A stretch of 52,975 bases of DNA from Bacilli bacterium (GTDB lineage Bacteria; Bacillota_I; Bacilli_A; RF39; UBA660), in contig JAVXDN010000001.1 in the NCBI GenBank assembly GCA_036658935.1, positions 1-52,975 on the forward strand. The letters are read 5' to 3'. The notes under the pieces were generated by a model. It had not been told where the DNA came from, made no database searches, and was given only the letters and a program-made list of their open reading frames with translations. Made by a program: the position numbers and the translations under genes. Position 1 is the stretch's first letter, and the number at the start of each line of letters is the position of its first letter. Positions 1 through 52,975 of this stretch are shown here, one piece after another.

Positions 1-9
1 GAGAAATAA

Positions 10-38
10 TTTACATTAAATTGATTACATGATATAAT
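10..38 (+). promoter_or_regulatory. Candidate sigma-A promoter for mnmE
   Basis: TTTACA (10-15), 17-nt spacer, TATAAT (33-38); GGAGGG RBS at 49-54 precedes the ATG at 61. Confidence 0.5.
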
Positions 39-60
39 TTTATGCCGTGGAGGGTTAAAT

Positions 61-1410
61 ATGGAAGATACAATAGTTGCAATTGCTACCAGTGCTGGAA
101 TTGGAGCAATTAATATAATTAGACTTAGTGGAAGCAATACTTTTTCAATAGTTTCAAAGGTATGTGATAAAGATGTTGATAGTTTTGTAAGTAATTCTAT
201 TAATTATTGTCATATTATTTTTAATAATGAAGTTATTGATGAGGTTTTAATTTCTGTATTTAGAGGTCCTAAATCTTATACAAAAGAAGATATAATTGAA
301 ATAAATACTCATGGAGGATATGCTGCAACGAATAAGGTATTGGCTGTTTTATTAGAGAATGGTGCGAGAATGGCACAACCAGGAGAATTTATTAAAAGAG
401 CTTTCTTGAATGGTAGAATTGATTTGACTCAAGCAGAAGCCGTAGGCGATATTATAAATGCTAATACTGAAAATGCTAGAAAAGTTGGTGTGGCAGGGCT
501 TACTGGAAAAATTTCAAAATTAGTTAATGATTTAAAGTCTGATATTATCAAAATAAATTCAAATATTCAGGTTAATATAGATTATCCAGAGTATGAGGAT
601 GAAGTTCAGGTTACTAATACTATGTTAAAAGAAAAAATATCTTGTATGAAAAAACAGTTGTTTGAGATTATTAATAATAGTAAGAATGTTCTAATCACGA
701 AAAATGGTATTAATGTAGCTATAATTGGTAGCCCAAATGTTGGCAAAAGCAGTTTACTTAATAATTTAATTGGTGAAAATAAAGCGATAGTTACTGATAT
801 AGCTGGTACTACGAGAGATATTGTTGAGGGAAAGATTATTGTTGAAGGTATTGAAATTAATTTAATAGATACTGCTGGAATAAGAGATACCGATGATAAA
901 GTAGAGAAGATTGGTGTTAGTAAAAGTTACGAGGTATTAAGTAAAGCAAATTTAGTATTAATGGTAATAGATATTAATACTAAAATTTCTGCTTTCGAAA
1001 AAAACATTTTAGAGAAAATTGATAGAGAAAAATCTATTATAGTTTTAAATAAATCAGATTTAAAAAATAATTGTGATTATGATTTTTCTTTATATAATAC
1101 TGTGGAAACTACTGCTATTTCTCAAAATGGAACTCATAAATTGGTTGAAAAGATTAAAGATATGTTTAAGTTTGATAAATTAAAAGTTAATGATTATAGT
1201 TATGTTTCTAACGCTAGACAAGAAGCTATTATTAATCAAGCATATAATATGATTTTAGATATTGAAAAAAGTGTTAATAATAATGTTCCTGTTGATTTAA
1301 TTGAGATTGATCTGCAGGTTTTATGGGAAAAATTAAGTGAAATTACTGGTGAGGTTTATCAAATAGAATTACTTGATAATATCTTTAAGAATTTTTGTTT
1401 AGGAAAGTAG
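61..1410 (+). CDS. mnmE: tRNA modification GTPase MnmE (TrmE)
   Basis: 449 aa; P-loop GSPNVGKSSLLN, DTAGIR G3 motif, family-typical C-terminal C-x-GK (FCLGK*); followed by mnmG and rsmG. Confidence 0.95.
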   Translation: MEDTIVAIATSAGIGAINIIRLSGSNTFSIVSKVCDKDVDSFVSNSINYCHIIFNNEVIDEVLISVFRGPKSYTKEDIIEINTHGGYAATNKVLAVLLENGARMAQPGEFIKRAFLNGRIDLTQAEAVGDIINANTENARKVGVAGLTGKISKLVNDLKSDIIKINSNIQVNIDYPEYEDEVQVTNTMLKEKISCMKKQLFEIINNSKNVLITKNGINVAIIGSPNVGKSSLLNNLIGENKAIVTDIAGTTRDIVEGKIIVEGIEINLIDTAGIRDTDDKVEKIGVSKSYEVLSKANLVLMVIDINTKISAFEKNILEKIDREKSIIVLNKSDLKNNCDYDFSLYNTVETTAISQNGTHKLVEKIKDMFKFDKLKVNDYSYVSNARQEAIINQAYNMILDIEKSVNNNVPVDLIEIDLQVLWEKLSEITGEVYQIELLDNIFKNFCLGK

Positions 1411-1421
1411 ATGAAATAATT

Positions 1422-3281
1422 ATGTATGATGTTATTGTTATAGGTGGTGGACATGCAGGCTGTGAAGCTTGTTTAGCGTCTGCTCATATGGGCTTAAAAA
1501 CTTTACTTATTACTTCTAATTTTAATAATATAGCTGATATGCCTTGTAATCCTTCAATTGGAGGTTCAGCTAAAGGAATAGTTGTTAGAGAAATAGATGC
1601 TTTAGGTGGAGCAATGGGAGAAGAAGCAGATAAGTCTCTTTTACAAATGAAGATGCTTAATAGTTCTAAAGGTCCTGGAGTTAGATCTCTTAGATGTCAA
1701 GCTTCTAAAACTACATATCCTAAAAATATGTTAAGATTATTAAATAACACAGATAATCTATCATTATTAGAAGATATGGCTAAGGAAATTATAGTTACTA
1801 ATGGAATAATTACTGGAATAAAGCTTGAAAGTGATATAATTTTAAATTCAAAGAAAGTAATTATTACAACTGGAACTTATTTAAATTCTGATATTATGAG
1901 AGGACATGAAAAACATAAAGGTGGACCTCATGGAGAGAAAAGTTCTTTATATTTAAGCGATAGTTTAGAAAAAAACGGATTAACTATAATTAGATTAAAG
2001 ACAGGTACTCCTCCTAGAGTATTAAAAAGTTCTATTAATTATGATGAAGTTCAAAAAGAAGATGGAGATAAAATACGTTTGTCTTTTAGTAATTTTTATC
2101 CAACTACTTATAATATTGAAGAACAAATACCTTGTTATTTAACTTATACAAATGAAAACACTCATAAATTAATATTAGATAATTTGAAAAAATGTGCATT
2201 ATATAGCGGATTAATTAAAGGTGTTGGTCCTAGATATTGTCCCTCTATAGAAGATAAGATAGTTAAATTTAGAGATAAGGACAGACATCAAATATTTTTA
2301 GAACCTGAAAGAGAGAATGGAGAAGAAATATACGTTGGTGGATTTTCAACAACTATGCCAGAAGAAATCCAGGAAGAACTTTTACATACTATGAACGGTC
2401 TTAAAAATGCTATTATAACAAAATATGGGTACGCGATTGAGTATGATGCTATAGATCCAACCTCTTTGCAAATGACTTTGGAAAGCAGAATTATTAAGAA
2501 TTTATATACAGCAGGACAAATTAATGGAACTAGTGGTTATGAAGAAGCTGCAGCTCAAGGATTAATAGCAGGTATTAATGCCTCTTTATCACTTCTTGGA
2601 AGAGAACCTTTAATTTTAAAAAGAAATGAGGCATATATTGGAGTTTTAATAGATGATCTAATTAATAAAGGTATAACAGAACCTTATAGATTATTAACTT
2701 CAAGGGCAGAGTTTAGATTGTTATTAAGACACGATAATGCTTCTACAAGACTTACTCCAATAGGTAGAAAAATCGGTCTTATTAATGATGAAAAATGGAA
2801 TATTTTCGAAAATATTACAAATGAAAAAAATATGTTAAAAGAAAAATTATCTAGTATTATTATAAAACCTTCTAAAGAAATAAACAAATATTTAAATAAT
2901 CTTAATTCTTCGGATTTATCTTCATCAATAAAGGCAATTAATTTATTAAAGAGACCTGATGTTACTATATCTTCCCTACTTTCTTTTCTTAAAATAGATT
3001 ATAATTCTGAAGTAGCAGATTCTATAGAAATTGATGTTAAGTATGCTGGGTATATAGATAAAACTACTAGAGAAGCTGAAAAATTAATTAATTTGGAAGA
3101 TAAAAAAATACCAAATGATATTAATTATGATAATGTTAAAAATATTGCTACTGAAGCTAGGCAAAAATTCACAAAGATAAAACCATTAACTATAGGACAG
3201 GCTTCTAGAATTAGTGGTGTTAATCCTTCTGATATTACTATGTTGTTAGTTTATTTGAAAAAGGAGTATCCGTATGTTTGA
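1422..3281 (+). CDS. mnmG: tRNA uridine 5-carboxymethylaminomethyl modification enzyme MnmG (GidA)
   Basis: N-terminal FAD fold YDVIVIGGGHAGCEA, about 620 aa, conserved GidA core (GPRYCPSIEDK). The ATG at 1422 is preferred over the TTG at 1395, which overlaps the mnmE stop. Confidence 0.95.
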   Translation: MYDVIVIGGGHAGCEACLASAHMGLKTLLITSNFNNIADMPCNPSIGGSAKGIVVREIDALGGAMGEEADKSLLQMKMLNSSKGPGVRSLRCQASKTTYPKNMLRLLNNTDNLSLLEDMAKEIIVTNGIITGIKLESDIILNSKKVIITTGTYLNSDIMRGHEKHKGGPHGEKSSLYLSDSLEKNGLTIIRLKTGTPPRVLKSSINYDEVQKEDGDKIRLSFSNFYPTTYNIEEQIPCYLTYTNENTHKLILDNLKKCALYSGLIKGVGPRYCPSIEDKIVKFRDKDRHQIFLEPERENGEEIYVGGFSTTMPEEIQEELLHTMNGLKNAIITKYGYAIEYDAIDPTSLQMTLESRIIKNLYTAGQINGTSGYEEAAAQGLIAGINASLSLLGREPLILKRNEAYIGVLIDDLINKGITEPYRLLTSRAEFRLLLRHDNASTRLTPIGRKIGLINDEKWNIFENITNEKNMLKEKLSSIIIKPSKEINKYLNNLNSSDLSSSIKAINLLKRPDVTISSLLSFLKIDYNSEVADSIEIDVKYAGYIDKTTREAEKLINLEDKKIPNDINYDNVKNIATEARQKFTKIKPLTIGQASRISGVNPSDITMLLVYLKKEYPYV

Positions 3282-3978
3282 AAATGAGTTTATAGATAGT
3301 TTAAAAGAAATTAACATAATTCTAGATTCTAAACAATTAGATATGTTTAAAATATATAAAGATGAATTAATTATTTGGAATGATAAGTTTAATTTAACTT
3401 CTATAGTTTCGGAAGAAGAAATATATTTAAAGCATTTTTATGATTCAATATTATTGTCTATAGCATATGAGTTTAATACTGAGACAAAGTTATTGGATAT
3501 TGGTACAGGAGCTGGATTTCCAGGTATTGCGTTGAAAATTGTATTTCCTCTTATAAATTTAACTTTAGTAGAATCAAATAATAAAAAATGCGGATTTTTA
3601 AATAATATTATTTCTAAACTTCAATTAACTAATATAAATGTTATTTGTTCTAGAGCTGAGGAGTTAGATAAAAAATATAGAGAATATTTTGATGTTGTAA
3701 CTTCAAGAGCAGTCGCTAATATATGTATATTAAGCGAACTTAGTTTACCTTTTCTTTCTGTAGGAGGATTATTTCTTCCTATGAAAGGTAATATTGAGAA
3801 TCCAATTGACTTCAATGAGATTTTATTAAGATATGGTGCTAAGGAAGAAAAAACTATTACTTATAATTTATCAATAATTAATGCTGTAAGAAGTATTCCT
3901 GTGATTAGAAAAATAAATAAAACAAGTTTAATATATCCAAGAGAATATAAACAAATAGTAAAAGAATTTAAACAATAA
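3274..3978 (+). CDS. rsmG: 16S rRNA (guanine527-N7)-methyltransferase RsmG (GidB)
   Basis: SAM motif LLDIGTGAGFPGIALKI; 8-nt overlap with mnmG; canonical mnmE-mnmG-rsmG order. Confidence 0.9.
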   Translation: MFENEFIDSLKEINIILDSKQLDMFKIYKDELIIWNDKFNLTSIVSEEEIYLKHFYDSILLSIAYEFNTETKLLDIGTGAGFPGIALKIVFPLINLTLVESNNKKCGFLNNIISKLQLTNINVICSRAEELDKKYREYFDVVTSRAVANICILSELSLPFLSVGGLFLPMKGNIENPIDFNEILLRYGAKEEKTITYNLSIINAVRSIPVIRKINKTSLIYPREYKQIVKEFKQ

Positions 3979-4047
3979 ATAGTTGTTTTATTGCTTGTGC
4001 TCATGTGATATTTATAGTAAAATATAATAAGAAATAAGGAGAAAAAT

Positions 4048-4311
4048 ATGAAGATAACTAATGTTGAAATACATAAGATTAATAATGAGACTTCAAGGTT
4101 AAAAGCTACTGTAAATGTTGTGATAGATGATTGTTTTGCTGTTAAGGATATTAAAATTATTAGTGGTCCTGATAGAATGTTTTTACAAATGCCAGGAAAA
4201 AAATTACCTAATGGAGAATTTAAAGATATTGCTCATCCTATTAATAAAGAAGCAAGAGAGATGTTTGAAACGACTATTTTAGAAGCATATAATAATTATA
4301 GTGAAGAATAA
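4048..4311 (+). CDS. spoVG: Septation/sporulation regulator SpoVG
   Basis: 87 aa; MKITNVEIHKI...LKATVNVVIDDCFAVKDIKII...FLQMP matches the SpoVG fold signature; AAGGAG RBS. Confidence 0.9.
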   Translation: MKITNVEIHKINNETSRLKATVNVVIDDCFAVKDIKIISGPDRMFLQMPGKKLPNGEFKDIAHPINKEAREMFETTILEAYNNYSEE

Positions 4312-4376
4312 AATAAAATTATAGATATTATAGTTTTTTTTTAGTTTTTTTCATATACTTTATTTAGGAGGACTTT

Positions 4377-4670
4377 ATGGATAAGAATCATGATATAGAA
4401 CATACATTTAATCATAGTATACAAGTTAATGATAGAAAAACTGCTGTAATAGCAGGAGTAAAAAAGCTGGAAAATTTTGATAACACGGAGTTTTATTTAG
4501 AGAGTGTACAAGGATTCATTTTAATTAAAGGAGAGGAACTTGAACTTATAAAATTAGATACTTTTGCTGGTACTTTATCTTTAAAAGGAAAAATTAATTC
4601 AATAATGTATTTAGAAAATGGTAATAAAAAACAAAAAGGTGAAAGCGTAATAGCTAAATTATTTAAATAA
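4377..4670 (+). CDS. yabP: Sporulation protein YabP
   Basis: 97 aa; YabP-like core (EFYLESVQGFILIKGEELELIKLD); followed by a 1-nt-overlapping YabQ-like membrane ORF and divIC, as in Bacillus. Confidence 0.75.
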   Translation: MDKNHDIEHTFNHSIQVNDRKTAVIAGVKKLENFDNTEFYLESVQGFILIKGEELELIKLDTFAGTLSLKGKINSIMYLENGNKKQKGESVIAKLFK

Positions 4671-5008
4671 TGGCACTCGATGAACAAATACTCTCTTTTA
4701 TATTTTCTTTTTCATATGGAGTTATTTTAAGTTATTTATATAATATTAATTATGAGTTTATATATAAAACCCCTATTCATTATAAAATTCTTATAAATAT
4801 ATTATTTTTTGTTGATGTTTTTCTTATTTACTTTTTACTTATTAGTAGAATTAATGGTGGTATTATTCATATTTATTTTATATTAGTATTAATTTTATCA
4901 TTTTTAATTTTTACAAGTAAATTTTCTTATCTTAAGAATAAATTAAAACTATTAGTAAAGAAAAGTGTAAACAATACAAAAGTTAGTGGAAAAATAAATA
5001 AAAAATAG
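4670..5008 (+). CDS. yabQ: Spore cortex biosynthesis membrane protein YabQ-like
   Basis: 112 aa, multi-TM, TAATG overlap with yabP. The call rests mainly on position and topology. Confidence 0.55.
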   Translation: MALDEQILSFIFSFSYGVILSYLYNINYEFIYKTPIHYKILINILFFVDVFLIYFLLISRINGGIIHIYFILVLILSFLIFTSKFSYLKNKLKLLVKKSVNNTKVSGKINKK

Positions 5009-5036
5009 ATATGATGTAGACAATATGGAGGATTAT

Positions 5037-5324
5037 ATGAAAAGAGTTACAAAAAAAGATAAAAGAAGACTTTTAATATTAACTGTTATTTTCATACCTT
5101 TATTATGCATATTTGTTTGTTCTATGGCTTCTTGTTGGGCTCAGATTTATAAAAATGTGAAGGAAACTAATCTTCTTAAAGTAAAATATGCTTCTATCTT
5201 AGAGGAAGAAGAAAATTTAAAAAGTGAAATAAAAAAATTACAAGATCCGGAATATGTAGCTAGGTATGCAAGAGAAAAATATCTTTATTCTAAAGATGGT
5301 GAATTAATTATTAAAATAAATTAA
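5037..5324 (+). CDS. divIC: Septum formation initiator (DivIC/FtsB family)
   Basis: Single N-terminal TM, coiled-coil (LEEEENLKSEIKKLQD) and the conserved tail DPEYVARYAREKYLYSKDGE. The ATG at 5037 follows GGAGG; an alternative ATG lies at 5025. Confidence 0.7.
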   Translation: MKRVTKKDKRRLLILTVIFIPLLCIFVCSMASCWAQIYKNVKETNLLKVKYASILEEEENLKSEIKKLQDPEYVARYAREKYLYSKDGELIIKIN

Positions 5325-5406
5325 ATTAAATGTGTAAGTATGGTGTAAAAACTGTACTTTTCTTATGTAATTTGCTAGAATAGGTAAATATGGAAGTGAA
5401 AAAATA

Positions 5407-6732
5407 ATGAAAGAAGCTTATGAATTTATTATCAAAAAAAGTGGTATAAAACGTGGAGATACAGTAGTTGTATCTTGTTCTTCAGGGCCGGATTCTATGG
5501 CTTTATTATATTTTATGAATCAGATTAGAAAAGAGTTAGATTTAGTTCTGATTTGTGCTCATGTGAATCATAATGTGAGAGCTGAAAGTGCTGAAGAGAA
5601 AGAATATCTTGAACAATATTGTAAAGATGAAGATATAATTTTCGATTGTTATAAAATAGAGAACTATAGTGAAGACAATTTTCATAATGAAGCTAGAGTT
5701 ATTAGATATGCTTATATGGATAGAGTTTGTAAGAAGTTTAATTCACATTTTTTACTAACCGCTCATCATGGGGACGATTTAATGGAAACAATTCTTATGA
5801 GAATTGTTAGAGGGTCTACTTTAAAAGGATATAGTGGATTTTCTAGAATTATGCAAAAGGAAGACTATCATATTATCAGACCTTTTATTAAGGTTACTAA
5901 AGCTGAATTAATTGAATATGATAAGGAACATAATGTTAAATATTACTTTGATAAAACAAATGCAAGTGATGCTTATACAAGAAATAGATATAGAAAGTAT
6001 GTATTACCTTTTTTAAAGAATGAAGATCCTCATGTAAATCTAAAATTTTATAAGTATAGTGAAGTTTTACTAGAATGTAATGAATATTTAGAAGAGGAAG
6101 CTAAGAAACAAACTTTAAAAGTGCTTAAAGATGGAATTCTAGAGATTGATAAATTTAAGGAACTTAAGCATATTATTCAGGTTAAAATTATATATGGTAT
6201 TCTTGAAAAAATATATAATGATGATTTACTTATTATAAGTGATTCGCATGTTGATTTAATTTTTGATTTAATTAATTCTTCAAAGGCCAATAGCAAGATA
6301 CATTTACCTAATAATGTTATTGTAAATAAAGCATATAATAATTTATCTTTTACATTTTGTGAAGAAGAAAAAAATAGTTACGAGATTGAGATTACTTCTT
6401 TAATTACTTTACCTAATGGAAAGAATATAGAAATAGCATCTTCTTGTGATTGGACTGATAACTATTGTACTAGGTTTAGTAACAAAGATGTTAAATTGCC
6501 TTTGTATGTTAGAAATAGAGCTATTGGGGATAAAATGGATGTTAAAAATATGATAGGTAAAAAGAAGGTTGGAAACATTTTTATTGATGAGAAGATTAAT
6601 TTCGATGAAAGACAACTTTGGCCTATAGTTTGTGACTCGGATGAGAACATTGTTTGGATACCAGGAATAAAAAAAAGCAAGTTTGACAAGGATATTAATG
6701 AAGAGTATGATATAATACTTAGATATTATTAA
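5407..6732 (+). CDS. tilS: tRNA(Ile)-lysidine synthase TilS
   Basis: PP-loop SCSSGPDS (SGGxDS type), 441 aa, immediately upstream of ftsH as in Bacillus (no hpt in between). Confidence 0.9.
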   Translation: MKEAYEFIIKKSGIKRGDTVVVSCSSGPDSMALLYFMNQIRKELDLVLICAHVNHNVRAESAEEKEYLEQYCKDEDIIFDCYKIENYSEDNFHNEARVIRYAYMDRVCKKFNSHFLLTAHHGDDLMETILMRIVRGSTLKGYSGFSRIMQKEDYHIIRPFIKVTKAELIEYDKEHNVKYYFDKTNASDAYTRNRYRKYVLPFLKNEDPHVNLKFYKYSEVLLECNEYLEEEAKKQTLKVLKDGILEIDKFKELKHIIQVKIIYGILEKIYNDDLLIISDSHVDLIFDLINSSKANSKIHLPNNVIVNKAYNNLSFTFCEEEKNSYEIEITSLITLPNGKNIEIASSCDWTDNYCTRFSNKDVKLPLYVRNRAIGDKMDVKNMIGKKKVGNIFIDEKINFDERQLWPIVCDSDENIVWIPGIKKSKFDKDINEEYDIILRYY

Positions 6733-6744
6733 AGGAGGAAATTA

Positions 6745-8661
6745 ATGATAAAAAATAAGAACAGTGTTATAAAGAATTCTGTGCCATATGTAGCTTTATT
6801 TGTAGTAATATTATTTACTATTATATTTTTTAATATGAATGGAAAGAAAGTTAATAATCTTACTTACAATGATTTTTCTAGTTATTTGACCGGACAAAAA
6901 GTAAGTGAATTAGTAGTAACTCCTAAAAGTGGTAGTGGAGTTTATAGTTTAACTGGTAAGTTGAAAACTTATAAGGATAATGAAACATTTGAGTTAATAG
7001 TTCCATTAACTGATTCAGTTATTACTGATATATTATCAACTGCTAAAGAACAAAATTTAGTTGTTAATGTAAAAGGAAATCCTGAAGGAAATACTTGGAT
7101 GATTATTATTATGAATCTACTTCCAATAGTTTTATTTGGTGGACTTGCAATTTTCTTAATAGGTAAAATGACTTCTTCTAATAAAGGATCATTTGATTTT
7201 GGTAAGAGTAAGGCTAAACTTAATGAAGAAGGAAATAAGACAACATTTAAAGATGTAGCTGGATTAGTTGAGGAAAAAGAGGAAGTTCAAGAACTTATAG
7301 ATTTTCTAAAGACTCCTAAGAAGTTTCAAAGATTAGGTGCTAGAATACCTAAAGGAGTTTTATTAGTTGGTCCTCCAGGAACTGGAAAGACTTTATTAGC
7401 TAGAGCAGTTGCGGGAGAAGCTAAAGTACCTTTTTACTTTATTAGTGGATCAGATTTCGTTGAATTATTTGTTGGAGTTGGAGCTAGCCGTGTAAGAGAT
7501 ATGTTTAAAGAAGCAAAACAAAATGCACCTTGCTTAATATTTATAGATGAAATAGATGCTGTTGGAAGACAAAGAGGAACAGGTGTTGGTGGAGGTCATG
7601 ATGAACGTGAACAGACACTTAACCAATTACTTACAGAAATGGATGGATTTGGAGCTAATGAAGGTATAATTATTATAGCTGCAACTAATAGACCAGATGT
7701 ACTCGATCCTGCATTACTTCGTCCAGGAAGATTTGATAGACAAGTAACTGTGGGACTTCCTGATGTTAACGAAAGAGAAGATATATTGAAAGTTCATGCT
7801 AGAAATAAAATATTTGGAACTGATATTAAGCTTAAAAGAATTGCTCAAAGAACACCGGGATTCAGTGGTGCAGATCTTGAAAATTTACTTAATGAAGCTG
7901 CTCTTTTAGCAGTAAGAAGAAATAAGGAATCTATTTCTATGGATGAAATTGATGAAGCAAATGATAGAGTTCTTATGGGACCTGCTAAAAAGAGTAGAAA
8001 AATCACAGAATTTGAGAAAAAAGTTGTTTGTTTTCATGAGGCTGGACACGCCGTTTTAGGTATTGAATTACCTAATGGAGAAGAAGTTCATAAGATTACT
8101 ATTATTCCAAGAGGTATGGCTGGAGGATATACTCAAACTTTACCTAAGGAAGAAAAAACTATGGTTTATACTAAAAATGAGTTATATCAACAAATAGTTT
8201 CATTACTTGGTGGTCGTGTTAGTGAAGAATTATTCTTAGATGAAATGAGTACAGGTGCTAGTAATGATTTCAAGAGAGCTACTAAGATAGCTAGAAGTAT
8301 GGTTACTGAATATGGTATGAGTGATTTAGGTCCTGTTCAATATGAAGAACCTAATGGTGAAGTATTCTTGGGTAGAGATTATACTAAGTCTAGAAATTAT
8401 TCTGATGCTATTGCTCTTGAAATAGATCAAGAAGTTAGAAAAATAATTGATATATGTTATAAACAAGCTAAAGAAATATTATCTAAAAATAAAGATTTGG
8501 TTTCTCTTTTAGCTGATACTTTAAATACTAAAGAAACTTTAACTAAAGAAGAAATTGAAAAGATAGTTGAAGGATATAGAAAAGGGATAAAAAAAGTAAA
8601 AGTTGAAAGTAGTAAAAAGACAACTGATAAGAATGTTAAAGAATTAAAGGAAGATAAATAA
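6745..8661 (+). CDS. ftsH: ATP-dependent zinc metalloprotease FtsH
   Basis: Two N-terminal TMs, Walker A GPPGTGKT, Walker B IIFIDEID, second region of homology, HEAGHA zinc site. Confidence 0.97.
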
Positions 8662-8677
8662 TATCTTTCCTTTTTTT
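8646..8677 (+). terminator. Candidate intrinsic terminator after ftsH
   Basis: Hairpin aaaGGAAGAT-aaataat-ATCT(t)TCCttt with one bulge, followed by a T7 run; overlaps the ftsH stop. Confidence 0.45.
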
Positions 8678-8712
8678 ATATCAATTACCTACTTTTTCTA
8701 ATTACTTTGTTA

Positions 8713-8741
8713 TTGTCTTAAAGGGTGTCTCGGTGTATAAT
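8713..8741 (+). promoter_or_regulatory. Candidate sigma-A promoter for the parA-parB-...-ychF array
   Basis: TTGTCT (8713-8718), 17-nt spacer, TATAAT (8736-8741), 38 nt upstream of the parA ATG. Confidence 0.5.
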
Positions 8742-8779
8742 ATTAATAGTACATTTTAAAGAATTGTGAGGTAAAGATT

Positions 8780-9607
8780 ATGGGTAAAGTAATATCATTG
8801 GTTAATCAAAAAGGTGGAGTAGGAAAAACAACAACAAGTATTAATTTATCTAGTTCTTTAGGGTATTTAGGAAAAAAAGTATTATTAATAGATTTAGATC
8901 CGCAAAGTAATAGTACTACTGGCCTTGGGGTTAATAAAGCTACTGTAAATAATAGTATATATGAAGTTATTACAGGAAATTGTGATGTAAAAGATGCTGT
9001 TATTAAAACTAAATTCAAAAATTTGAGTATTATTCCTGCTATGATTAATTTAGCGGGGGTTGATATAGAGTTAGTGCAAAGAGGTATAAAAAGTGAAGAG
9101 TTTAAGATTGGAGATCAACTTAAATTAGCTATTGATACTATTAAAGATGAATATGATTTTATTATTATAGATTGTCCTCCATCTTTAGGACTTTTGACAA
9201 CAAACGCTTTAGCAGCATCCAATAGTGTGTTAATACCAGTTCAGTGTGAGTATTTTGCATTAGAAGGAGTTACACAATTACTTAATACTATAATTCTTAC
9301 TCAAAATAAGATTAATCCATCTCTAGATATTGAAGGAGTTTTATTAACTATGTTAGATGGGAGAACATTGCTTGGGTTAGAAGTTGTAGAAGATGTTAGA
9401 AAATTTTTCAAAGAGAAAGTATTTAATACTATTATACCTAGATTGGTAAAATTAGTAGAAGCTCCATCTCATGGAGAACCAATACTTGAATATGATCCTG
9501 ACTGTAGAGGTGCACTAGCATACTTAAATTTAGCAAAGGAAGTGATTGATAGAAATGGAACAAACAAAGAGGAAAGCTCTAGGCAAAGGGTTGGAGCAAC
9601 TATTTAG
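8780..9607 (+). CDS. parA: Chromosome partitioning ATPase ParA/Soj
   Basis: Deviant Walker A NQKGGVGKTTT, IIIDCPPSLG motif; adjacent to parB. The 3' end overlaps parB by 53 nt. Confidence 0.9.
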   Translation: MGKVISLVNQKGGVGKTTTSINLSSSLGYLGKKVLLIDLDPQSNSTTGLGVNKATVNNSIYEVITGNCDVKDAVIKTKFKNLSIIPAMINLAGVDIELVQRGIKSEEFKIGDQLKLAIDTIKDEYDFIIIDCPPSLGLLTTNALAASNSVLIPVQCEYFALEGVTQLLNTIILTQNKINPSLDIEGVLLTMLDGRTLLGLEVVEDVRKFFKEKVFNTIIPRLVKLVEAPSHGEPILEYDPDCRGALAYLNLAKEVIDRNGTNKEESSRQRVGATI

Positions 9608-10442
9608 TAATGAAACTTTTAATCTAGATGAATTTGAAAGGAATATTGTTGAGTCTTCAAATAAAGAAGATGTTATTCAAGTGCTTTTATCAGAATTAAG
9701 AAATAATCCTTATCAACCTAGACAGGTTTTTGATGAAGATAAATTATCAGAACTTGCTGAGTCAATTAAAACTTACGGAGTAATTGAACCAATTATTATT
9801 AAGAAGAGTATTAAAGGATATGAAATAGTGGCTGGGGAAAGAAGAGTTTTAGCAAGCAAAAAAGCCGGACTTGATAAGATACCTGCTATTATAAGAGATT
9901 TTACAGATGATGAAATGATGGAAATAGCATTGCTTGAAAATATTCAAAGAGAAAATTTAAATATAATGGAAGAAGCAGATGCTTATAAAAATATTATTGA
10001 AAAGTTAGGTCTTACACAAGAGGAAATGGCGAAAAAAATAGGTAAAAGTAGAAGTTATGTTACTAATGCTTTAGGACTATTAAAATTACCAAGAAGTGTT
10101 AGGGCTTTAGTTTTAGAAGGTACAATATCTATGGGACATGCAAGAGTATTAAGTAAACTTGAAGATGAGGATAAAATAATTGAATTATCAAATTCTATTG
10201 TTAAAAATGCTACTAGTGTTAGAGATTTAGAAGAATTAGTTAATAATCCTTTGTATATTAGAAAGTCACCTAATAAAAAAGAAGTTAAAGATAATAAATA
10301 TGATTATGTAGAGACTATTATGAGAGAAAAAATCGGTACTCGTGTTAAGATTAATTCTAAAAATATTACAATACCTTATGATAGCGAAAAAGATTTAGAA
10401 AGAATATTAGAAATATTAAATATATCTATAAATATGGAGTGA
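9555..10442 (+). CDS. parB: Chromosome partitioning protein ParB/Spo0J
   Basis: RKALGKGLEQLF N-terminus, ParB box GERRVLASKKAG, HTH (QEEMAKKIGKSRSYVTNALGLLKL). The ATG at 9555 is preferred over the TTG at 9546. Confidence 0.9.
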   Translation: MEQTKRKALGKGLEQLFSNETFNLDEFERNIVESSNKEDVIQVLLSELRNNPYQPRQVFDEDKLSELAESIKTYGVIEPIIIKKSIKGYEIVAGERRVLASKKAGLDKIPAIIRDFTDDEMMEIALLENIQRENLNIMEEADAYKNIIEKLGLTQEEMAKKIGKSRSYVTNALGLLKLPRSVRALVLEGTISMGHARVLSKLEDEDKIIELSNSIVKNATSVRDLEELVNNPLYIRKSPNKKEVKDNKYDYVETIMREKIGTRVKINSKNITIPYDSEKDLERILEILNISINME

Positions 10443-10447
10443 TGTGT

Positions 10448-11254
10448 ATGATAGAGTTTATTAAGTCAAATGTAATTTATTATGGTTTATTTAGAGCTGT
10501 GTGCTATATTGCTCTAGGAGTACTTGTTTATTATTTAGCTAAGCTTTTATTATCTAAAGGTATGAGTATTAGTTTAAATAATAAGAAAGTTAATATTAAA
10601 AGGAAGAACACTGTTATTAAATTACTTATGAATATTTTGAAATATGCAATTATAGTTGTTGTGTTATTAGCTCTTCTTAGTATAATTGGAGTTAATGTAA
10701 CCGCTATTGTTGCTTCTCTAGGTATTGCAGGATTAGTTGTCGGTTTTGCTTTAAAAGGAACTATTGAAGATTTAGTAAGCGGAATCTTTATTATAATTGA
10801 TAGCCAATATGAAGTTGGAGATTTTATTGAGGTTGATGGATTTATTGGAGAAGTTATTGAGTTAGGTCTTAAAACTACTAAGATAAAAAGAGCTACTGGA
10901 GAAGTTAAAATAGTGTCTAATAGTCTAATAAAGAATTTAGTTAATTATTCAAAGCAAAATTCAGTTGCAATATGTGAAGTTGGTATAGCTTATGAAGAAG
11001 ATGTTGATAAAGCAATTAGTGTTTTGAATAAGCTTGTTACTAAAATAAAAAAGATTTCTCATGTTAAGGGTAGCGTAGAAGTTCTTGGAGTTCAAGATTT
11101 ATCTTCATCTTGTGTTATATTAAGACTTACAGCAGAAACTGATTCTATGGAGCAATATGGTGTTAGAAGAGAAATACTCAGATTGATTAAAAATGAATTT
11201 GATAAACAAAGTATAAAGATACCTTATCCTCAAGTAGAGGTGCATAATGGATAA
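10448..11254 (+). CDS. Mechanosensitive ion channel (MscS family)
   Basis: Three TMs then the MscS beta-domain (IEDLVSGIFIIIDSQYEVGDFIEVDGFIGEVIELGLKTTKIK). Possible starts are GTG 10439, ATG 10442 and ATG 10448; the last has the best GGAG spacing. Confidence 0.8.
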   Translation: MIEFIKSNVIYYGLFRAVCYIALGVLVYYLAKLLLSKGMSISLNNKKVNIKRKNTVIKLLMNILKYAIIVVVLLALLSIIGVNVTAIVASLGIAGLVVGFALKGTIEDLVSGIFIIIDSQYEVGDFIEVDGFIGEVIELGLKTTKIKRATGEVKIVSNSLIKNLVNYSKQNSVAICEVGIAYEEDVDKAISVLNKLVTKIKKISHVKGSVEVLGVQDLSSSCVILRLTAETDSMEQYGVRREILRLIKNEFDKQSIKIPYPQVEVHNG

Positions 11255-11429
11255 AAGATATAAACTAGGGAGCATAGTGATTATGAAAAAACCTCACGCA
11301 TGCCAAACTAATTTATGGAAAATCGTTAGAGATGGTGTTGATATTAAACTAGAATGTGTACATTGTAAGCATGTTATTATGTTGGATAGATTAGAATTTG
11401 AAAAAAAACTTAAAAAGGTGGAAGAATAA
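11247..11429 (+). CDS. DUF951 family small protein (YyzM-like)
   Basis: 60 aa; MKKPHACQTNLWKIVRDGVDIKLECVHCKHVIML matches my recollection of the DUF951 Cys pattern; same neighbourhood as in Bacillus (near parB/ychF). Confidence 0.65.
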   Translation: MDKRYKLGSIVIMKKPHACQTNLWKIVRDGVDIKLECVHCKHVIMLDRLEFEKKLKKVEE

Positions 11430-12977
11430 ATGAAAGAAAAAATGAAAAAATTTAAGTTAAGTCCAATAATGACTTTTATTATACTTATATTTGGGACTTT
11501 ATTACTAAGTTGGATCTTATCTTTATTTAATGTTCAAGCTGAATATAGTACAGTTAATACTTCAACTAAAGAACTTACTAATAATGTTGTTCAAGTTGAG
11601 AATTTATTAAGTTTATCTGGACTTAAGTATATTGTAACTAGTGCAGTTAGTAATTTTGTTAATTTCACACCTTTATCTATGTTAATTATTACATTGATTG
11701 GTATTGGAGTTATGGAATGGACAGGATTTACTAAAACATTTTTTACTATAATTACTCAAACATTTAAGAAAAATACTATTACTTTTTGGTTGATATTTTT
11801 AAGTATTTTATCTTCTATACTAGGAGATTACGTTTTTGTTATATTATTACCTATTGGGGCTTTGCTATTTAAATATGGTCATAGAAATCCATTAGGTGGA
11901 ATAATTGCTACATTTGCTGGAGTTTCTTTTGGATATGGCGTTAACGTGTTTATGAGTTCAATTGACAGTAGTTTAATGTCTATTACTTTAAATGCTGCGA
12001 CTATTTTAGATGCAAAATATTTAATAAATAATTTTTATGGTATATTTATTATGTTAGCTGCATTAATTATTATGTCTATAGTTATGACAAGAATTACTGA
12101 AAAAATGATTATGCCAAAATTAGGTAAATATGAATTTGATGAAATAGAAACATTGGATAAAGTTAATTTATCTAATAGAGAATTAAGAGGATTAATTGTT
12201 GGTATAGCTGCAGGACTTATATATATATTGGTTATAGCTTATATGATTATTCCTGGACTTCCTTTATCTGGAGGACTTCTTGATAATGGTGGAGAGTTTT
12301 ATATAGATAAATTATTTGGACCTAATAGTCTGTTTAATCAAGGATTTATATTTATTATTACAATGTTCTTTATAGTAATAGGTTTCTTTTACGGAGTGTT
12401 TTCTAAATCGATAAAAAATAATAAAGATGTTACAGATTCTTTAGCTTTTTCATTAGATGGAATTGGTAGTATATTAGTTCTTATATTTGTGGCTTCTGTA
12501 TTTATCGGTGTATTTAAGAAGACTAATATTGGCTTAGTACTTACTGCTGGATTATCTAATTTGATTGGAACATCTAATTTCACTGGAATAGGACTTATTT
12601 TACTTTTATTTGGCATCGCTATATTAAGTAATTTATTCTTAACAAGTTCTCCTTTGAAATGGGCAATTTTATCTGGAATTACTGTTCCGGTATTTATGAA
12701 TGCTAGTCTATCTCCGGAATTTGCACAAATAATATTTAGTGCTGGATCTAGTGTTACTATGGGACTTACACCATTAATGGCATATTTCGTTATTTATATT
12801 GCATTTTTAGAGAAATATAATAAGAGTGAAACTATTACTTTATTTGGAAGTTTAAGATATTTAGCTCCTTATAGTGTTGCAGTTTGTATAATTTGGTTCA
12901 TTTTACTAATTGGATGGTATATTACTGGTATACCCCTTGGTATTGAAACTTTAACAGGAGTAATGTATGTCGCTTAA
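11430..12977 (+). CDS. AbgT family transporter (p-aminobenzoyl-glutamate transporter-like)
   Basis: 515 aa polytopic protein; N-terminal LSPIMTFIILIFG and GIGVMEWTGF segments resemble AbgT/MtrF family signatures. Confidence 0.65.
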   Translation: MKEKMKKFKLSPIMTFIILIFGTLLLSWILSLFNVQAEYSTVNTSTKELTNNVVQVENLLSLSGLKYIVTSAVSNFVNFTPLSMLIITLIGIGVMEWTGFTKTFFTIITQTFKKNTITFWLIFLSILSSILGDYVFVILLPIGALLFKYGHRNPLGGIIATFAGVSFGYGVNVFMSSIDSSLMSITLNAATILDAKYLINNFYGIFIMLAALIIMSIVMTRITEKMIMPKLGKYEFDEIETLDKVNLSNRELRGLIVGIAAGLIYILVIAYMIIPGLPLSGGLLDNGGEFYIDKLFGPNSLFNQGFIFIITMFFIVIGFFYGVFSKSIKNNKDVTDSLAFSLDGIGSILVLIFVASVFIGVFKKTNIGLVLTAGLSNLIGTSNFTGIGLILLLFGIAILSNLFLTSSPLKWAILSGITVPVFMNASLSPEFAQIIFSAGSSVTMGLTPLMAYFVIYIAFLEKYNKSETITLFGSLRYLAPYSVAVCIIWFILLIGWYITGIPLGIETLTGVMYVA

Positions 12978-14067
12978 AGCAGGTATAGTTGGATTACCAA
13001 ATGTAGGGAAAAGCACTTTATTTAATGCAGTTACAAAAAAACATATTTTAGCTGAAAATTATCCTTTCGCTACTATAGATCCAAATGTTGGCGTTGTTAG
13101 TGTACCTGATAAAAGATTAGATATTTTAAATAATATGTATATCCCTAAGAAATTGATTTCAACTCAATTTGAGTTTATTGATATAGCGGGTCTTGTAAAA
13201 GGTGCATCAAAAGGAGAAGGATTAGGTAATAAGTTTTTATCTCATGTAAGAGAAGTTGATGCTATTATTGAAGTAGTTAGATGTTTTGATAATAAAGATA
13301 TTATTCATGTAGAAGGATCTGTTGATCCTTTAAGAGATGTTGATATTATAAATATAGAACTAATTCTAAGTGATATGGAAATAGTGGATAACAGAATATC
13401 TAAGATAGAAAAAAAAGCTATTACTACTAATGACAAGGATGGATTAAGAGAGTTAAATATATTAAAAAAATGTCAAGAAAATTTAGGAAAAGGTATTCCT
13501 TTAAGAAGTATAGGTCTAGAGAAAGAGGAAATAGAAGTTATTAAATCATATAATTTTATTACTTTAAAACCTATTATATATCTTGCTAATGTGGATCAAA
13601 TGGATTTAGTGACTAAAACTAATCCTTATATAGAAGTTTTAGAAAAAGTCGCTTTAGAAGAAAATGCTCCTATAATAATTATGTGTACTGAGATAGAAAG
13701 TGAACTTGCAGAATTAGATGATACTGAAAAAAACGAGTTTTTAAATGAAATTGGAATTGATGAAAGTGGACTCGATAAATTAATTAAAACAACTTATGAA
13801 TTACTTGGTCTTAAGACATTTTTTACAGTTGGAAGTGATGAAGTCAAGGCATGGACTTTTATTGATGGAATGAAAGCTCCTGATTGTGCAGGAATTATTC
13901 ATACTGATTTTAAAAAAGGTTTTATTAGAGCTGAGGTAATTAGTTATGAAGATTTAATTAGTTGTGGTAGTGAATTAAAAGTCAAAGAAGCAGGTAAAGC
14001 TAGAGTCGAAGGTAAAGAATATATTATGAAAGATGGAGACATTTGTCATTTTAGATTTAATGTTTGA
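12967..14067 (+). CDS. ychF: Ribosome-binding / redox-regulated ATPase YchF
   Basis: GIVGLPNVGKSTLFNA P-loop, 366 aa, C-terminal TGS-like domain ending DGDICHFRFNV. Confidence 0.95.
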   Translation: MSLKAGIVGLPNVGKSTLFNAVTKKHILAENYPFATIDPNVGVVSVPDKRLDILNNMYIPKKLISTQFEFIDIAGLVKGASKGEGLGNKFLSHVREVDAIIEVVRCFDNKDIIHVEGSVDPLRDVDIINIELILSDMEIVDNRISKIEKKAITTNDKDGLRELNILKKCQENLGKGIPLRSIGLEKEEIEVIKSYNFITLKPIIYLANVDQMDLVTKTNPYIEVLEKVALEENAPIIIMCTEIESELAELDDTEKNEFLNEIGIDESGLDKLIKTTYELLGLKTFFTVGSDEVKAWTFIDGMKAPDCAGIIHTDFKKGFIRAEVISYEDLISCGSELKVKEAGKARVEGKEYIMKDGDICHFRFNV

Positions 14068-14117
14068 ATAATTGAGAAAAACGTGTATAATATTCTTTAG
14101 AAGAAGAAGGAGGTATT

Positions 14118-14471
14118 GTGGAGAAATATTGTGTTAATTGTGGTGCCAAAATAACTGAAGATCAAGATGTATGCTTGAAATGCGGTAGAAACTTGAAAAA
14201 TGTTTCAAAAATTCAATTTACTGGTAAATCTAAAGTTGCTGCTGGATTATTAGCCTTATTTTTCGGAGTATTTGGTGTTCATAATTTTTACTTAGGTTAT
14301 AATTCTAAAGGAGCAACTCAATTAGTATTAACTATTGTAGGATTTATTCTTTGTATAGTTATAATTGGTATATTTATGGTTGTTGCTGTAGAAATATGGG
14401 CTTTTGTAGAAGCTATTATGATTTTTTGCGGTAATATTAAAGATGCAGATGGAAATGAATTAATTAATTAA
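14118..14471 (+). CDS. Zinc-ribbon + TM2 domain membrane protein
   Basis: N-terminal CxxC...CxxC ribbon (CVNCGAK...CLKCG) and TM2 signature LALFFGVFGVHNFYLGY; GTG start 4 nt after AAGGAGG. Confidence 0.7.
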   Translation: MEKYCVNCGAKITEDQDVCLKCGRNLKNVSKIQFTGKSKVAAGLLALFFGVFGVHNFYLGYNSKGATQLVLTIVGFILCIVIIGIFMVVAVEIWAFVEAIMIFCGNIKDADGNELIN

Positions 14472-14482
14472 GGAGAGAAAAA

Positions 14483-15205
14483 ATGGAAAAAAATTGTGTT
14501 AGTCATGAAGATGAAATAAAAGATGATAAGAAAGTTTCTTCTAATAGTAATGAAGAAACTAATAGTTCTACTGTAAATTATATAAATAGAAAAGATATTA
14601 AATCAAGAGCATCTAAGATACTTGAAAACAATTTATGGAATATATTTAAACCAAGTTTATTATTGATATTGATATCAGTTCTTTATACATTTTTATTAAC
14701 AATATTTAAAGTTGATATTAATGATAAATTTTATGTAATTTATGAATTTATATATAGTCTTGTTGTTACACCAATAACTGTAGGAATATGTGCTTATACT
14801 TTAGCTATAATCAGAAAAAAACCTTTTTCTTTAAAATTAGTGTTTTCTGAATATAAAAATGTAGTTATAATAGTACTTACTTCTATTTTAGTATTTGTAT
14901 TTACATTTCTATGGACTTTACTATTAGTTGTACCTGGAATAATAGCATCTCTAAGTTATTCACTTGTTTATTATTTATTAGCTGATAAAGATAAAGGTGG
15001 AACTGATACTATATCTAAAAGTAAATATATGATGAAAGGATATAAAGGAAATTATTTATTATTTAATCTTAGTTTCATTCCTTGGATACTATTAGTTATT
15101 ATTACTTTTGGTATAGCTTCTATATATGTTGTACCTTATATGAATGTATCTCAAGCTTTATATTATGAAGAACTTAAAAAAATTAAATCAATAAAAATTG
15201 ACTAA
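14483..15205 (+). CDS. DUF975 family membrane protein
   Basis: 240 aa; multi-TM with a DUF975-like C-terminal segment (FGIASIYVVPYMNVSQALYY). Confidence 0.55.
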   Translation: MEKNCVSHEDEIKDDKKVSSNSNEETNSSTVNYINRKDIKSRASKILENNLWNIFKPSLLLILISVLYTFLLTIFKVDINDKFYVIYEFIYSLVVTPITVGICAYTLAIIRKKPFSLKLVFSEYKNVVIIVLTSILVFVFTFLWTLLLVVPGIIASLSYSLVYYLLADKDKGGTDTISKSKYMMKGYKGNYLLFNLSFIPWILLVIITFGIASIYVVPYMNVSQALYYEELKKIKSIKID

Positions 15206-15232
15206 TATATAAATATATATTAGTTTTTTTTT
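15201..15232 (+). terminator. Candidate intrinsic terminator after the DUF975 gene
   Basis: Palindrome CTAATATATA/TATATATTAG followed by a T9 run; AT-only stem, so weak. Confidence 0.4.
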
Positions 15233-15257
15233 CATATAATATATCATTATTATGTTG

Positions 15258-15287
15258 TTTACATACAACGGTCTGATATGTTATAAT
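15258..15287 (+). promoter_or_regulatory. Candidate promoter of the rpsF-ssb-rpsR operon
   Basis: TTTACA (15258-15263), 18-nt spacer, extended -10 TGtTATAAT (15279-15287). Confidence 0.55.
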
Positions 15288-15294
15288 ACATGTG

Positions 15295-15357
15295 AGCGAA
15301 AGCTCCTTGTTTCTTATAAAGTTAAGAAACCATTTGACCATAAGGAGGTGTAAAGAT
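15295..15357 (+). promoter_or_regulatory. rpsF 5' leader with hairpin and anti-SD element (possible S6:S18 autoregulatory leader)
   Basis: Perfect 8-bp hairpin GTTTCTTA-taaagt-TAAGAAAC (15309-15330). It is flanked by CTCCTT (15303-15308), which is complementary to the SD AAGGAG (15342-15347). Confidence 0.4.
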
Positions 15358-15645
15358 ATGAATAAATATGAAATAATGTTTATCGTGAAAGCTGATTTAG
15401 GAGAAGAAGAAGGACAAAAAACTGCAAAAGATTTTGAAGAAATTTTAACTTCTTATAAAGCTACTATTGAAAACTCAAAAGATATGGGTGTTCAAAGATT
15501 AGCTTATCCAATTAAAGATGCTGTTAGAGGAAATTATCACGTGCTAAATGTTACTGCTTCTGCAGAAGCTATTAAAGAATTTGATAGAAAAGCTTTAATA
15601 GATGAAAGAATACTTAGACATTTAATTATTAAGGACGGTGAATAA
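15358..15645 (+). CDS. rpsF: 30S ribosomal protein S6
   Basis: MNKYEIMFIVKAD... canonical S6 N-terminus. The ATG at 15358 lies 10 nt after AAGGAGG; the 15292 extension in the ORF track is leader sequence. Confidence 0.95.
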   Translation: MNKYEIMFIVKADLGEEEGQKTAKDFEEILTSYKATIENSKDMGVQRLAYPIKDAVRGNYHVLNVTASAEAIKEFDRKALIDERILRHLIIKDGE

Positions 15646-15647
15646 AT

Positions 15648-16127
15648 ATGAATAAAGTTGCATTAATAGGAAGAATTACTAAGGATTTAGAGTTAAAAGT
15701 TACAGGTTCTGGACTTGCAACATTAAGATTTTCTTTAGCTATAAATAGAATTGTTAAAAATAAAGATGGAAAATATGATGCAGATTTTATCAATTGTGTA
15801 GCTTTTGGAAAAACAGCAGAAATAATTAGTAAATACTGTTTTAAAGGATCTCAAATAGCTATTGAAGGAAGAATTCAAACTGGTAGTTATGATGCACAAG
15901 ATGGAACTAAAAGATATACTACAGATGTAGTCGTTGATAGATTAGAACTTTTAGGTTCTAAGAAAGATAATGAAACAAATTTAAATGTAAATGTTGATTC
16001 AAGTTTTGAATATGCTTCTAATGTAGATGGACCTAGTCAATACACTGGAATAGATGTTCCAAATGATAACCCATTTAAAGACTTTGGAAATGAAGTTACT
16101 TTAAGTGACGATGATTTACCATTTTAG
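15648..16127 (+). CDS. ssb: Single-stranded DNA-binding protein
   Basis: OB-fold N-terminus MNKVALIGRITKDLELK, acidic tail ending DDDLPF. Confidence 0.95.
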   Translation: MNKVALIGRITKDLELKVTGSGLATLRFSLAINRIVKNKDGKYDADFINCVAFGKTAEIISKYCFKGSQIAIEGRIQTGSYDAQDGTKRYTTDVVVDRLELLGSKKDNETNLNVNVDSSFEYASNVDGPSQYTGIDVPNDNPFKDFGNEVTLSDDDLPF

Positions 16128-16139
16128 AAAGGAGATATT

Positions 16140-16355
16140 ATGGGAGAGTTTTATCCAAGAAAAAAGAAAATTTGCCAGATGTGTGCTGGTAAAGGAGTAG
16201 ATTATAAAGATGTTAAAATAATTTTAAAATATATTAATGAAAAGGGCAAGATATTACCTAGAAGAATGACAGGTGCTTGTGCTAAACATCAAAGATATAT
16301 AGCTACTCAAGTTAAAAGAGCTAGATTTATGGCTTTAATACCTTATGTTAAATAA
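16140..16355 (+). CDS. rpsR: 30S ribosomal protein S18
   Basis: 71 aa; IDYKDV...[17 protein letters not shown]...[21 protein letters not shown]. Confidence 0.95.
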
Positions 16356-16387
16356 AAACTTAAAATAATAATTTTTAAGTTTTTTTA
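16354..16387. terminator. Bidirectional intrinsic terminator between rpsR and the convergent peptidase gene
   Basis: AAAACTTAAAA-taataat-TTTTAAGTTTT hairpin flanked by A and T runs. Confidence 0.5.
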
Positions 16388-16406
16388 TATAAAAAAGCTA
16401 ATAATA

Positions 16407-17075
16407 TCAGTCGTTATTATCAGCCATAAATATTAATCTTAATAATTGTAGAATACTTGTCAGTAATCCAGCTACATATGTAAGTGCAGCTGCTTTTAAC
16501 ATAATTGTAGATCCATTAATATCTGAAGTAGTTGTATCTTTTATATTTTTCATCTCTTTTAGTGCTCTAGATGAAGCATTAAATTCAACTGGAAGTGTTA
16601 TTAATTCAAAAAGTACTCCTATACTTACAAGTATAATACCAATCCAAACTAAATTAGTTATTGATGATATAAATCCAATTAATATTACAAAGTATGCTAT
16701 ATTAGATGTGAAATTTACTATAGGAACTAAAGTTCCTCTTATTTTAAAGAATAAATAATTATCTTTATCTTGTAATGCATGCCCTACTTCGTGAGAAGCT
16801 ACTGCTATAGAAGCAACTGTATCACTTTTATATACAGATGAGGATAATTTAATAGTCTTTCTTCTTGGATCATAATGATCAGTTAGCATACCTTTGGTTT
16901 CTAAAATTAATATATCTTTTAGACCATTTTTATCTAATATTTCTCTAGCGATATCATAACCTGTTTTATTTGAATCGTTTTTAATTTTTGAATATTTGGA
17001 GTATGAACTATTTATATATAGTTGTGCACATACTGGGATTATTAATATTATAATCAAAAATAATATGTCGTTCAT
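16407..17075 (-). CDS. Membrane zinc metallopeptidase (YugP / Zn_peptidase_2 family)
   Basis: HEVGHALQ zinc motif, N- and C-terminal TMs, 222 aa. Confidence 0.8.
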   Translation of the reverse strand: MNDILFLIIILIIPVCAQLYINSSYSKYSKIKNDSNKTGYDIAREILDKNGLKDILILETKGMLTDHYDPRRKTIKLSSSVYKSDTVASIAVASHEVGHALQDKDNYLFFKIRGTLVPIVNFTSNIAYFVILIGFISSITNLVWIGIILVSIGVLFELITLPVEFNASSRALKEMKNIKDTTTSDINGSTIMLKAAALTYVAGLLTSILQLLRLIFMADNND

Positions 17076-17089
17076 TTAATTCCTCTTTT

Positions 17090-18409
17090 CTATAAAATAT
17101 TTTTTTCTACTAATTGTTGTCTTAATTTATCAGCTTCTTCATATTTAGCTTCTTTTCTTAAGTTAATCCAATTATTATATAAATTATTATCTTCAACACT
17201 TAAATCTTTTAATTCGTATTTTAGTCCTAAAATATAATTTATAATTATTATTTTATCGTAGTTTTGTGAAATATTAGTGTTATCATTTGATCTTATAGCA
17301 TTATTTAAATTTTTTATTAATTCTAGAAGATATGTAATAACATTTGATGTGTTAAAGTCATTATTCATATATTCCTCTACTACATTGTCTTTTGTTATTA
17401 ATCCTATTTTAATATTGTTTAAATGTATTAATACATTTGCTTGTTTAAGTACATTATTTAGTTTATCATCAATAGTTCCACATTCTAAGTATAGCTTCTC
17501 TGTAAGTGATAATGGTAAGCGATAATGGTTTTTAAGTATAGCTAGTCTTATTATATTAGAATTGTAAGTTTTAAGTATATCGTCTACGTAAAGCACGTTT
17601 CCGATAGATTTACTCATCTTTTCTCCATTAAGCATTAAATGTCCGTTGTGCATCCAGTATCTAGCTAAGTTATTATTATATGCTGCATTAGCTTGCGCTA
17701 TTTCATTTTCATGATGTGGGAATTTTAAATCTATTCCTCCTCCATGTATATCTAAGTCCATACCAAATATTTTATTAACCATTACAACACATTCTGTATG
17801 CCATCCTGGTCTACCAGTTCCAAATGGTGCATCCCATTTAATTCCTTCTTTAGTTTTTTTCCATAATACAAAATCATATGGATTTTTTTTGTTATCATCA
17901 ACATCTATTCTATTTCCATAATCTAGTGATGAAATCACTTGGTTAGAAAGTTTGCCGTAATCTTTTATCATGTCTATACTAAAGAATATATCGTCTCCAC
18001 TTTGATAAGCATAACCTTTTTCTAATAAAAGTGAAATAAATTTTATAATATCACTCATATATTCTGTTACTCTAGGTCTATAAGTCACATCTTCACAGTT
18101 TAATTTATGTAAGTCACTTAAATATAACGCTGCGTATTTATCAGCTATATCTTTTTCAGTAACATTTTCTTCTATAGCAGCTTCAATGATTTTATCATCA
18201 ACATCAGTAAAATTAGAAGCATAATTCACTTCATAACCTAGATACTCAAAATATCTTTTTACTGTATCAAAAAATATTACTGGATACATATGTCCTAAAT
18301 GTGTCCTCTTATTAACAGTTGGACCACAAACATACATGTTTAGTACTTTTTCTTTTTTTGGAATAAATTCTTCTAGTTCATTTGATATTGAATTATATAA
18401 TTTCATCAT
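17090..18409 (-). CDS. cysS: Cysteine--tRNA ligase
   Basis: Class I HIGH (HLGHM) and KMSKS (GEKMSKSIGN) motifs, CGPTV N-terminus; tandem ATGs (18409/18406). Confidence 0.95.
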   Translation of the reverse strand: MMKLYNSISNELEEFIPKKEKVLNMYVCGPTVNKRTHLGHMYPVIFFDTVKRYFEYLGYEVNYASNFTDVDDKIIEAAIEENVTEKDIADKYAALYLSDLHKLNCEDVTYRPRVTEYMSDIIKFISLLLEKGYAYQSGDDIFFSIDMIKDYGKLSNQVISSLDYGNRIDVDDNKKNPYDFVLWKKTKEGIKWDAPFGTGRPGWHTECVVMVNKIFGMDLDIHGGGIDLKFPHHENEIAQANAAYNNNLARYWMHNGHLMLNGEKMSKSIGNVLYVDDILKTYNSNIIRLAILKNHYRLPLSLTEKLYLECGTIDDKLNNVLKQANVLIHLNNIKIGLITKDNVVEEYMNNDFNTSNVITYLLELIKNLNNAIRSNDNTNISQNYDKIIIINYILGLKYELKDLSVEDNNLYNNWINLRKEAKYEEADKLRQQLVEKNIL

Positions 18410-18469
18410 TACACTTCCTTTTATATATTTTATGTTAATATAACTAATTCGTATGTCTATTTTATCATA

Positions 18470-18508
18470 AAGTTAAATAAAAAACTACTTATGAAATTTA
18501 AGTAGTTT
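18470..18508 (-). terminator. Intrinsic terminator after the clpC-like gene
   Basis: 9-bp stem AAACTACTT/AAGTAGTTT (18482-18508) overlapping the stop codon; T-rich tract downstream on the minus strand. Confidence 0.5.
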
Positions 18509-20651
18509 GGTAGTTTCTTATTAAATTTTTAATTTTTCTAGCTCCAGATAAGTTATATTCTGAAGATATAAGTATGGAATTAATTTCTGTTGTCTTTAAT
18601 TTAATGTTCTGTTTAATTGCCTCTTTTTCTATTATTTTTATCATGTCTTTTTCTTTTAATGTATTAAAGTTAAATGAATAATCTATTCTACCTAAGAACT
18701 CAATTGGAAATGTATTATTATTTTTAGTTTCTTTGTTTATAAAACCTAATGTTTCTTTATTATTTAGATTGTTTGTTGTTATAAAGAATGTTGCATTATT
18801 AAAGTTTAATGTTTCTCCTTTTGAATTTTCTATTGTACCTTCATCTAATAAATTTAAAAATAAGTTTAGTATACTTTTATGTGCTCTATCTATTTCATCA
18901 AGTATTATTACTGAACTAGGATACTCTTTAATCTTTTCCAGTGGAGTGTTTATATCATCATATCCTATATATCCACTTGGGGATCCTAAAAGTTTGTTTA
19001 TACTCATTTCATTTTTATATTCACTCATATTTAGCTTTATTATGTTCAGTTTATTTAATTTAGCATATTCTAATGCAAGAGATGTTTTTCCTACTCCTGA
19101 TGGTCCATTAAATAAAATAGATAATGGTTTTTTATTAGTTTTAAGTTTTATTTTATTATTAATTTTAATTAGTTCATCTATTATACTATTTTGTCCTATT
19201 ATTTTTAATTTAAGATTTTTAGATAATGATGTATTTAATACACTTTTATTACTTAATTCATATATTATACAATTACTTTTAGCTTCTAATACTTCTTTTA
19301 ATGTTTTTAATGTTAAAGATGATGTATCTCCTTTTTCATTAATTATTTTAATTTTTTTTATTAGTAATTTTTCTTGTTCTTTTAGCTCTTTTGCCATATT
19401 TATTTTGTTATTAGCTATATATTGTCTTTTTTTATTTGTTATTTCTTTTAAATTATTTTCTAAGTTTACTAATTTATTATTATTTTTATTTACTGATATT
19501 TTAGCACATGCCTCATCTAATATATCCAAGCTTTTATCGGGTTCTCTTCTGTTAGTTATATACTTATTTGTAAGAGTTACTAAAGATTTTATTATATTAT
19601 CATTAATTTTCACATGGTGAAATTCTTCATAATCTTTTTTGACTCCTTTTATTATTTCTATAGTTTTTTCTAAGTCAGGTTCTTCTATAATTATTTTTTG
19701 AAATCTTCTATCTAATGCTTTATCTTTTTCTATATATTTTTTATATTCTTGAGTAGTTGTAGCTCCTATCACTTTTATATTATTTCGTGCAAGAGAAGGT
19801 TTTAGTATATTAGATGCATCTATTGCACCTTCAGCGCCACCAGCACCTACTAATGTATGTATTTCATCAATAAATAATATAATATCAGAATTTGATTCTA
19901 TTTCTTTGATTATTTTACTCATTTTTTCTTCAAATTCTCCTCTATATTTTGTGCCTGATATTACATCAGAAAGATTTAAAGATATTATTTTTTTATTTTT
20001 TAAGAAATCAGGGACTTTTTTATCTACTATTCTTTTACTTAGTCCTTCTACGATAGCTGTTTTCCCTACTCCAGCCTCTCCTAGAAGTAAACAATTGTTT
20101 TTAGTTTTTCTAGCTAATAACTCTATTACTCTTTCTATTTCTTCATCTCTTCCAATTACTTTATCTAATTTATTTTCTATAGCTAGAGTGTTTAAATTTA
20201 TACCAAGTTCTAAAAGAAGTTTAGGTTCTTTGTCTGTTGTAGTTACTGATAGTTCTTTATATAATGATGTTAAATCTACATGTAAGTTTTTAAGTATATT
20301 TATTCCTATACCATCTCCTTCTTCTATTAAAGATATAAGAAGTGTTATATCAGTTACTTCTTTTCTTTCCTCTATAGATACAGAAATTGATGAGTTTATT
20401 ATTCTTTTTAATAAAGGTGTATAAAATATATATCCATCATTATTTTTAGTGGTTCCAACTAAATTATCTAATTCTTTTTTAAAATTTTCATAAGTAATAT
20501 TATACTTATTTAATATACTTTTTGCTTTGCAATCTATTTTTAATAATGCTAATAATAAGTGTTCGCTTCCTACATATGGATGAAAGGATGAATACATTTC
20601 TTCTTCACTTTGTTTTAAAATTTTTTTGATTTCTTCGCTGTATTTAAACAT
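18498..20651 (-). CDS. ClpC-like class I AAA+ ATPase (Clp protease ATP-binding subunit), short form
   Basis: Clp_N repeats. D1 has Walker A GEAGVGKTA and Walker B ILFIDEIH. A short coiled-coil linker follows. D2 has Walker A GPSGVGKT and Walker B VIILDEIDRAH. A possible ClpP-docking LGF loop is present. At 717 aa it is shorter than typical ClpC. Confidence 0.85.
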   Translation of the reverse strand: MFKYSEEIKKILKQSEEEMYSSFHPYVGSEHLLLALLKIDCKAKSILNKYNITYENFKKELDNLVGTTKNNDGYIFYTPLLKRIINSSISVSIEERKEVTDITLLISLIEEGDGIGINILKNLHVDLTSLYKELSVTTTDKEPKLLLELGINLNTLAIENKLDKVIGRDEEIERVIELLARKTKNNCLLLGEAGVGKTAIVEGLSKRIVDKKVPDFLKNKKIISLNLSDVISGTKYRGEFEEKMSKIIKEIESNSDIILFIDEIHTLVGAGGAEGAIDASNILKPSLARNNIKVIGATTTQEYKKYIEKDKALDRRFQKIIIEEPDLEKTIEIIKGVKKDYEEFHHVKINDNIIKSLVTLTNKYITNRREPDKSLDILDEACAKISVNKNNNKLVNLENNLKEITNKKRQYIANNKINMAKELKEQEKLLIKKIKIINEKGDTSSLTLKTLKEVLEAKSNCIIYELSNKSVLNTSLSKNLKLKIIGQNSIIDELIKINNKIKLKTNKKPLSILFNGPSGVGKTSLALEYAKLNKLNIIKLNMSEYKNEMSINKLLGSPSGYIGYDDINTPLEKIKEYPSSVIILDEIDRAHKSILNLFLNLLDEGTIENSKGETLNFNNATFFITTNNLNNKETLGFINKETKNNNTFPIEFLGRIDYSFNFNTLKEKDMIKIIEKEAIKQNIKLKTTEINSILISSEYNLSGARKIKNLIRNYQTT

Positions 20652-20711
20652 TTGCGTCTCCTCTTTATAATACTATGATTATATTGAGTATTTACAACAT
20701 TTTTTAAACAT

Positions 20712-20738
20712 AAAAAAAGATGATTTCTCATCTTTTTT
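20712..20738 (-). terminator. Intrinsic terminator after the yfcC-like gene
   Basis: AAGATGA-tttc-TCATCTT stem flanked by A7/T6 runs. Confidence 0.55.
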
Positions 20739-20748
20739 GTATTATTTA

Positions 20749-22200
20749 TTAGATATACGCTACTATAAGAATAATTATAAATATTACTACAAGTAATGTT
20801 ACTAATAATTTCCATGTCTTCTTAATCCATTCTTTGTAATTAATTCCTAAGAATTCTAGACCAAGAATTAGCATTGTACTAGTTGGAGCTACAAACATTG
20901 TAAGTCCATATAGTGCTTGAGTTGCTACTGCTATCATGTTAGTTGCAGTACTTCCTAGTGTTCCTAGAAGTAAAGCAAGTTGACTTTGTGAAACATAAAC
21001 CATTTCAATATTAAGAGCTGAGCTAATAATAGAAACTATAGATGTAAAGAAAGTATTTACAAATGTTCCTAAGAAACTTAACCATTTAACATTGCCTAAT
21101 AGATTTACTATCCACTCTGAAGCATTCATAAACCAAGAAGCTACTGTTGTGTAGAATGGATTGTATGCTGTAATTACTACTATTGTCATCGATAATGTAA
21201 TAATAAGAGCTGGTTTTATCATTTTTTTGATACCTTCAAAGAAGTTATCTGCTACTTCACTAAATTTAATTTTATAAACTAATGAGAATATAATAGTTAA
21301 TACTATTACAACTGCAGCTATTTGTTGATAATACCAATTACCGAAAGCAGGCATTTTACCAATTAAGCTTCCAAATATAGCAAAATCTTTTCCTAGAGTA
21401 AATGTAGTTATTGTTGTATGAAGTGTTTCAAAGAATTCTAACTTAAATACTAATTTCCAAGGTGTACAAGCTAAAATCATTAGAACAGCTACTACAGAGA
21501 ATACTAGTACTATTGGCCATATCTTTGTTTTTTTACTAGAAGAACCTTCAATAAACATAATTTCATCTGATTTATCATTTGCTTTTTTACTTTTAGATGC
21601 ATGTTTAATAGTAAATGCTATGTAGATAACGAATGTTATTACAAATAATGCTATTTTAGTAATTATTTCTGTTGTGAAGTCTGTAGATAGGGCTTGATTA
21701 ATATAACCAGTTACGAAGTAGTTGTATGTACTTCCTATGGTTCCTATTAATGTTGCTCCAAATGTCACTAACATTGCTGTTATTTTATCATATCCAAGGA
21801 ATGTAACTATTGCTATAATTGCTGGTATAAATAAGAATAATAATATTCCTAAACTGCATACACTAGTTAATACAGCCATAACAAATGCTATTACTACTAA
21901 GAATATTACTTCTTTTCCTTTTAATGCTTTTGCTATTTTTTCTATGAAGTTTTTATATGCATCTGTTTTAGATAAAACTCCATATAGTCCTCCTACTGCA
22001 AGGATAAATATAATTAGTTGTATGAAATATTGTATAGCTAGAAGTGGATAATCAAATAGTTCATATAAACCTATTCTACTTCTTCCTAAGCTCATTAATT
22101 CAGTACCACTCCATTGTCCTGCTGGTATGATCCAACTTAAAACTACAAGTGCTATGATTGTTATGGATATAATCATTGTTAATCCATGTCTTTTTTTCAT
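20749..22200 (-). CDS. YfcC / DcuC-type anaerobic C4-dicarboxylate-carrier family membrane protein
   Basis: 483 aa polytopic protein; N-terminal ...LSWIIPAGQW resembles the YfcC signature (TWIIPAGxY). Confidence 0.7.
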   Translation of the reverse strand: MKKRHGLTMIISITIIALVVLSWIIPAGQWSGTELMSLGRSRIGLYELFDYPLLAIQYFIQLIIFILAVGGLYGVLSKTDAYKNFIEKIAKALKGKEVIFLVVIAFVMAVLTSVCSLGILLFLFIPAIIAIVTFLGYDKITAMLVTFGATLIGTIGSTYNYFVTGYINQALSTDFTTEIITKIALFVITFVIYIAFTIKHASKSKKANDKSDEIMFIEGSSSKKTKIWPIVLVFSVVAVLMILACTPWKLVFKLEFFETLHTTITTFTLGKDFAIFGSLIGKMPAFGNWYYQQIAAVVIVLTIIFSLVYKIKFSEVADNFFEGIKKMIKPALIITLSMTIVVITAYNPFYTTVASWFMNASEWIVNLLGNVKWLSFLGTFVNTFFTSIVSIISSALNIEMVYVSQSQLALLLGTLGSTATNMIAVATQALYGLTMFVAPTSTMLILGLEFLGINYKEWIKKTWKLLVTLLVVIFIIILIVAYI

Positions 22201-22349
22201 TTTTCTTTCTCCTCCTTACTTTATTATACAATACATTGGGGTTAATTTACAAATAAATTAGCGTAATTCATGATAATTCTTCTATAGAATCAATGATTTT
22301 ATTGTGATATACTGTTTAAGCGATATTATATTATTACTTGGAGGAGAAA

Positions 22350-23213
22350 ATGAATAAAGATATTAATAAATTTGTTATTAAAAGTTCTCAGGAATTATTT
22401 AAATTTTTAGAAGAATGTTTTCCTGATTATTCTCATAAGAAGATTAAAATGATGCTTAGTCATGGATTAATTTCTATTAATGGAGTATTGTGTACTCAAT
22501 TTAATCAGATGTTAAAAAGAGGACAAATTCTTACTATAAACGATGGGAAGTTTTATGGTAAGGTTGAAGATAATAGATTAGTTATTTTATATGAGGATGA
22601 TGATTTAATAGCTGTTTCTAAACCTGCTGGATTATTGTCTGTTTCTACAGAAAAGGTTAAAGATAATACTATGTTTCATATAGTAAGTAATTATGTTAAA
22701 CAAAAAAATAATAAAAATAAAATCTTTGTTATTCATAGATTAGATAAAGATACTTCTGGTATTTTAATTTTTGCTAAATCAGAAAAAGTTAAACATATGT
22801 TACAAGATCATTGGGATCAAGCAGTTAAAAATAGAATATATATAGCTGTTGTATGTGGTAGTGTTAAAGAGGAAACAGGAGTTATTAAGAGTTATTTAGC
22901 TACTAACGAGGCCTTGAAAGTTTATTCTACTAGCGATTCTACTATTGGTAAATTAGCTATTACTAGATATAAAAAGTTAAAAGAAAAGAATGGATGTTCT
23001 TGGTTAGAAGTTTCTTTAGAAACTGGTAGAAAAAATCAAATAAGAGTTCATATGAGTGATATTGGACATTGTGTAGCTGGTGATAAGAAATATGGATGTA
23101 CTAAAGATCCTTTTAAAAGACTTGGGTTACATGCTTACATTTTAGAATTTATTCATCCTATTACTAAAAAAGTTATTAAGATAGTTGCCCCTATACCTAA
23201 TATATTAAAATAA
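22350..23213 (+). CDS. RluA-family 23S rRNA/tRNA pseudouridine synthase with S4 domain
   Basis: Catalytic HRLDKDTSGILIFAK motif, N-terminal S4-like KIKMMLSHGLISINGV. The ATG at 22350 follows GGAGGAG; TTG 22338 is rejected. Confidence 0.85.
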   Translation: MNKDINKFVIKSSQELFKFLEECFPDYSHKKIKMMLSHGLISINGVLCTQFNQMLKRGQILTINDGKFYGKVEDNRLVILYEDDDLIAVSKPAGLLSVSTEKVKDNTMFHIVSNYVKQKNNKNKIFVIHRLDKDTSGILIFAKSEKVKHMLQDHWDQAVKNRIYIAVVCGSVKEETGVIKSYLATNEALKVYSTSDSTIGKLAITRYKKLKEKNGCSWLEVSLETGRKNQIRVHMSDIGHCVAGDKKYGCTKDPFKRLGLHAYILEFIHPITKKVIKIVAPIPNILK

Positions 23214-23247
23214 AAAATCAAAAACTTTTATGCTTTTGATTTTTTTA
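23213..23247. terminator. Bidirectional terminator between the pseudouridine synthase gene and lysS
   Basis: AAAAATCAAAA-acttttatgc-TTTTGATTTTT hairpin between convergent stops. Confidence 0.5.
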
Positions 23248-23253
23248 TTACAT

Positions 23254-24744
23254 TTATTGTTGTTCTGTTCTTTCTTTCATTGTTGGGAAAAGTATGACTT
23301 CTCTAATTGTATCAGCTGAAGCAATTAGCATTACTAATCTATCAATTCCCATTCCCATTCCACCTGTAGGAGGTAAACCATATTCTAGTGCTTCACAATA
23401 ATCTACATCCATATCGTTAGCTTCATCATTTCCTAATTCTTGCTGTTTTACTTGAGATTCAAATCTTTCTCTTTGATCTATTGGGTCATTTAGTTCAGAG
23501 AATGCATTAGCATATTCTCCTCCACAAATAAATAATTCAAATCTTTCTGTAAATCTAGGATCTAATTCATTTTTCTTAGCTAAAGGACTTATTTCTATTG
23601 GGTAACTATATATAAATGTTGGTTCAACTATAGTTTCTTCACAATATTTATCATAGAAAGCTTCTACTATGTGTCCATATTCAAAGTGTTCTTCTATTTC
23701 TATATTATGTTCTATTGCTATTTTTTTAGCTTCTTCTAGAGTATAATGATCTTCAAAATTTATCCCAGTCTTTTCTTTTATAAGTTCTGTCATTTTAACT
23801 CTTTTAAAAGGTTTAGAGAAGTCTAGGTCATTTCCTCTAAATGTAATATGTAGTGTATTTATAGTCTTTTCTAAAGCATTTTTAATTAGTGCTTCAGTTA
23901 TATTCATCATTCCTTCTAAATCAGAATATGCTTTGTATAATTCTATTGTAGTAAATTCAGGATTATGGTTTTTATCCATTCCTTCATTTCTAAATATTCT
24001 ACCTATTTCATATACAGCATCCATTCCACCTACTATAAGTCTCTTTAAGTGAAGTTCTGTTGCAATTCTAAGATACATTTCAATTCCTAAAGCGTTATGC
24101 TTAGTAATGAATGGTCTAGCGTTTGCTCCACCTCTAATAGTTCCTAATATTGGTGTTTCTACTTCTGTATATCCTAAATCATCTAAATAATTTTGAATAC
24201 TTCTAATTATTTTTGGTCTTAGGAATGCTATTCTTTTAGCTTCATCGTTCATAATTAAATCAACATAACGTCTTCTAAATCTTTCTTCAACATCAACTAG
24301 TCCGTGATATTTTTCTGGAAGTGGTCTAATTGATTTAGATAAATGTGTATATACGTGAGCTTCTACAGATAATTCTCCAGTATGAGTTTTCATAACTTTA
24401 CCTTCAATACCTACTATATCTCCTAAATCATTCTTATCGAAGATATAATACATGTCTTCTCCAATATTATCAATTTTAACATATATTTGAATTTGTCCAA
24501 ATTTATCTTGTAGGTTCATGAATCCTGCTTTACCTTTAACACGTTTAGTCATGATTCTTCCAGCTACACTTACTGTTATATTTTTAGTTTCTAATTCTTC
24601 TTTAGTAAGTTCACCATATTTTTCTTTTAATTCTTTTGAGTCAGATGTTACCTTATATGAAGAACCATATGGATTCACTCCTCTACTCTTGAAATCTTCA
24701 AGTTTTGCTCTTCTAGCTAATTCTTGATCTGTCAATTTTTCCAT
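23254..24744 (-). CDS. lysS: Lysine--tRNA ligase (class II)
   Basis: OB anticodon-binding domain plus class II motifs (FRNEG, GGMGMGIDRL). The ATG at 24744 follows GAGGTG; the GTG at 24753 overlaps the RBS. Confidence 0.95.
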   Translation of the reverse strand: MEKLTDQELARRAKLEDFKSRGVNPYGSSYKVTSDSKELKEKYGELTKEELETKNITVSVAGRIMTKRVKGKAGFMNLQDKFGQIQIYVKIDNIGEDMYYIFDKNDLGDIVGIEGKVMKTHTGELSVEAHVYTHLSKSIRPLPEKYHGLVDVEERFRRRYVDLIMNDEAKRIAFLRPKIIRSIQNYLDDLGYTEVETPILGTIRGGANARPFITKHNALGIEMYLRIATELHLKRLIVGGMDAVYEIGRIFRNEGMDKNHNPEFTTIELYKAYSDLEGMMNITEALIKNALEKTINTLHITFRGNDLDFSKPFKRVKMTELIKEKTGINFEDHYTLEEAKKIAIEHNIEIEEHFEYGHIVEAFYDKYCEETIVEPTFIYSYPIEISPLAKKNELDPRFTERFELFICGGEYANAFSELNDPIDQRERFESQVKQQELGNDEANDMDVDYCEALEYGLPPTGGMGMGIDRLVMLIASADTIREVILFPTMKERTEQQ

Positions 24745-24836
24745 TTCTTTCACCTCAGTGCTTATATTATACTAGTTTTATTAATAAGAATCAATATAGA
24801 AAGTGCTGGATTTTTTGCTATAACTGTGTTATAATA

Positions 24837-24845
24837 TAGCTCATT
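24837..24845 (+). promoter_or_regulatory. Extended -10 element upstream of the orphan ORF 24865
   Basis: TGtTATAAT at 24837-24845; no good -35. Confidence 0.35.
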
Positions 24846-24864
24846 AAAGAAAAGGGGAAATATA

Positions 24865-25668
24865 ATGAAAAAAATTAGTGAATTTGATGAATTATCTTTT
24901 TTTGAATTATTTGTATATAGTTTAGATAAATGTGGATGTACTGATTTTGATTTTGCTCATGTTGAAAGCAGTTTTAATGAATATTTATTAACAGGTTACT
25001 TTTCTGATTTTATTCCAAGTAGTAATATAGACAGAAATGTTGATGGGATGCCTTCGTTAGAAAAAGGTCTTTACTATACTATAGGAAGAGGAATATCTGA
25101 ATTTGGTAATAAAGAGAGACAAGTTTTAGTACATTTAACTGATTCTAAAAGAAAAGATATAGAAAAGATTTATATAAGTGAACTCAAGGAAAGAGTTTTG
25201 AAGTTTACTAAAGAATATATTGATATAATTGATTTTGAAAAAGAAAATGAAGGTATTAGAGTAAAGAAAAATAATTTAAAAGATAGTTTTAATTTATTTT
25301 CAGGAATGCAAGATGATACTTTAGTTACGCTTGATATGATTAGTGATGGAGTTATTGTTTCAAATGATTATAAGGAAGAAACAGATACTCAAAAGATTAT
25401 ATCTTTTACAGATCCTTTGGATAAAGAATTTATTAGATTAAGTAATGTTCATTTTAGAAAAGTATCTTTAATAGGTGCTAGTTATGTAATTGAACAATAT
25501 AAAACAAAAATGAATAAAAATAGAGAATTTTTAATGGGTAGTACAATTTATACTTCTGATTTCTCGACGCTAGATAAGGATTATTTAAGAAGACTTGCTA
25601 AAGGAAGAAAAGAAGACGATTTAATAGAATCGACAACAGAAAAGCCATCAGTTTATTTATTAAAGTGA
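24865..25668 (+). CDS. Hypothetical protein (no recognisable domain)
   Basis: 267 aa ORF with AAAGGGGA RBS; no motif recognised; 3' end overlaps the convergent dusB by 9 nt. Confidence 0.5.
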   Translation: MKKISEFDELSFFELFVYSLDKCGCTDFDFAHVESSFNEYLLTGYFSDFIPSSNIDRNVDGMPSLEKGLYYTIGRGISEFGNKERQVLVHLTDSKRKDIEKIYISELKERVLKFTKEYIDIIDFEKENEGIRVKKNNLKDSFNLFSGMQDDTLVTLDMISDGVIVSNDYKEETDTQKIISFTDPLDKEFIRLSNVHFRKVSLIGASYVIEQYKTKMNKNREFLMGSTIYTSDFSTLDKDYLRRLAKGRKEDDLIESTTEKPSVYLLK

Positions 25669-26640
25669 TAGCTTTTTTTTATATTCATCTATTATATTAA
25701 ATAATTCATCTTCTTTAGTAGCTGCTGTTATTTTGTTTTTTATTTCTTTGTTATCTTTCATTCCTTTTATATACCATAATGCGTGTGTTCTGATTTCTAA
25801 AAGTGCTTGTTTTTCTGTTGTATCTTTTTTTAACATTTTATAGTGAGTTTTAATCATATCTAGTTTCTCTATATCTTTAGGATTAGGTAGTATTTTATTA
25901 TTTTCAACATACTCTACACATTGTTTAATTAACCAGGGATTACCAAGTGCTCCTCTTCCAATCATCACTGCATCACATCCAGTGTATTTCAACATATTTT
26001 CAGCATCATATATACTGGTTATATCACCATTGCCTATTACTGGTATATGTACTGCTTCTTTTACTTCTTTAATTATATTCCAATCGGCTTTTCCTGAATA
26101 TCCTTGAGATCTAGTTCTTGCATGTATAGCGATAGCACTTGCTCCAGCTTCTTCTATTTTTTTAGCTACAAGTACAGCATTTATATTGTTTTGATCCCAT
26201 CCACTCCTGATTTTGACAGTTACAGGAATGTTTACTGAAGAAACAATGGAAGATACTATTTCTTTTATTTTATTTGGATCTTTTAATAATGATGATCCAG
26301 CTTGAGATTTTAATGCTACTTTTGGTACTGGACATCCCATATTAATATCAATAATATCTGGATGGATGTATTTTTCTATATATTTAGCTGCCTCTACAAA
26401 AGATTCAGTATCACTTCCAAATATTTGTATGCTAATTGGTCTTTCTTCTTCACTAAATTTCATTAGTTCTATAGTTTTCTCACTATTATGTGTTAATCCC
26501 ATAGTACTTATCATTTCTGAGTATACTAAACCTGCTCCCATGTTTTTTATGATTTTTCTGTATGTATGGTTAGATACACCAGCAAGGGGAGCTAAAACTA
26601 TTCTATTATCAATTTTTACATTTCCTATTTTCCATGTCAT
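25660..26640 (-). CDS. dusB: tRNA-dihydrouridine synthase B
   Basis: LAPLAGVSN, INMGCPVPKV (catalytic Cys), TIM-barrel FMN motifs; dusB-lysS neighbourhood as in Bacillus. Confidence 0.9.
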   Translation of the reverse strand: MTWKIGNVKIDNRIVLAPLAGVSNHTYRKIIKNMGAGLVYSEMISTMGLTHNSEKTIELMKFSEEERPISIQIFGSDTESFVEAAKYIEKYIHPDIIDINMGCPVPKVALKSQAGSSLLKDPNKIKEIVSSIVSSVNIPVTVKIRSGWDQNNINAVLVAKKIEEAGASAIAIHARTRSQGYSGKADWNIIKEVKEAVHIPVIGNGDITSIYDAENMLKYTGCDAVMIGRGALGNPWLIKQCVEYVENNKILPNPKDIEKLDMIKTHYKMLKKDTTEKQALLEIRTHALWYIKGMKDNKEIKNKITAATKEDELFNIIDEYKKKLSL

Positions 26641-26654
26641 ATTTATATTTTACA

Positions 26655-26690
26655 ATAAAAAAAGAGTAATTAATACTCTTATTTTTTTTC
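26655..26690 (-). terminator. Intrinsic terminator after the repeat-domain surface protein gene
   Basis: AAGAGTA-attaa-TACTCTT (26662-26680) with flanking A/T runs, overlapping the stop codon, only about 20 nt upstream of the dusB ATG. Confidence 0.5.
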
Positions 26691-27713
26691 TTTAAAAGTT
26701 ATTGTACATACAGTGTCAGCGGTTACGCTAGCTATACTGAACATATTTTTTGTTAGTGTTCCCACTTGATTATTAGTACAACTTATTGTCGGATCTGTTT
26801 CTATGAAGTTTGGATTAGCATTTACAGCAAATTGTTGAGATTTCCCATGAAGTACAGTTGCAGGAGAACCTAAAACATTTCCATTTACTACATTTAATGT
26901 TACTTTATGATTTATTTGTTTAAAGTCTATAGTACATACAGTGTCAGCGGTTACATTACTAACTGTTAATTTATTATCTCCCCAAGATGCAGTTTGATTA
27001 TTAGTACAAGTTACTTTATTAAATACATATCCGTCTGCTGCTGTAGCATTTAGAACTGCATTTGTTCCACCTTTAACACTTACATTTTCTTCAGTTATAG
27101 TTCCGAAATTTGCTTTAGCTTGAACGTTAAAATCATTTAATTTAAATTTTACTTCACATTTAGTATTCTTTTTTAATGCTTTGATTGTTAATATATTTGT
27201 TTTTGGATCCCATGATGTTTCATTTTTTTCATCACATACTGCGGTATCAAATGTATATTTCTCTGTAGGGATTATTTTATATGTAGCATCTGATCCATTT
27301 ATAAATGTTTTTGTTATTTGATCTCCTGATGCATCTAATATTGCATTTGTTAGGGTAAAGTCTACTTTAAATGCATTTCCTTTAAAATATAATTTACAAG
27401 TAGTATCAGCGGTTAATTTTGGAGTAAATTGCCAAGATGTATTATCCCATATTCCTTCTACTCTATTAGTACAAGTGTATCTATCATATATGTATCTTTC
27501 TTCTATTTTACCTGTAGAGTCTTTTGCATTTACTGGAAGTATTGGTACTTGAATATCATCAACATAATATTTATAGTTTATGTTAAAATCCTTTTTCACT
27601 GGAGTTTTTTCTTTACTTTGTATTGATTGAAATAATCCTAACATTCCTAATACTAAGAATATTACTATAAAACTTGATAACAATATTATTACTGGTTTAT
27701 TACTTTTCTTCAT
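26679..27713 (-). CDS. Membrane-anchored surface protein with four Cys-pair beta-repeats (divergent InlB-B-repeat-like)
   Basis: N-terminal signal anchor, then four units of about 75 aa. Each unit has ...C(T/D)N...(S)W... and ends (L/V)TADT(V/T)C(T/K)(I/L)xFK. Confidence 0.6.
   Translation of the reverse strand: MKKSNKPVIILLSSFIVIFLVLGMLGLFQSIQSKEKTPVKKDFNINYKYYVDDIQVPILPVNAKDSTGKIEERYIYDRYTCTNRVEGIWDNTSWQFTPKLTADTTCKLYFKGNAFKVDFTLTNAILDASGDQITKTFINGSDATYKIIPTEKYTFDTAVCDEKNETSWDPKTNILTIKALKKNTKCEVKFKLNDFNVQAKANFGTITEENVSVKGGTNAVLNATAADGYVFNKVTCTNNQTASWGDNKLTVSNVTADTVCTIDFKQINHKVTLNVVNGNVLGSPATVLHGKSQQFAVNANPNFIETDPTISCTNNQVGTLTKNMFSIASVTADTVCTITFKEKK
26704..26954. repeat. Exact 23-nt direct repeat inside the surface protein gene
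   Basis: GTACATACAGTGTCAGCGGTTAC at 26704-26726 and 26932-26954 (encodes VTADTVCT in repeats 3 and 4); a degenerate third copy lies near 27400. Confidence 0.9.
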
Positions 27714-27892
27714 TTTTTAACCACCTTTTATTCTTCTATATCTTATGACTAATTTTATAAAATTATAGCATAATTGTCAAGAATATTATCATATAATTGA
27801 AATAGTACAAATGTAAAAGAGTAAGTATGGATAAATAGTATAAAAAAAGAATTTTATGTTATATGTTTTATGTTATAATCTAATTAGGTGAT

Positions 27893-28342
27893 ATGATGAT
27901 AAATCGTGTTTTTGATGAAGATAAAGCAGCACTTTGTGATGTTCTTTTAATAAAATTGATACAAGATGAAAAAAAATATAATTTAAATTTAGATGAAAAT
28001 TTTGTTGTAAAAGATTATTTTAAAAAAGTTATTAAAAACGAAAATAATATTTTATTATCGTATGAAGTTAATAATGAAATAATTGCATATATTTTTTTGA
28101 AACAAATTATCTGTGATGAGAATAAGGGCTATTTAATTGATGGATTATATGTAGAAGATAATTATAGAAATAATGGAATAGCAAAAGTACTTATAACTGA
28201 GGCATTAAATATAATTAAAGAAAAGAAAGTTTCTTTTATAGATATCAATGTAATGTATGATAATGTCATTGCAAGGAAAGTTTATAAATACTTTGGATTT
28301 AATGAATTTAAAATTCAATTGAGAAAAGTAATTGAAGCATAA
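27893..28342 (+). CDS. GNAT family N-acetyltransferase
   Basis: 149 aa; acetyl-CoA motif A YRNNGIAKVLITEAL; C-terminal ARKVYKYFGF. Confidence 0.75.
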   Translation: MMINRVFDEDKAALCDVLLIKLIQDEKKYNLNLDENFVVKDYFKKVIKNENNILLSYEVNNEIIAYIFLKQIICDENKGYLIDGLYVEDNYRNNGIAKVLITEALNIIKEKKVSFIDINVMYDNVIARKVYKYFGFNEFKIQLRKVIEA

Positions 28343-28438
28343 TAAAGGTAAATATACTACATTTTTATCTGTTAAGTATTAAAATATGAATTTCTTAATC
28401 TTTTTATTTGTTAAGTATGGAAAAATGACATGAAATGA

Positions 28439-28467
28439 TTGACTTTCAGAGTGTATACAAGTATAAT
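28439..28467 (+). promoter_or_regulatory. Near-consensus sigma-A promoter of rplM-rpsI
   Basis: TTGACT (28439-28444), 17-nt spacer, TATAAT (28462-28467). Confidence 0.65.
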
Positions 28468-28562
28468 TTACTTCGGTACATTTTATTTGAGCATTTTTTC
28501 TGTGGGAAGGACGAAGTGTTAAAATAAAAGAAAATAATATGAAAATTAAGGAGAAATTGAAG
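28468..28562 (+). promoter_or_regulatory. rplM 5' leader with stem (possible L13 autoregulatory leader)
   Basis: An untranslated leader of about 95 nt. ACTTCG (28470-28475) pairs with CGAAGT (28512-28517), enclosing a U-rich loop. Ribosomal L13 leaders are known in Firmicutes. Confidence 0.35.
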
Positions 28563-29000
28563 ATGAAAGACTCAAAAACATTTATGTTAAGAAAAGAAGA
28601 CGTAAATCGTAAATGGTATGTAATAGATGCTGAAGGTCAAATTCTTGGTAAAGTTGCTGTTAAAGCTGCTCATATACTAAGAGGTAAACATAAAGCTACA
28701 TTCACACCTCATATTGATTGTGGGGACAATGTAATTATTATTAATGCTAATAAAGTTGAATTAACTGGTAACAAATTAAATAAGAAAATATACTATAATC
28801 ATAGTGGATTTCCAGGTGGTTTAAGAGAAAGAACTGCTAAAGTTATGAAAAAGGAATATCCTGTTGAAATGGTAGAAAGAGCTGTTAAAGGTATGCTTCC
28901 TAATGGAAGACTTGGTAGAGATATGTACAGAAAACTATTTGTTTATGAAAATAGTGATCATGGTCATGATGCTCAAAAGCCTGAAACAATTAACTTATAG
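28563..29000 (+). CDS. rplM: 50S ribosomal protein L13
   Basis: ...[19 protein letters not shown]... canonical L13. The ATG at 28563 follows AAGGAGA; the 28539 extension is rejected. Confidence 0.95.
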
Positions 29001-29009
29001 GAGGAAATT

Positions 29010-29405
29010 ATGAGTAAAACAGATGAATATAGAGCGACAGGAAGAAGAAAAAGAAGTTCTGCACAAGTAAAGATGACTGCAGGTACTGGTAAAATTACTG
29101 TTAATGGAATCGATGTTAATAAGTATCTACCTTATGAAACTTTAGTAATGGATTTAAAACAACCTTTAGTTATATCTGATATGGAAGGTAAACTTGATAT
29201 TGATGTAGTTGTTAAAGGTGGGGGATTTAGTGGTCAAACTGGAGCTATAAGACTTGGAATTTCAAGAGCTCTTATGGTAATGGATTCAACTCTTAGATCT
29301 GATTTAAAGAAAAATAAAATGGTAGTAAGAGATGCTAGAATTAAGGAACGTAAGAAATATGGTCTTAAAAAGGCTAGACGTGCTCCTCAATTTAGTAAAA
29401 GATAA
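29010..29405 (+). CDS. rpsI: 30S ribosomal protein S9
   Basis: GTGRRK..., GGGFSGQTGAIRLGISRAL, C-terminal ARRAPQFSKR. Confidence 0.95.
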   Translation: MSKTDEYRATGRRKRSSAQVKMTAGTGKITVNGIDVNKYLPYETLVMDLKQPLVISDMEGKLDIDVVVKGGGFSGQTGAIRLGISRALMVMDSTLRSDLKKNKMVVRDARIKERKKYGLKKARRAPQFSKR

Positions 29406-29420
29406 TAGAAATAGTTTTTT

Positions 29421-29454
29421 AAACCTTATAGACTCAATGTTTATAGGGTTTTTA
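29421..29454 (+). terminator. Intrinsic terminator after rpsI
   Basis: AAACCTTATA-11 nt-TATAGGGTTT (one G-U pair) followed by a T-run. Confidence 0.55.
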
Positions 29455-29510
29455 AATGCTTAAGAATATGTGTTAATATTAATACTTTTATAGTAATAAA
29501 TACTATAATT

Positions 29511-29545
29511 AAACTCATCAATATAAAGCTTGATGAGTTTTTCTT
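29511..29545 (+). terminator. Second, orphan terminator-like hairpin
   Basis: AAACTCATCAA-tataaagc-TTGATGAGTTT then TTTTC; no ORF lies between it and the rpsI terminator. Confidence 0.45.
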
Positions 29546-29605
29546 TGCCTTAATAATTACTAGATGATATAATTGATAATAGGAAAATGTAGAGAAGTAG
29601 GGAAT

Positions 29606-31255
29606 ATGAAAAAAAATATAGAAATAATAAAAAAATGGAAATCATTAGTTAAGGTTAACAAAAAATATACTGTTATTGCTTTTTTATCTGCTTCAATTGC
29701 AAGAGTTGTAGGTATAATAGCACCTGTATTTACTGCTAATATTATTACTTATTTATCATTAGGTAAATATAAAATGGCTACTATATTTTTAGTTCTTAAT
29801 TTTTCTTGTTTGTATTTAAAGAATGTCTTGTGGAATATCAATTATAGTAATTTTCCTAAGTTAACTGGGTATGCATATTTAGATTTACAATCTAGAATAT
29901 ATGATAAAATTATAAGTGCAAATGAAAAAGAAATAGAGAAGTGGCCTAAGGAAAAATTATTAAATATTTTACATACTAATGTTTTAACGTTGTCTTCATT
30001 TATGGATGTTTTAAGTGATAAACTTTCTTATTTAGTTGCTGCTATTGTTATGTTAGTTACTATTTTTATAATAAATCCTTTTGTTGGGATATTGGTTTGT
30101 TTAGTTTCTATATGTAACTTTTTTGTTTTAAATGTTATAAATACAGGTTTAGCTCATGAAGATGGAGGTTTAAGAGATTCAATTGATTGTGTATTTGAAA
30201 AATTTGGAGATGTTAAGGATAAAAGAAATTTAATTGATGATTTAGGTGTTAAAAATAAAGATAAGATGAATTATTTAAGTATTTGTGGACATTATTTTGA
30301 AGTAAGAGAAAAATATGAGAGATGGACTTCTTGGAATGATAATTTATTTAATATATTTTATAATTTTCTTGTTTTAATAATTACTGTTTTAATTATTTAT
30401 TTAATGCAAATAGGAAGTATAAATTTAACTCTTTATTTAGTGGTATCTGCTTATTTAGTTATAGGAATTGAAGCTTTTATTGACTTTTTTAAAGGATTAA
30501 AAGAACTTAAAATTATGGGTGTAGCGGCTGATAGAGTTAATATTATTCTTAATTTTGAAGATAAGGATGTTATCAATTATGGAAGTGATTATGTTACTAA
30601 TGTTAATGGATTTATATCTTTTAAGAATGTAAGTTATAAAGATAATGATAAATTTGTTAATAAAATAAATTTTGATATTTTACCTAATACTTTTAATGTA
30701 GTTGTTGGATCTAAAAACAGTGGGAAAAGGATAATAGCGCAGTCTTTATTTAGGAAAATTAAACCTGATAAAGGTAATATATTTATTGATAATATTAATA
30801 TTAATGCATTTGAAAATGAATATTATAAAAACATTGTTAATTATGTTTCTTATAAACCAGAATTTTTAATTGGTAGTATTAATGATAATCTTAAAATAAC
30901 AGGAGCGACATCTGGAAATATAGTTAAAGTGTGTAAAATACTTAATATATATGATGATATTAAAAAGCTTAGTAATGGTTTTGATACAGATATTAAGGAA
31001 GCTGTTAAATGTTTAAAGGAAGAAAAAGTATATGTTCTTTCACTTATTAGAGCTTTATTTACTAATTCAAATATTATTATTTTGTATGAAATTCCAAGAA
31101 GTTTTGATAAAAAAGAAAGAAAAGATTTAATTAATATATTTAAAATTATTAGTGAGAAAAAGACATTAATATTGTTTACTTCATTAAGTGATTATAATGA
31201 TGTAGCTAGTAATGTTATTGAGATAGAAAAGGGTAGAGTTATAGATATTAAATAG
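29606..31255 (+). CDS. ABC exporter-like protein (TMD-NBD fusion) with degenerate nucleotide-binding motifs
   Basis: Six predicted TMs followed by an NBD-like domain. Its motifs read Walker A GSKNSGKR, signature region LKEEK (canonical LSGGQ), Walker B IIILYE (canonical hhhhDE) and H-loop FTSL. The ATG at 29606 is preferred over the TTG at 29573. Confidence 0.7.
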   Translation: MKKNIEIIKKWKSLVKVNKKYTVIAFLSASIARVVGIIAPVFTANIITYLSLGKYKMATIFLVLNFSCLYLKNVLWNINYSNFPKLTGYAYLDLQSRIYDKIISANEKEIEKWPKEKLLNILHTNVLTLSSFMDVLSDKLSYLVAAIVMLVTIFIINPFVGILVCLVSICNFFVLNVINTGLAHEDGGLRDSIDCVFEKFGDVKDKRNLIDDLGVKNKDKMNYLSICGHYFEVREKYERWTSWNDNLFNIFYNFLVLIITVLIIYLMQIGSINLTLYLVVSAYLVIGIEAFIDFFKGLKELKIMGVAADRVNIILNFEDKDVINYGSDYVTNVNGFISFKNVSYKDNDKFVNKINFDILPNTFNVVVGSKNSGKRIIAQSLFRKIKPDKGNIFIDNININAFENEYYKNIVNYVSYKPEFLIGSINDNLKITGATSGNIVKVCKILNIYDDIKKLSNGFDTDIKEAVKCLKEEKVYVLSLIRALFTNSNIIILYEIPRSFDKKERKDLINIFKIISEKKTLILFTSLSDYNDVASNVIEIEKGRVIDIK

Positions 31256-31341
31256 AATGGTGTTTTGTAAAAGTTTTGTGAAATATATACAATAAATTGT
31301 TAATAAATGATATACTAAATGAAAGTAAGAGAGGCGAGACT

Positions 31342-32271
31342 ATGGCAGCAAAAGTATTTAAAACGTTAGAGGAACAAATTAATATATTAAAAGATAAAGG
31401 TCTTAAGATAGAAGATGAAGAGACTACTAAATTAATCTTGCTTAGAGAAAATTACTTTTTTATAATGGGTTATAGAAGTGTGTTTTTAAAGACTGATGGA
31501 AGTAAAAAGTTTATTAATGGTACTACATTTAATGAGTTATATTCTGTATTCGTATTTGATAGGATGTTTAGAAATATTATATTTAAAAATTTGCTTATAT
31601 TTGAAAATAATTATAAATCGATTTTTAGTTATATGATTTCTATGAATTATGGATACAAGGAAAAAGAATATTTATCTACAGATAATTTTGTTCAAGATAA
31701 ATCTAGGATAAGTCAAATAAATGATGTTATTAGAAAAGTAAAAAGACAATTAAGAGTTAATGGAAGACAACATCAAGCGACTAGTCATTATTTAATGAAT
31801 TATGGATATATTCCTATGTGGATTGGAATAAAAGTAATAAGTTTTGGTTTAATGGGAGAAATGTTTAGCATACTAAAAAGGGAAGATCAGGAAAAATTAG
31901 CTTTGTATTTTGATGTTACAGCTGATAATTTAGAAATTTATTTACCTATTCTTGCTAATTATAGAAATTTATGTGCACATGAGGATATTTTATTTAATCA
32001 TTTTACTCAAAAATTAATTGATGATACTAAATATCATGAGTTGTTATATATTAAGAAAATAGATAATGAATATGTGTGTGGGAAAAATGATATTTTTGCA
32101 CTTATTATTATGTTAAAACAATTAATGAGTAAAGATGATTTTCAGATGATGATGAAAGAAGTTATATATGAGGCTGAGATTCTAGAAGGAAAACTTAAGT
32201 CTATTAAAATAGATGCAGTTCTTGAATGTATGGGATTTCCTGAAAATTATAAAGATCTTATGTATATATAG
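31342..32271 (+). CDS. Abi_2 family abortive-infection protein (AbiD/AbiF-like)
   Basis: N-terminal LEEQINILKDKGLKIEDEE...LLRENYFFIMGY and central YRNLCAHEDILFN resemble the Abi_2 signatures (RNxxAH). The ATG at 31342 is preferred. Confidence 0.7.
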   Translation: MAAKVFKTLEEQINILKDKGLKIEDEETTKLILLRENYFFIMGYRSVFLKTDGSKKFINGTTFNELYSVFVFDRMFRNIIFKNLLIFENNYKSIFSYMISMNYGYKEKEYLSTDNFVQDKSRISQINDVIRKVKRQLRVNGRQHQATSHYLMNYGYIPMWIGIKVISFGLMGEMFSILKREDQEKLALYFDVTADNLEIYLPILANYRNLCAHEDILFNHFTQKLIDDTKYHELLYIKKIDNEYVCGKNDIFALIIMLKQLMSKDDFQMMMKEVIYEAEILEGKLKSIKIDAVLECMGFPENYKDLMYI

Positions 32272-32287
32272 AAAATAAGGAGGAGTT

Positions 32288-33370
32288 ATGAGAAAAAAAG
32301 TTGTCTATATTGTTACTGTTATTTTAAGTTTATTTTTAGGAGCTGGAGGGTTATATGGAATTATGTATTTTTTTCCAAATTCTGTAGTTGAAACTATTAA
32401 TAAGGAACAAGTTACAGTAACTGATGAAGGTATATCTAAGGGTGTGAAAAAGGTTTATGATTCAGTTGTTGTAATTGAATGTTATTCTAGTGGTAAACTT
32501 ATTAGTACTGGTACTGGATTTGTTTATAAGAAAGATAATGGTAAAGGTTATATTATGACAAATCATCATGTAATTGATGGTGCTAAAGAAGTTAAAGTAA
32601 CTTTTACTAATGAAAAACAAAGTACTGCTAAGGTTGTTGGAAGTGATGAATATGCAGATATAGCAGTTATTACAGTTGATGATAATGATGTTTTGAGTGT
32701 TGCTAGTATTGGCAATAATGAAAAAGCTAATATTGGAGATACTGTATTTACTATAGGTGCTCCTATGGGTAAACAATATGCAGGGACTGTAACTAGAGGA
32801 ATATTAAGTGGAAAGAATAGATTAGTTAGTGTCGCTGTTGGTAATTCTGCATCAAGTGATTGGATTATGGCTGTTATGCAAACTGATGCTGCTATTAATC
32901 CAGGAAATAGTGGCGGACCTTTATGTAATGTTAATGGAGAAGTTCTTGGTATTAATTCATTAAAGATAGTTAAGGATGAGATTGAGGGTGTAGGATTTTC
33001 AATTCCTATAGAAGATGCACTTAAGTTTGCTACTTTAATAGAAAATGGAAAAGAAGTTACTAGGCCTTACATTGGTATAGAAATGATTGGTGTTGACCAA
33101 GTATATGTACTTATGCAAGAAGGTATTAAGGTAGATCCAAATCTTACTGCAGGAGTTGTAGTTATTAATACTACTAAAGATTCTCCTTCTGAAAAAGCTG
33201 GTCTTAAAAGAGGAGATGTTATTGTCAAAGTTTCTGAAACTGAGGTAAGTACAGTTGCTGAGTTTAGGTATTATTTATATAAATTTAATCCTGGAGATAA
33301 AGTTTCTATTTCTGTTTATAGAGATGGAAAACTTCAAGAATTAAAGGTTACTTTAGGTAAAAGTGAATAA
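32288..33370 (+). CDS. htrA: HtrA/DegP-family serine protease with PDZ domain
   Basis: N-terminal TM; catalytic triad contexts TNHHV, DIAV and GNSGGPL; C-terminal PDZ (GLKRGDVIVKV). Confidence 0.9.
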   Translation: MRKKVVYIVTVILSLFLGAGGLYGIMYFFPNSVVETINKEQVTVTDEGISKGVKKVYDSVVVIECYSSGKLISTGTGFVYKKDNGKGYIMTNHHVIDGAKEVKVTFTNEKQSTAKVVGSDEYADIAVITVDDNDVLSVASIGNNEKANIGDTVFTIGAPMGKQYAGTVTRGILSGKNRLVSVAVGNSASSDWIMAVMQTDAAINPGNSGGPLCNVNGEVLGINSLKIVKDEIEGVGFSIPIEDALKFATLIENGKEVTRPYIGIEMIGVDQVYVLMQEGIKVDPNLTAGVVVINTTKDSPSEKAGLKRGDVIVKVSETEVSTVAEFRYYLYKFNPGDKVSISVYRDGKLQELKVTLGKSE

Positions 33371-33394
33371 AATAAGAGAAATCTTATTTTTTTT
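33371..33394 (+). terminator. Intrinsic terminator after htrA
   Basis: AATAAGA-gaaa-TCTTATT followed by T8. Confidence 0.55.
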
Positions 33395-33417
33395 AATTTT
33401 GCTTTTTTCATATATTA

Positions 33418-33446
33418 TTGATTAAAGACATAAATAATAATATAAT
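33418..33446 (+). promoter_or_regulatory. Candidate sigma-A promoter for the lipid kinase operon
   Basis: TTGATT (33418-33423), 17-nt spacer, TATAAT (33441-33446). Confidence 0.55.
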
Positions 33447-33487
33447 TAATAGAAGTTATGGTAATTAGTTGAGGAAAGGTATATTAT

Positions 33488-34426
33488 ATGAAGAAATGTG
33501 TAATTATATATAATCCAGAAAGTGGTAAAAGAAAAAGTAAAAAAACAGTTGAAACTATTTTGAATGTTTTAAGAGAAAATAACTATAACCCATATTTGAT
33601 GTTTACCACAGGTGTAGGGGATGCAACTAGATTAGTTATGAATATTGAATCTACAGATTTATTATTGTCTTGTGGAGGAGATGGAACTTTAAATGAAGTA
33701 GTTAGTGGAAATTTAAAAAGAAAAAACAAACTTTTAATGGCACATTTACCTTTAGGAACTACAAATGATATGGGTGCATTATTTGGATATACTAGAAATA
33801 TTAGATATAATCTTGAGATGCTTTTAAATGGTGTTGAAAAAAAATTAGATGTGTGTTTAGTTAATAATCACCCTTTTGTGTATATTTGTTGTTTTGGAAA
33901 TTATGTTGATTTAGCTTATAAAACACCGAGAGTATTAAAGAAAAAGTATGGTAAATTCGGATACCTTATGTATGGAATGAATAAATTTAAAGAAGATATA
34001 AAACCTTTTTATATAAAATATACAGTTAATGGGAAGACTTATAAAGGAGAGGCAACATTTATATTTATTTCCAATACTTCTAGAATAGCTGGATTTAATA
34101 ATGTTTATAGAGATTTTAAAATTGATGATGGTAAGTTTGAGGTTGCAGTATCCAATATTAATGATAAAAAGAATCTTCTTTATGCAGGAGCTCAAATTGT
34201 TACTGGTAGTATGGAAAATGTAGAAGGATTTTCTTTATATAAAACAGATGGTTTAACAGTAGAATTCGAAAAAGATTTTAAGTATTCTTGGTGTATAGAT
34301 GGAGAAGAACTTAAGGAAAACACTAATAAATGTAAGTTTAGTATCAATAGAGATATTACTATGTTATTACCTAAAAAGAATATTAAAAAAATATTTGAAA
34401 ATAAAGAAAAGGGGAATAAAGCATGA
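33488..34426 (+). CDS. Diacylglycerol/lipid kinase (DagK/YegS family)
   Basis: IIYNPESGK..., catalytic GGDGTLNEVVSG, 312 aa. Confidence 0.85.
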   Translation: MKKCVIIYNPESGKRKSKKTVETILNVLRENNYNPYLMFTTGVGDATRLVMNIESTDLLLSCGGDGTLNEVVSGNLKRKNKLLMAHLPLGTTNDMGALFGYTRNIRYNLEMLLNGVEKKLDVCLVNNHPFVYICCFGNYVDLAYKTPRVLKKKYGKFGYLMYGMNKFKEDIKPFYIKYTVNGKTYKGEATFIFISNTSRIAGFNNVYRDFKIDDGKFEVAVSNINDKKNLLYAGAQIVTGSMENVEGFSLYKTDGLTVEFEKDFKYSWCIDGEELKENTNKCKFSINRDITMLLPKKNIKKIFENKEKGNKA

Positions 34427-35127
34427 GTTTTGAATTATTTGAAAAGTGGTTTTTATTATTTTTAATATATTCATTTGTAGGTTGGCTATTAGAAGTAGTT
34501 AATGGATTAATATATGAGAAAAAGTTTATTAATAGAGGATTTATGATTGGTCCTTTTTGCCCAATATATGGAGTAGGGGCGTTACTTATTACATTTTTGT
34601 TACAAGGATTTATATCTTATCCTTTAATTTTATTTATAATGGCATCTGTTATATTCTCTTCTCTTGAATATGTTACTAGTTATCTTATGGAAAAAATATT
34701 TAATGCTAGATGGTGGGATTATTCTAATACTAAATATAATTTAAATGGTAGAATTTGTTTTGATACTATGCTACCTTTTAGTATTTTAGGGTGTGTTGTT
34801 ATGTACTTAACTAATCCTTTCTTTAAAAAATTATTAAACTTAATTCCTAGTAATATATTAAATATTTTATTTATAGTATTATCTGTGTTGTTTATATTAG
34901 ATCTTTTAATTTCATTTAAAATTATTATTAATTTTAAACATATAACTAAGCGTATTTCTCTTGATAGTACTGAAGAAATTACTAGAAGGGTTAGAGAAGT
35001 ATTAGGTAGTCAAAGTTATTTAAATAGAAGATTAATTAATGCTTTTTCTACTTTGAAGATAACAGTAAAAAAAATAGGTATTGATATTAAAGAAGGCGTA
35101 AGTGAAGCGGTTAATAAAAAAGATTAA
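34423..35127 (+). CDS. Polytopic membrane protein (putative ABC-transporter type IV / CmpB-like, PF06541-like)
   Basis: FLIYSFVGWLLEV N-terminus and ARWWDYS motif as I recall for this family; 4-nt overlap with the kinase gene. Confidence 0.55.
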   Translation: MSFELFEKWFLLFLIYSFVGWLLEVVNGLIYEKKFINRGFMIGPFCPIYGVGALLITFLLQGFISYPLILFIMASVIFSSLEYVTSYLMEKIFNARWWDYSNTKYNLNGRICFDTMLPFSILGCVVMYLTNPFFKKLLNLIPSNILNILFIVLSVLFILDLLISFKIIINFKHITKRISLDSTEEITRRVREVLGSQSYLNRRLINAFSTLKITVKKIGIDIKEGVSEAVNKKD

Positions 35128-35131
35128 AATT

Positions 35132-35159
35132 AAAAAGGCTTAATTAATTAGGCCTTTTT
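35132..35159. terminator. Bidirectional terminator between convergent genes
   Basis: AAAAAGGCTTAA-ttaa-TTAGGCCTTTTT hairpin between the stops at 35127 and 35140. Confidence 0.55.
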
Positions 35160-36084
35160 CACATTTATTACCATAACAATCTATTAATTCTTTATTTCTT
35201 AATATTTTTATTATTTCACAATTATTAGGACATTTATTACACTCTTTTCCTAATGTTTCAAATTCTATATCTTTTATATTTAAGCTATATTTTTTATTGT
35301 CTTTATTTTTAGCTAATATTGCACATCCGAGAGCACCCATTAAATGCCCATCTTCATCAACTATTATATGTTCTTTTAATTCACTTTCAAAGAATTTTAC
35401 GACGCCTTTATTTTTACTTACTCCCCCCTGGAAGACAATAGGTGCTATTATTTTTTTGTTTTTACATACATTGTTTATGTAGTTAAGTACTATACTTTTA
35501 CATAATCCAGCGATTATATCTTCTTTTTTATATCCCATACCAGCTTTATGAATTAAATCACTTTCAGCGAATACAGTGCATCTAGCGGCTATTTTTGTTG
35601 GATTTTTACTTTTTAAAGCTTCATATCCGAAGTCTTCAACTTTTATATCTAGTCTTTTGGCTTGAGAAGATAAGAAACTTCCGGTTCCAGCTGCACATAA
35701 TGTATTCATTGCATAGTCAGTTACTATTTTATTTTTAAGTAATATTATTTTGGAATCTTGTCCTCCTATTTCTAGTATAGTTCTAACATTAGGATGCCTA
35801 GAAAGTGTACCTACTGCATGAGCGGTTATTTCGTTTTTAATTATGTTTGCATCTAGTAGAGTTCCTATTAATTTTCTTGCACTACCAGTTGATCCAATTC
35901 CGCTTACTGTAATATTTTTGTTTTTAATTTGTTGATTTAGTTTTTCTATTAATTCCTTAAGTGCTTTTATTGGATTTCCTGATGTTGGAATATAAGAGGA
36001 TGCTATTATTTTATTTTCTTCATTTATTATAACTCCTTTAGTGGATATACTTCCTACGTCAACTCCTAAATAATATCTATTCAT
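35140..36084 (-). CDS. BcrAD/BadFG-type ATPase (2-hydroxyacyl-CoA dehydratase activase-like) with Cys-rich C-terminal extension
   Basis: ASKHA phosphate-1 motif YLGVDVGSISTKG. Cluster-bridging Cys contexts CAAGTGSF and ARCTVFAESD. Extra tail CNKCPNNCE...DCYGNKCEKG. Confidence 0.85.
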   Translation of the reverse strand: MNRYYLGVDVGSISTKGVIINEENKIIASSYIPTSGNPIKALKELIEKLNQQIKNKNITVSGIGSTGSARKLIGTLLDANIIKNEITAHAVGTLSRHPNVRTILEIGGQDSKIILLKNKIVTDYAMNTLCAAGTGSFLSSQAKRLDIKVEDFGYEALKSKNPTKIAARCTVFAESDLIHKAGMGYKKEDIIAGLCKSIVLNYINNVCKNKKIIAPIVFQGGVSKNKGVVKFFESELKEHIIVDEDGHLMGALGCAILAKNKDNKKYSLNIKDIEFETLGKECNKCPNNCEIIKILRNKELIDCYGNKCEKGLIN

Positions 36085-37144
36085 TTAATTTTTCCTTTCT
36101 CATTTTTAACATATCATAGAATGCTTCTAATCTTGTGTTAATTCCTATGTCTGAATTTTGTGATTCAAATGTTAGAAACATTATTGGAATATTATTATCT
36201 TCACAAATAGATTCAAGTACTGGTATTACGCCTATTTCTGGAGTACACCCAAAAGGTTTTATATGAATTATTCCATCATATTTATGTCTTTTTGCCCAAG
36301 TGACTCTATAAACATTAGCGGATGCATCTGCGCCCATATTATATTTAACATATTTTTTTATAAATTTCATGCGTAATTTATCAAATAAAAAAGTAAAAAC
36401 TAAGAGATATGATGCATTGGTAAATCTTTTTATAATAAATCCCATATTAATTAATGTTTCTTCTAAGTTAGAAGATGATGAAACCTCAATATTAGAATAT
36501 AATTCTCCAATTATACATATTTTTAAATTATTAGAATTTTGGATTTTTTTAAGTGATTTTATTTTGTTTATAACTTTAAAGTTGTTAACAATTAATTTTA
36601 GTATACTTTTATTTGATTTGAAATAAGTGTCACTTTTAGTACATATTTTATCTATTTTATCTTTTTCTATTATAAGCACTTTGTTTCGTCTTATATAATC
36701 TTCTAATTTATCACTAAAATAAGCATATATGAGTGTATAAATAATTACTTTTATAAATTTATAATATGTAAGGTGTGGATTAATATTTAAAAATATTTTA
36801 TATGCTCTAGATATAGAAAAGTTTCCTTCTTTCATTAAATTGTAAAAGTTAAATTTATATCCTAAATCTTTTAATATTTGCATTTGTACTTCACAATAAT
36901 AACCAAACTTACATCCTCCACCTATATGGATTATAGTATCTGCTTTATTTTCTAGACTCTCTATAAAATTACCTAAATTGTATTTAAAAGGTAAGCATAT
37001 TAAATTAGGTGAATATTTTTCACCTAGTGCTATTGTTTTTTTTGTTATTTTAGGTGGAACTAATATTTCTTTATTAGTTATATTTTTTAATAGATATTCT
37101 ATTTCTTTATAATAAGGACCAAAGTGAGCGAATGTTATTTTCAT
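36077..37144 (-). CDS. HgdB/D-component-like subunit (acyl-CoA dehydratase activase-related protein)
   Basis: 355 aa; Cys contexts NLICLPFK, GGGCKFGYYCE and KPFGCTPE typical of the 2-hydroxyglutaryl-CoA dehydratase D-component superfamily; 8-nt overlap with the ATPase gene. Confidence 0.6.
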   Translation of the reverse strand: MKITFAHFGPYYKEIEYLLKNITNKEILVPPKITKKTIALGEKYSPNLICLPFKYNLGNFIESLENKADTIIHIGGGCKFGYYCEVQMQILKDLGYKFNFYNLMKEGNFSISRAYKIFLNINPHLTYYKFIKVIIYTLIYAYFSDKLEDYIRRNKVLIIEKDKIDKICTKSDTYFKSNKSILKLIVNNFKVINKIKSLKKIQNSNNLKICIIGELYSNIEVSSSSNLEETLINMGFIIKRFTNASYLLVFTFLFDKLRMKFIKKYVKYNMGADASANVYRVTWAKRHKYDGIIHIKPFGCTPEIGVIPVLESICEDNNIPIMFLTFESQNSDIGINTRLEAFYDMLKMRKEKLNE

Positions 37145-38046
37145 TTATTTTCCTCGTTTTTTAATATATCACAGAAACTTTCTAATCTAGTTATTAATCC
37201 TGCGTTTTCTGATAGTTCATCAAATATTATATTTATTATAGGAATGTTTTTAACTTTTCTTAAAATCATTTCATTAACTAAAGAATCATTTCCACAAGGG
37301 AAAGCACTTATTAATATTATTCCATCTACTTTTTTAATATCATTAATTAATGAATTAACATAAATTTTATTATATGAAAAATACATAGTTGGCATTAATT
37401 TTTTATATAATTTTTTATTTTTAGTGTTATTAGTTGATAATATTACTTCCAAACCTTCATTATTTAGAAAGTCTATTAGGAATCCTCCAATAAATTCTTC
37501 TTTTAAATTATAACTGTGACCTACTAAAAGTATTTTTTTTCTAGTACTTGAAAAAGATAATGATCTTATAGCGTATTGTTTTTGTTTTTTTTCTCTAACA
37601 GTTCTTTTAGCATTTACGTATGCTTTTTTAGCTTTAGAATACGATATTCCAAGTGTTTGAGCTATATTCATAAATTCACTATATTCATTTTTATTATTTT
37701 TTATATCTAAATTATAATCTAATAATTTTTGTTTTTTAAATATATTTGATGTTATATCATATAACGCATTAAAGTTAGTGCAAACAACCCCAGTTTTTTC
37801 TATACTTCCAATTCTAGGAACTAATATATACTCACATTTATCTTTTAAATAGTCCACGTGTCCTATAAATATTTTTAAAGATAAACATGCTTCATCATTC
37901 ATAAGATGCGTTCCTCTAGCTATTATTTTTTTATTAGTTATGGGACTTAATATATAACTTATATCTAAATTATCAAAGAAAGAACACCAGAATTCTCCAT
38001 ATTCATAGTATAGTAAAGCTCGTGGAATACCTATAGTAGTTTTCAT
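37141..38046 (-). CDS. DUF2229-like subunit (CoA enzyme activase uncharacterised domain)
   Basis: N-terminus IGIPRALLYYEYGEFWCSFFDNL matches the DUF2229 signature as I recall it; 4-nt overlap with the next gene. Confidence 0.6.
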   Translation of the reverse strand: MKTTIGIPRALLYYEYGEFWCSFFDNLDISYILSPITNKKIIARGTHLMNDEACLSLKIFIGHVDYLKDKCEYILVPRIGSIEKTGVVCTNFNALYDITSNIFKKQKLLDYNLDIKNNKNEYSEFMNIAQTLGISYSKAKKAYVNAKRTVREKKQKQYAIRSLSFSSTRKKILLVGHSYNLKEEFIGGFLIDFLNNEGLEVILSTNNTKNKKLYKKLMPTMYFSYNKIYVNSLINDIKKVDGIILISAFPCGNDSLVNEMILRKVKNIPIINIIFDELSENAGLITRLESFCDILKNEENK

Positions 38047-38175
38047 TTTATTTATCTCCTATATAAGTATATTATGGTTTTAATTTTTAAGAACTTTTAT
38101 AATTTCACATGATAAGAAGTAATTTGTTTAAGTAAATAATAGGTGAATGTAGTATAATATTAATGTGAGGGAAAT

Positions 38176-39420
38176 ATGAAGGAAGAAAATAATAATTGGT
38201 TTAAATTAGATAATGCTGGAAAATTATTTGCTTCATCTACTTGTAAGAATGATGAAAAAGTTTTTCGTGTTGTTGCTACAATGAAATATATTATAGATCC
38301 AATAGTATTACAAAATGCACTTTTGGAAACTCTTGTATTGTTTCCTATGTATAAATCAACCTTAAGAGCTGGATTTTTTTGGTATTATTTAGAAGAAACT
38401 GATATAAAGCCTATAGTAAGAGAGGAATATAAACCTATATGTTCTAAGATTTTAGATAAGGATAATAAGAGTTTGTTGTTTGAAGTAACATATTTTCATA
38501 AGAGAATTAATTTAGAAGTACATCATTCTTTGTCTGATGGAACTGGAGCGATGGATTTTTTAAAAGAATTAATTTATAATTATATAAAAATTAAATATAA
38601 TAAAAATATACCTAGTGTTGGTAATAATGCATCTAATGTACAAATGAGTACTGATAGTTTTGATAAATATTATAATAAAAAGAAGAAGTTTAGAACCGGA
38701 AATTCTCATAGAGCTTATCAGTTAAAATTTGATAAGGCAGAGGAAAATTCTATAATAGAAGGTATAGTTAATTTAAAACAAGTTCTAGAAATTGCACATA
38801 AGAAAAATGTTTCATTAACTGTTTTGATTGCATCTATTCTTATTTATTCAGTGAGACAAACTGCAAAAGTAAGAGATAAGAATAAGCCTATTATATTATC
38901 TATACCTGTGAATTTAAGAAATTATTTTGAATCTTCATCTACTAGAAACTTTTTTAATATTGTTCAAATTGGATATAGTTTTAAAAAAGGTAATAATGAT
39001 ATAGACAGTATAATAGAATTTATTAATGCTAAATTTGATAAAATGCTTAATAAAGATAGTGTTGAAGGTCAAATGAATAGAATGGCTTTTTTAGAACATA
39101 ATTTGGTATTAAGAGCGATACCTTTGCCTCTCAAAGATTTCTTTATTAATTTATTTACTTTTTTTACTGATAGAAATGTTACATTGTCTTTATCTAATGT
39201 AGGAGTAGTTAAATTAGATAAAGAATATGATAAGTATGTATCGGGTTTTAGTGGATATCAAAGTAGTAGTAGAATGCAAGCGATTATGATTTCTTATAAA
39301 GAAAATTTATCTATTTGTTTTTCTTCGAATTTTATTAGTAAAGAAATAGAAAAGAATTTCTTTAGAACTTTAAGTTCTATGGGAGTTGATATAAGTGTTA
39401 TTACAAGTGAGGTTAATTAA
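38176..39420 (+). CDS. Condensation-domain-like acyltransferase (HHxxxDG; alcohol acetyltransferase / PapA5 / WS-DGAT-like)
   Basis: 414 aa; catalytic motif HHSLSDGTG; N-terminal WFKLDNAGKLF. Confidence 0.65.
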   Translation: MKEENNNWFKLDNAGKLFASSTCKNDEKVFRVVATMKYIIDPIVLQNALLETLVLFPMYKSTLRAGFFWYYLEETDIKPIVREEYKPICSKILDKDNKSLLFEVTYFHKRINLEVHHSLSDGTGAMDFLKELIYNYIKIKYNKNIPSVGNNASNVQMSTDSFDKYYNKKKKFRTGNSHRAYQLKFDKAEENSIIEGIVNLKQVLEIAHKKNVSLTVLIASILIYSVRQTAKVRDKNKPIILSIPVNLRNYFESSSTRNFFNIVQIGYSFKKGNNDIDSIIEFINAKFDKMLNKDSVEGQMNRMAFLEHNLVLRAIPLPLKDFFINLFTFFTDRNVTLSLSNVGVVKLDKEYDKYVSGFSGYQSSSRMQAIMISYKENLSICFSSNFISKEIEKNFFRTLSSMGVDISVITSEVN

Positions 39421-39422
39421 TT

Positions 39423-40088
39423 ATGAAATACTGTGAAAAATGTAAGTTAAAGATTATGCAAGATATTAAGTATTGTCCATTATGTAAAAGTATTTTAATA
39501 GAAAAGGAAAAGTCTGATTATGATACTATATTTCCTATTAGAAAAAAACAAAGTACAGGATATTTAGCTTATAAAATTATGTTTTTTGTTTCTTTGTTAA
39601 TTTGTTTTGTTACATTTTTTATTAATATATTTTTTCCTGGATATGGATGGTGGAGTTTATTTGTAATCGCTGCGATTGCATGTGCTTGGGTTAGTTTAAT
39701 TTATGTAGTTAAAAATAGAAGAAATGTTATTAAAACAATATTTTATCAGGTGTTAATATTTTATTTAGTTGTTCTATTATGGGATTTAATTACTGGTTGG
39801 AAGGGCTGGAGTTTAACTTATGCCGTACCTTCATTTATAACTGGAACTCTTATCACTATTTTTGTTTTACTCCTTTGTATAAAGGAAGATAAAAATCAAA
39901 ATTTATTTTATTATTGTTTGGAGAGTATATTTGGACTTAGTTTTATATTATTTATTATTTTTAAAGTAGTATCAAATATTATTCCATCATTTATTTGTGT
40001 GTTAGTTAGTATTACTTCAATATTAGTAAGTATTGTGTTTTATAGAAAAACAGTTATAAGAGAAATTCAAAAAAAGACTCATTTATAA
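39423..40088 (+). CDS. Zinc-ribbon polytopic membrane protein (DUF6320-like)
   Basis: N-terminal CEKCKLK...YCPLCKS ribbon followed by about 5 TMs; 2-nt gap after the acyltransferase gene. Confidence 0.5.
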   Translation: MKYCEKCKLKIMQDIKYCPLCKSILIEKEKSDYDTIFPIRKKQSTGYLAYKIMFFVSLLICFVTFFINIFFPGYGWWSLFVIAAIACAWVSLIYVVKNRRNVIKTIFYQVLIFYLVVLLWDLITGWKGWSLTYAVPSFITGTLITIFVLLLCIKEDKNQNLFYYCLESIFGLSFILFIIFKVVSNIIPSFICVLVSITSILVSIVFYRKTVIREIQKKTHL

Positions 40089-40100
40089 TGAGTTTTTTTT
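40071..40100. terminator. Bidirectional terminator between convergent operons
   Basis: AAAAAGACTCAT-ttata-ATGAGTTTTTTTT; spans the 10-nt gap between the stops at 40088 and 40099. Confidence 0.55.
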
Positions 40101-41172
40101 AATTGAATTTTAATATTGAACTATTGTTTATAATTGATGTATTGTATAGAAATATGATATCTTTGTTATTAAAGTTTATTATTTCTTTTATTACACTCAT
40201 GCTTATATATCTTAAATCTATAAGAGTTATTTTACTATAGTTCTCTATTAATAATGGTGCTAAGGAACTGGTAAAAGAATCTCTAAATATAATTAATTCT
40301 CTATTATTATTTTGTTTATTATTGTTGAGTGTTACAAGTGAAGTAGGACCAGATAGAAATATATTATATGAATCTATTTTATTTAATTCATCTTTTTTAT
40401 AAATAGTATTTCCTTTGTTTTTTTCATAGTGTGTTACTTTTACGTTATCTACTATATCATTTGTTAAATATGTTAAAGTATCTTTTTCAATATTTAATGC
40501 TGCTTTACTATATAAAGCTCCTGTAAAATTATTATAGTTATTTTCTTTATAATTAAAAGTAAAGTTTTGATTTAATGCTTTTCCTAAAGTATTGAGTACT
40601 TCTTTTAAGTTTTCTTGTCTCCAATGGATATCTGTTTTATAATAATCTTTTAAGCTAAGAGAAGATGTAATATCTATATATTTTGTATTTATTTTCGATA
40701 ATTTATTAATCATTAAATCATAATCTAATTTTAAATGTGTATCGTTTAAGTAGTAGTTTTTATCAGGTATAATACTATAATATATATTATTATTTGTAGA
40801 GTTAATATCTATGAAGTTATTAACATTTTTAATATAGTTGTTTATAGCTTGTTCATTTAATTTATAATTCATTTCAAATATATAATTATCTTTTATAAAT
40901 ATATTATTGTTGTCAGTTGAGGCAAATAAATATTTATTTGTTAATGCTTTTATATTTCTAAAATTATCTCTTAATGGAAAATGATCTAATATATAGTTAT
41001 CTAGTGAGGTGAAGTATGATCCATCTATTACTTTATTAAATGTAGGAGATGGAAAAGATGCTAAATGTCTTCTTTCTGAAACTGATATATCTTTATCTTT
41101 TAATATTATGCTAAATATTAATCCCATGAATAGTACTATAGAGAATAATATTGTTGTTATTTTATTTTTCAT
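40099..41172 (-). CDS. DHHW / AlgJ-AlgX-like SGNH-fold O-acyltransferase partner protein
   Basis: N-terminal TM, SERRHLASFP segment, D-x-H-W motif (KTDIHWRQE); immediately downstream of an MBOAT gene. Confidence 0.6.
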   Translation of the reverse strand: MKNKITTILFSIVLFMGLIFSIILKDKDISVSERRHLASFPSPTFNKVIDGSYFTSLDNYILDHFPLRDNFRNIKALTNKYLFASTDNNNIFIKDNYIFEMNYKLNEQAINNYIKNVNNFIDINSTNNNIYYSIIPDKNYYLNDTHLKLDYDLMINKLSKINTKYIDITSSLSLKDYYKTDIHWRQENLKEVLNTLGKALNQNFTFNYKENNYNNFTGALYSKAALNIEKDTLTYLTNDIVDNVKVTHYEKNKGNTIYKKDELNKIDSYNIFLSGPTSLVTLNNNKQNNNRELIIFRDSFTSSLAPLLIENYSKITLIDLRYISMSVIKEIINFNNKDIIFLYNTSIINNSSILKFN

Positions 41173-41181
41173 TTTACCTCC

Positions 41182-42570
41182 TTAAAACCTAAAGTATAGA
41201 AATGGATTGAATGATGAATCAATTAAGAATGCTGTAACTACTAGTAATATAATAATTAATATGAATGGTTCTAATATCTTTATTATTTTGTTATCTTTAT
41301 ATTTATTGTATATATTTTTAATTAATGGAGTAGATGAGATAATTGAAATTAATAATATTACTATATAACTTCTAAAGAAGTATAATGTTTCATTTGTAAT
41401 TAATGGTAAATTATTAAATCCAAACATTGATTTTAAGTATGTAAATATTTCCAATATATTATTTGAATTAAATATTATAAAGCTTATTAATATTATAAAT
41501 AATGTATATATATGAGATATTACTTTATGTTTATCTAGATATTTTTTTAAGAATATTTTTTCTATTAATAAAATTACTGCAAAGAATAATCCCCATATAC
41601 AAAAGTTCCAACTAGCACCATGCCATAAGCCAGTTATTAACCATACTATTAGTATATTTCTTATATATTTAGGTTTTGAAACTCTACTTCCTCCTAGAGG
41701 AATATATATATAATCTTTTAACCAACTTGATAATGATATATGCCATCTTCTCCAAAAGTCTGTAATTGATGAAGAAATAAATGGATAATTAAAGTTTTCT
41801 AAAAATTTAAAACCAAACATTGAACCTAGTCCTATAGCCATGTCACTGTATCCTGAAAAATCAAAGTATATTTGTAGAGTGAATGCGACTGCATTTAACC
41901 AATAGGTAGTGATTGATGGATTAATTACATCAAATAATGTTGTACTAAGTACTCCTAAAGTATTTGCAATTAATACTTTTTTTGAAAGGCCAATAATAAA
42001 TCTTTTTATACCATATGAAAATTTATCAAATGAAGTTTCTCTATTATTTAATTCATTATGTATTGTTTCATATCTAACTATAGGTCCCGCTACTAATTGA
42101 GGAAAAAGACAAATATAAGTAGCGAATGATAATATATTTTTTTCTACATTTACTTTTCTTTTATAAACATCTATTACATATGATAATGCTTGAAAAGTAA
42201 AAAAACTAATTCCTAAAGGTAAGGCAATATGTAAAAGAGAAAAGTTTGTACTGAATATTGAATTTATATTAGTTATTAAAAAGTCTGTATATTTAAAATA
42301 GATAAATAACGATACATTAGATATTACACATAAAGTTAATAATATCTTTTTTAAATTTATTTTATTAGTTTTATCTATTAGTATGGCAAAAGTATAATTA
42401 ATTAAGCATGATAATATTAATAACCATAAATAATCTGCTTCTCCATAAAAATAGAATAAAAGACTAAATAAAAGAAGAACTATGTTTTTGTATTTCTTAG
42501 GAGCTAAAAAGTATACTAATAAAAGTATGCTTAAAAAGAAATATATAAATGTTATGCTTGAAAATACCAT
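41182..42570 (-). CDS. MBOAT family membrane O-acyltransferase (AlgI/DltB/PatA-like), copy 1
   Basis: FWRRWHISLSSWLKDYIYIPLGG and catalytic-His context GLWHGASW; 462 aa polytopic. Confidence 0.9.
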   Translation of the reverse strand: MVFSSITFIYFFLSILLLVYFLAPKKYKNIVLLLFSLLFYFYGEADYLWLLILSCLINYTFAILIDKTNKINLKKILLTLCVISNVSLFIYFKYTDFLITNINSIFSTNFSLLHIALPLGISFFTFQALSYVIDVYKRKVNVEKNILSFATYICLFPQLVAGPIVRYETIHNELNNRETSFDKFSYGIKRFIIGLSKKVLIANTLGVLSTTLFDVINPSITTYWLNAVAFTLQIYFDFSGYSDMAIGLGSMFGFKFLENFNYPFISSSITDFWRRWHISLSSWLKDYIYIPLGGSRVSKPKYIRNILIVWLITGLWHGASWNFCIWGLFFAVILLIEKIFLKKYLDKHKVISHIYTLFIILISFIIFNSNNILEIFTYLKSMFGFNNLPLITNETLYFFRSYIVILLISIISSTPLIKNIYNKYKDNKIIKILEPFILIIILLVVTAFLIDSSFNPFLYFRF

Positions 42571-42594
42571 AGTTCCTCCAGTTTTAGTAAATAA

Positions 42595-43059
42595 TTATTT
42601 TAAATCTTTAAAATTCTTTTCTATTGTTTCTCTATTTTCATTAACCATTATTAAAAGAATTAAGTTTCCTTTTGATAATACTCTAACGTCTTCTTTTGGT
42701 ACTTCTACACATATCCATTTTCTTGGATTCACTTTTTCTTGTATTTCTTTTTTAGCTTTTTCTATATCTGCATTATCATTCATACGTATTAATACTACAG
42801 AATGTGGAATTGATCCTATCATTGGTTCTGATGCTATCGCTTCTTTATAGTCTAGGGATTCTACTCCTAAATATGAAGATAGATTTTCTTTAGTTACATC
42901 TGCATTCATAAGTTTTGGTAGATTGTCTTCTTTAATTCCAGAATACATTTTAGACATAATGTCTTTTAAGTCTCCTTCGATATTTTTCTCTCCTTGGTTA
43001 CATCCAGTAAGTAGTAAAGCTAGTAAAGCACTTAGGACAATTATTGATATTTTTTTCAT
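42595..43059 (-). CDS. Lipoprotein (DUF4358-like)
   Basis: Lipobox LLLTGC at residues 15-20; domain of about 130 aa resembling the DUF4358 proteins I recall as common next to MBOAT/DHHW pairs in Clostridia. Confidence 0.5.
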   Translation of the reverse strand: MKKISIIVLSALLALLLTGCNQGEKNIEGDLKDIMSKMYSGIKEDNLPKLMNADVTKENLSSYLGVESLDYKEAIASEPMIGSIPHSVVLIRMNDNADIEKAKKEIQEKVNPRKWICVEVPKEDVRVLSKGNLILLIMVNENRETIEKNFKDLK

Positions 43060-43071
43060 GTTACCTCCTTA

Positions 43072-43494
43072 TTAGTTACATTTTGAAAAAATTTTTAGTT
43101 CTTTGTCTTTTAAGACAAGTAGTGTATCTTTGTCTAATTTATTTTTATATACTCTATGTCCTTTTAAAGGTTTATCTTTTATTGTAAAAAGATAGTTTCC
43201 TTTATTTTGTTTTAATGAAATATTATTAGTATCAATAAAACAATTATCTTTATAATGAATTATGTCATTTGTTCTTTTTAAGGTCGCTACAGGAGTGGAA
43301 TCATCATTATAAATTTGTTTTGGGATAAATAAAGTTATACAAAAACTTATTAGAACAACAAAAACCCCTAGTGGAATAAAAGATAAAAACGGGCTTATTT
43401 TTTTATGATTTAAAATGTTATTAAGCATTTTATCTTTTGATTCTTTGTCTGGAAGAATTGTATTTAGTGCATTTTTTATATTTTTATTTTGCAT
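43072..43494 (-). CDS. Single-pass membrane protein, candidate anti-sigma factor
   Basis: Overlaps the sigma gene 3' end. It has a cytoplasmic N-terminus of about 40 aa, one TM and an exodomain of about 80 aa. No ZAS HxxxCxxC motif. The start is ambiguous (43503/43500/43494). Confidence 0.4.
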   Translation of the reverse strand: MQNKNIKNALNTILPDKESKDKMLNNILNHKKISPFLSFIPLGVFVVLISFCITLFIPKQIYNDDSTPVATLKRTNDIIHYKDNCFIDTNNISLKQNKGNYLFTIKDKPLKGHRVYKNKLDKDTLLVLKDKELKIFSKCN

Positions 43495-43975
43495 ATACAT
43501 CATCCTTTTGTAAAATATTTTTAAGAAGTTCTCGTCCTCTTCTTAAATATGATCTAACTGTTGATGCGTTTATATTTAATTTTGTTGCAATTTCATCACT
43601 TGTATAACCTTCATAATAGTACATATAAATTATTATTTTATATTTTTTAGGAAGGGATAACAATATATTTAATGTTTCATCTGTATGATCATTAATTGGT
43701 AGAATTTCATTATCTATATTTTTGTTTTTTCTATACCAAGTTTTTAAAGAATTTTTACAATGATTTGATGCACTAAGAACTAGCCATGCCTCTAAGTGTT
43801 CTTCGTTTTCGTATATTTTATTAGCTCGTATAAATTTTTCAAAAACAGTTGAGACTGCATCTTCTGTATCATCTTTGTTTTTCATATATAAATAGCAAAT
43901 CCTATATATTTTATCAACATATTTATTATAAACTTCAACAATCTCTTTGTTCGATCTAAACAAAGAGTTGGACAT
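43484..43975 (-). CDS. ECF-type RNA polymerase sigma-70 family factor
   Basis: 163 aa; region 2 (DDTEDAVSTVFEKFIR) and region 4 HTH (YTSDEIATKLNINASTVRSYLRRGRELL). Confidence 0.8.
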   Translation of the reverse strand: MSNSLFRSNKEIVEVYNKYVDKIYRICYLYMKNKDDTEDAVSTVFEKFIRANKIYENEEHLEAWLVLSASNHCKNSLKTWYRKNKNIDNEILPINDHTDETLNILLSLPKKYKIIIYMYYYEGYTSDEIATKLNINASTVRSYLRRGRELLKNILQKDDVYAK

Positions 43976-44090
43976 TTAAACCACTCCCTCCATATACTAA
44001 ACAATTATATATATAAGTTTGTTGCATTATATTTTGTTTCTTTATATATTTTAACTTGTTTTATGATATTTTGAAAGGTTTATATGTATA

Positions 44091-44135
44091 TTCTTAAGTA
44101 GAAAGTTATGTATTTACTTGATAATTACTTAAGAA
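44091..44135. repeat. Perfect 10-bp inverted repeat in the divergent control region
   Basis: TTCTTAAGTA (44091-44100) and TACTTAAGAA (44126-44135), separated by 25 nt. Confidence 0.85.
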
Positions 44136-44175
44136 AAAGTGATAATGAATATATAAAAGTTATTGTTTTATTAGT

Positions 44176-44204
44176 TTGCAACTAAAAAGTGCTTAAATTA
44201 ATAT
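44176..44204 (+). promoter_or_regulatory. Candidate sigma-A promoter for the ATPase/Dlt-like operon
   Basis: TTGCAA (44176-44181), 17-nt spacer, TAATAT (44199-44204); would give a 5' UTR of about 140 nt. Confidence 0.3.
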
Positions 44205-44344
44205 AAAAGTTATTTACTGTAACTATATATAAATGTTATTATTTATTAAAGGAATGTATTAGTATATTACACCTTTGTAAGAAATATTGTGTTAAATTAT
44301 TTTAAATGTTATTATTATGTGGCTAAAGAGAGGTGAATAGTAGA

Positions 44345-46696
44345 ATGAAAACTAAGATACAAAGAGATTTATTTGGATTAAGTAATGAGGAAGTATTAAA
44401 AAGAGTTAATGAAGGAAAAATAAATATTGATACTTCTATTAAAACTAAAACTAATAAACAAATTATTAGAGAAAATATATTTACTTTATTTAATGTACTT
44501 AATTTTATTTTTGCTATACTTTTGATAGTAGTTGGGTCTTTTAAAGATTTGTTTTTTATGTGGTTAATTGTAGTTAATAGTGTTATTGGTATAGTTCAAG
44601 AGATTAGATCAAAGAATGTTATTGATAAGTTATCTTTACTTGCTTTAAAAAAAGTAAATGTTATTAGAAATGGTAAAGAGATAAGTATAGGTATTAATGA
44701 TATAGTTATAGATGATATTATGGTTCTTAGATCTGGTAATCAAATTGCAGCGGATGCGATTGTTATTAAAAATGAATGTGAAGTTAATGAATCTTTGCTT
44801 ACAGGTGAGGCAGATTCAGTTACTAAAAGTATTGGGGAAACTTTATTTTCTGGTAGTTATTTATCTAGTGGTGAAGTAATGGCTAAAGTAATTCATGTAG
44901 GTGAGGATAATTATGTAGCTCAAATTAGTAAGGATGCTAAAAAGATTAAAAGAAGTGAGTCTCAAATTATGAAGGCAATTAATAGAATAGTTGCTATTGT
45001 TTCTGTTATTATTATTCCTTTAGGTATTATGTTTTTTATAAGACAATTTAATTTAGATGGTTTTACTTTTAGTGATGCTGTAGTTCATACGGTAGCTGCT
45101 TTAATTGTTATGGTTCCTCAAGGTCTTGTTTTACTTACTAGTGTTGTTCTTGCTATTAGTGTTATAAGATTAGCTAAGCATAAGGTTTTAGTACAAGATT
45201 TATATAGTATTGAATCGTTAGCTCGTACTGATATAATTTGTCTTGATAAAACTGGAACTATAACTGAGGGAAGTATGATAGCGGATGATGTTATAGGGAT
45301 GGGTAAATATAATTATAATGATGCTTTAAATCTTCTCGGAAGTTATGCATCTTCTATAAATGATAGTAATCCTACTATTAATGCTATTAGGGAAATTGCT
45401 TCTAATAAAGAGTTTAGTGATATAAAAGAAATGTTTTCATTTTCTTCTGATAAAAAGTATTCTGCTATTGCTCTTAAAAAGGGTGGATATGTACTTGGAG
45501 CTCCGGATTTTATAGGGAATGAAACTAAAAAAGAACAAACTGAAATTAATGAATATTCTAAAGATTATAGAGTTTTAGGTTTATATAAGACTGAAAAAGA
45601 AATTAAAAAGAATTGTTTACCTGATGATTTATCTTTAATATGTTTAGTTTTACTTAAAGATAAGATTAGATATTCAGCTAAAAAAGTTCTTGATTATTTT
45701 AAGAACGAGGGTGTTGGTGTTAAGATTATTTCTGGAGATCATGTTAGTACTGTTGTAAATATAGCTAGAGTTTTAGAGATTAATGGATATGAAAAAGCTA
45801 TTGATTTATCAAGTGTTAAAACAGATGAAGAGCTTGAAAAAGCAGCTATAGAATATACAATATTTGGTAGAGTTACTCCTCTTCAAAAGAAAAAATTAGT
45901 TATTGCTTTAAAAAATGCTGGTCATACAGTAGCGATGACTGGAGATGGAGTTAATGATGTTATGGCTTTAAAAGAGGCTGATTGTGGTATAGCGATGGCT
46001 GCTGGATCTGATGCAGCGCGTAATGTGAGTGAGCTTGTACTACTTGATAATGATTTTGATTCTATGCCTAAAGTTGTAGATGAAGGAAGACGTAGTATTA
46101 ATAATATAGAACGTTCTGCAAGTTTATTTCTAAGTAAAACAATTTATGCTACATTATTAATAATGTTCTTCTTATTTGTTACTCTTCCGTATCCTTTTAA
46201 ACCCATTCAACTTACTTTAGTTGATATGGTAGTTATTGGAATACCTTCATTTATATTAGCTTTAGAGAAAAATACAAATAGAGTTAAAGGGAAATTTTCT
46301 AAAAACATTTTATATAAATCTCTACCTACAGCCTTGATGGTATTTTTCAATATTGTGATATTTAGTATATTGCAAAAGTTTAATGTATTTGATCAGAACA
46401 CTATTTCAACATTAGCGATATTCTCTACAGCGTTTATTGGATTTGAATTACTTTATACTATTAGTGAGCCTTTTAATAATTTAAGAACTGTATTATTCTT
46501 TTCTATGATAATATTATTTTCTTTACAGTTTATTTTCCTACATGATTTTTATTCAATCGCTAAGCTAAGTTTTGCTTCTGGTAGTGTAGCGGTAGTTATG
46601 ATGATAGTTGATAATTATTTATATAAATATGTGATTAAAGCAGTTAAATTTGTAATAGATCATATAAATTTTAAAAAAGAAAGAGAAGTAGTGTAA
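44345..46696 (+). CDS. P-type ATPase (HAD-IC, P2/P3-like architecture) with non-canonical transport-site residues
   Basis: Cation_ATPase_N-like start, TGEA actuator motif, DKTGTIT phosphorylation site and TGDGVNDVMALKEADCGIAM hinge. TM4 reads VPQGL instead of PEGL. The ATG at 44345 is preferred over the GTG at 44333. Confidence 0.9.
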   Translation: MKTKIQRDLFGLSNEEVLKRVNEGKINIDTSIKTKTNKQIIRENIFTLFNVLNFIFAILLIVVGSFKDLFFMWLIVVNSVIGIVQEIRSKNVIDKLSLLALKKVNVIRNGKEISIGINDIVIDDIMVLRSGNQIAADAIVIKNECEVNESLLTGEADSVTKSIGETLFSGSYLSSGEVMAKVIHVGEDNYVAQISKDAKKIKRSESQIMKAINRIVAIVSVIIIPLGIMFFIRQFNLDGFTFSDAVVHTVAALIVMVPQGLVLLTSVVLAISVIRLAKHKVLVQDLYSIESLARTDIICLDKTGTITEGSMIADDVIGMGKYNYNDALNLLGSYASSINDSNPTINAIREIASNKEFSDIKEMFSFSSDKKYSAIALKKGGYVLGAPDFIGNETKKEQTEINEYSKDYRVLGLYKTEKEIKKNCLPDDLSLICLVLLKDKIRYSAKKVLDYFKNEGVGVKIISGDHVSTVVNIARVLEINGYEKAIDLSSVKTDEELEKAAIEYTIFGRVTPLQKKKLVIALKNAGHTVAMTGDGVNDVMALKEADCGIAMAAGSDAARNVSELVLLDNDFDSMPKVVDEGRRSINNIERSASLFLSKTIYATLLIMFFLFVTLPYPFKPIQLTLVDMVVIGIPSFILALEKNTNRVKGKFSKNILYKSLPTALMVFFNIVIFSILQKFNVFDQNTISTLAIFSTAFIGFELLYTISEPFNNLRTVLFFSMIILFSLQFIFLHDFYSIAKLSFASGSVAVVMMIVDNYLYKYVIKAVKFVIDHINFKKEREVV

Positions 46697-48210
46697 TGAT
46701 TAAGTGTATATGTGATTTATTAGATAAGAATGTTTTATCAAATGGTGAAAAAATAGCTTTTAAGGAGATAAATAGAAGTATTACTTTTAATGATTTTCAA
46801 ATGAGAAGTTACTCTATTTCTACTTTTTTGTGTAAGTGGGAAAGAGATTCTATTGTTATTTTCATAGATAAAGGGATTGATGCATTGTGTTCTATGATTG
46901 GAGCGGTTGGTAGTAATAATTATTATACTGTAATGGATGTTAATACACCGAAAAATAGAATAATTGATATTATTTCTCAACTTGAACCTAAAGTTATTCT
47001 AACTACAAAGAAATATGAAAGTATTTTAAAAGATTTTCAAATAGAAAATTATATTTGTTTAGAAGATATTAATGATAATGTAGATAAAAAGTTATTATTA
47101 AATAGAAGAAATAATTTAATTGATACTGATAGTATGTATGTGTTATTTACATCAGGGTCTACTGGTTCTCCTAAGGGTGTAGTAGTATCACATAAAGCAT
47201 TACTCAGCTATATAGAGTGGTTTATAGAAGAATTTAAAATAGATAATAACACTGTTTTTGGTAGTCAAACTCCACTTTATTTTAGTATGTCTGTGTCTGA
47301 TGTTTTTTCTACTATTGTACTTGGCGCTACTATGTGTTTGATTCCTAAGATGTATTTCTCTTTTCCTATTAAATTAATAGAATATTTAAATAATGAAAAA
47401 GTTAATACTATATATTGGGTACCTTCTGCTTTAAGTATTATTTATAATTTTAAAGCTTTAGATCAGTTGAAAATGAATTATATTAATAAGATATTATTTG
47501 CAGGTGAAGTAATGCCTATGAAAGTACTTAATTATTTTAGAAGTCAGTTACCTTCTGTTAAATATTTTAATTTATTTGGTCCTACAGAAACAACTGATAT
47601 ATGTACATTTTATACTGTAGATAAAAAGTTTGAAGATTATGATGTTCTTCCTATTGGAAAACACTGTAATAATGTTGATGTTATAATTTTAAAAGATGAT
47701 AATACTGAAGCTTTAGGTGAAGAATCTGGAGAGTTATGTGTTAGAGGTTCTTTTCTAGCGAGTGGTTATTATAAAAATACTCAAAAAACTAGTGAAGTTT
47801 TTATACAAAATCCTTTAAATAACTATTATCCTGAAGTTATATATAAAACGGGGGATATAGTTAAATATAATTCAGAAGGTGAACTTATTTATTTATCTCG
47901 TAAGGATTTTCAAATAAAACATATGGGATATAGAATAGAACTTGGAGAAATTGAGGCAAAAGCCGGAAGTATTGATGGTATTAGTAGTGTAGCGTGTATA
48001 TATGATAATTTAAATGATGAAATTATATTATATTTTGTATCAACAGTTATTGAAAAAAATGATGTATTATTAAGTCTTGTATCATTATTACCAAAATATA
48101 TGATACCTAGTAAAGTTATAAGAATAGAAAGTATGCCTTATAATTCTAATGGTAAAATAAATAGAAGTGTTTTAAAAGAAAAAGGAGAGAATAAAGTATG
48201 CAAAAATTAA
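46696..48210 (+). CDS. DltA-like carrier-protein ligase (ANL adenylating enzyme)
   Basis: 504 aa; core motifs A3 LFTSGSTGSPKGV, A5 NLFGPTE, A7 YKTGD, A8 DFQIKHMGYRIELGEIE, A10 NGKINR. The start ATG overlaps the ATPase TAA (TAATG). Confidence 0.85.
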   Translation: MIKCICDLLDKNVLSNGEKIAFKEINRSITFNDFQMRSYSISTFLCKWERDSIVIFIDKGIDALCSMIGAVGSNNYYTVMDVNTPKNRIIDIISQLEPKVILTTKKYESILKDFQIENYICLEDINDNVDKKLLLNRRNNLIDTDSMYVLFTSGSTGSPKGVVVSHKALLSYIEWFIEEFKIDNNTVFGSQTPLYFSMSVSDVFSTIVLGATMCLIPKMYFSFPIKLIEYLNNEKVNTIYWVPSALSIIYNFKALDQLKMNYINKILFAGEVMPMKVLNYFRSQLPSVKYFNLFGPTETTDICTFYTVDKKFEDYDVLPIGKHCNNVDVIILKDDNTEALGEESGELCVRGSFLASGYYKNTQKTSEVFIQNPLNNYYPEVIYKTGDIVKYNSEGELIYLSRKDFQIKHMGYRIELGEIEAKAGSIDGISSVACIYDNLNDEIILYFVSTVIEKNDVLLSLVSLLPKYMIPSKVIRIESMPYNSNGKINRSVLKEKGENKVCKN

Positions 48211-48422
48211 TTGATGTTTTTAATGATGTTAAACCAGGGATTGATATAAATTCTAATTCTTTAATAGATGATGGTATTATTGATTCTTTTGATATTATTA
48301 CTCTTATATCTTACGTTAATAGTGAGTTTGATATAGAGTTTCCAGTATCAGAGATATTACCTGAAAATTTTAATAGTATTAAGAGTTTGTATGAAGTTAT
48401 AAACAAAATAGTAAATAAGTAG
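48198..48422 (+). CDS. DltC-like acyl/aminoacyl carrier protein
   Basis: 74 aa; phosphopantetheine site GIIDSFDIITLI (compare DltC GLLDSFGTVELL); 13-nt overlap with the ligase gene. Confidence 0.8.
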   Translation: MQKLIDVFNDVKPGIDINSNSLIDDGIIDSFDIITLISYVNSEFDIEFPVSEILPENFNSIKSLYEVINKIVNK

Positions 48423-48437
48423 TAGGGGTGTTTTAAT

Positions 48438-49952
48438 ATGTCAGTAGTATCTTTAGAGTTTTGGGTATTTATATTTGTAACTGTATTACTTTATTTTCTT
48501 ATGCCTAAAAAAATAAAATGGATAGTTTTATTAGTTTCTAGTATAGTTTTTTATATTATTTCCTCTAAGGTACTTAGTATTTATCTTTTTGTAAGTGTGA
48601 TTAGTATTTATGTAGGAGCTTTAGGAATAAGTAAAATTAATAATATTCCTGTAACTGATGAGAATAAGAAAAGAAATAAAAGAAATAAAAAAATAATTTT
48701 GTTAATTATTATTCTTATTAATATAGGAATGCTTTTATATTTAAAATATTATAATTTTTTTGGTGAGATTATAGGGTTAATCGTTAATAGTAAGTTTAGT
48801 ATTAAGACAATATTGTTACCTCTAGGAATTTCATATTATACACTTCAAGGGATTAGTTATGTAGTTGATGTTTACAGAGGTAAGACAGAGGCAGATAGGA
48901 ATATTGGAAGGCTATCTTTGTTTTTAATATTTTTTCCACAAATGACTATGGGACCGATTAGTAAATATTCATCTCTTGCTAATCAATTGTATGAAGGACA
49001 TAAAATTAATTATAATAATTTTAAATATGGATTTACTTTAATATTATTTGGATTATTTAAGAAGTTGGTAATTGCTGATAGGGCTGGAATGTTTGTTAAT
49101 GAAGTATTTAAAATAAATACAGGTGGATTAAATGTAGTTTTAGCGATCGTTTTATATACAATTGAGATATATGCAGAATTCTCTGGATATATGAATATAA
49201 TTACTGGTATTTCAAAAATGATTGGAATAGATTTGCCACTTAATTTTAATAGACCTTTCTTTTCTAAGAGTATCGCTGAATTTTGGAGAAGATGGCATAT
49301 TACTTTAGGTGTTTGGTTAAAAGATTATATATTTTATCCTATTTCTTTATCTAAGTATATTAGTAAAATCGTTTTTTTCACTAGAAAACATTTACCTAAA
49401 AGTGCATCTAGGTTTATTGCTTCTGCTTTACCTTTATTCTTCGTTTGGTTTTTAAATGGATTATGGCATGGGGCGAGTATAAAATATATAGTTTATGGAT
49501 TGTATTATTATATTTTAATGATGATAGGATTAGCATTTAAACCTTTGTTTGATAAATTAATAGCTAAATTCAATATTAATACTGAATCTCTATTTTATAA
49601 GGTTTTTCAAGTACTTAGAACTATTTTAATTGTTTTAATAGGTATGATGATATTTAGATCTAAGAGTTTAGGTAGTGCTTGGAGTATGTTTATTTCTATA
49701 TTTAATTTTAGTACACCATTTTCTTTATTTGGATTACATTTAATAGATTTTATAGTTTTATTTGTAGGGGTGAGCGTTATGTTAATAGTTGGTATAATAG
49801 GTGAAAAGGGAAAAGATCCTTTTGAGGTATTGTGCAAGAATGGTTCATATGTGCAGATTTTTGTTTATGTATTTTTAATATTAAGTGTAGTTATTTTTGG
49901 AATATATGGATACCATTTTAATGCTAGTGATTTCATATATGGACAGTTTTAA
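48438..49952 (+). CDS. MBOAT family membrane O-acyltransferase (DltB-like), copy 2
   Basis: FWRRWHITLGVWLKDYIFYP and GLWHGASIKY; 504 aa polytopic. Confidence 0.85.
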   Translation: MSVVSLEFWVFIFVTVLLYFLMPKKIKWIVLLVSSIVFYIISSKVLSIYLFVSVISIYVGALGISKINNIPVTDENKKRNKRNKKIILLIIILINIGMLLYLKYYNFFGEIIGLIVNSKFSIKTILLPLGISYYTLQGISYVVDVYRGKTEADRNIGRLSLFLIFFPQMTMGPISKYSSLANQLYEGHKINYNNFKYGFTLILFGLFKKLVIADRAGMFVNEVFKINTGGLNVVLAIVLYTIEIYAEFSGYMNIITGISKMIGIDLPLNFNRPFFSKSIAEFWRRWHITLGVWLKDYIFYPISLSKYISKIVFFTRKHLPKSASRFIASALPLFFVWFLNGLWHGASIKYIVYGLYYYILMMIGLAFKPLFDKLIAKFNINTESLFYKVFQVLRTILIVLIGMMIFRSKSLGSAWSMFISIFNFSTPFSLFGLHLIDFIVLFVGVSVMLIVGIIGEKGKDPFEVLCKNGSYVQIFVYVFLILSVVIFGIYGYHFNASDFIYGQF

Positions 49953-49970
49953 AAAAGGAGTATGCGTATA

Positions 49971-51128
49971 ATGAAGAAAATTAAGGAACCAATAATAATA
50001 GTAATAATAATTGTTATAGTTGTATCTTCTCTTTTATTAATATCTAGGATATTCATTCCTAAGTGGATTAATAAGAATGAGGGAAGTATTACTTATATTA
50101 TGAGAGGACTTTATTCAGAAAAAAAGAATTCAATGGATGTTATGTTTATGGGTAATAGTCAGATTTATAGTGGAGTTAATCCTATGGAATTATGGAATGA
50201 TTATGGAGTTAGTTCTTATGTGTATGCTTCTCCTGGACAAAGAAGTTCAACTACTTATTATATGTTGAAAGAGGCTTTAGAGTATCAACATCCTAAAGTT
50301 ATAGTAATGAATGTAGAAAATTTATTTTATAAGACTACAGGAGCTAAAACAGCAGCTAGGAAAGTTTTTGATAATATGAGATGGGATAAAGTAAAGGTTG
50401 AGGCAATAATGGATAAGTCTTATCAAAATACCCCAGGTGATGTTATAAGTTATATGTTTCCACTGTTATGGTATCATTTTAGGTATAAGGAATTAAAGTT
50501 AGAAGATTTTAATTTATCTTTAGCTAAAATTCATCATCCTTATAAAGGATATAGTTTACATTCAGAGATTAATCCTAAAGTTAAAGATTTGGATTATATG
50601 GAAGTTACTGATGATAAAGCTGAGTTTAATCCTAAAGGACAAGAGTATTTAGAAAAAATAATTGATATTTGTAATAAAGAAAATATTAAAATAGTTTTAG
50701 TTCAAGTTCCAGCTGGAGATTTTTGGAATTATCCTATGCATAAGACTATGAGTGAATATGCAAAACAAAAGAATTTAACTTTTATTGATATGAATTTAAT
50801 GTTAGATGAATTAAAATTTGATTGGAATACTGATACATATGATAAGGGTACACATTTAAATATATATGGCTCTGACAAAGTTACTTCATTTTTAGGAGAA
50901 TATCTTACAAAAAATTATGCATTAGTTAATCATAAATTTGATAAGAATTATAGTGATTGGAATACTCAATATAAAGATTATCTAAAAGGTAGAGAAGAAG
51001 ATATAAATAGAACAAATAAGGGTATTATTAAATCAAGTAGTAATAGTTTTTATAATTTCAATGAAAGAGGAAAAAATATTCATGAAAAACATAGAAGGAA
51101 TAAAGTACAGTATAGAGAAAAGAAATAA
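49971..51128 (+). CDS. Membrane-anchored SGNH/DltD-like acyltransferase-esterase
   Basis: N-terminal TM, block I-like FMGNSQIYSG, block V-like DKGTHLNIYG. It sits in the position of dltD. The ATG at 49971 has better RBS spacing than the one at 49962. Confidence 0.55.
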   Translation: MKKIKEPIIIVIIIVIVVSSLLLISRIFIPKWINKNEGSITYIMRGLYSEKKNSMDVMFMGNSQIYSGVNPMELWNDYGVSSYVYASPGQRSSTTYYMLKEALEYQHPKVIVMNVENLFYKTTGAKTAARKVFDNMRWDKVKVEAIMDKSYQNTPGDVISYMFPLLWYHFRYKELKLEDFNLSLAKIHHPYKGYSLHSEINPKVKDLDYMEVTDDKAEFNPKGQEYLEKIIDICNKENIKIVLVQVPAGDFWNYPMHKTMSEYAKQKNLTFIDMNLMLDELKFDWNTDTYDKGTHLNIYGSDKVTSFLGEYLTKNYALVNHKFDKNYSDWNTQYKDYLKGREEDINRTNKGIIKSSSNSFYNFNERGKNIHEKHRRNKVQYREKK

Positions 51129-51588
51129 TGAAACTGCTCATCTTCAAGGTATAGAAATATTAGATAAACTTTTAAGAAATGAAAATATTTGTGATTATAC
51201 TATTGGTTATACTAATAATTTAAAACCTTTTATTGATAATAATAAATATATTAGTGTTTCTCATACAGAGGAATATGTTGTTTGTGCTGTATCGGATAAG
51301 AATATAGGGATAGATATTATAAAAATAAGGGAAAAAGATGATAAAGTAATGAAATATTTTTTTTCTAAGGATGAAAGAAATTATGTTAATAGTTCTGAAG
51401 ACAGTGGTAAAGCTTTTTCTTATGTTTGGACTTTAAAAGAGGCTTTTATAAAATTAAATGGGGATAAGTTAAAAGATATAAACAATTATAATGTAATTAT
51501 AGATAATAAAATAAATATAGAAAATGCAAGTTATTATTTTATTGAAGATATTAAGGATTATGTTATATGTGTAATCAAAAGTAATTAA
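51082..51588 (+). CDS. Sfp-type 4'-phosphopantetheinyl transferase (short)
   Basis: Motifs GIDIIKI and WTLKEAFIKLNG (W-x-x-KE-A-x-x-K), SVSHTEEYVVCAV; overlaps the upstream gene by 47 nt. Confidence 0.8.
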   Translation: MKNIEGIKYSIEKRNNETAHLQGIEILDKLLRNENICDYTIGYTNNLKPFIDNNKYISVSHTEEYVVCAVSDKNIGIDIIKIREKDDKVMKYFFSKDERNYVNSSEDSGKAFSYVWTLKEAFIKLNGDKLKDINNYNVIIDNKINIENASYYFIEDIKDYVICVIKSN

Positions 51589-51643
51589 GAATTTTAATAG
51601 AATAAGTTTTTATTTAATTGTATAATAACTTTAGGTGAGTTTT

Positions 51644-51958
51644 ATGGATAAAGTAGTAGAAGAAATTACTAAGTTTAATGAAGAAAGAGATTGGGATAAG
51701 TTTCATACTGAAGAGAATTTGGCAGTGTCTATTTCTATTGAAGCGGGAGAACTTTTAGAATGTTTTCAATGGAATAAACAATACGATAAGGATGAGGTAT
51801 GTGATGAACTTGCAGATGTAGTGAGTTATTCTATTATGTTAGCACAGAGGTTAAATGTTGATTTAGAGACTATTATTTTGAATAAAATCGAAAAGAATAG
51901 AAAGAAATATCCTATAGAAAAATCCAGAGGAGTTAGTACTAAATATAATAAGTTATAA
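51644..51958 (+). CDS. MazG-like nucleotide pyrophosphohydrolase (DCTPP1-like)
   Basis: 104 aa; FNEERDWDKFHT...EAGELLECFQW...ELADVVSY metal-binding E-x-x-E / E-x-x-D helices. The ATG at 51644 follows AGGTGAG. Confidence 0.8.
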   Translation: MDKVVEEITKFNEERDWDKFHTEENLAVSISIEAGELLECFQWNKQYDKDEVCDELADVVSYSIMLAQRLNVDLETIILNKIEKNRKKYPIEKSRGVSTKYNKL

Positions 51959-51960
51959 GC

Positions 51961-51992
51961 TAAACTATAAATATTTTAATTATAGTTTTTTT
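51961..51992 (+). terminator. Intrinsic terminator after the MazG-like gene
   Basis: AAACTATAA-9 nt-TTATAGTTT followed by a T-run. Confidence 0.5.
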
Positions 51993-52081
51993 TAATAAAT
52001 TAATAATTTTTATACAAATGATGTATATATTGATTTATAATGTTATAATTTAAGTATAAGTTTTGGATTGGAGTTTATTTT

Positions 52082-52975
52082 ATGATTATTAAAGATAATA
52101 AAGAATTAAAACAAAAGGATTTTATAAATGAGAAAGAATTACAAAATTATTTTGAAAAAAATCTTTCTAAAATTCTTGATTTTCAGTTTATTGATACAGA
52201 ATTTGCAGTTGGTAATTTTAGAATAGATACATTAGCTTTTGATAACGAGACAAATGCATTTAGAATTTTAGAATATAAGAATATAAGAAGCCGTAGTTTA
52301 GTTGATCAGGGCTATACTTATTTAAAGTTATTACTTGAGAGAAAAGCAGATTTTATATTAAAATATAACGAAAAGACTAATTCCAATTTAAGAGTTAACG
52401 ATGTAGATTGGACTCAATCTAGAATTGTATTTGTGTCTCCAAGTTACACTGAATATCAGTTAAATGCAACAGATTTTAAAAATATTCCTTTTGATTTAAT
52501 TAGAGTAACAAAATATGAAAATGATATAGTTGATGTGGATTTTATAAAAAAATATAGCAATGTTAATGTTAATGAGTTTATGACTGACTCAAAGCAAAAG
52601 GAAGTTAATCAAGAAGTTGTAGTATATACTGAAGAAGATCATTTAAGTAAATTACCAGATAATATAAGAAATTTATATGAATCACTTAAGAGTGAAATAT
52701 TAGAATTAGATGATATAGATATAGTTGTGCAAAAACATTATATTTCATTTAAGGGTAGAACGAACATAATTGATGTAGTACTAAATAATAGTAAATTAAA
52801 AATATATATTAATATGAAAAAAGGAACGTTAGAGGATTATATGAATATAGCCAAAGATATTTCTAGTCTTGGCCATTTGGGCAATGGAGATTATGAAATC
52901 GATGTATTTAATGTTGATGATATTTATAAAGTAATTCCTTTAATTAAACAATCAATTATTAAAAATAAGAAATAA
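52082..52975 (+). CDS. PD-(D/E)xK nuclease-like (NucS/DUF91-type N-domain) protein with DUF5655-like C-domain
   Basis: FRIDTLAFDNETNAFRILEYKN fits a D...E-x-K nuclease core. The C-terminal half resembles DUF5655 as I recall it. The stop is the last codon of the window. Confidence 0.45.
   Translation: MIIKDNKELKQKDFINEKELQNYFEKNLSKILDFQFIDTEFAVGNFRIDTLAFDNETNAFRILEYKNIRSRSLVDQGYTYLKLLLERKADFILKYNEKTNSNLRVNDVDWTQSRIVFVSPSYTEYQLNATDFKNIPFDLIRVTKYENDIVDVDFIKKYSNVNVNEFMTDSKQKEVNQEVVVYTEEDHLSKLPDNIRNLYESLKSEILELDDIDIVVQKHYISFKGRTNIIDVVLNNSKLKIYINMKKGTLEDYMNIAKDISSLGHLGNGDYEIDVFNVDDIYKVIPLIKQSIIKNKK

Follow-up and report, generated by a model that had tools for sequence, protein, structure and literature searches.

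A run of six co-directional genes in the 52,975-nucleotide stretch of DNA analysed here (the window) has a P-type ATPase at its head, followed by genes with the logic of teichoic-acid D-alanylation, and so raises two questions: is the ATPase a working part of an envelope-acylation system, and what would that system transfer, and to what? The reading we favour, with a probability of roughly 0.7, is that genes 2 to 6 encode an MBOAT/SGNH system, dependent on a carrier protein, for the esterification of an extracytoplasmic envelope polymer and that the ATPase is a bystander.

Layout and integrity of the locus

The open reading frames, domains and overlaps of the cluster (44345–51588, plus strand) match a preliminary description of this DNA, and the tight packing it reported was reproduced at every junction: the ATPase stop codon overlaps the start of the adenylating gene (TAATG, 46694–46698), the adenylating and carrier genes overlap by 13 nt, gaps of 15 nt and 18 nt precede the MBOAT gene and the fifth gene respectively, and the fifth gene overlaps the PPTase gene by 47 nt. 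An alternative ATG for the fifth gene at 49962 is an unlikely start, as its GGAG lies too near. Profile searches on the six proteins recovered nearly all of the families proposed for them (PF00122/PF00702, PF00501, PF00550, PF03062 and PF01648), the exception being PF04914.

Upstream, an AT-rich intergenic region of 369 bp (43976–44344) separates the ATPase gene from a divergent ECF-sigma operon and presumably holds the promoter(s), and a ribosome-binding site (AGAGAGG) lies 10 nt 5′ of the ATPase ATG at 44345. A promoter scan was uninformative in DNA of 25% G+C (79 sites found against 77.8 expected), and no terminator-like sites were found in 43400–52975. Downstream, a MazG-like gene (51644–51958, plus strand; PF12643) begins 55 nt 3′ of the PPTase gene and may share the cluster transcript; it is followed, at 51962–51996, by an AT-rich hairpin that is weak (−5.5 kcal/mol, z −1.5) and carries a U8 run. 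No MazG match occurs in any related locus, and the gene is thus not conserved with the cluster.

Three further Logan contigs, separately assembled and drawn from two sequencing runs, are 99.94–99.98% identical to the window across 42341–52975, which rules out an assembly artefact as the source of the arrangement; one of them, L079, bridges the junction from the sigma factor through ATPase and ligase to the carrier.

A conserved Dlt-like core with a fused shuttle motif

The comparison covered 66 species-level loci, each with a relative of the fifth gene. The fifth gene adjoins an MBOAT gene in 59 of these loci and a carrier gene sits beside the MBOAT gene in 29, while 26 hold adenylating enzyme, carrier, MBOAT and fifth gene together, in an order that recurs in the closest loci. 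Judged from this gene content, the conserved unit is an adenylating enzyme, a carrier, an MBOAT and a membrane-anchored SGNH protein of DltD fold, a core for which the Dlt logic first ascribed to it holds good.

The adenylating enzyme (46696–48210, plus strand; 504 aa, NRPS/DltA type, PF00501) retains the A10 lysine and is 48–56% identical to its counterparts in the closest related loci. It scores 293.8 bits against TIGR01733 (cut-off 317.4) and falls further below the cut-offs of the DltA models, with 276 bits for TIGR01734 (cut-off 560) and 294 for NF003417 (cut-off 476). In the D-alanine pocket of DltA, Cys268 selects the D-isomer. Asp197 of DltA binds the amino group of D-alanine (PMC8972799). 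An alignment of the A4 region places a serine, Ser197, at the position of that aspartate; here the motif FSMSVSD lines up with FDGSALD and FDISVAE from adenylation domains of LgrA. Since this serine replaces the amino-group-binding residue and is conserved (YFSMS is kept in 115 of the 120 closest homologue clusters), D-alanine is probably not the cargo.

The carrier (48198–48422, plus strand; 74 aa) has its phosphopantetheine serine at Ser30, in the motif IDSFD. Its match to PF00550 is just above the cut-off (22.9 bits), and the DltC models, its best-named match, give 26–32 bits against cut-offs of 52–68. Conversion to the holo form would presumably fall to the small PPTase, probably of the Sfp group, encoded at 51082–51588 (plus strand; PF01648, 53 bits), which at 168 aa is short for an Sfp-type enzyme. 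The best NCBIfam matches of this protein (AusB at 62 bits; HetI, AcpT and EntD at 20–36) are all under cut-off, and AcpS matches less well, at 23 bits. Among the related loci, a PPTase gene lies 3′ of the core only in L010, L013, L019, L022 and L024. The cluster does end in a PPTase gene, as first described, but the distribution of this gene marks it as an accessory limited to some relatives, not as a conserved tail.

The MBOAT (48438–49952, plus strand; 504 aa) matches PF03062 and has its catalytic His287 in the motif FWRRWH. The DltB model TIGR04091 covers residues 10–407 with 165 bits (cut-off 375). Beyond the model, the protein extends for about 100 residues with two hydrophobic helices and ends in the hexapeptide FIYGQF (codons at 49932–49949, plus strand), an instance of the FxYxxF acyl-shuttle motif that was defined, and its acyl-Tyr chemistry shown, for PatA and DltX (PMC12148441). 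All 59 intact partner MBOATs in the related loci likewise end in F-x-Y-x-x-[F/Y], and we take FIYGQF to serve the function that the C-terminus of DltX has. The absence of a DltX-like small open reading frame, reported at the outset, was borne out, as no free-standing small frame in the window ends in FxYxxF; it is accounted for by fusion of the DltX motif to the MBOAT, and the idea that the ATPase occupies the dltX position falls away.

A second MBOAT/SGNH-type pair, without a carrier, lies on the minus strand at 40099–42570. Its MBOAT reaches 161 bits against the DltB model, close to the score of the cluster MBOAT, which indicates that resemblance to DltB is generic to bacterial MBOATs. In a rough neighbour-joining tree of MBOATs, the carrier-linked ones all fall in one half and the other half is purely carrier-less.

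The fifth protein (49971–51128, plus strand; 385 aa) has no match in Pfam, including PF04914, or in NCBIfam. It has an N-terminal transmembrane helix, and its family alignment shows invariant G61-x-S63, D288, D291 and H295. Its AlphaFold model (mean pLDDT 88.8) finds DltD structures as best PDB matches in Foldseek (6pfx, 3bma and 7dxm; E 7e-6 to 4e-4), with probabilities of 1.0 and modest TM-scores of 0.37–0.41; SGNH hydrolases and PatB match the fold as well. The invariant residues, the model and the DltD matches are together the grounds for the label SGNH/DltD-like that the protein had been given, although the expected PF04914 profile match is missing. The family is large (5,058 representatives at E ≤ 1e-30) and extends to Legionella and Verrucomicrobiota (L051 and L075).

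Could the cluster nevertheless be the organism's own teichoic-acid D-alanylation operon, diverged and rearranged? DltA, DltC and DltB are the best-named family matches of its proteins, DltD is the top structural match of the fifth protein, and teichoic-acid genes lie beside the cluster in relatives. Even so, the scores fall far short of the cut-offs (DltA 276 of 560, DltC 26 of 52, DltB 165 of 375), the likeness to DltB is about the same as that of the carrier-less MBOAT, serine stands in for Asp197 throughout the clade, the shuttle motif is carried by the MBOAT with DltX absent, and the gene order differs. We regard this explanation as very improbable, and the first view of the cluster as something other than a canonical dlt operon, with the order A-C-B-D, stands, every Dlt equivalog score being under its cut-off.

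The nature of the acceptor is a separate matter. Several of the closest related loci adjoin teichoic-acid-type genes, among them PF04464 (CDP-glycerol) glycerophosphotransferases, an ABC-2 (TagGH-like) transporter pair and glycosyltransferases, and on these neighbourhoods the acceptor would most likely be a teichoic-acid-type glycopolymer. The same machinery might instead act on peptidoglycan, an exopolysaccharide or capsule, or a membrane glycolipid. No teichoic-acid genes are present in the window itself, and the fifth-gene family occurs in Legionella and Verrucomicrobiota, which are not known to make teichoic acids. MBOAT/SGNH pairs, moreover, modify peptidoglycan, alginate and cellulose (PMC12148441). 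Set against the glycerophosphotransferases and TagGH-like transporters of the closest loci, a non-teichoic acceptor is a possibility that we hold to be unlikely, if a serious one.

The P-type ATPase upstream

The ATPase (44345–46696, plus strand; 783 aa) has the E1-E2 domains (PF00122, PF00702), the phosphorylation motif DKTGT (in CLDKTGTITEG) and the hinge motif GDGVND (in TGDGVNDV). It scores above the cut-off of TIGR01494 and reaches no NCBIfam equivalog cut-off. Its homologues at E ≤ 1e-50 number over 7,900, and its family is a very common one of stand-alone proteins of about 780 aa that resemble cation pumps. Flipping, one of the roles that the preliminary description had suggested for the protein, gained no support. 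Among solved structures it is closest to P2-type cation pumps, at about 180–190 bits; the best 60 solved-structure matches listed comprise cation pumps of P2 and P3 type without a P4 ATPase (flippase), and no P4 model is among its NCBIfam matches. With P2/P3-type pumps such as Listeria LMCA1 and the alpha subunits of H/K- and Na/K-ATPase, it has in common DKTGT, GDGVND, the E1-E2 actuator and about ten transmembrane helices; it differs from them in being shorter (about 780 aa), in belonging to a family with a TM5 lysine and without the TM6 aspartate of calcium pumps, and in having PQGL for PEGL.

The same description had made the ATPase an integral component of a Dlt-type system and had proposed a survey of gene neighbourhoods for co-occurrence. 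When such a survey was run on the 66 related loci, adjacency proved not to be conserved, the outcome that the description itself had named as refuting its idea: in 65 of them no P-type ATPase lies within 10 kb, and the sole exception has an ATPase that is 27% identical, on the opposite strand and 4 kb away, so that a co-directional P-type ATPase is found in none of the 66. Nor do the relatives have any conserved gene upstream of the ligase. Approached from the other side, the five closest relatives of the ATPase (53–57% identity) occupy housekeeping contexts, following either MurT/GatD or RNase Y, and none has a dlt-like gene in its neighbourhood. On this comparative evidence we conclude that the ATPase is not a conserved part of the acylation machinery and that its adjacency to the cluster is found only in this genome.

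Within this lineage, the ATPase could still be a working part, either through cation or proton transport tied to modification of wall charge or as a pump repurposed by its altered ion-site residues and co-translated with the ligase. Its stop codon shares one base with the next start and no terminator intervenes, so that co-expression with the cluster is very likely here, by probable co-transcription, and there is room for a lineage-specific functional link; the arrangement also recurs in a separately assembled contig. In addition, this ATPase alone has PQGL in TM4, where 19 relatives have PEGL, and LTLVD, with an aspartate in TM6, where they have LTLIS; a carboxylate has in effect moved within the ion site, and the glutamine and aspartate could mark a changed function. 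Weighing against such a role are the missing adjacency in 65 of the 66 related loci and around all five nearest ATPase relatives, the stand-alone habit of other family members, and the lack of a P4-type match among the best 60 listed. Divergence is unremarkable too: the ATPase is at best 57% identical to its relatives, compared with 46–56% for the other cluster genes, a level that suits ordinary orthologues and does not hint at a specialised paralogue. We consider a working role improbable, and in our preferred account the ATPase would be a widespread stand-alone pump placed directly upstream by a lineage-specific rearrangement.

Proposed route and place among known systems

Under the favoured reading, the PPTase would modify Ser30 of the 74-aa carrier with phosphopantetheine, and the adenylating enzyme would activate a carboxylic acid, probably not D-alanine, and attach it to the carrier in thioester linkage. 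At the cytoplasmic face, the MBOAT (His287) would accept the acyl group from the carrier and pass it through the MBOAT tunnel to the FIYGQF tyrosine at the outer face, from where it would move to Ser63 of the DltD-fold protein and finally to a hydroxyl of the polymer. The steps of this route are proposed by homology, and cargo, acceptor and the transfer from carrier to MBOAT are likewise inferred; the fusion and the Asp-to-Ser exchange are read directly in the sequence.

Like DltXABCD of Bacillota, the cluster has a stand-alone adenylating enzyme of DltA/NRPS type, a carrier of some 75 residues that bears a phosphopantetheine serine, an MBOAT with a conserved histidine, a single-pass membrane protein of DltD-like fold and an FxYxxF tyrosine shuttle, and its relatives lie near teichoic-acid genes. 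It departs from DltXABCD in bearing the shuttle motif on the C-terminus of an MBOAT with two extra helices in place of a DltX microprotein, in the serine of its adenylating pocket where DltA has Asp197, in scores of all four proteins under the Dlt family cut-offs and a fifth protein without a PF04914 match, and in its A-C-B-D order with, in some members, a dedicated small PPTase. The likeness to PatA/PatB (and AlgI/AlgJ) lies elsewhere, in an MBOAT C-terminal FxYxxF carried on two additional transmembrane helices and in an extracytoplasmic transferase partner of SGNH fold. PatA/PatB-type systems, however, use an acyl-CoA donor, without a carrier protein or adenylating enzyme (PMC12148441), whereas here adenylating enzyme, carrier and PPTase belong to the same packed unit.

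We read the cluster as uniting Dlt-like carrier dependence with a PatA-like fused shuttle motif, a combination that would be new among MBOAT/SGNH acylation systems. The fused motif and Ser197, both absent from the preliminary description, matter more than the adjacency of the ATPase.

Gene layout and surroundings

Six co-directional genes on the forward strand at 44345–51588, encoding a P-type ATPase (44345–46696), an adenylating enzyme or ligase (46696–48210), a carrier protein (48198–48422), an MBOAT protein (48438–49952), a fifth, SGNH/DltD-like protein (49971–51128) and a PPTase (51082–51588), are present as the preliminary description had placed them. The junctions also agree: TAATG joins the ATPase and ligase genes at 46694–46698, the ligase and carrier genes overlap by 13 nt and the fifth and PPTase genes by 47 nt, with gaps of 15 nt before the MBOAT gene and 18 nt before the fifth gene. 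Searches of Pfam and NCBIfam confirmed five of the six assignments, the fifth protein being without a match in either library. When this protein was begun at ATG 49962, an exact-sequence look-up gave no match; the start at 49971 has a better ribosome-binding site, and a look-up from it succeeded.

The cluster is surrounded by chromosomal housekeeping genes (rplM, rpsI and those for lysyl-tRNA synthetase, Dus, HtrA and diacylglycerol kinase) on a contig of a metagenome-assembled genome, with a G+C content in the window of around 25%. Three further Logan contigs, which were assembled separately and derive from two sequencing runs, show a 99.94–99.98% match to the window over 42341–52975 and, because one of them (L079) spans the ATPase–ligase junction, the gene arrangement is not an assembly artefact. 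A promoter scan was uninformative (79 sites versus 77.8 expected) and a terminator scan, which needs G+C-rich stems, found no site. Inspection by eye revealed an AT-only hairpin at 51962–51996, just 3′ of a MazG-like gene, with a 9-bp stem followed by a U8 run, which is invisible to the consensus scan because that scan requires G–C pairs; it is weak (−5.5 kcal/mol, z −1.5) and may serve as terminator for the entire unit.

Elsewhere in the window, genes for an ABC-ATPase-like protein of 560 aa and an Abi_2 (abortive-infection-like) protein lie between rpsI and htrA at 29573–32271, and may represent a small defence insertion. On the reverse strand at 35140–38046, a three-gene cluster resembling a 2-hydroxyacyl-CoA dehydratase and activase module encodes a BadF/BcrAD-type activase ATPase, a protein that matches HGD-D weakly and a DUF2229 protein.

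A predicted carrier-fed MBOAT with a fused shuttle motif

The DltB model matches residues 10–407 of the cluster's 504-residue MBOAT protein, which extends around 100 residues beyond it. The extension contains two hydrophobic helices and ends in FIYGQF, matching the FxYxxF “acyl shuttle” motif. The Dlt pathway has this motif at the C-terminus of the microprotein DltX, and the tyrosine of the motif takes D-alanine from DltB and brings it to DltD; MBOATs that use acyl-CoA, PatA among them, instead have the motif as a fusion on two additional transmembrane helices (PMC12148441). The window has no separate small ORF ending in FxYxxF, which agrees with the earlier observation that a DltX-like ORF is missing; fusion of the motif to the MBOAT explains this absence.

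We surveyed 66 loci encoding a relative of the fifth protein, one per GTDB species and with up to 10 kb on each side, using all six window proteins as queries; the locus search was seeded with an 11-sequence alignment, as a 27-sequence alignment proved too diverse for use as a seed. The MBOAT gene adjoins the fifth gene in 59 of these loci, 26 of the 66 also contain an adenylating enzyme and a carrier, and every intact partner MBOAT (59/59) ends in F-x-Y-x-x-[F/Y]. The order adenylating enzyme, carrier, MBOAT, DltD-like protein, highlighted in the preliminary description, is kept in the closest relatives; the terminal PPTase is found 3′ of this core in only five of the 66 loci.

A 2025 paper in JBC splits MBOAT/SGNH systems in two: Dlt, with a carrier protein and a separate DltX, and all the others, which use acyl-CoA and a fused motif without a carrier protein (PMC12148441). 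Our cluster is predicted to be carrier-dependent like Dlt, but has the motif fused to the MBOAT rather than on DltX; it shares the fused motif with PatA-type MBOATs, but would be fed by an adenylating enzyme and carrier instead of acyl-CoA. As predicted from their sequences, the cluster and many relatives in gut Clostridia and Bacilli are hybrids of both designs. A rough neighbour-joining tree places all carrier-linked MBOATs in one half and a second MBOAT from the window in the other, carrier-less half. The initial interpretation of a non-canonical Dlt-like system is partly supported, the cluster being a variant without a description in the searchable literature, where we found no account of an MBOAT that depends on a carrier and has the motif fused to it; subscription journals lay outside this coverage, which makes the absence weak evidence.

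The second MBOAT belongs to a divergent five-gene operon upstream of the ATPase gene (40099–43975, reverse strand), whose products are an ECF sigma factor, a small possible anti-sigma factor with a predicted transmembrane segment, a DUF4358 protein, the MBOAT itself and a DHHW-family protein. The second MBOAT shares 36% identity with the first, its C-terminal residues are FLYFRF and no carrier protein accompanies it; with its operon beside the cluster, two distinct MBOAT systems lie back to back in the window. The operon looks like an envelope-stress-controlled O-acylation module and resembles the sigV-rsiV-oatA arrangement of Bacillus subtilis.

In more distant loci (L027, L029, L039 and similar), the module of MBOAT, fifth gene and carrier is paired, in rearranged gene order, with adenylating enzymes resembling fatty-acyl-CoA ligases; the module seems to accept different loading enzymes. 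In four loci (L028, L033, L048 and L057) the fifth gene, or the MBOAT-plus-fifth-gene pair, occurs twice. Such pairs also occur outside Bacillota, in Legionella steelei (L051), in Verrucomicrobiota (L075) and in an actinobacterial Atopobiaceae metagenome-assembled genome (L045), the last with a carrier and adenylating enzyme too.

The SGNH/DltD-like label of the fifth protein is supported despite the lack of a library model. The 27-sequence family alignment shows invariant G61-x-S63, D288, D291 and H295 behind an N-terminal transmembrane helix, and the AlphaFold model (mean pLDDT 88.8) finds as its best PDB matches the DltD structures 6pfx, 3bma and 7dxm (E 7e-6 to 4e-4, probability 1.0), followed by SGNH hydrolases and PatB. 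Searching with the family profile yields 15,565 cluster representatives (50% identity) at E ≤ 1e-3, of which 5,058 reach E ≤ 1e-30; this is a very large unnamed family of MBOAT partners. PF27429 was seen on one distant family match, and was not reported for the window protein by a local Pfam scan.

The P-type ATPase as a neighbour

The ATPase is one of a very large family of P-type ATPases around 780 aa long, and its homologues number over 7,900 at E ≤ 1e-50. Its five closest relatives (53–57% identity) are all encoded after MurT/GatD or after RNase Y, with no dlt-like gene in these five gene contexts. Among the 66 surveyed loci, a P-type ATPase occurs in just one (27% identity, opposite strand, 4 kb away), a co-directional one in none, and the gene upstream of the ligase varies between related loci. 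The proposal that the ATPase is an integral part of a Dlt-type system was thus not borne out, as the neighbourhood survey found no conservation beside dlt-like genes, an outcome that the preliminary description had itself set as a refutation. A suggested flippase role is likewise rejected, since P2-type cation pumps rather than flippases are the best matches among solved structures, and so is replacement of DltX by the ATPase, given the shuttle motif fused to the MBOAT. An ATP-driven pump built into a Dlt-type system, the original ground for interest in this cluster, does not hold: the ATPase is very likely co-transcribed with the cluster here, and is most likely a lineage-specific neighbour with an incidental link to it.

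The ATPase has Gln in its TM4 motif (MVPQGL, residue 259), where 19 of 19 relatives examined have PEGL, and Asp in TM6 (LTLVD, residue 627), where the same relatives have Ser (LTLIS). The one carboxylate of the ion site seems to have shifted from M4 to M6. Both changes are identical in the separately assembled contig L079 and so are not sequencing errors.

Cargo, acceptor and significance

The ligase is of the NRPS/DltA type (TIGR01733, 294 bits; DltA models, 276–294 bits; all below cut-offs). Its A4 motif reads FSMSVSD versus FDxSxxD/E in amino-acid adenylation domains, with Ser197 standing where both LgrA adenylation domains have the Asp. In the DltA of Bacillus cereus, Asp197 forms a hydrogen bond to the amino group of the D-alanyl moiety (PMC8972799); our Asp-to-Ser assignment is based on this report and the two LgrA domains rather than on a residue-level DltA alignment. 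Ser197 is kept in all nine intact closest genomic orthologues aligned, and within the 120 best homologue clusters Ser occupies the A4 position in 115 and a GPTExTDIC motif, with Asp at pocket position 330, is found in 107. With a conserved Ser in place of the Asp for alpha-amino binding, and a conserved Asp at position 330, the pocket is non-canonical yet conserved, which speaks for a specific cargo that is not D-alanine. The pocket code (approximately S-M-S-S-L-A-L-D-I-K) did not yield a substrate prediction; suggestions of an omega-amino acid (beta-alanine, for instance) or a hydroxy acid amount to guesses.

In relatives, the cluster adjoins genes for PF04464 CDP-glycerol glycerophosphotransferases, an ABC-2 transporter pair resembling TagGH and glycosyltransferases. 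A tblastn survey located teichoic-acid-type genes in eight loci (L010, L011, L012, L016, L017, L020, L026 and L042), which points to a teichoic-acid-type polymer as acceptor; the same survey found none in the window, so for its organism we infer this acceptor from the relatives.

Drawing gene content, motifs and conservation from the sequences and the chemistry from the Dlt and PatAB paradigms, we propose that the PPTase would prime Ser30 of the carrier and the ligase would load the acyl group onto it. The MBOAT (His287) would then shift this group to its own C-terminal Tyr501 on the outward-facing side of the membrane, where the DltD-fold protein would accept it on Ser63 and pass it to the polymer.

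We give roughly two chances in five to the reading that gut Bacillota possess a widespread class of carrier-fed MBOATs with a fused motif, in which the acyl group added by the window's clade is not D-alanine and sister clades install other groups. If so, the cargo of the window's clade would be a new chemical decoration of wall polymers, and sister clades with fatty-acyl-ligase-like enzymes would install still other groups. A cargo other than D-alanine would mean that abundant gut bacteria carry wall-polymer esters that have so far been unsought, and which could influence surface charge, resistance to antimicrobial peptides and host recognition. Through its hybrid architecture and predicted non-D-alanine pocket, the cluster offers a specific and testable starting point in the search for what may be a new wall modification of gut Bacillota.

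Follow-up and report, generated by a model that had tools for sequence, protein, structure and literature searches.

What might be transported by a P-type ATPase that has glutamine in place of the usual glutamate of its fourth transmembrane helix (TM4), and that sits at the head of a set of Dlt-like genes? The gene lies in the window analysed here, a stretch of 52,975 nucleotides from a Bacilli bacterium, and was described in a first-pass annotation as a functionally uncharacterised pump whose substrate may not be Ca2+ or Mg2+, and might be a lipid or polymer.

The gene and its place in the CtpE/P6 family

The reading frame starts at an ATG (44345) about 9 nt downstream of a GAGAGGTG ribosome-binding site, within which the alternative start, GTG 44333, falls. 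The catalytic apparatus is complete, as the first-pass annotation had stated, with TGEA, DKTGT and TGDGVND all present in an intact frame of 783 codons (Table 1). Its reading of TM4 was equally sound: 43 residues separate Pro258 from Asp301, and PQGL pairs in the HMMER alignment with PEGL of the H,K-ATPase, placing Gln where Glu is expected. The AF2 model (pLDDT 84) has ten TM helices, spanning residues 37-63, 66-97, 207-235, 242-278, 571-611, 620-640, 651-678, 684-707, 712-731 and 743-782, and in TM4 the helix is interrupted, being unwound at residues 257-258, a break that canonical pumps also have.

Table 1. Features of the ATPase gene and its neighbours, in window coordinates
Feature	Position	Strand	Basis
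CtpE-type (P6 / TCDB family 23) P-type ATPase, 783 aa, 10 predicted TM helices	44345..46696	+	ORF, motifs, CtpE homology, AF2 model
TGEA, A-domain dephosphorylation motif, residues 153-156	44801..44812	+	
VPQGL, TM4 motif, residues 257-261; Gln259 (CAA, 45119-45121) in place of family Glu	45113..45127	+	
DKTGT, residues 301-305, phosphorylated Asp301	45245..45259	+	
TGDGVND, P-domain hinge/Mg2+ motif, residues 532-538	45938..45958	+	
TM5 Lys598, family-invariant; position of gastric H,K-ATPase Lys791 / SERCA Ser767	46136..46138	+	HMMER alignment LSKTIYA / LTKNIPE
TM6 Asp627, putative relocated carboxylate; position of SERCA Asn796 / Na,K Asp804 / H,K Glu820	46223..46225	+	HMMER alignment
TM6 Val630-Ile631; Ile631 at the SERCA Asp800 position, Val630 in place of family Thr	46232..46237	+	alignment, PMC10654040
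DltA-like amino-acid adenylation enzyme	46696..48210	+	start overlaps ATPase stop (TAATG); below NCBIfam DltA cut-offs
DltC-like carrier protein, 74 aa	48198..48422	+	PP-binding domain E 1e-4; below DltC cut-off
DltB-like MBOAT, 504 aa	48438..49952	+	TIGR04091 165 bits vs cut-off 375
388-aa single-pass protein, conserved fourth cassette gene, candidate DltD analogue	49962..51128	+	39-46% identity with fourth gene of L130-L132
Sfp-type 4'-phosphopantetheinyl transferase (PPTase)	51061..51588	+	ACPS domain E 3.5e-14
ECF-type sigma factor, divergent from ATPase operon	43484..43975	-	Sigma70_r2/r4 and ECF models

To which family does the protein belong? It matches M. tuberculosis CtpE (P0392) with 36% identity and 58% similarity over 760 colinear residues (444 bits), and together with M. 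marinum CtpE (P0455) the matches reach 444-456 bits at 36% identity over the same length, compared with at most about 190 bits and some 20% identity for the solved P2/P3 pumps in the PDB. None of the NCBIfam P1-P5 subfamily models attains its cut-off on the protein, the maximum being 267 bits: the best, that of the P3A H+-ATPases (TIGR01647), scores 266.7 bits against 615.5, the P2A models 198 against 703 (TIGR01116) and 209 against 798 (TIGR01522), and the P3B Mg2+-ATPase (MgtA) models 169.7 against 610.75 (TIGR01524) and 154.7 against 975 (NF011702). The Cation_ATPase_N and Cation_ATPase_C domains find no match. The TM6 aspartate of P3A pumps, Asp684 of AHA2, which we take to occupy the position of SERCA Asp800, is replaced by Ile631. 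Judged by sequence, the protein is best annotated as a CtpE/P6 (TCDB family 23) P-type ATPase, and the comparison supports its being neither a P2 Ca2+ pump nor a P3B Mg2+ pump. To this extent the first-pass annotation is upheld, but the family to which the protein belongs is a described one.

This family, TCDB 3.A.3.23, was named FUPA23 (Chan et al., 2010) and renamed P6 ATPases by Palmgren (2023; PMC10654040); its published traits are PEGL in TM4, Ile for the TM6 Asp, about 790 residues and ten TM helices, with orthologs in Clostridium and Streptococcus (PMC10654040, PMC5615198). The window ATPase agrees with them in size and topology and in carrying Ile at the SERCA Asp800 position (VIGIPS, as against TIGIPAF in CtpE), and departs from them in its PQGL motif. 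The isoleucine and the short length, both originally taken for anomalies, are thus hallmarks of the family; the protein is indeed shorter than typical P2 pumps, but this is uninformative, as 780-800 residues or so is the normal size of CtpE-type proteins (PMC5615198). Nor does PQGL exclude membership, since of 149 diverse representatives, obtained by clustering the family at 50% identity, 50 are without the TM4 acid; the published PEGL signature, which fails in about one third of diverse P6 members, appears too narrow.

The P6 pumps are the least understood family of P-type ATPases, with a single member studied and no solved structure. Ca2+ uptake has been demonstrated for one protein only, the PEGL-type CtpE of M. 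smegmatis, the sole member studied experimentally; CtpE has also been connected with the integrity of the cell surface and with sensitivity to polymyxin (PMC5615198), and the reported inward direction of the Ca2+ transport lacks explanation (PMC10654040). On FUPA/P6 ATPases, our literature search turned up Gupta 2017, Palmgren 2023 and Novoa-Aponte 2012 and no further paper, and a scan of species-representative genome contigs with the window protein returned one distant locus (22% identity) and no close relative.

Ion-site variation across the family

What became of the membrane carboxylate? In the HMMER alignment, LVDMVVIGIPS pairs with FIELCTDIFPS of the H,K-ATPase, which bears out the isoleucine reported at the SERCA Asp800 position (Na,K-ATPase Asp808, H,K-ATPase Asp824) and sets Val630 at that of Thr799. 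The same pairing contradicts the accompanying claim that TM6 lacks Asn/Asp, as Asp627 stands exactly at the position of SERCA Asn796 and its Na,K- and H,K-ATPase counterparts.

Of the 119 other closest relatives, 118 carry Glu at position 259 and the remaining one carries Asp, and the Gln of the window ATPase, one in 120, is a real and unusual substitution in this circle. Position 627 is occupied there by Ser (100), Asn (13), Ala (4) or Gly (2), never by Asp in PEGL relatives, and the Lys598 equivalent is retained in all 119 and in 149 of 150 diverse representatives. Across the family, which counts roughly 8,600 representatives at E<1e-30, site chemistries are very diverse, with Glu, Ser, Ala, Gln, Lys and others. 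An acid in TM6 accompanies 21 of the 50 representatives with a non-acidic TM4, compared with one of the 99 carrying Glu or Asp in TM4 (Fisher 6e-11, in a test that ignores phylogeny, with a modest number of independent events, some 5-8, behind the counts); the combination has arisen several times independently within the family. At least 120 PQGL loci were found in a metagenome scan, and Asp occupies position 627 in 36 of 83 metagenomic PQGL proteins versus none of 117 PEGL relatives. PQGL, often paired with the TM6 Asp, is a widespread and recurrent family variant rather than a rare one, and the Gln/Asp site recurs in unrelated genomic contexts. As judged from the alignments, the ion site of the window ATPase is rearranged rather than emptied, the loss of the TM4 carboxylate being accompanied by the gain of Asp627. 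In 29 of the 149 representatives neither position is acidic; a carboxylate is thus not strictly required in the family, which weakens the logic of compensation.

In a tree built with the ion-site columns removed, the window ATPase falls within a clade of PEGL/PDGL proteins only, in 100 of 100 bootstraps, and this clade has Ser at position 627. The nesting implies that the exchange of Glu for Gln and of Ser for Asp was made independently in the lineage of this protein, an event with many parallels elsewhere in the family. A sequencing error as the source of the glutamine was rejected because three site positions (259, 627 and 630) differ, because at 627 and at 630 a single nucleotide change would probably not suffice, and because the same Gln/Asp pair occurs elsewhere.

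The Dlt-like neighbourhood

Does the company of the ATPase gene disclose its substrate? Stop and start codons in the operon overlap and intergenic gaps are short, and a scan from 43900 to 52100 found no terminator-like site, a result that weakly supports a single transcription unit; promoter-like sites in the same scan occur at chance level (65 versus 64 expected). A 369-bp intergenic region separates the operon from the gene of the ECF-type sigma factor, which we infer to be a candidate regulator; no convincing ECF-type promoter was found by eye.

The cluster resembles canonical DltABCD in comprising an adenylase, a small carrier protein, an MBOAT and a fourth membrane-anchored protein, and a homologous cassette (L130) is flanked by TagF-type teichoic-acid genes. 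It differs in that its genes all score below the NCBIfam DltA, DltB and DltC cut-offs, in its gene order A-C-B-X and in its dedicated Sfp-type PPTase, which is missing from the homologous cassettes L130-L132. The adenylase matches NRPS A-domains with 322 bits and DltA proteins of solved structure with 158-192 bits, and so lies nearer to the former, and the fourth product yields a weak GDSL hint only, with neither a DltD Pfam match nor an informative PDB match.

The first-pass annotation had counted the coupling to these genes among its reasons for an uncharacterised pump, and had made that reading depend on the arrangement recurring beyond this genome. In the genomes examined it does not recur. 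No dlt genes lie beside the four nearest ATPase relatives examined (P0002, P0004, P0005 and P0007), and the sister genes reside in a murT-gatD-ATPase-cofD arrangement; a dlt cassette is likewise absent from the 120 PQGL loci listed, save for a weak, divergently oriented DltA-like match at one of them (L031), and the three homologous Dlt-like cassettes (40-57% identity) are without a P6 ATPase. In the literature searched, which covered P-type ATPases in D-alanylation, no paper was found that connects P6 pumps with dlt. The linkage is a local arrangement, found in no other genome examined; given these relatives, PQGL loci and cassettes, the suggested lipid or polymer substrate is left without support, and the linkage should not be taken as a new wall-polymer transport system.

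Proposed function and relation to known pumps

On balance, we consider it probable, though far from assured, that the window ATPase is a functional CtpE-type cation pump whose carboxylate has been relocated from TM4 to TM6, and which was recruited locally into a Dlt-like envelope operon. Such a ten-helix pump would be driven by ATP and would have a single carboxylate in the membrane beside the invariant Lys of TM5; the Glu of PEGL has become Gln259 and the TM6 Ser has become Asp627, one helix turn ahead of the hallmark Ile631, while Lys598 is retained. Because all catalytic motifs are intact, it would be expected to run through a normal E1/E2 phospho-enzyme cycle, and the ion could be bound where TM4 is unwound, through the backbone and the side chain of Gln259, with Asp627, Lys598, Thr599 and Gln622 contributing as well. 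Such a rearrangement would probably retune ion affinity, selectivity or proton counter-transport without abolishing transport. Placed locally at the head of the Dlt-like operon (adenylase, carrier protein, MBOAT, fourth gene and PPTase) and next to the ECF sigma factor, the ATPase is probably expressed along with the aminoacylation of wall polymers in an envelope response, in which it may adjust the cation supply when the wall charge changes. In SERCA, the E309Q exchange abolishes Ca2+ occlusion (PDB 5zmw), and an Asp one turn away in TM6 may fail to substitute geometrically for the TM4 Glu.

Alternatively, the protein could do the work of M. smegmatis CtpE and pump Ca2+ (as uptake), the Glu-to-Gln and Ser-to-Asp exchanges being functionally near-neutral. 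Such a role would accord with its full-length homology to CtpE and with its single carboxylate and conserved Lys, and the link of CtpE to surface integrity and polymyxin (PMC5615198) would suit an envelope-stress or Dlt-like neighbourhood. However, identity to CtpE is only 36%, the sites differ at positions 259, 627 and 630, with CtpE having Ala at 627 and Glu in TM4, a net-neutral Lys/carboxylate site would be unusual for Ca2+, and the diverse site chemistries of the family speak against one common substrate, so that we regard this role as rather unlikely.

Far less credible, indeed very improbable, is a non-cation substrate, be it a lipid, a lipid-linked intermediate or a polymer, that would couple the ATPase to wall aminoacylation through the Dlt-like pathway. 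The overlap of the ATPase stop with the DltA-like start and the loss of the TM4 Glu would fit such a role, and P6 pumps can be compared with P4 flippases through their TM5 Lys and TM1/TM2 Asn residues, the invariant Lys and polar Asn being loosely reminiscent of these enzymes. Against it stand the Dlt-like cassettes without P6 ATPase, the relatives and PQGL loci without dlt cassette, the appearance of the Gln/Asp variant in unrelated contexts, and the nature of the protein itself, a small ten-helix pump devoid of an accessory subunit or extra domain; a P4-flippase-like pump or polymer exporter was rejected on the grounds of the non-conserved synteny and the absent accessory domain. The protein could also be a decaying or regulatory paralog, a fast-evolving duplicate that has lost transport and is kept as an ATPase, phosphatase or pseudo-pump. 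Among 120 proteins only one departs further than it does from the conserved columns (it has 16 deviations, versus a median of 4.5), which could mean relaxed constraint instead of adaptation, its branch is longer than those of its sisters, and it bears non-conservative changes at the otherwise invariant Asn68, Gly143, Ser548 and Pro642. Yet the frame is full-length with every catalytic motif in place, 207 of 223 family-conserved columns (93%) are retained, the site changes form a specific, correlated pair known from many other lineages, and the gene is translationally coupled to those downstream; decay therefore seems improbable.

What does a relocated-carboxylate cation pump imply for the family? 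The tight association of TM4-acid loss with TM6-acid gain near the invariant Lys provides a testable ion-site hypothesis and natural mutant pairs. It is possible, though we hold it doubtful, that the CtpE/P6 family represents a radiation of single-site pumps built on the TM5 Lys rather than a set of uniform Ca2+ pumps. The counter-charge would toggle between Glu259 in TM4, Asp or Glu627 in TM6, or neither, each state setting ion, stoichiometry or direction, and the window ATPase would be an independently evolved TM6-carboxylate form with Lys598-Asp627 mimicking the Lys791-Glu820 pair of the H,K-ATPase. If so, it would form, with its murT-gatD-linked PEGL sisters (55-57% identity), a matched natural pair for the study of P6 substrates and of Ca2+ import by CtpE.

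How does the window ATPase compare with the pumps already known? With SERCA and LMCA1-type P2A pumps it shares the overall fold (Foldseek E about 1e-40, TM-score about 0.7) and the 43-residue distance from PxGL to DKTGT, but it lacks their N- and C-terminal cation-ATPase domains and has Thr599, Ala602 and Ile631 in place of SERCA Asn768, Glu771 and Asp800. In the alpha subunit of the gastric H,K-ATPase (P2C), TM5 Lys791 and TM6 Glu820 align exactly with Lys598 and Asp627, and both positions have been treated as determinants of stoichiometry, as in the K791S/E820D mutants of PDB entries 7efn and 7et1. The two proteins are only about 20% identical, however, and the H,K-ATPase keeps Glu343 in TM4 and Asp824 in TM6, is about 1030 residues long and requires a beta subunit, so that the resemblance appears to be positional and not a matter of family. 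From CtpE (M. smegmatis, M. tuberculosis Rv0908) it is set apart by Gln versus Glu in TM4, by Asp at position 627 (Ala in CtpE, Ser in most Clostridia), by Val versus Thr at position 630, and by its Dlt-like operon, that of ctpE including an amylo-α-1,6-glucosidase (Gupta et al.). Nevertheless, the homology to CtpE runs from end to end (783 versus 797 residues), both proteins have ten TM helices and no Cation_ATPase_N/C domains, and they share the motifs MVPxGLVL(L/M)TS in TM4, LFL(S/T)KT(I/V)Y in TM5 and (T/V)IGIP(S/A)F in TM6.

Assignment of the pump to the P6 family

The open reading frame that the first-pass annotation read as a P-type ATPase is real and intact. A GAGAGGTG ribosome-binding site lies about 9 nt before the ATG at 44345, and since the alternative upstream GTG at 44333 falls within this site, the likely product has 783 residues. 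The catalytic motifs stand where that annotation had placed them, with 43 residues between Pro258 of PQGL and Asp301 of DKTGT, and the catalytic apparatus is complete. In the AF2 model (pLDDT 84, 10 TM helices), TM4 is broken at residues 257-258, unwound in the canonical way.

To which family does the pump belong? Pfam detects generic E1-E2_ATPase and HAD domains only, with no Cation_ATPase_N/C domains. Among NCBIfam models, the generic P-type model TIGR01494 alone exceeds its cut-off; the P1A, P1B, P2A-D, P3A, P3B and P5 models all remain far below theirs, the best being P3A with 267 bits against 615. Foldseek searches with the model returned P2/P3 pumps throughout, at ~20% identity, and no closer structure. 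Against two database CtpE sequences, P0392 (797 aa, 3104 member sequences) and P0455 (CtpE of M. marinum according to its sources), the protein is colinear over 760 residues with 36% identity and 58% similarity (444-456 bits). Its TM4, TM5 and TM6 segments read MVPQGLVLLTS, LFLSKTIY and VIGIPSF, those of CtpE MVPEGLVLMTS, LFLTKTVY and TIGIPAF. The CtpE of M. smegmatis, characterised by Gupta et al. (2017; PMC5615198), is a 791-aa protein with 10 TM helices and a VPEGL motif in TM4, placed in 'family 23' of Chan et al. (2010). It is reported there as a Ca2+ uptake pump required for cell-surface integrity, with orthologs in Firmicutes that include Clostridium and Streptococcus. The family has been renamed 'P6 ATPases', with PEGL in TM4 and an Ile in place of the TM6 Asp of Ca2+ pumps (Palmgren, 2023; PMC10654040). 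Judged by these alignments, the window protein is a CtpE-type P6 ATPase. Its short length and Ile631, which had been taken for oddities, are family hallmarks. In P0391, a 1313-aa database protein from a 4.4-Mb genome, a 100%-identical CtpE is fused to a beta-lactamase-family domain (PF00144), probably an artefact of gene calling or of a frameshift in a single Mycobacterium assembly.

HMMER alignment with PDB sequences pairs PQGL with PEGL of the H,K-ATPase, LVDMVVIGIPS of TM6 with FIELCTDIFPS, and LSKTIYA of TM5 with LTKNIPE. By the TM6 alignment, Ile631 takes the position of SERCA Asp800, Na,K-ATPase Asp808 and H,K-ATPase Asp824, in agreement with the first reading. The same alignment sets Asp627 at SERCA Asn796, Na,K-ATPase Asp804 and H,K-ATPase Glu820, which contradicts the earlier statement that TM6 lacks Asn/Asp. 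Lys598 falls at Lys791 of the gastric H,K-ATPase. The membrane site includes Gln259, Lys598, Thr599, Gln622 and Asp627.

The membrane carboxylate across the family

Among the 119 nearest database proteins (Clostridia, ~780 aa, 48-57% identity), residue 259 is Glu in 118 and Asp in one, never Gln, and residue 627 is Ser in 100, Asn in 13, Ala in 4 and Gly in 2, never Asp; Thr prevails at 630 and Lys598 is invariant. Of the 223 columns with 90% conservation or more, the window ATPase retains 207, its 16 deviations (median 4.5) ranking second of 120. A neighbor-joining tree nests it in a clade of P0002-P0014 and P0028, all with Ser at 627 and with PEGL in TM4, except for PDGL in P0028. This nesting is found in 100 of 100 bootstraps with the three site columns removed, and a sister relationship to P0002-P0005 in 62 of 100. 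Because of it, the paired E→Q and S→D change must have arisen anew in the window lineage. Identity to metagenomic PQGL proteins is only 36-46%.

Those proteins came from metagenome contigs, in which a scan for the degenerate DNA pattern of M[VI]PQGL[VI]LLT gave at least 120 loci. Among the matches listed, PQGL lies in a P-type ATPase with DKTG 43 residues further on in 114 of 120, the other 6 being truncated; PQGL is not rare. The listed proteins with a readable TM6 divide at residue 627 into 36 with Asp, 23 with Ser, 16 with Asn and 8 with Gly, and the TM5 Lys-Thr is retained (RHLTIIDTLAIGVPS and IQLTLIDAFTVGIPS, for example). Among cluster representatives at 50% identity, an exhaustive HMMER search found 8,658 proteins with E<1e-30. 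For the 150 best of these, the variable residue of PxGL is Glu in 95, Ser in 23, Ala in 10, Gln in 7, Asp in 5, Lys in 4 and, once each, another residue; position 627 is Ser (79), Gly (23), Asn (16), Glu (13) or Asp (9), and Lys598 is present in 149. An acid at 627 accompanies a non-acidic TM4 in 21 of 50 cases but an acidic TM4 in only 1 of 99 (Fisher 6e-11, kinship ignored), while 29 of 149, a substantial class, have neither carboxylate. A neighbor-joining tree requires at least 17 state changes in TM4 and at least 5 in TM6, and the metagenome set contains additional Gln+Asp clades. The family pattern is one carboxylate, in TM4 or TM6, opposite an invariant TM5 Lys, plus a class without either.

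Some representatives (P0195, P0252, P0260, P0214) carry Lys in TM4, as PKGL or PKGI. In P0195 and P0252 it goes with Asp at 627 and with Glu in place of the hallmark Ile631 (IQITVIDLIIEGYPS), whereas P0214 pairs Glu at 631 with Ser at 627. In others, an acid at 627 (Glu or Asp) accompanies a TM4 motif that reads PAGL or PSGL. P6 site chemistry is much more varied than the literature says, where P6 pumps 'contain PEGL' (PMC10654040); no description of the Gln/Asp variant was found in the literature searched.

Genomic context of the pump and the Dlt-like cassette

The window is chromosomal and close to the replication origin (mnmE, mnmG, rsmG, parA, parB). The ATPase stop overlaps the start of the DltA-like gene (TAATG), and genes for a carrier protein, an MBOAT, a 388-aa protein and an Sfp-type PPTase follow with short gaps or overlaps; no terminator-like site was found in this run. 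Upstream and divergent lie an ECF sigma factor and a probable anti-sigma factor, part of a second O-acyltransferase module. Beyond it, the 414-aa protein gives only a weak PapA_C (acyltransferase/condensation-like) hint, and the activase ATPase with its two neighbors looks like a 2-hydroxyacyl-CoA-dehydratase-like activase system.

Coordinates of features in the window and in comparison contigs
Feature	Sequence	Position	Strand
BcrAD_BadFG-type activase ATPase adjoining two DUF2229/HGD-D-like proteins	window	35140-38046	-
414-aa protein, then zinc-ribbon and DUF6320 membrane protein	window	38176-40088	
Second O-acyltransferase module	window	40099-43975	-
DHHW protein	window	40099-41172	-
MBOAT	window	41182-42570	-
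DUF4358 lipoprotein	window	42595-43059	-
Small single-TM protein, candidate anti-sigma factor	window	43072-43503	-
ECF sigma factor	window	43484-43975	-
P6 ATPase	window	44345-46696	+
TGEA	window ATPase	residues 153-156	
VPQGL	window ATPase	residues 257-261	
DKTGT	window ATPase	residues 301-305	
TGDGVND	window ATPase	residues 532-538	
GIPS	window ATPase	residues 632-635	
Dlt-like genes	window	46696-51588	
murT-gatD-ATPase (PEGL sister pump)	L001	7830-12349	
murT-gatD-ATPase (PEGL sister pump)	L127	446-4963	
murT-gatD-ATPase (PEGL sister pump)	L129	440-4929	
Dlt-like cassette (adenylase, carrier protein, MBOAT, ~350-aa protein)	L130, metagenomic Clostridia-like contig	5125-9508	
Dlt-like cassette (same four genes)	L131, metagenomic Clostridia-like contig	1919-6298	
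Dlt-like cassette (same four genes)	L132, metagenomic Clostridia-like contig	8001-12447	
P2-type ATPase	L131	8551-11139	

The first-pass annotation had leaned on coupling to dlt-like genes and named synteny unique to this genome as evidence against itself; across the loci examined, the linkage is not conserved. Only 1 of the 120 listed PQGL loci (L031) has a Dlt-like gene nearby, a weak, divergent DltA-like match. The four-gene cassette recurs in three other contigs, all four proteins at 40-57% identity, with neither a P6 ATPase nor a PPTase in any of them; the Sfp-type PPTase accompanies the cassette in the window only. On L131, the cassette is followed after ~3 kb by a different, co-oriented P-type ATPase (862 aa, Cation_ATPase_N/C domains, 29% identity to the window pump), a second, independent instance of a cation pump near such a cassette; at n=2, this may be coincidence.

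The cassette differs from canonical Dlt in that all its genes score under the NCBIfam DltA, DltB and DltC cut-offs. For the adenylase, NRPS A-domains give higher scores (322 bits for LgrA module 2) than solved DltA (158-192 bits). The amino acid that it activates may be one other than D-alanine; the fourth protein has no DltD, Pfam or PDB match. In L130, genes for TagF-type glycerophosphotransferases and for glycosyltransferases surround the cassette, a location that suggests a teichoic-acid-like polymer as its substrate.

The sister ATPases P0002, P0004 and P0005 all occur in a murT-gatD-ATPase-cofD arrangement. The cofD-family gene is convergent and next in line in L001, L127 and L128; the L129 contig stops short of that point. 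MurT/GatD amidates lipid II, and the arrangement suggests that P6 pumps recur beside genes for cell-wall biosynthesis. For P0007, of the same clade, the ATPase gene comes after an RNase Y gene.

Possible function of the pump

What might such a pump transport? The sole substrate precedent in the family is Ca2+, taken up by a PEGL-type pump 36% identical to the window ATPase (PMC5615198). It is conceivable, if doubtful, that the window pump simply takes up Ca2+ as CtpE does, its site substitution being neutral. That the protein is a decaying paralog is improbable: its motifs are intact, the change at the site is specific and correlated, and because this correlated swap recurs, functional compensation or retuning is favoured over decay. 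A non-cation substrate linked to the Dlt-like pathway is very improbable, as synteny is conserved neither around the ATPase loci nor around the cassette loci.

The window ATPase probably runs a normal E1/E2 cycle, moving a cation or protons. Its association with the Dlt-like operon and the ECF sigma factor suggests that it might be co-expressed with the Dlt-like genes during envelope remodelling. Aminoacylation of wall polymers changes cation binding by the wall. CtpE loss, for its part, alters surface integrity and polymyxin sensitivity (PMC5615198).

The window ATPase is a member of a known, barely studied family. More interesting, and testable, is the family-wide toggle that puts the carboxylate in either TM4 or TM6 around an invariant Lys. 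In the window pump, Asp627 would stand in for Glu259 as sole carboxylate and pair with Lys598, at the positions of Glu820 and Lys791 in the gastric H,K-ATPase, where PDB entries of K791S/E820D mutants treat both as determinants of stoichiometry.
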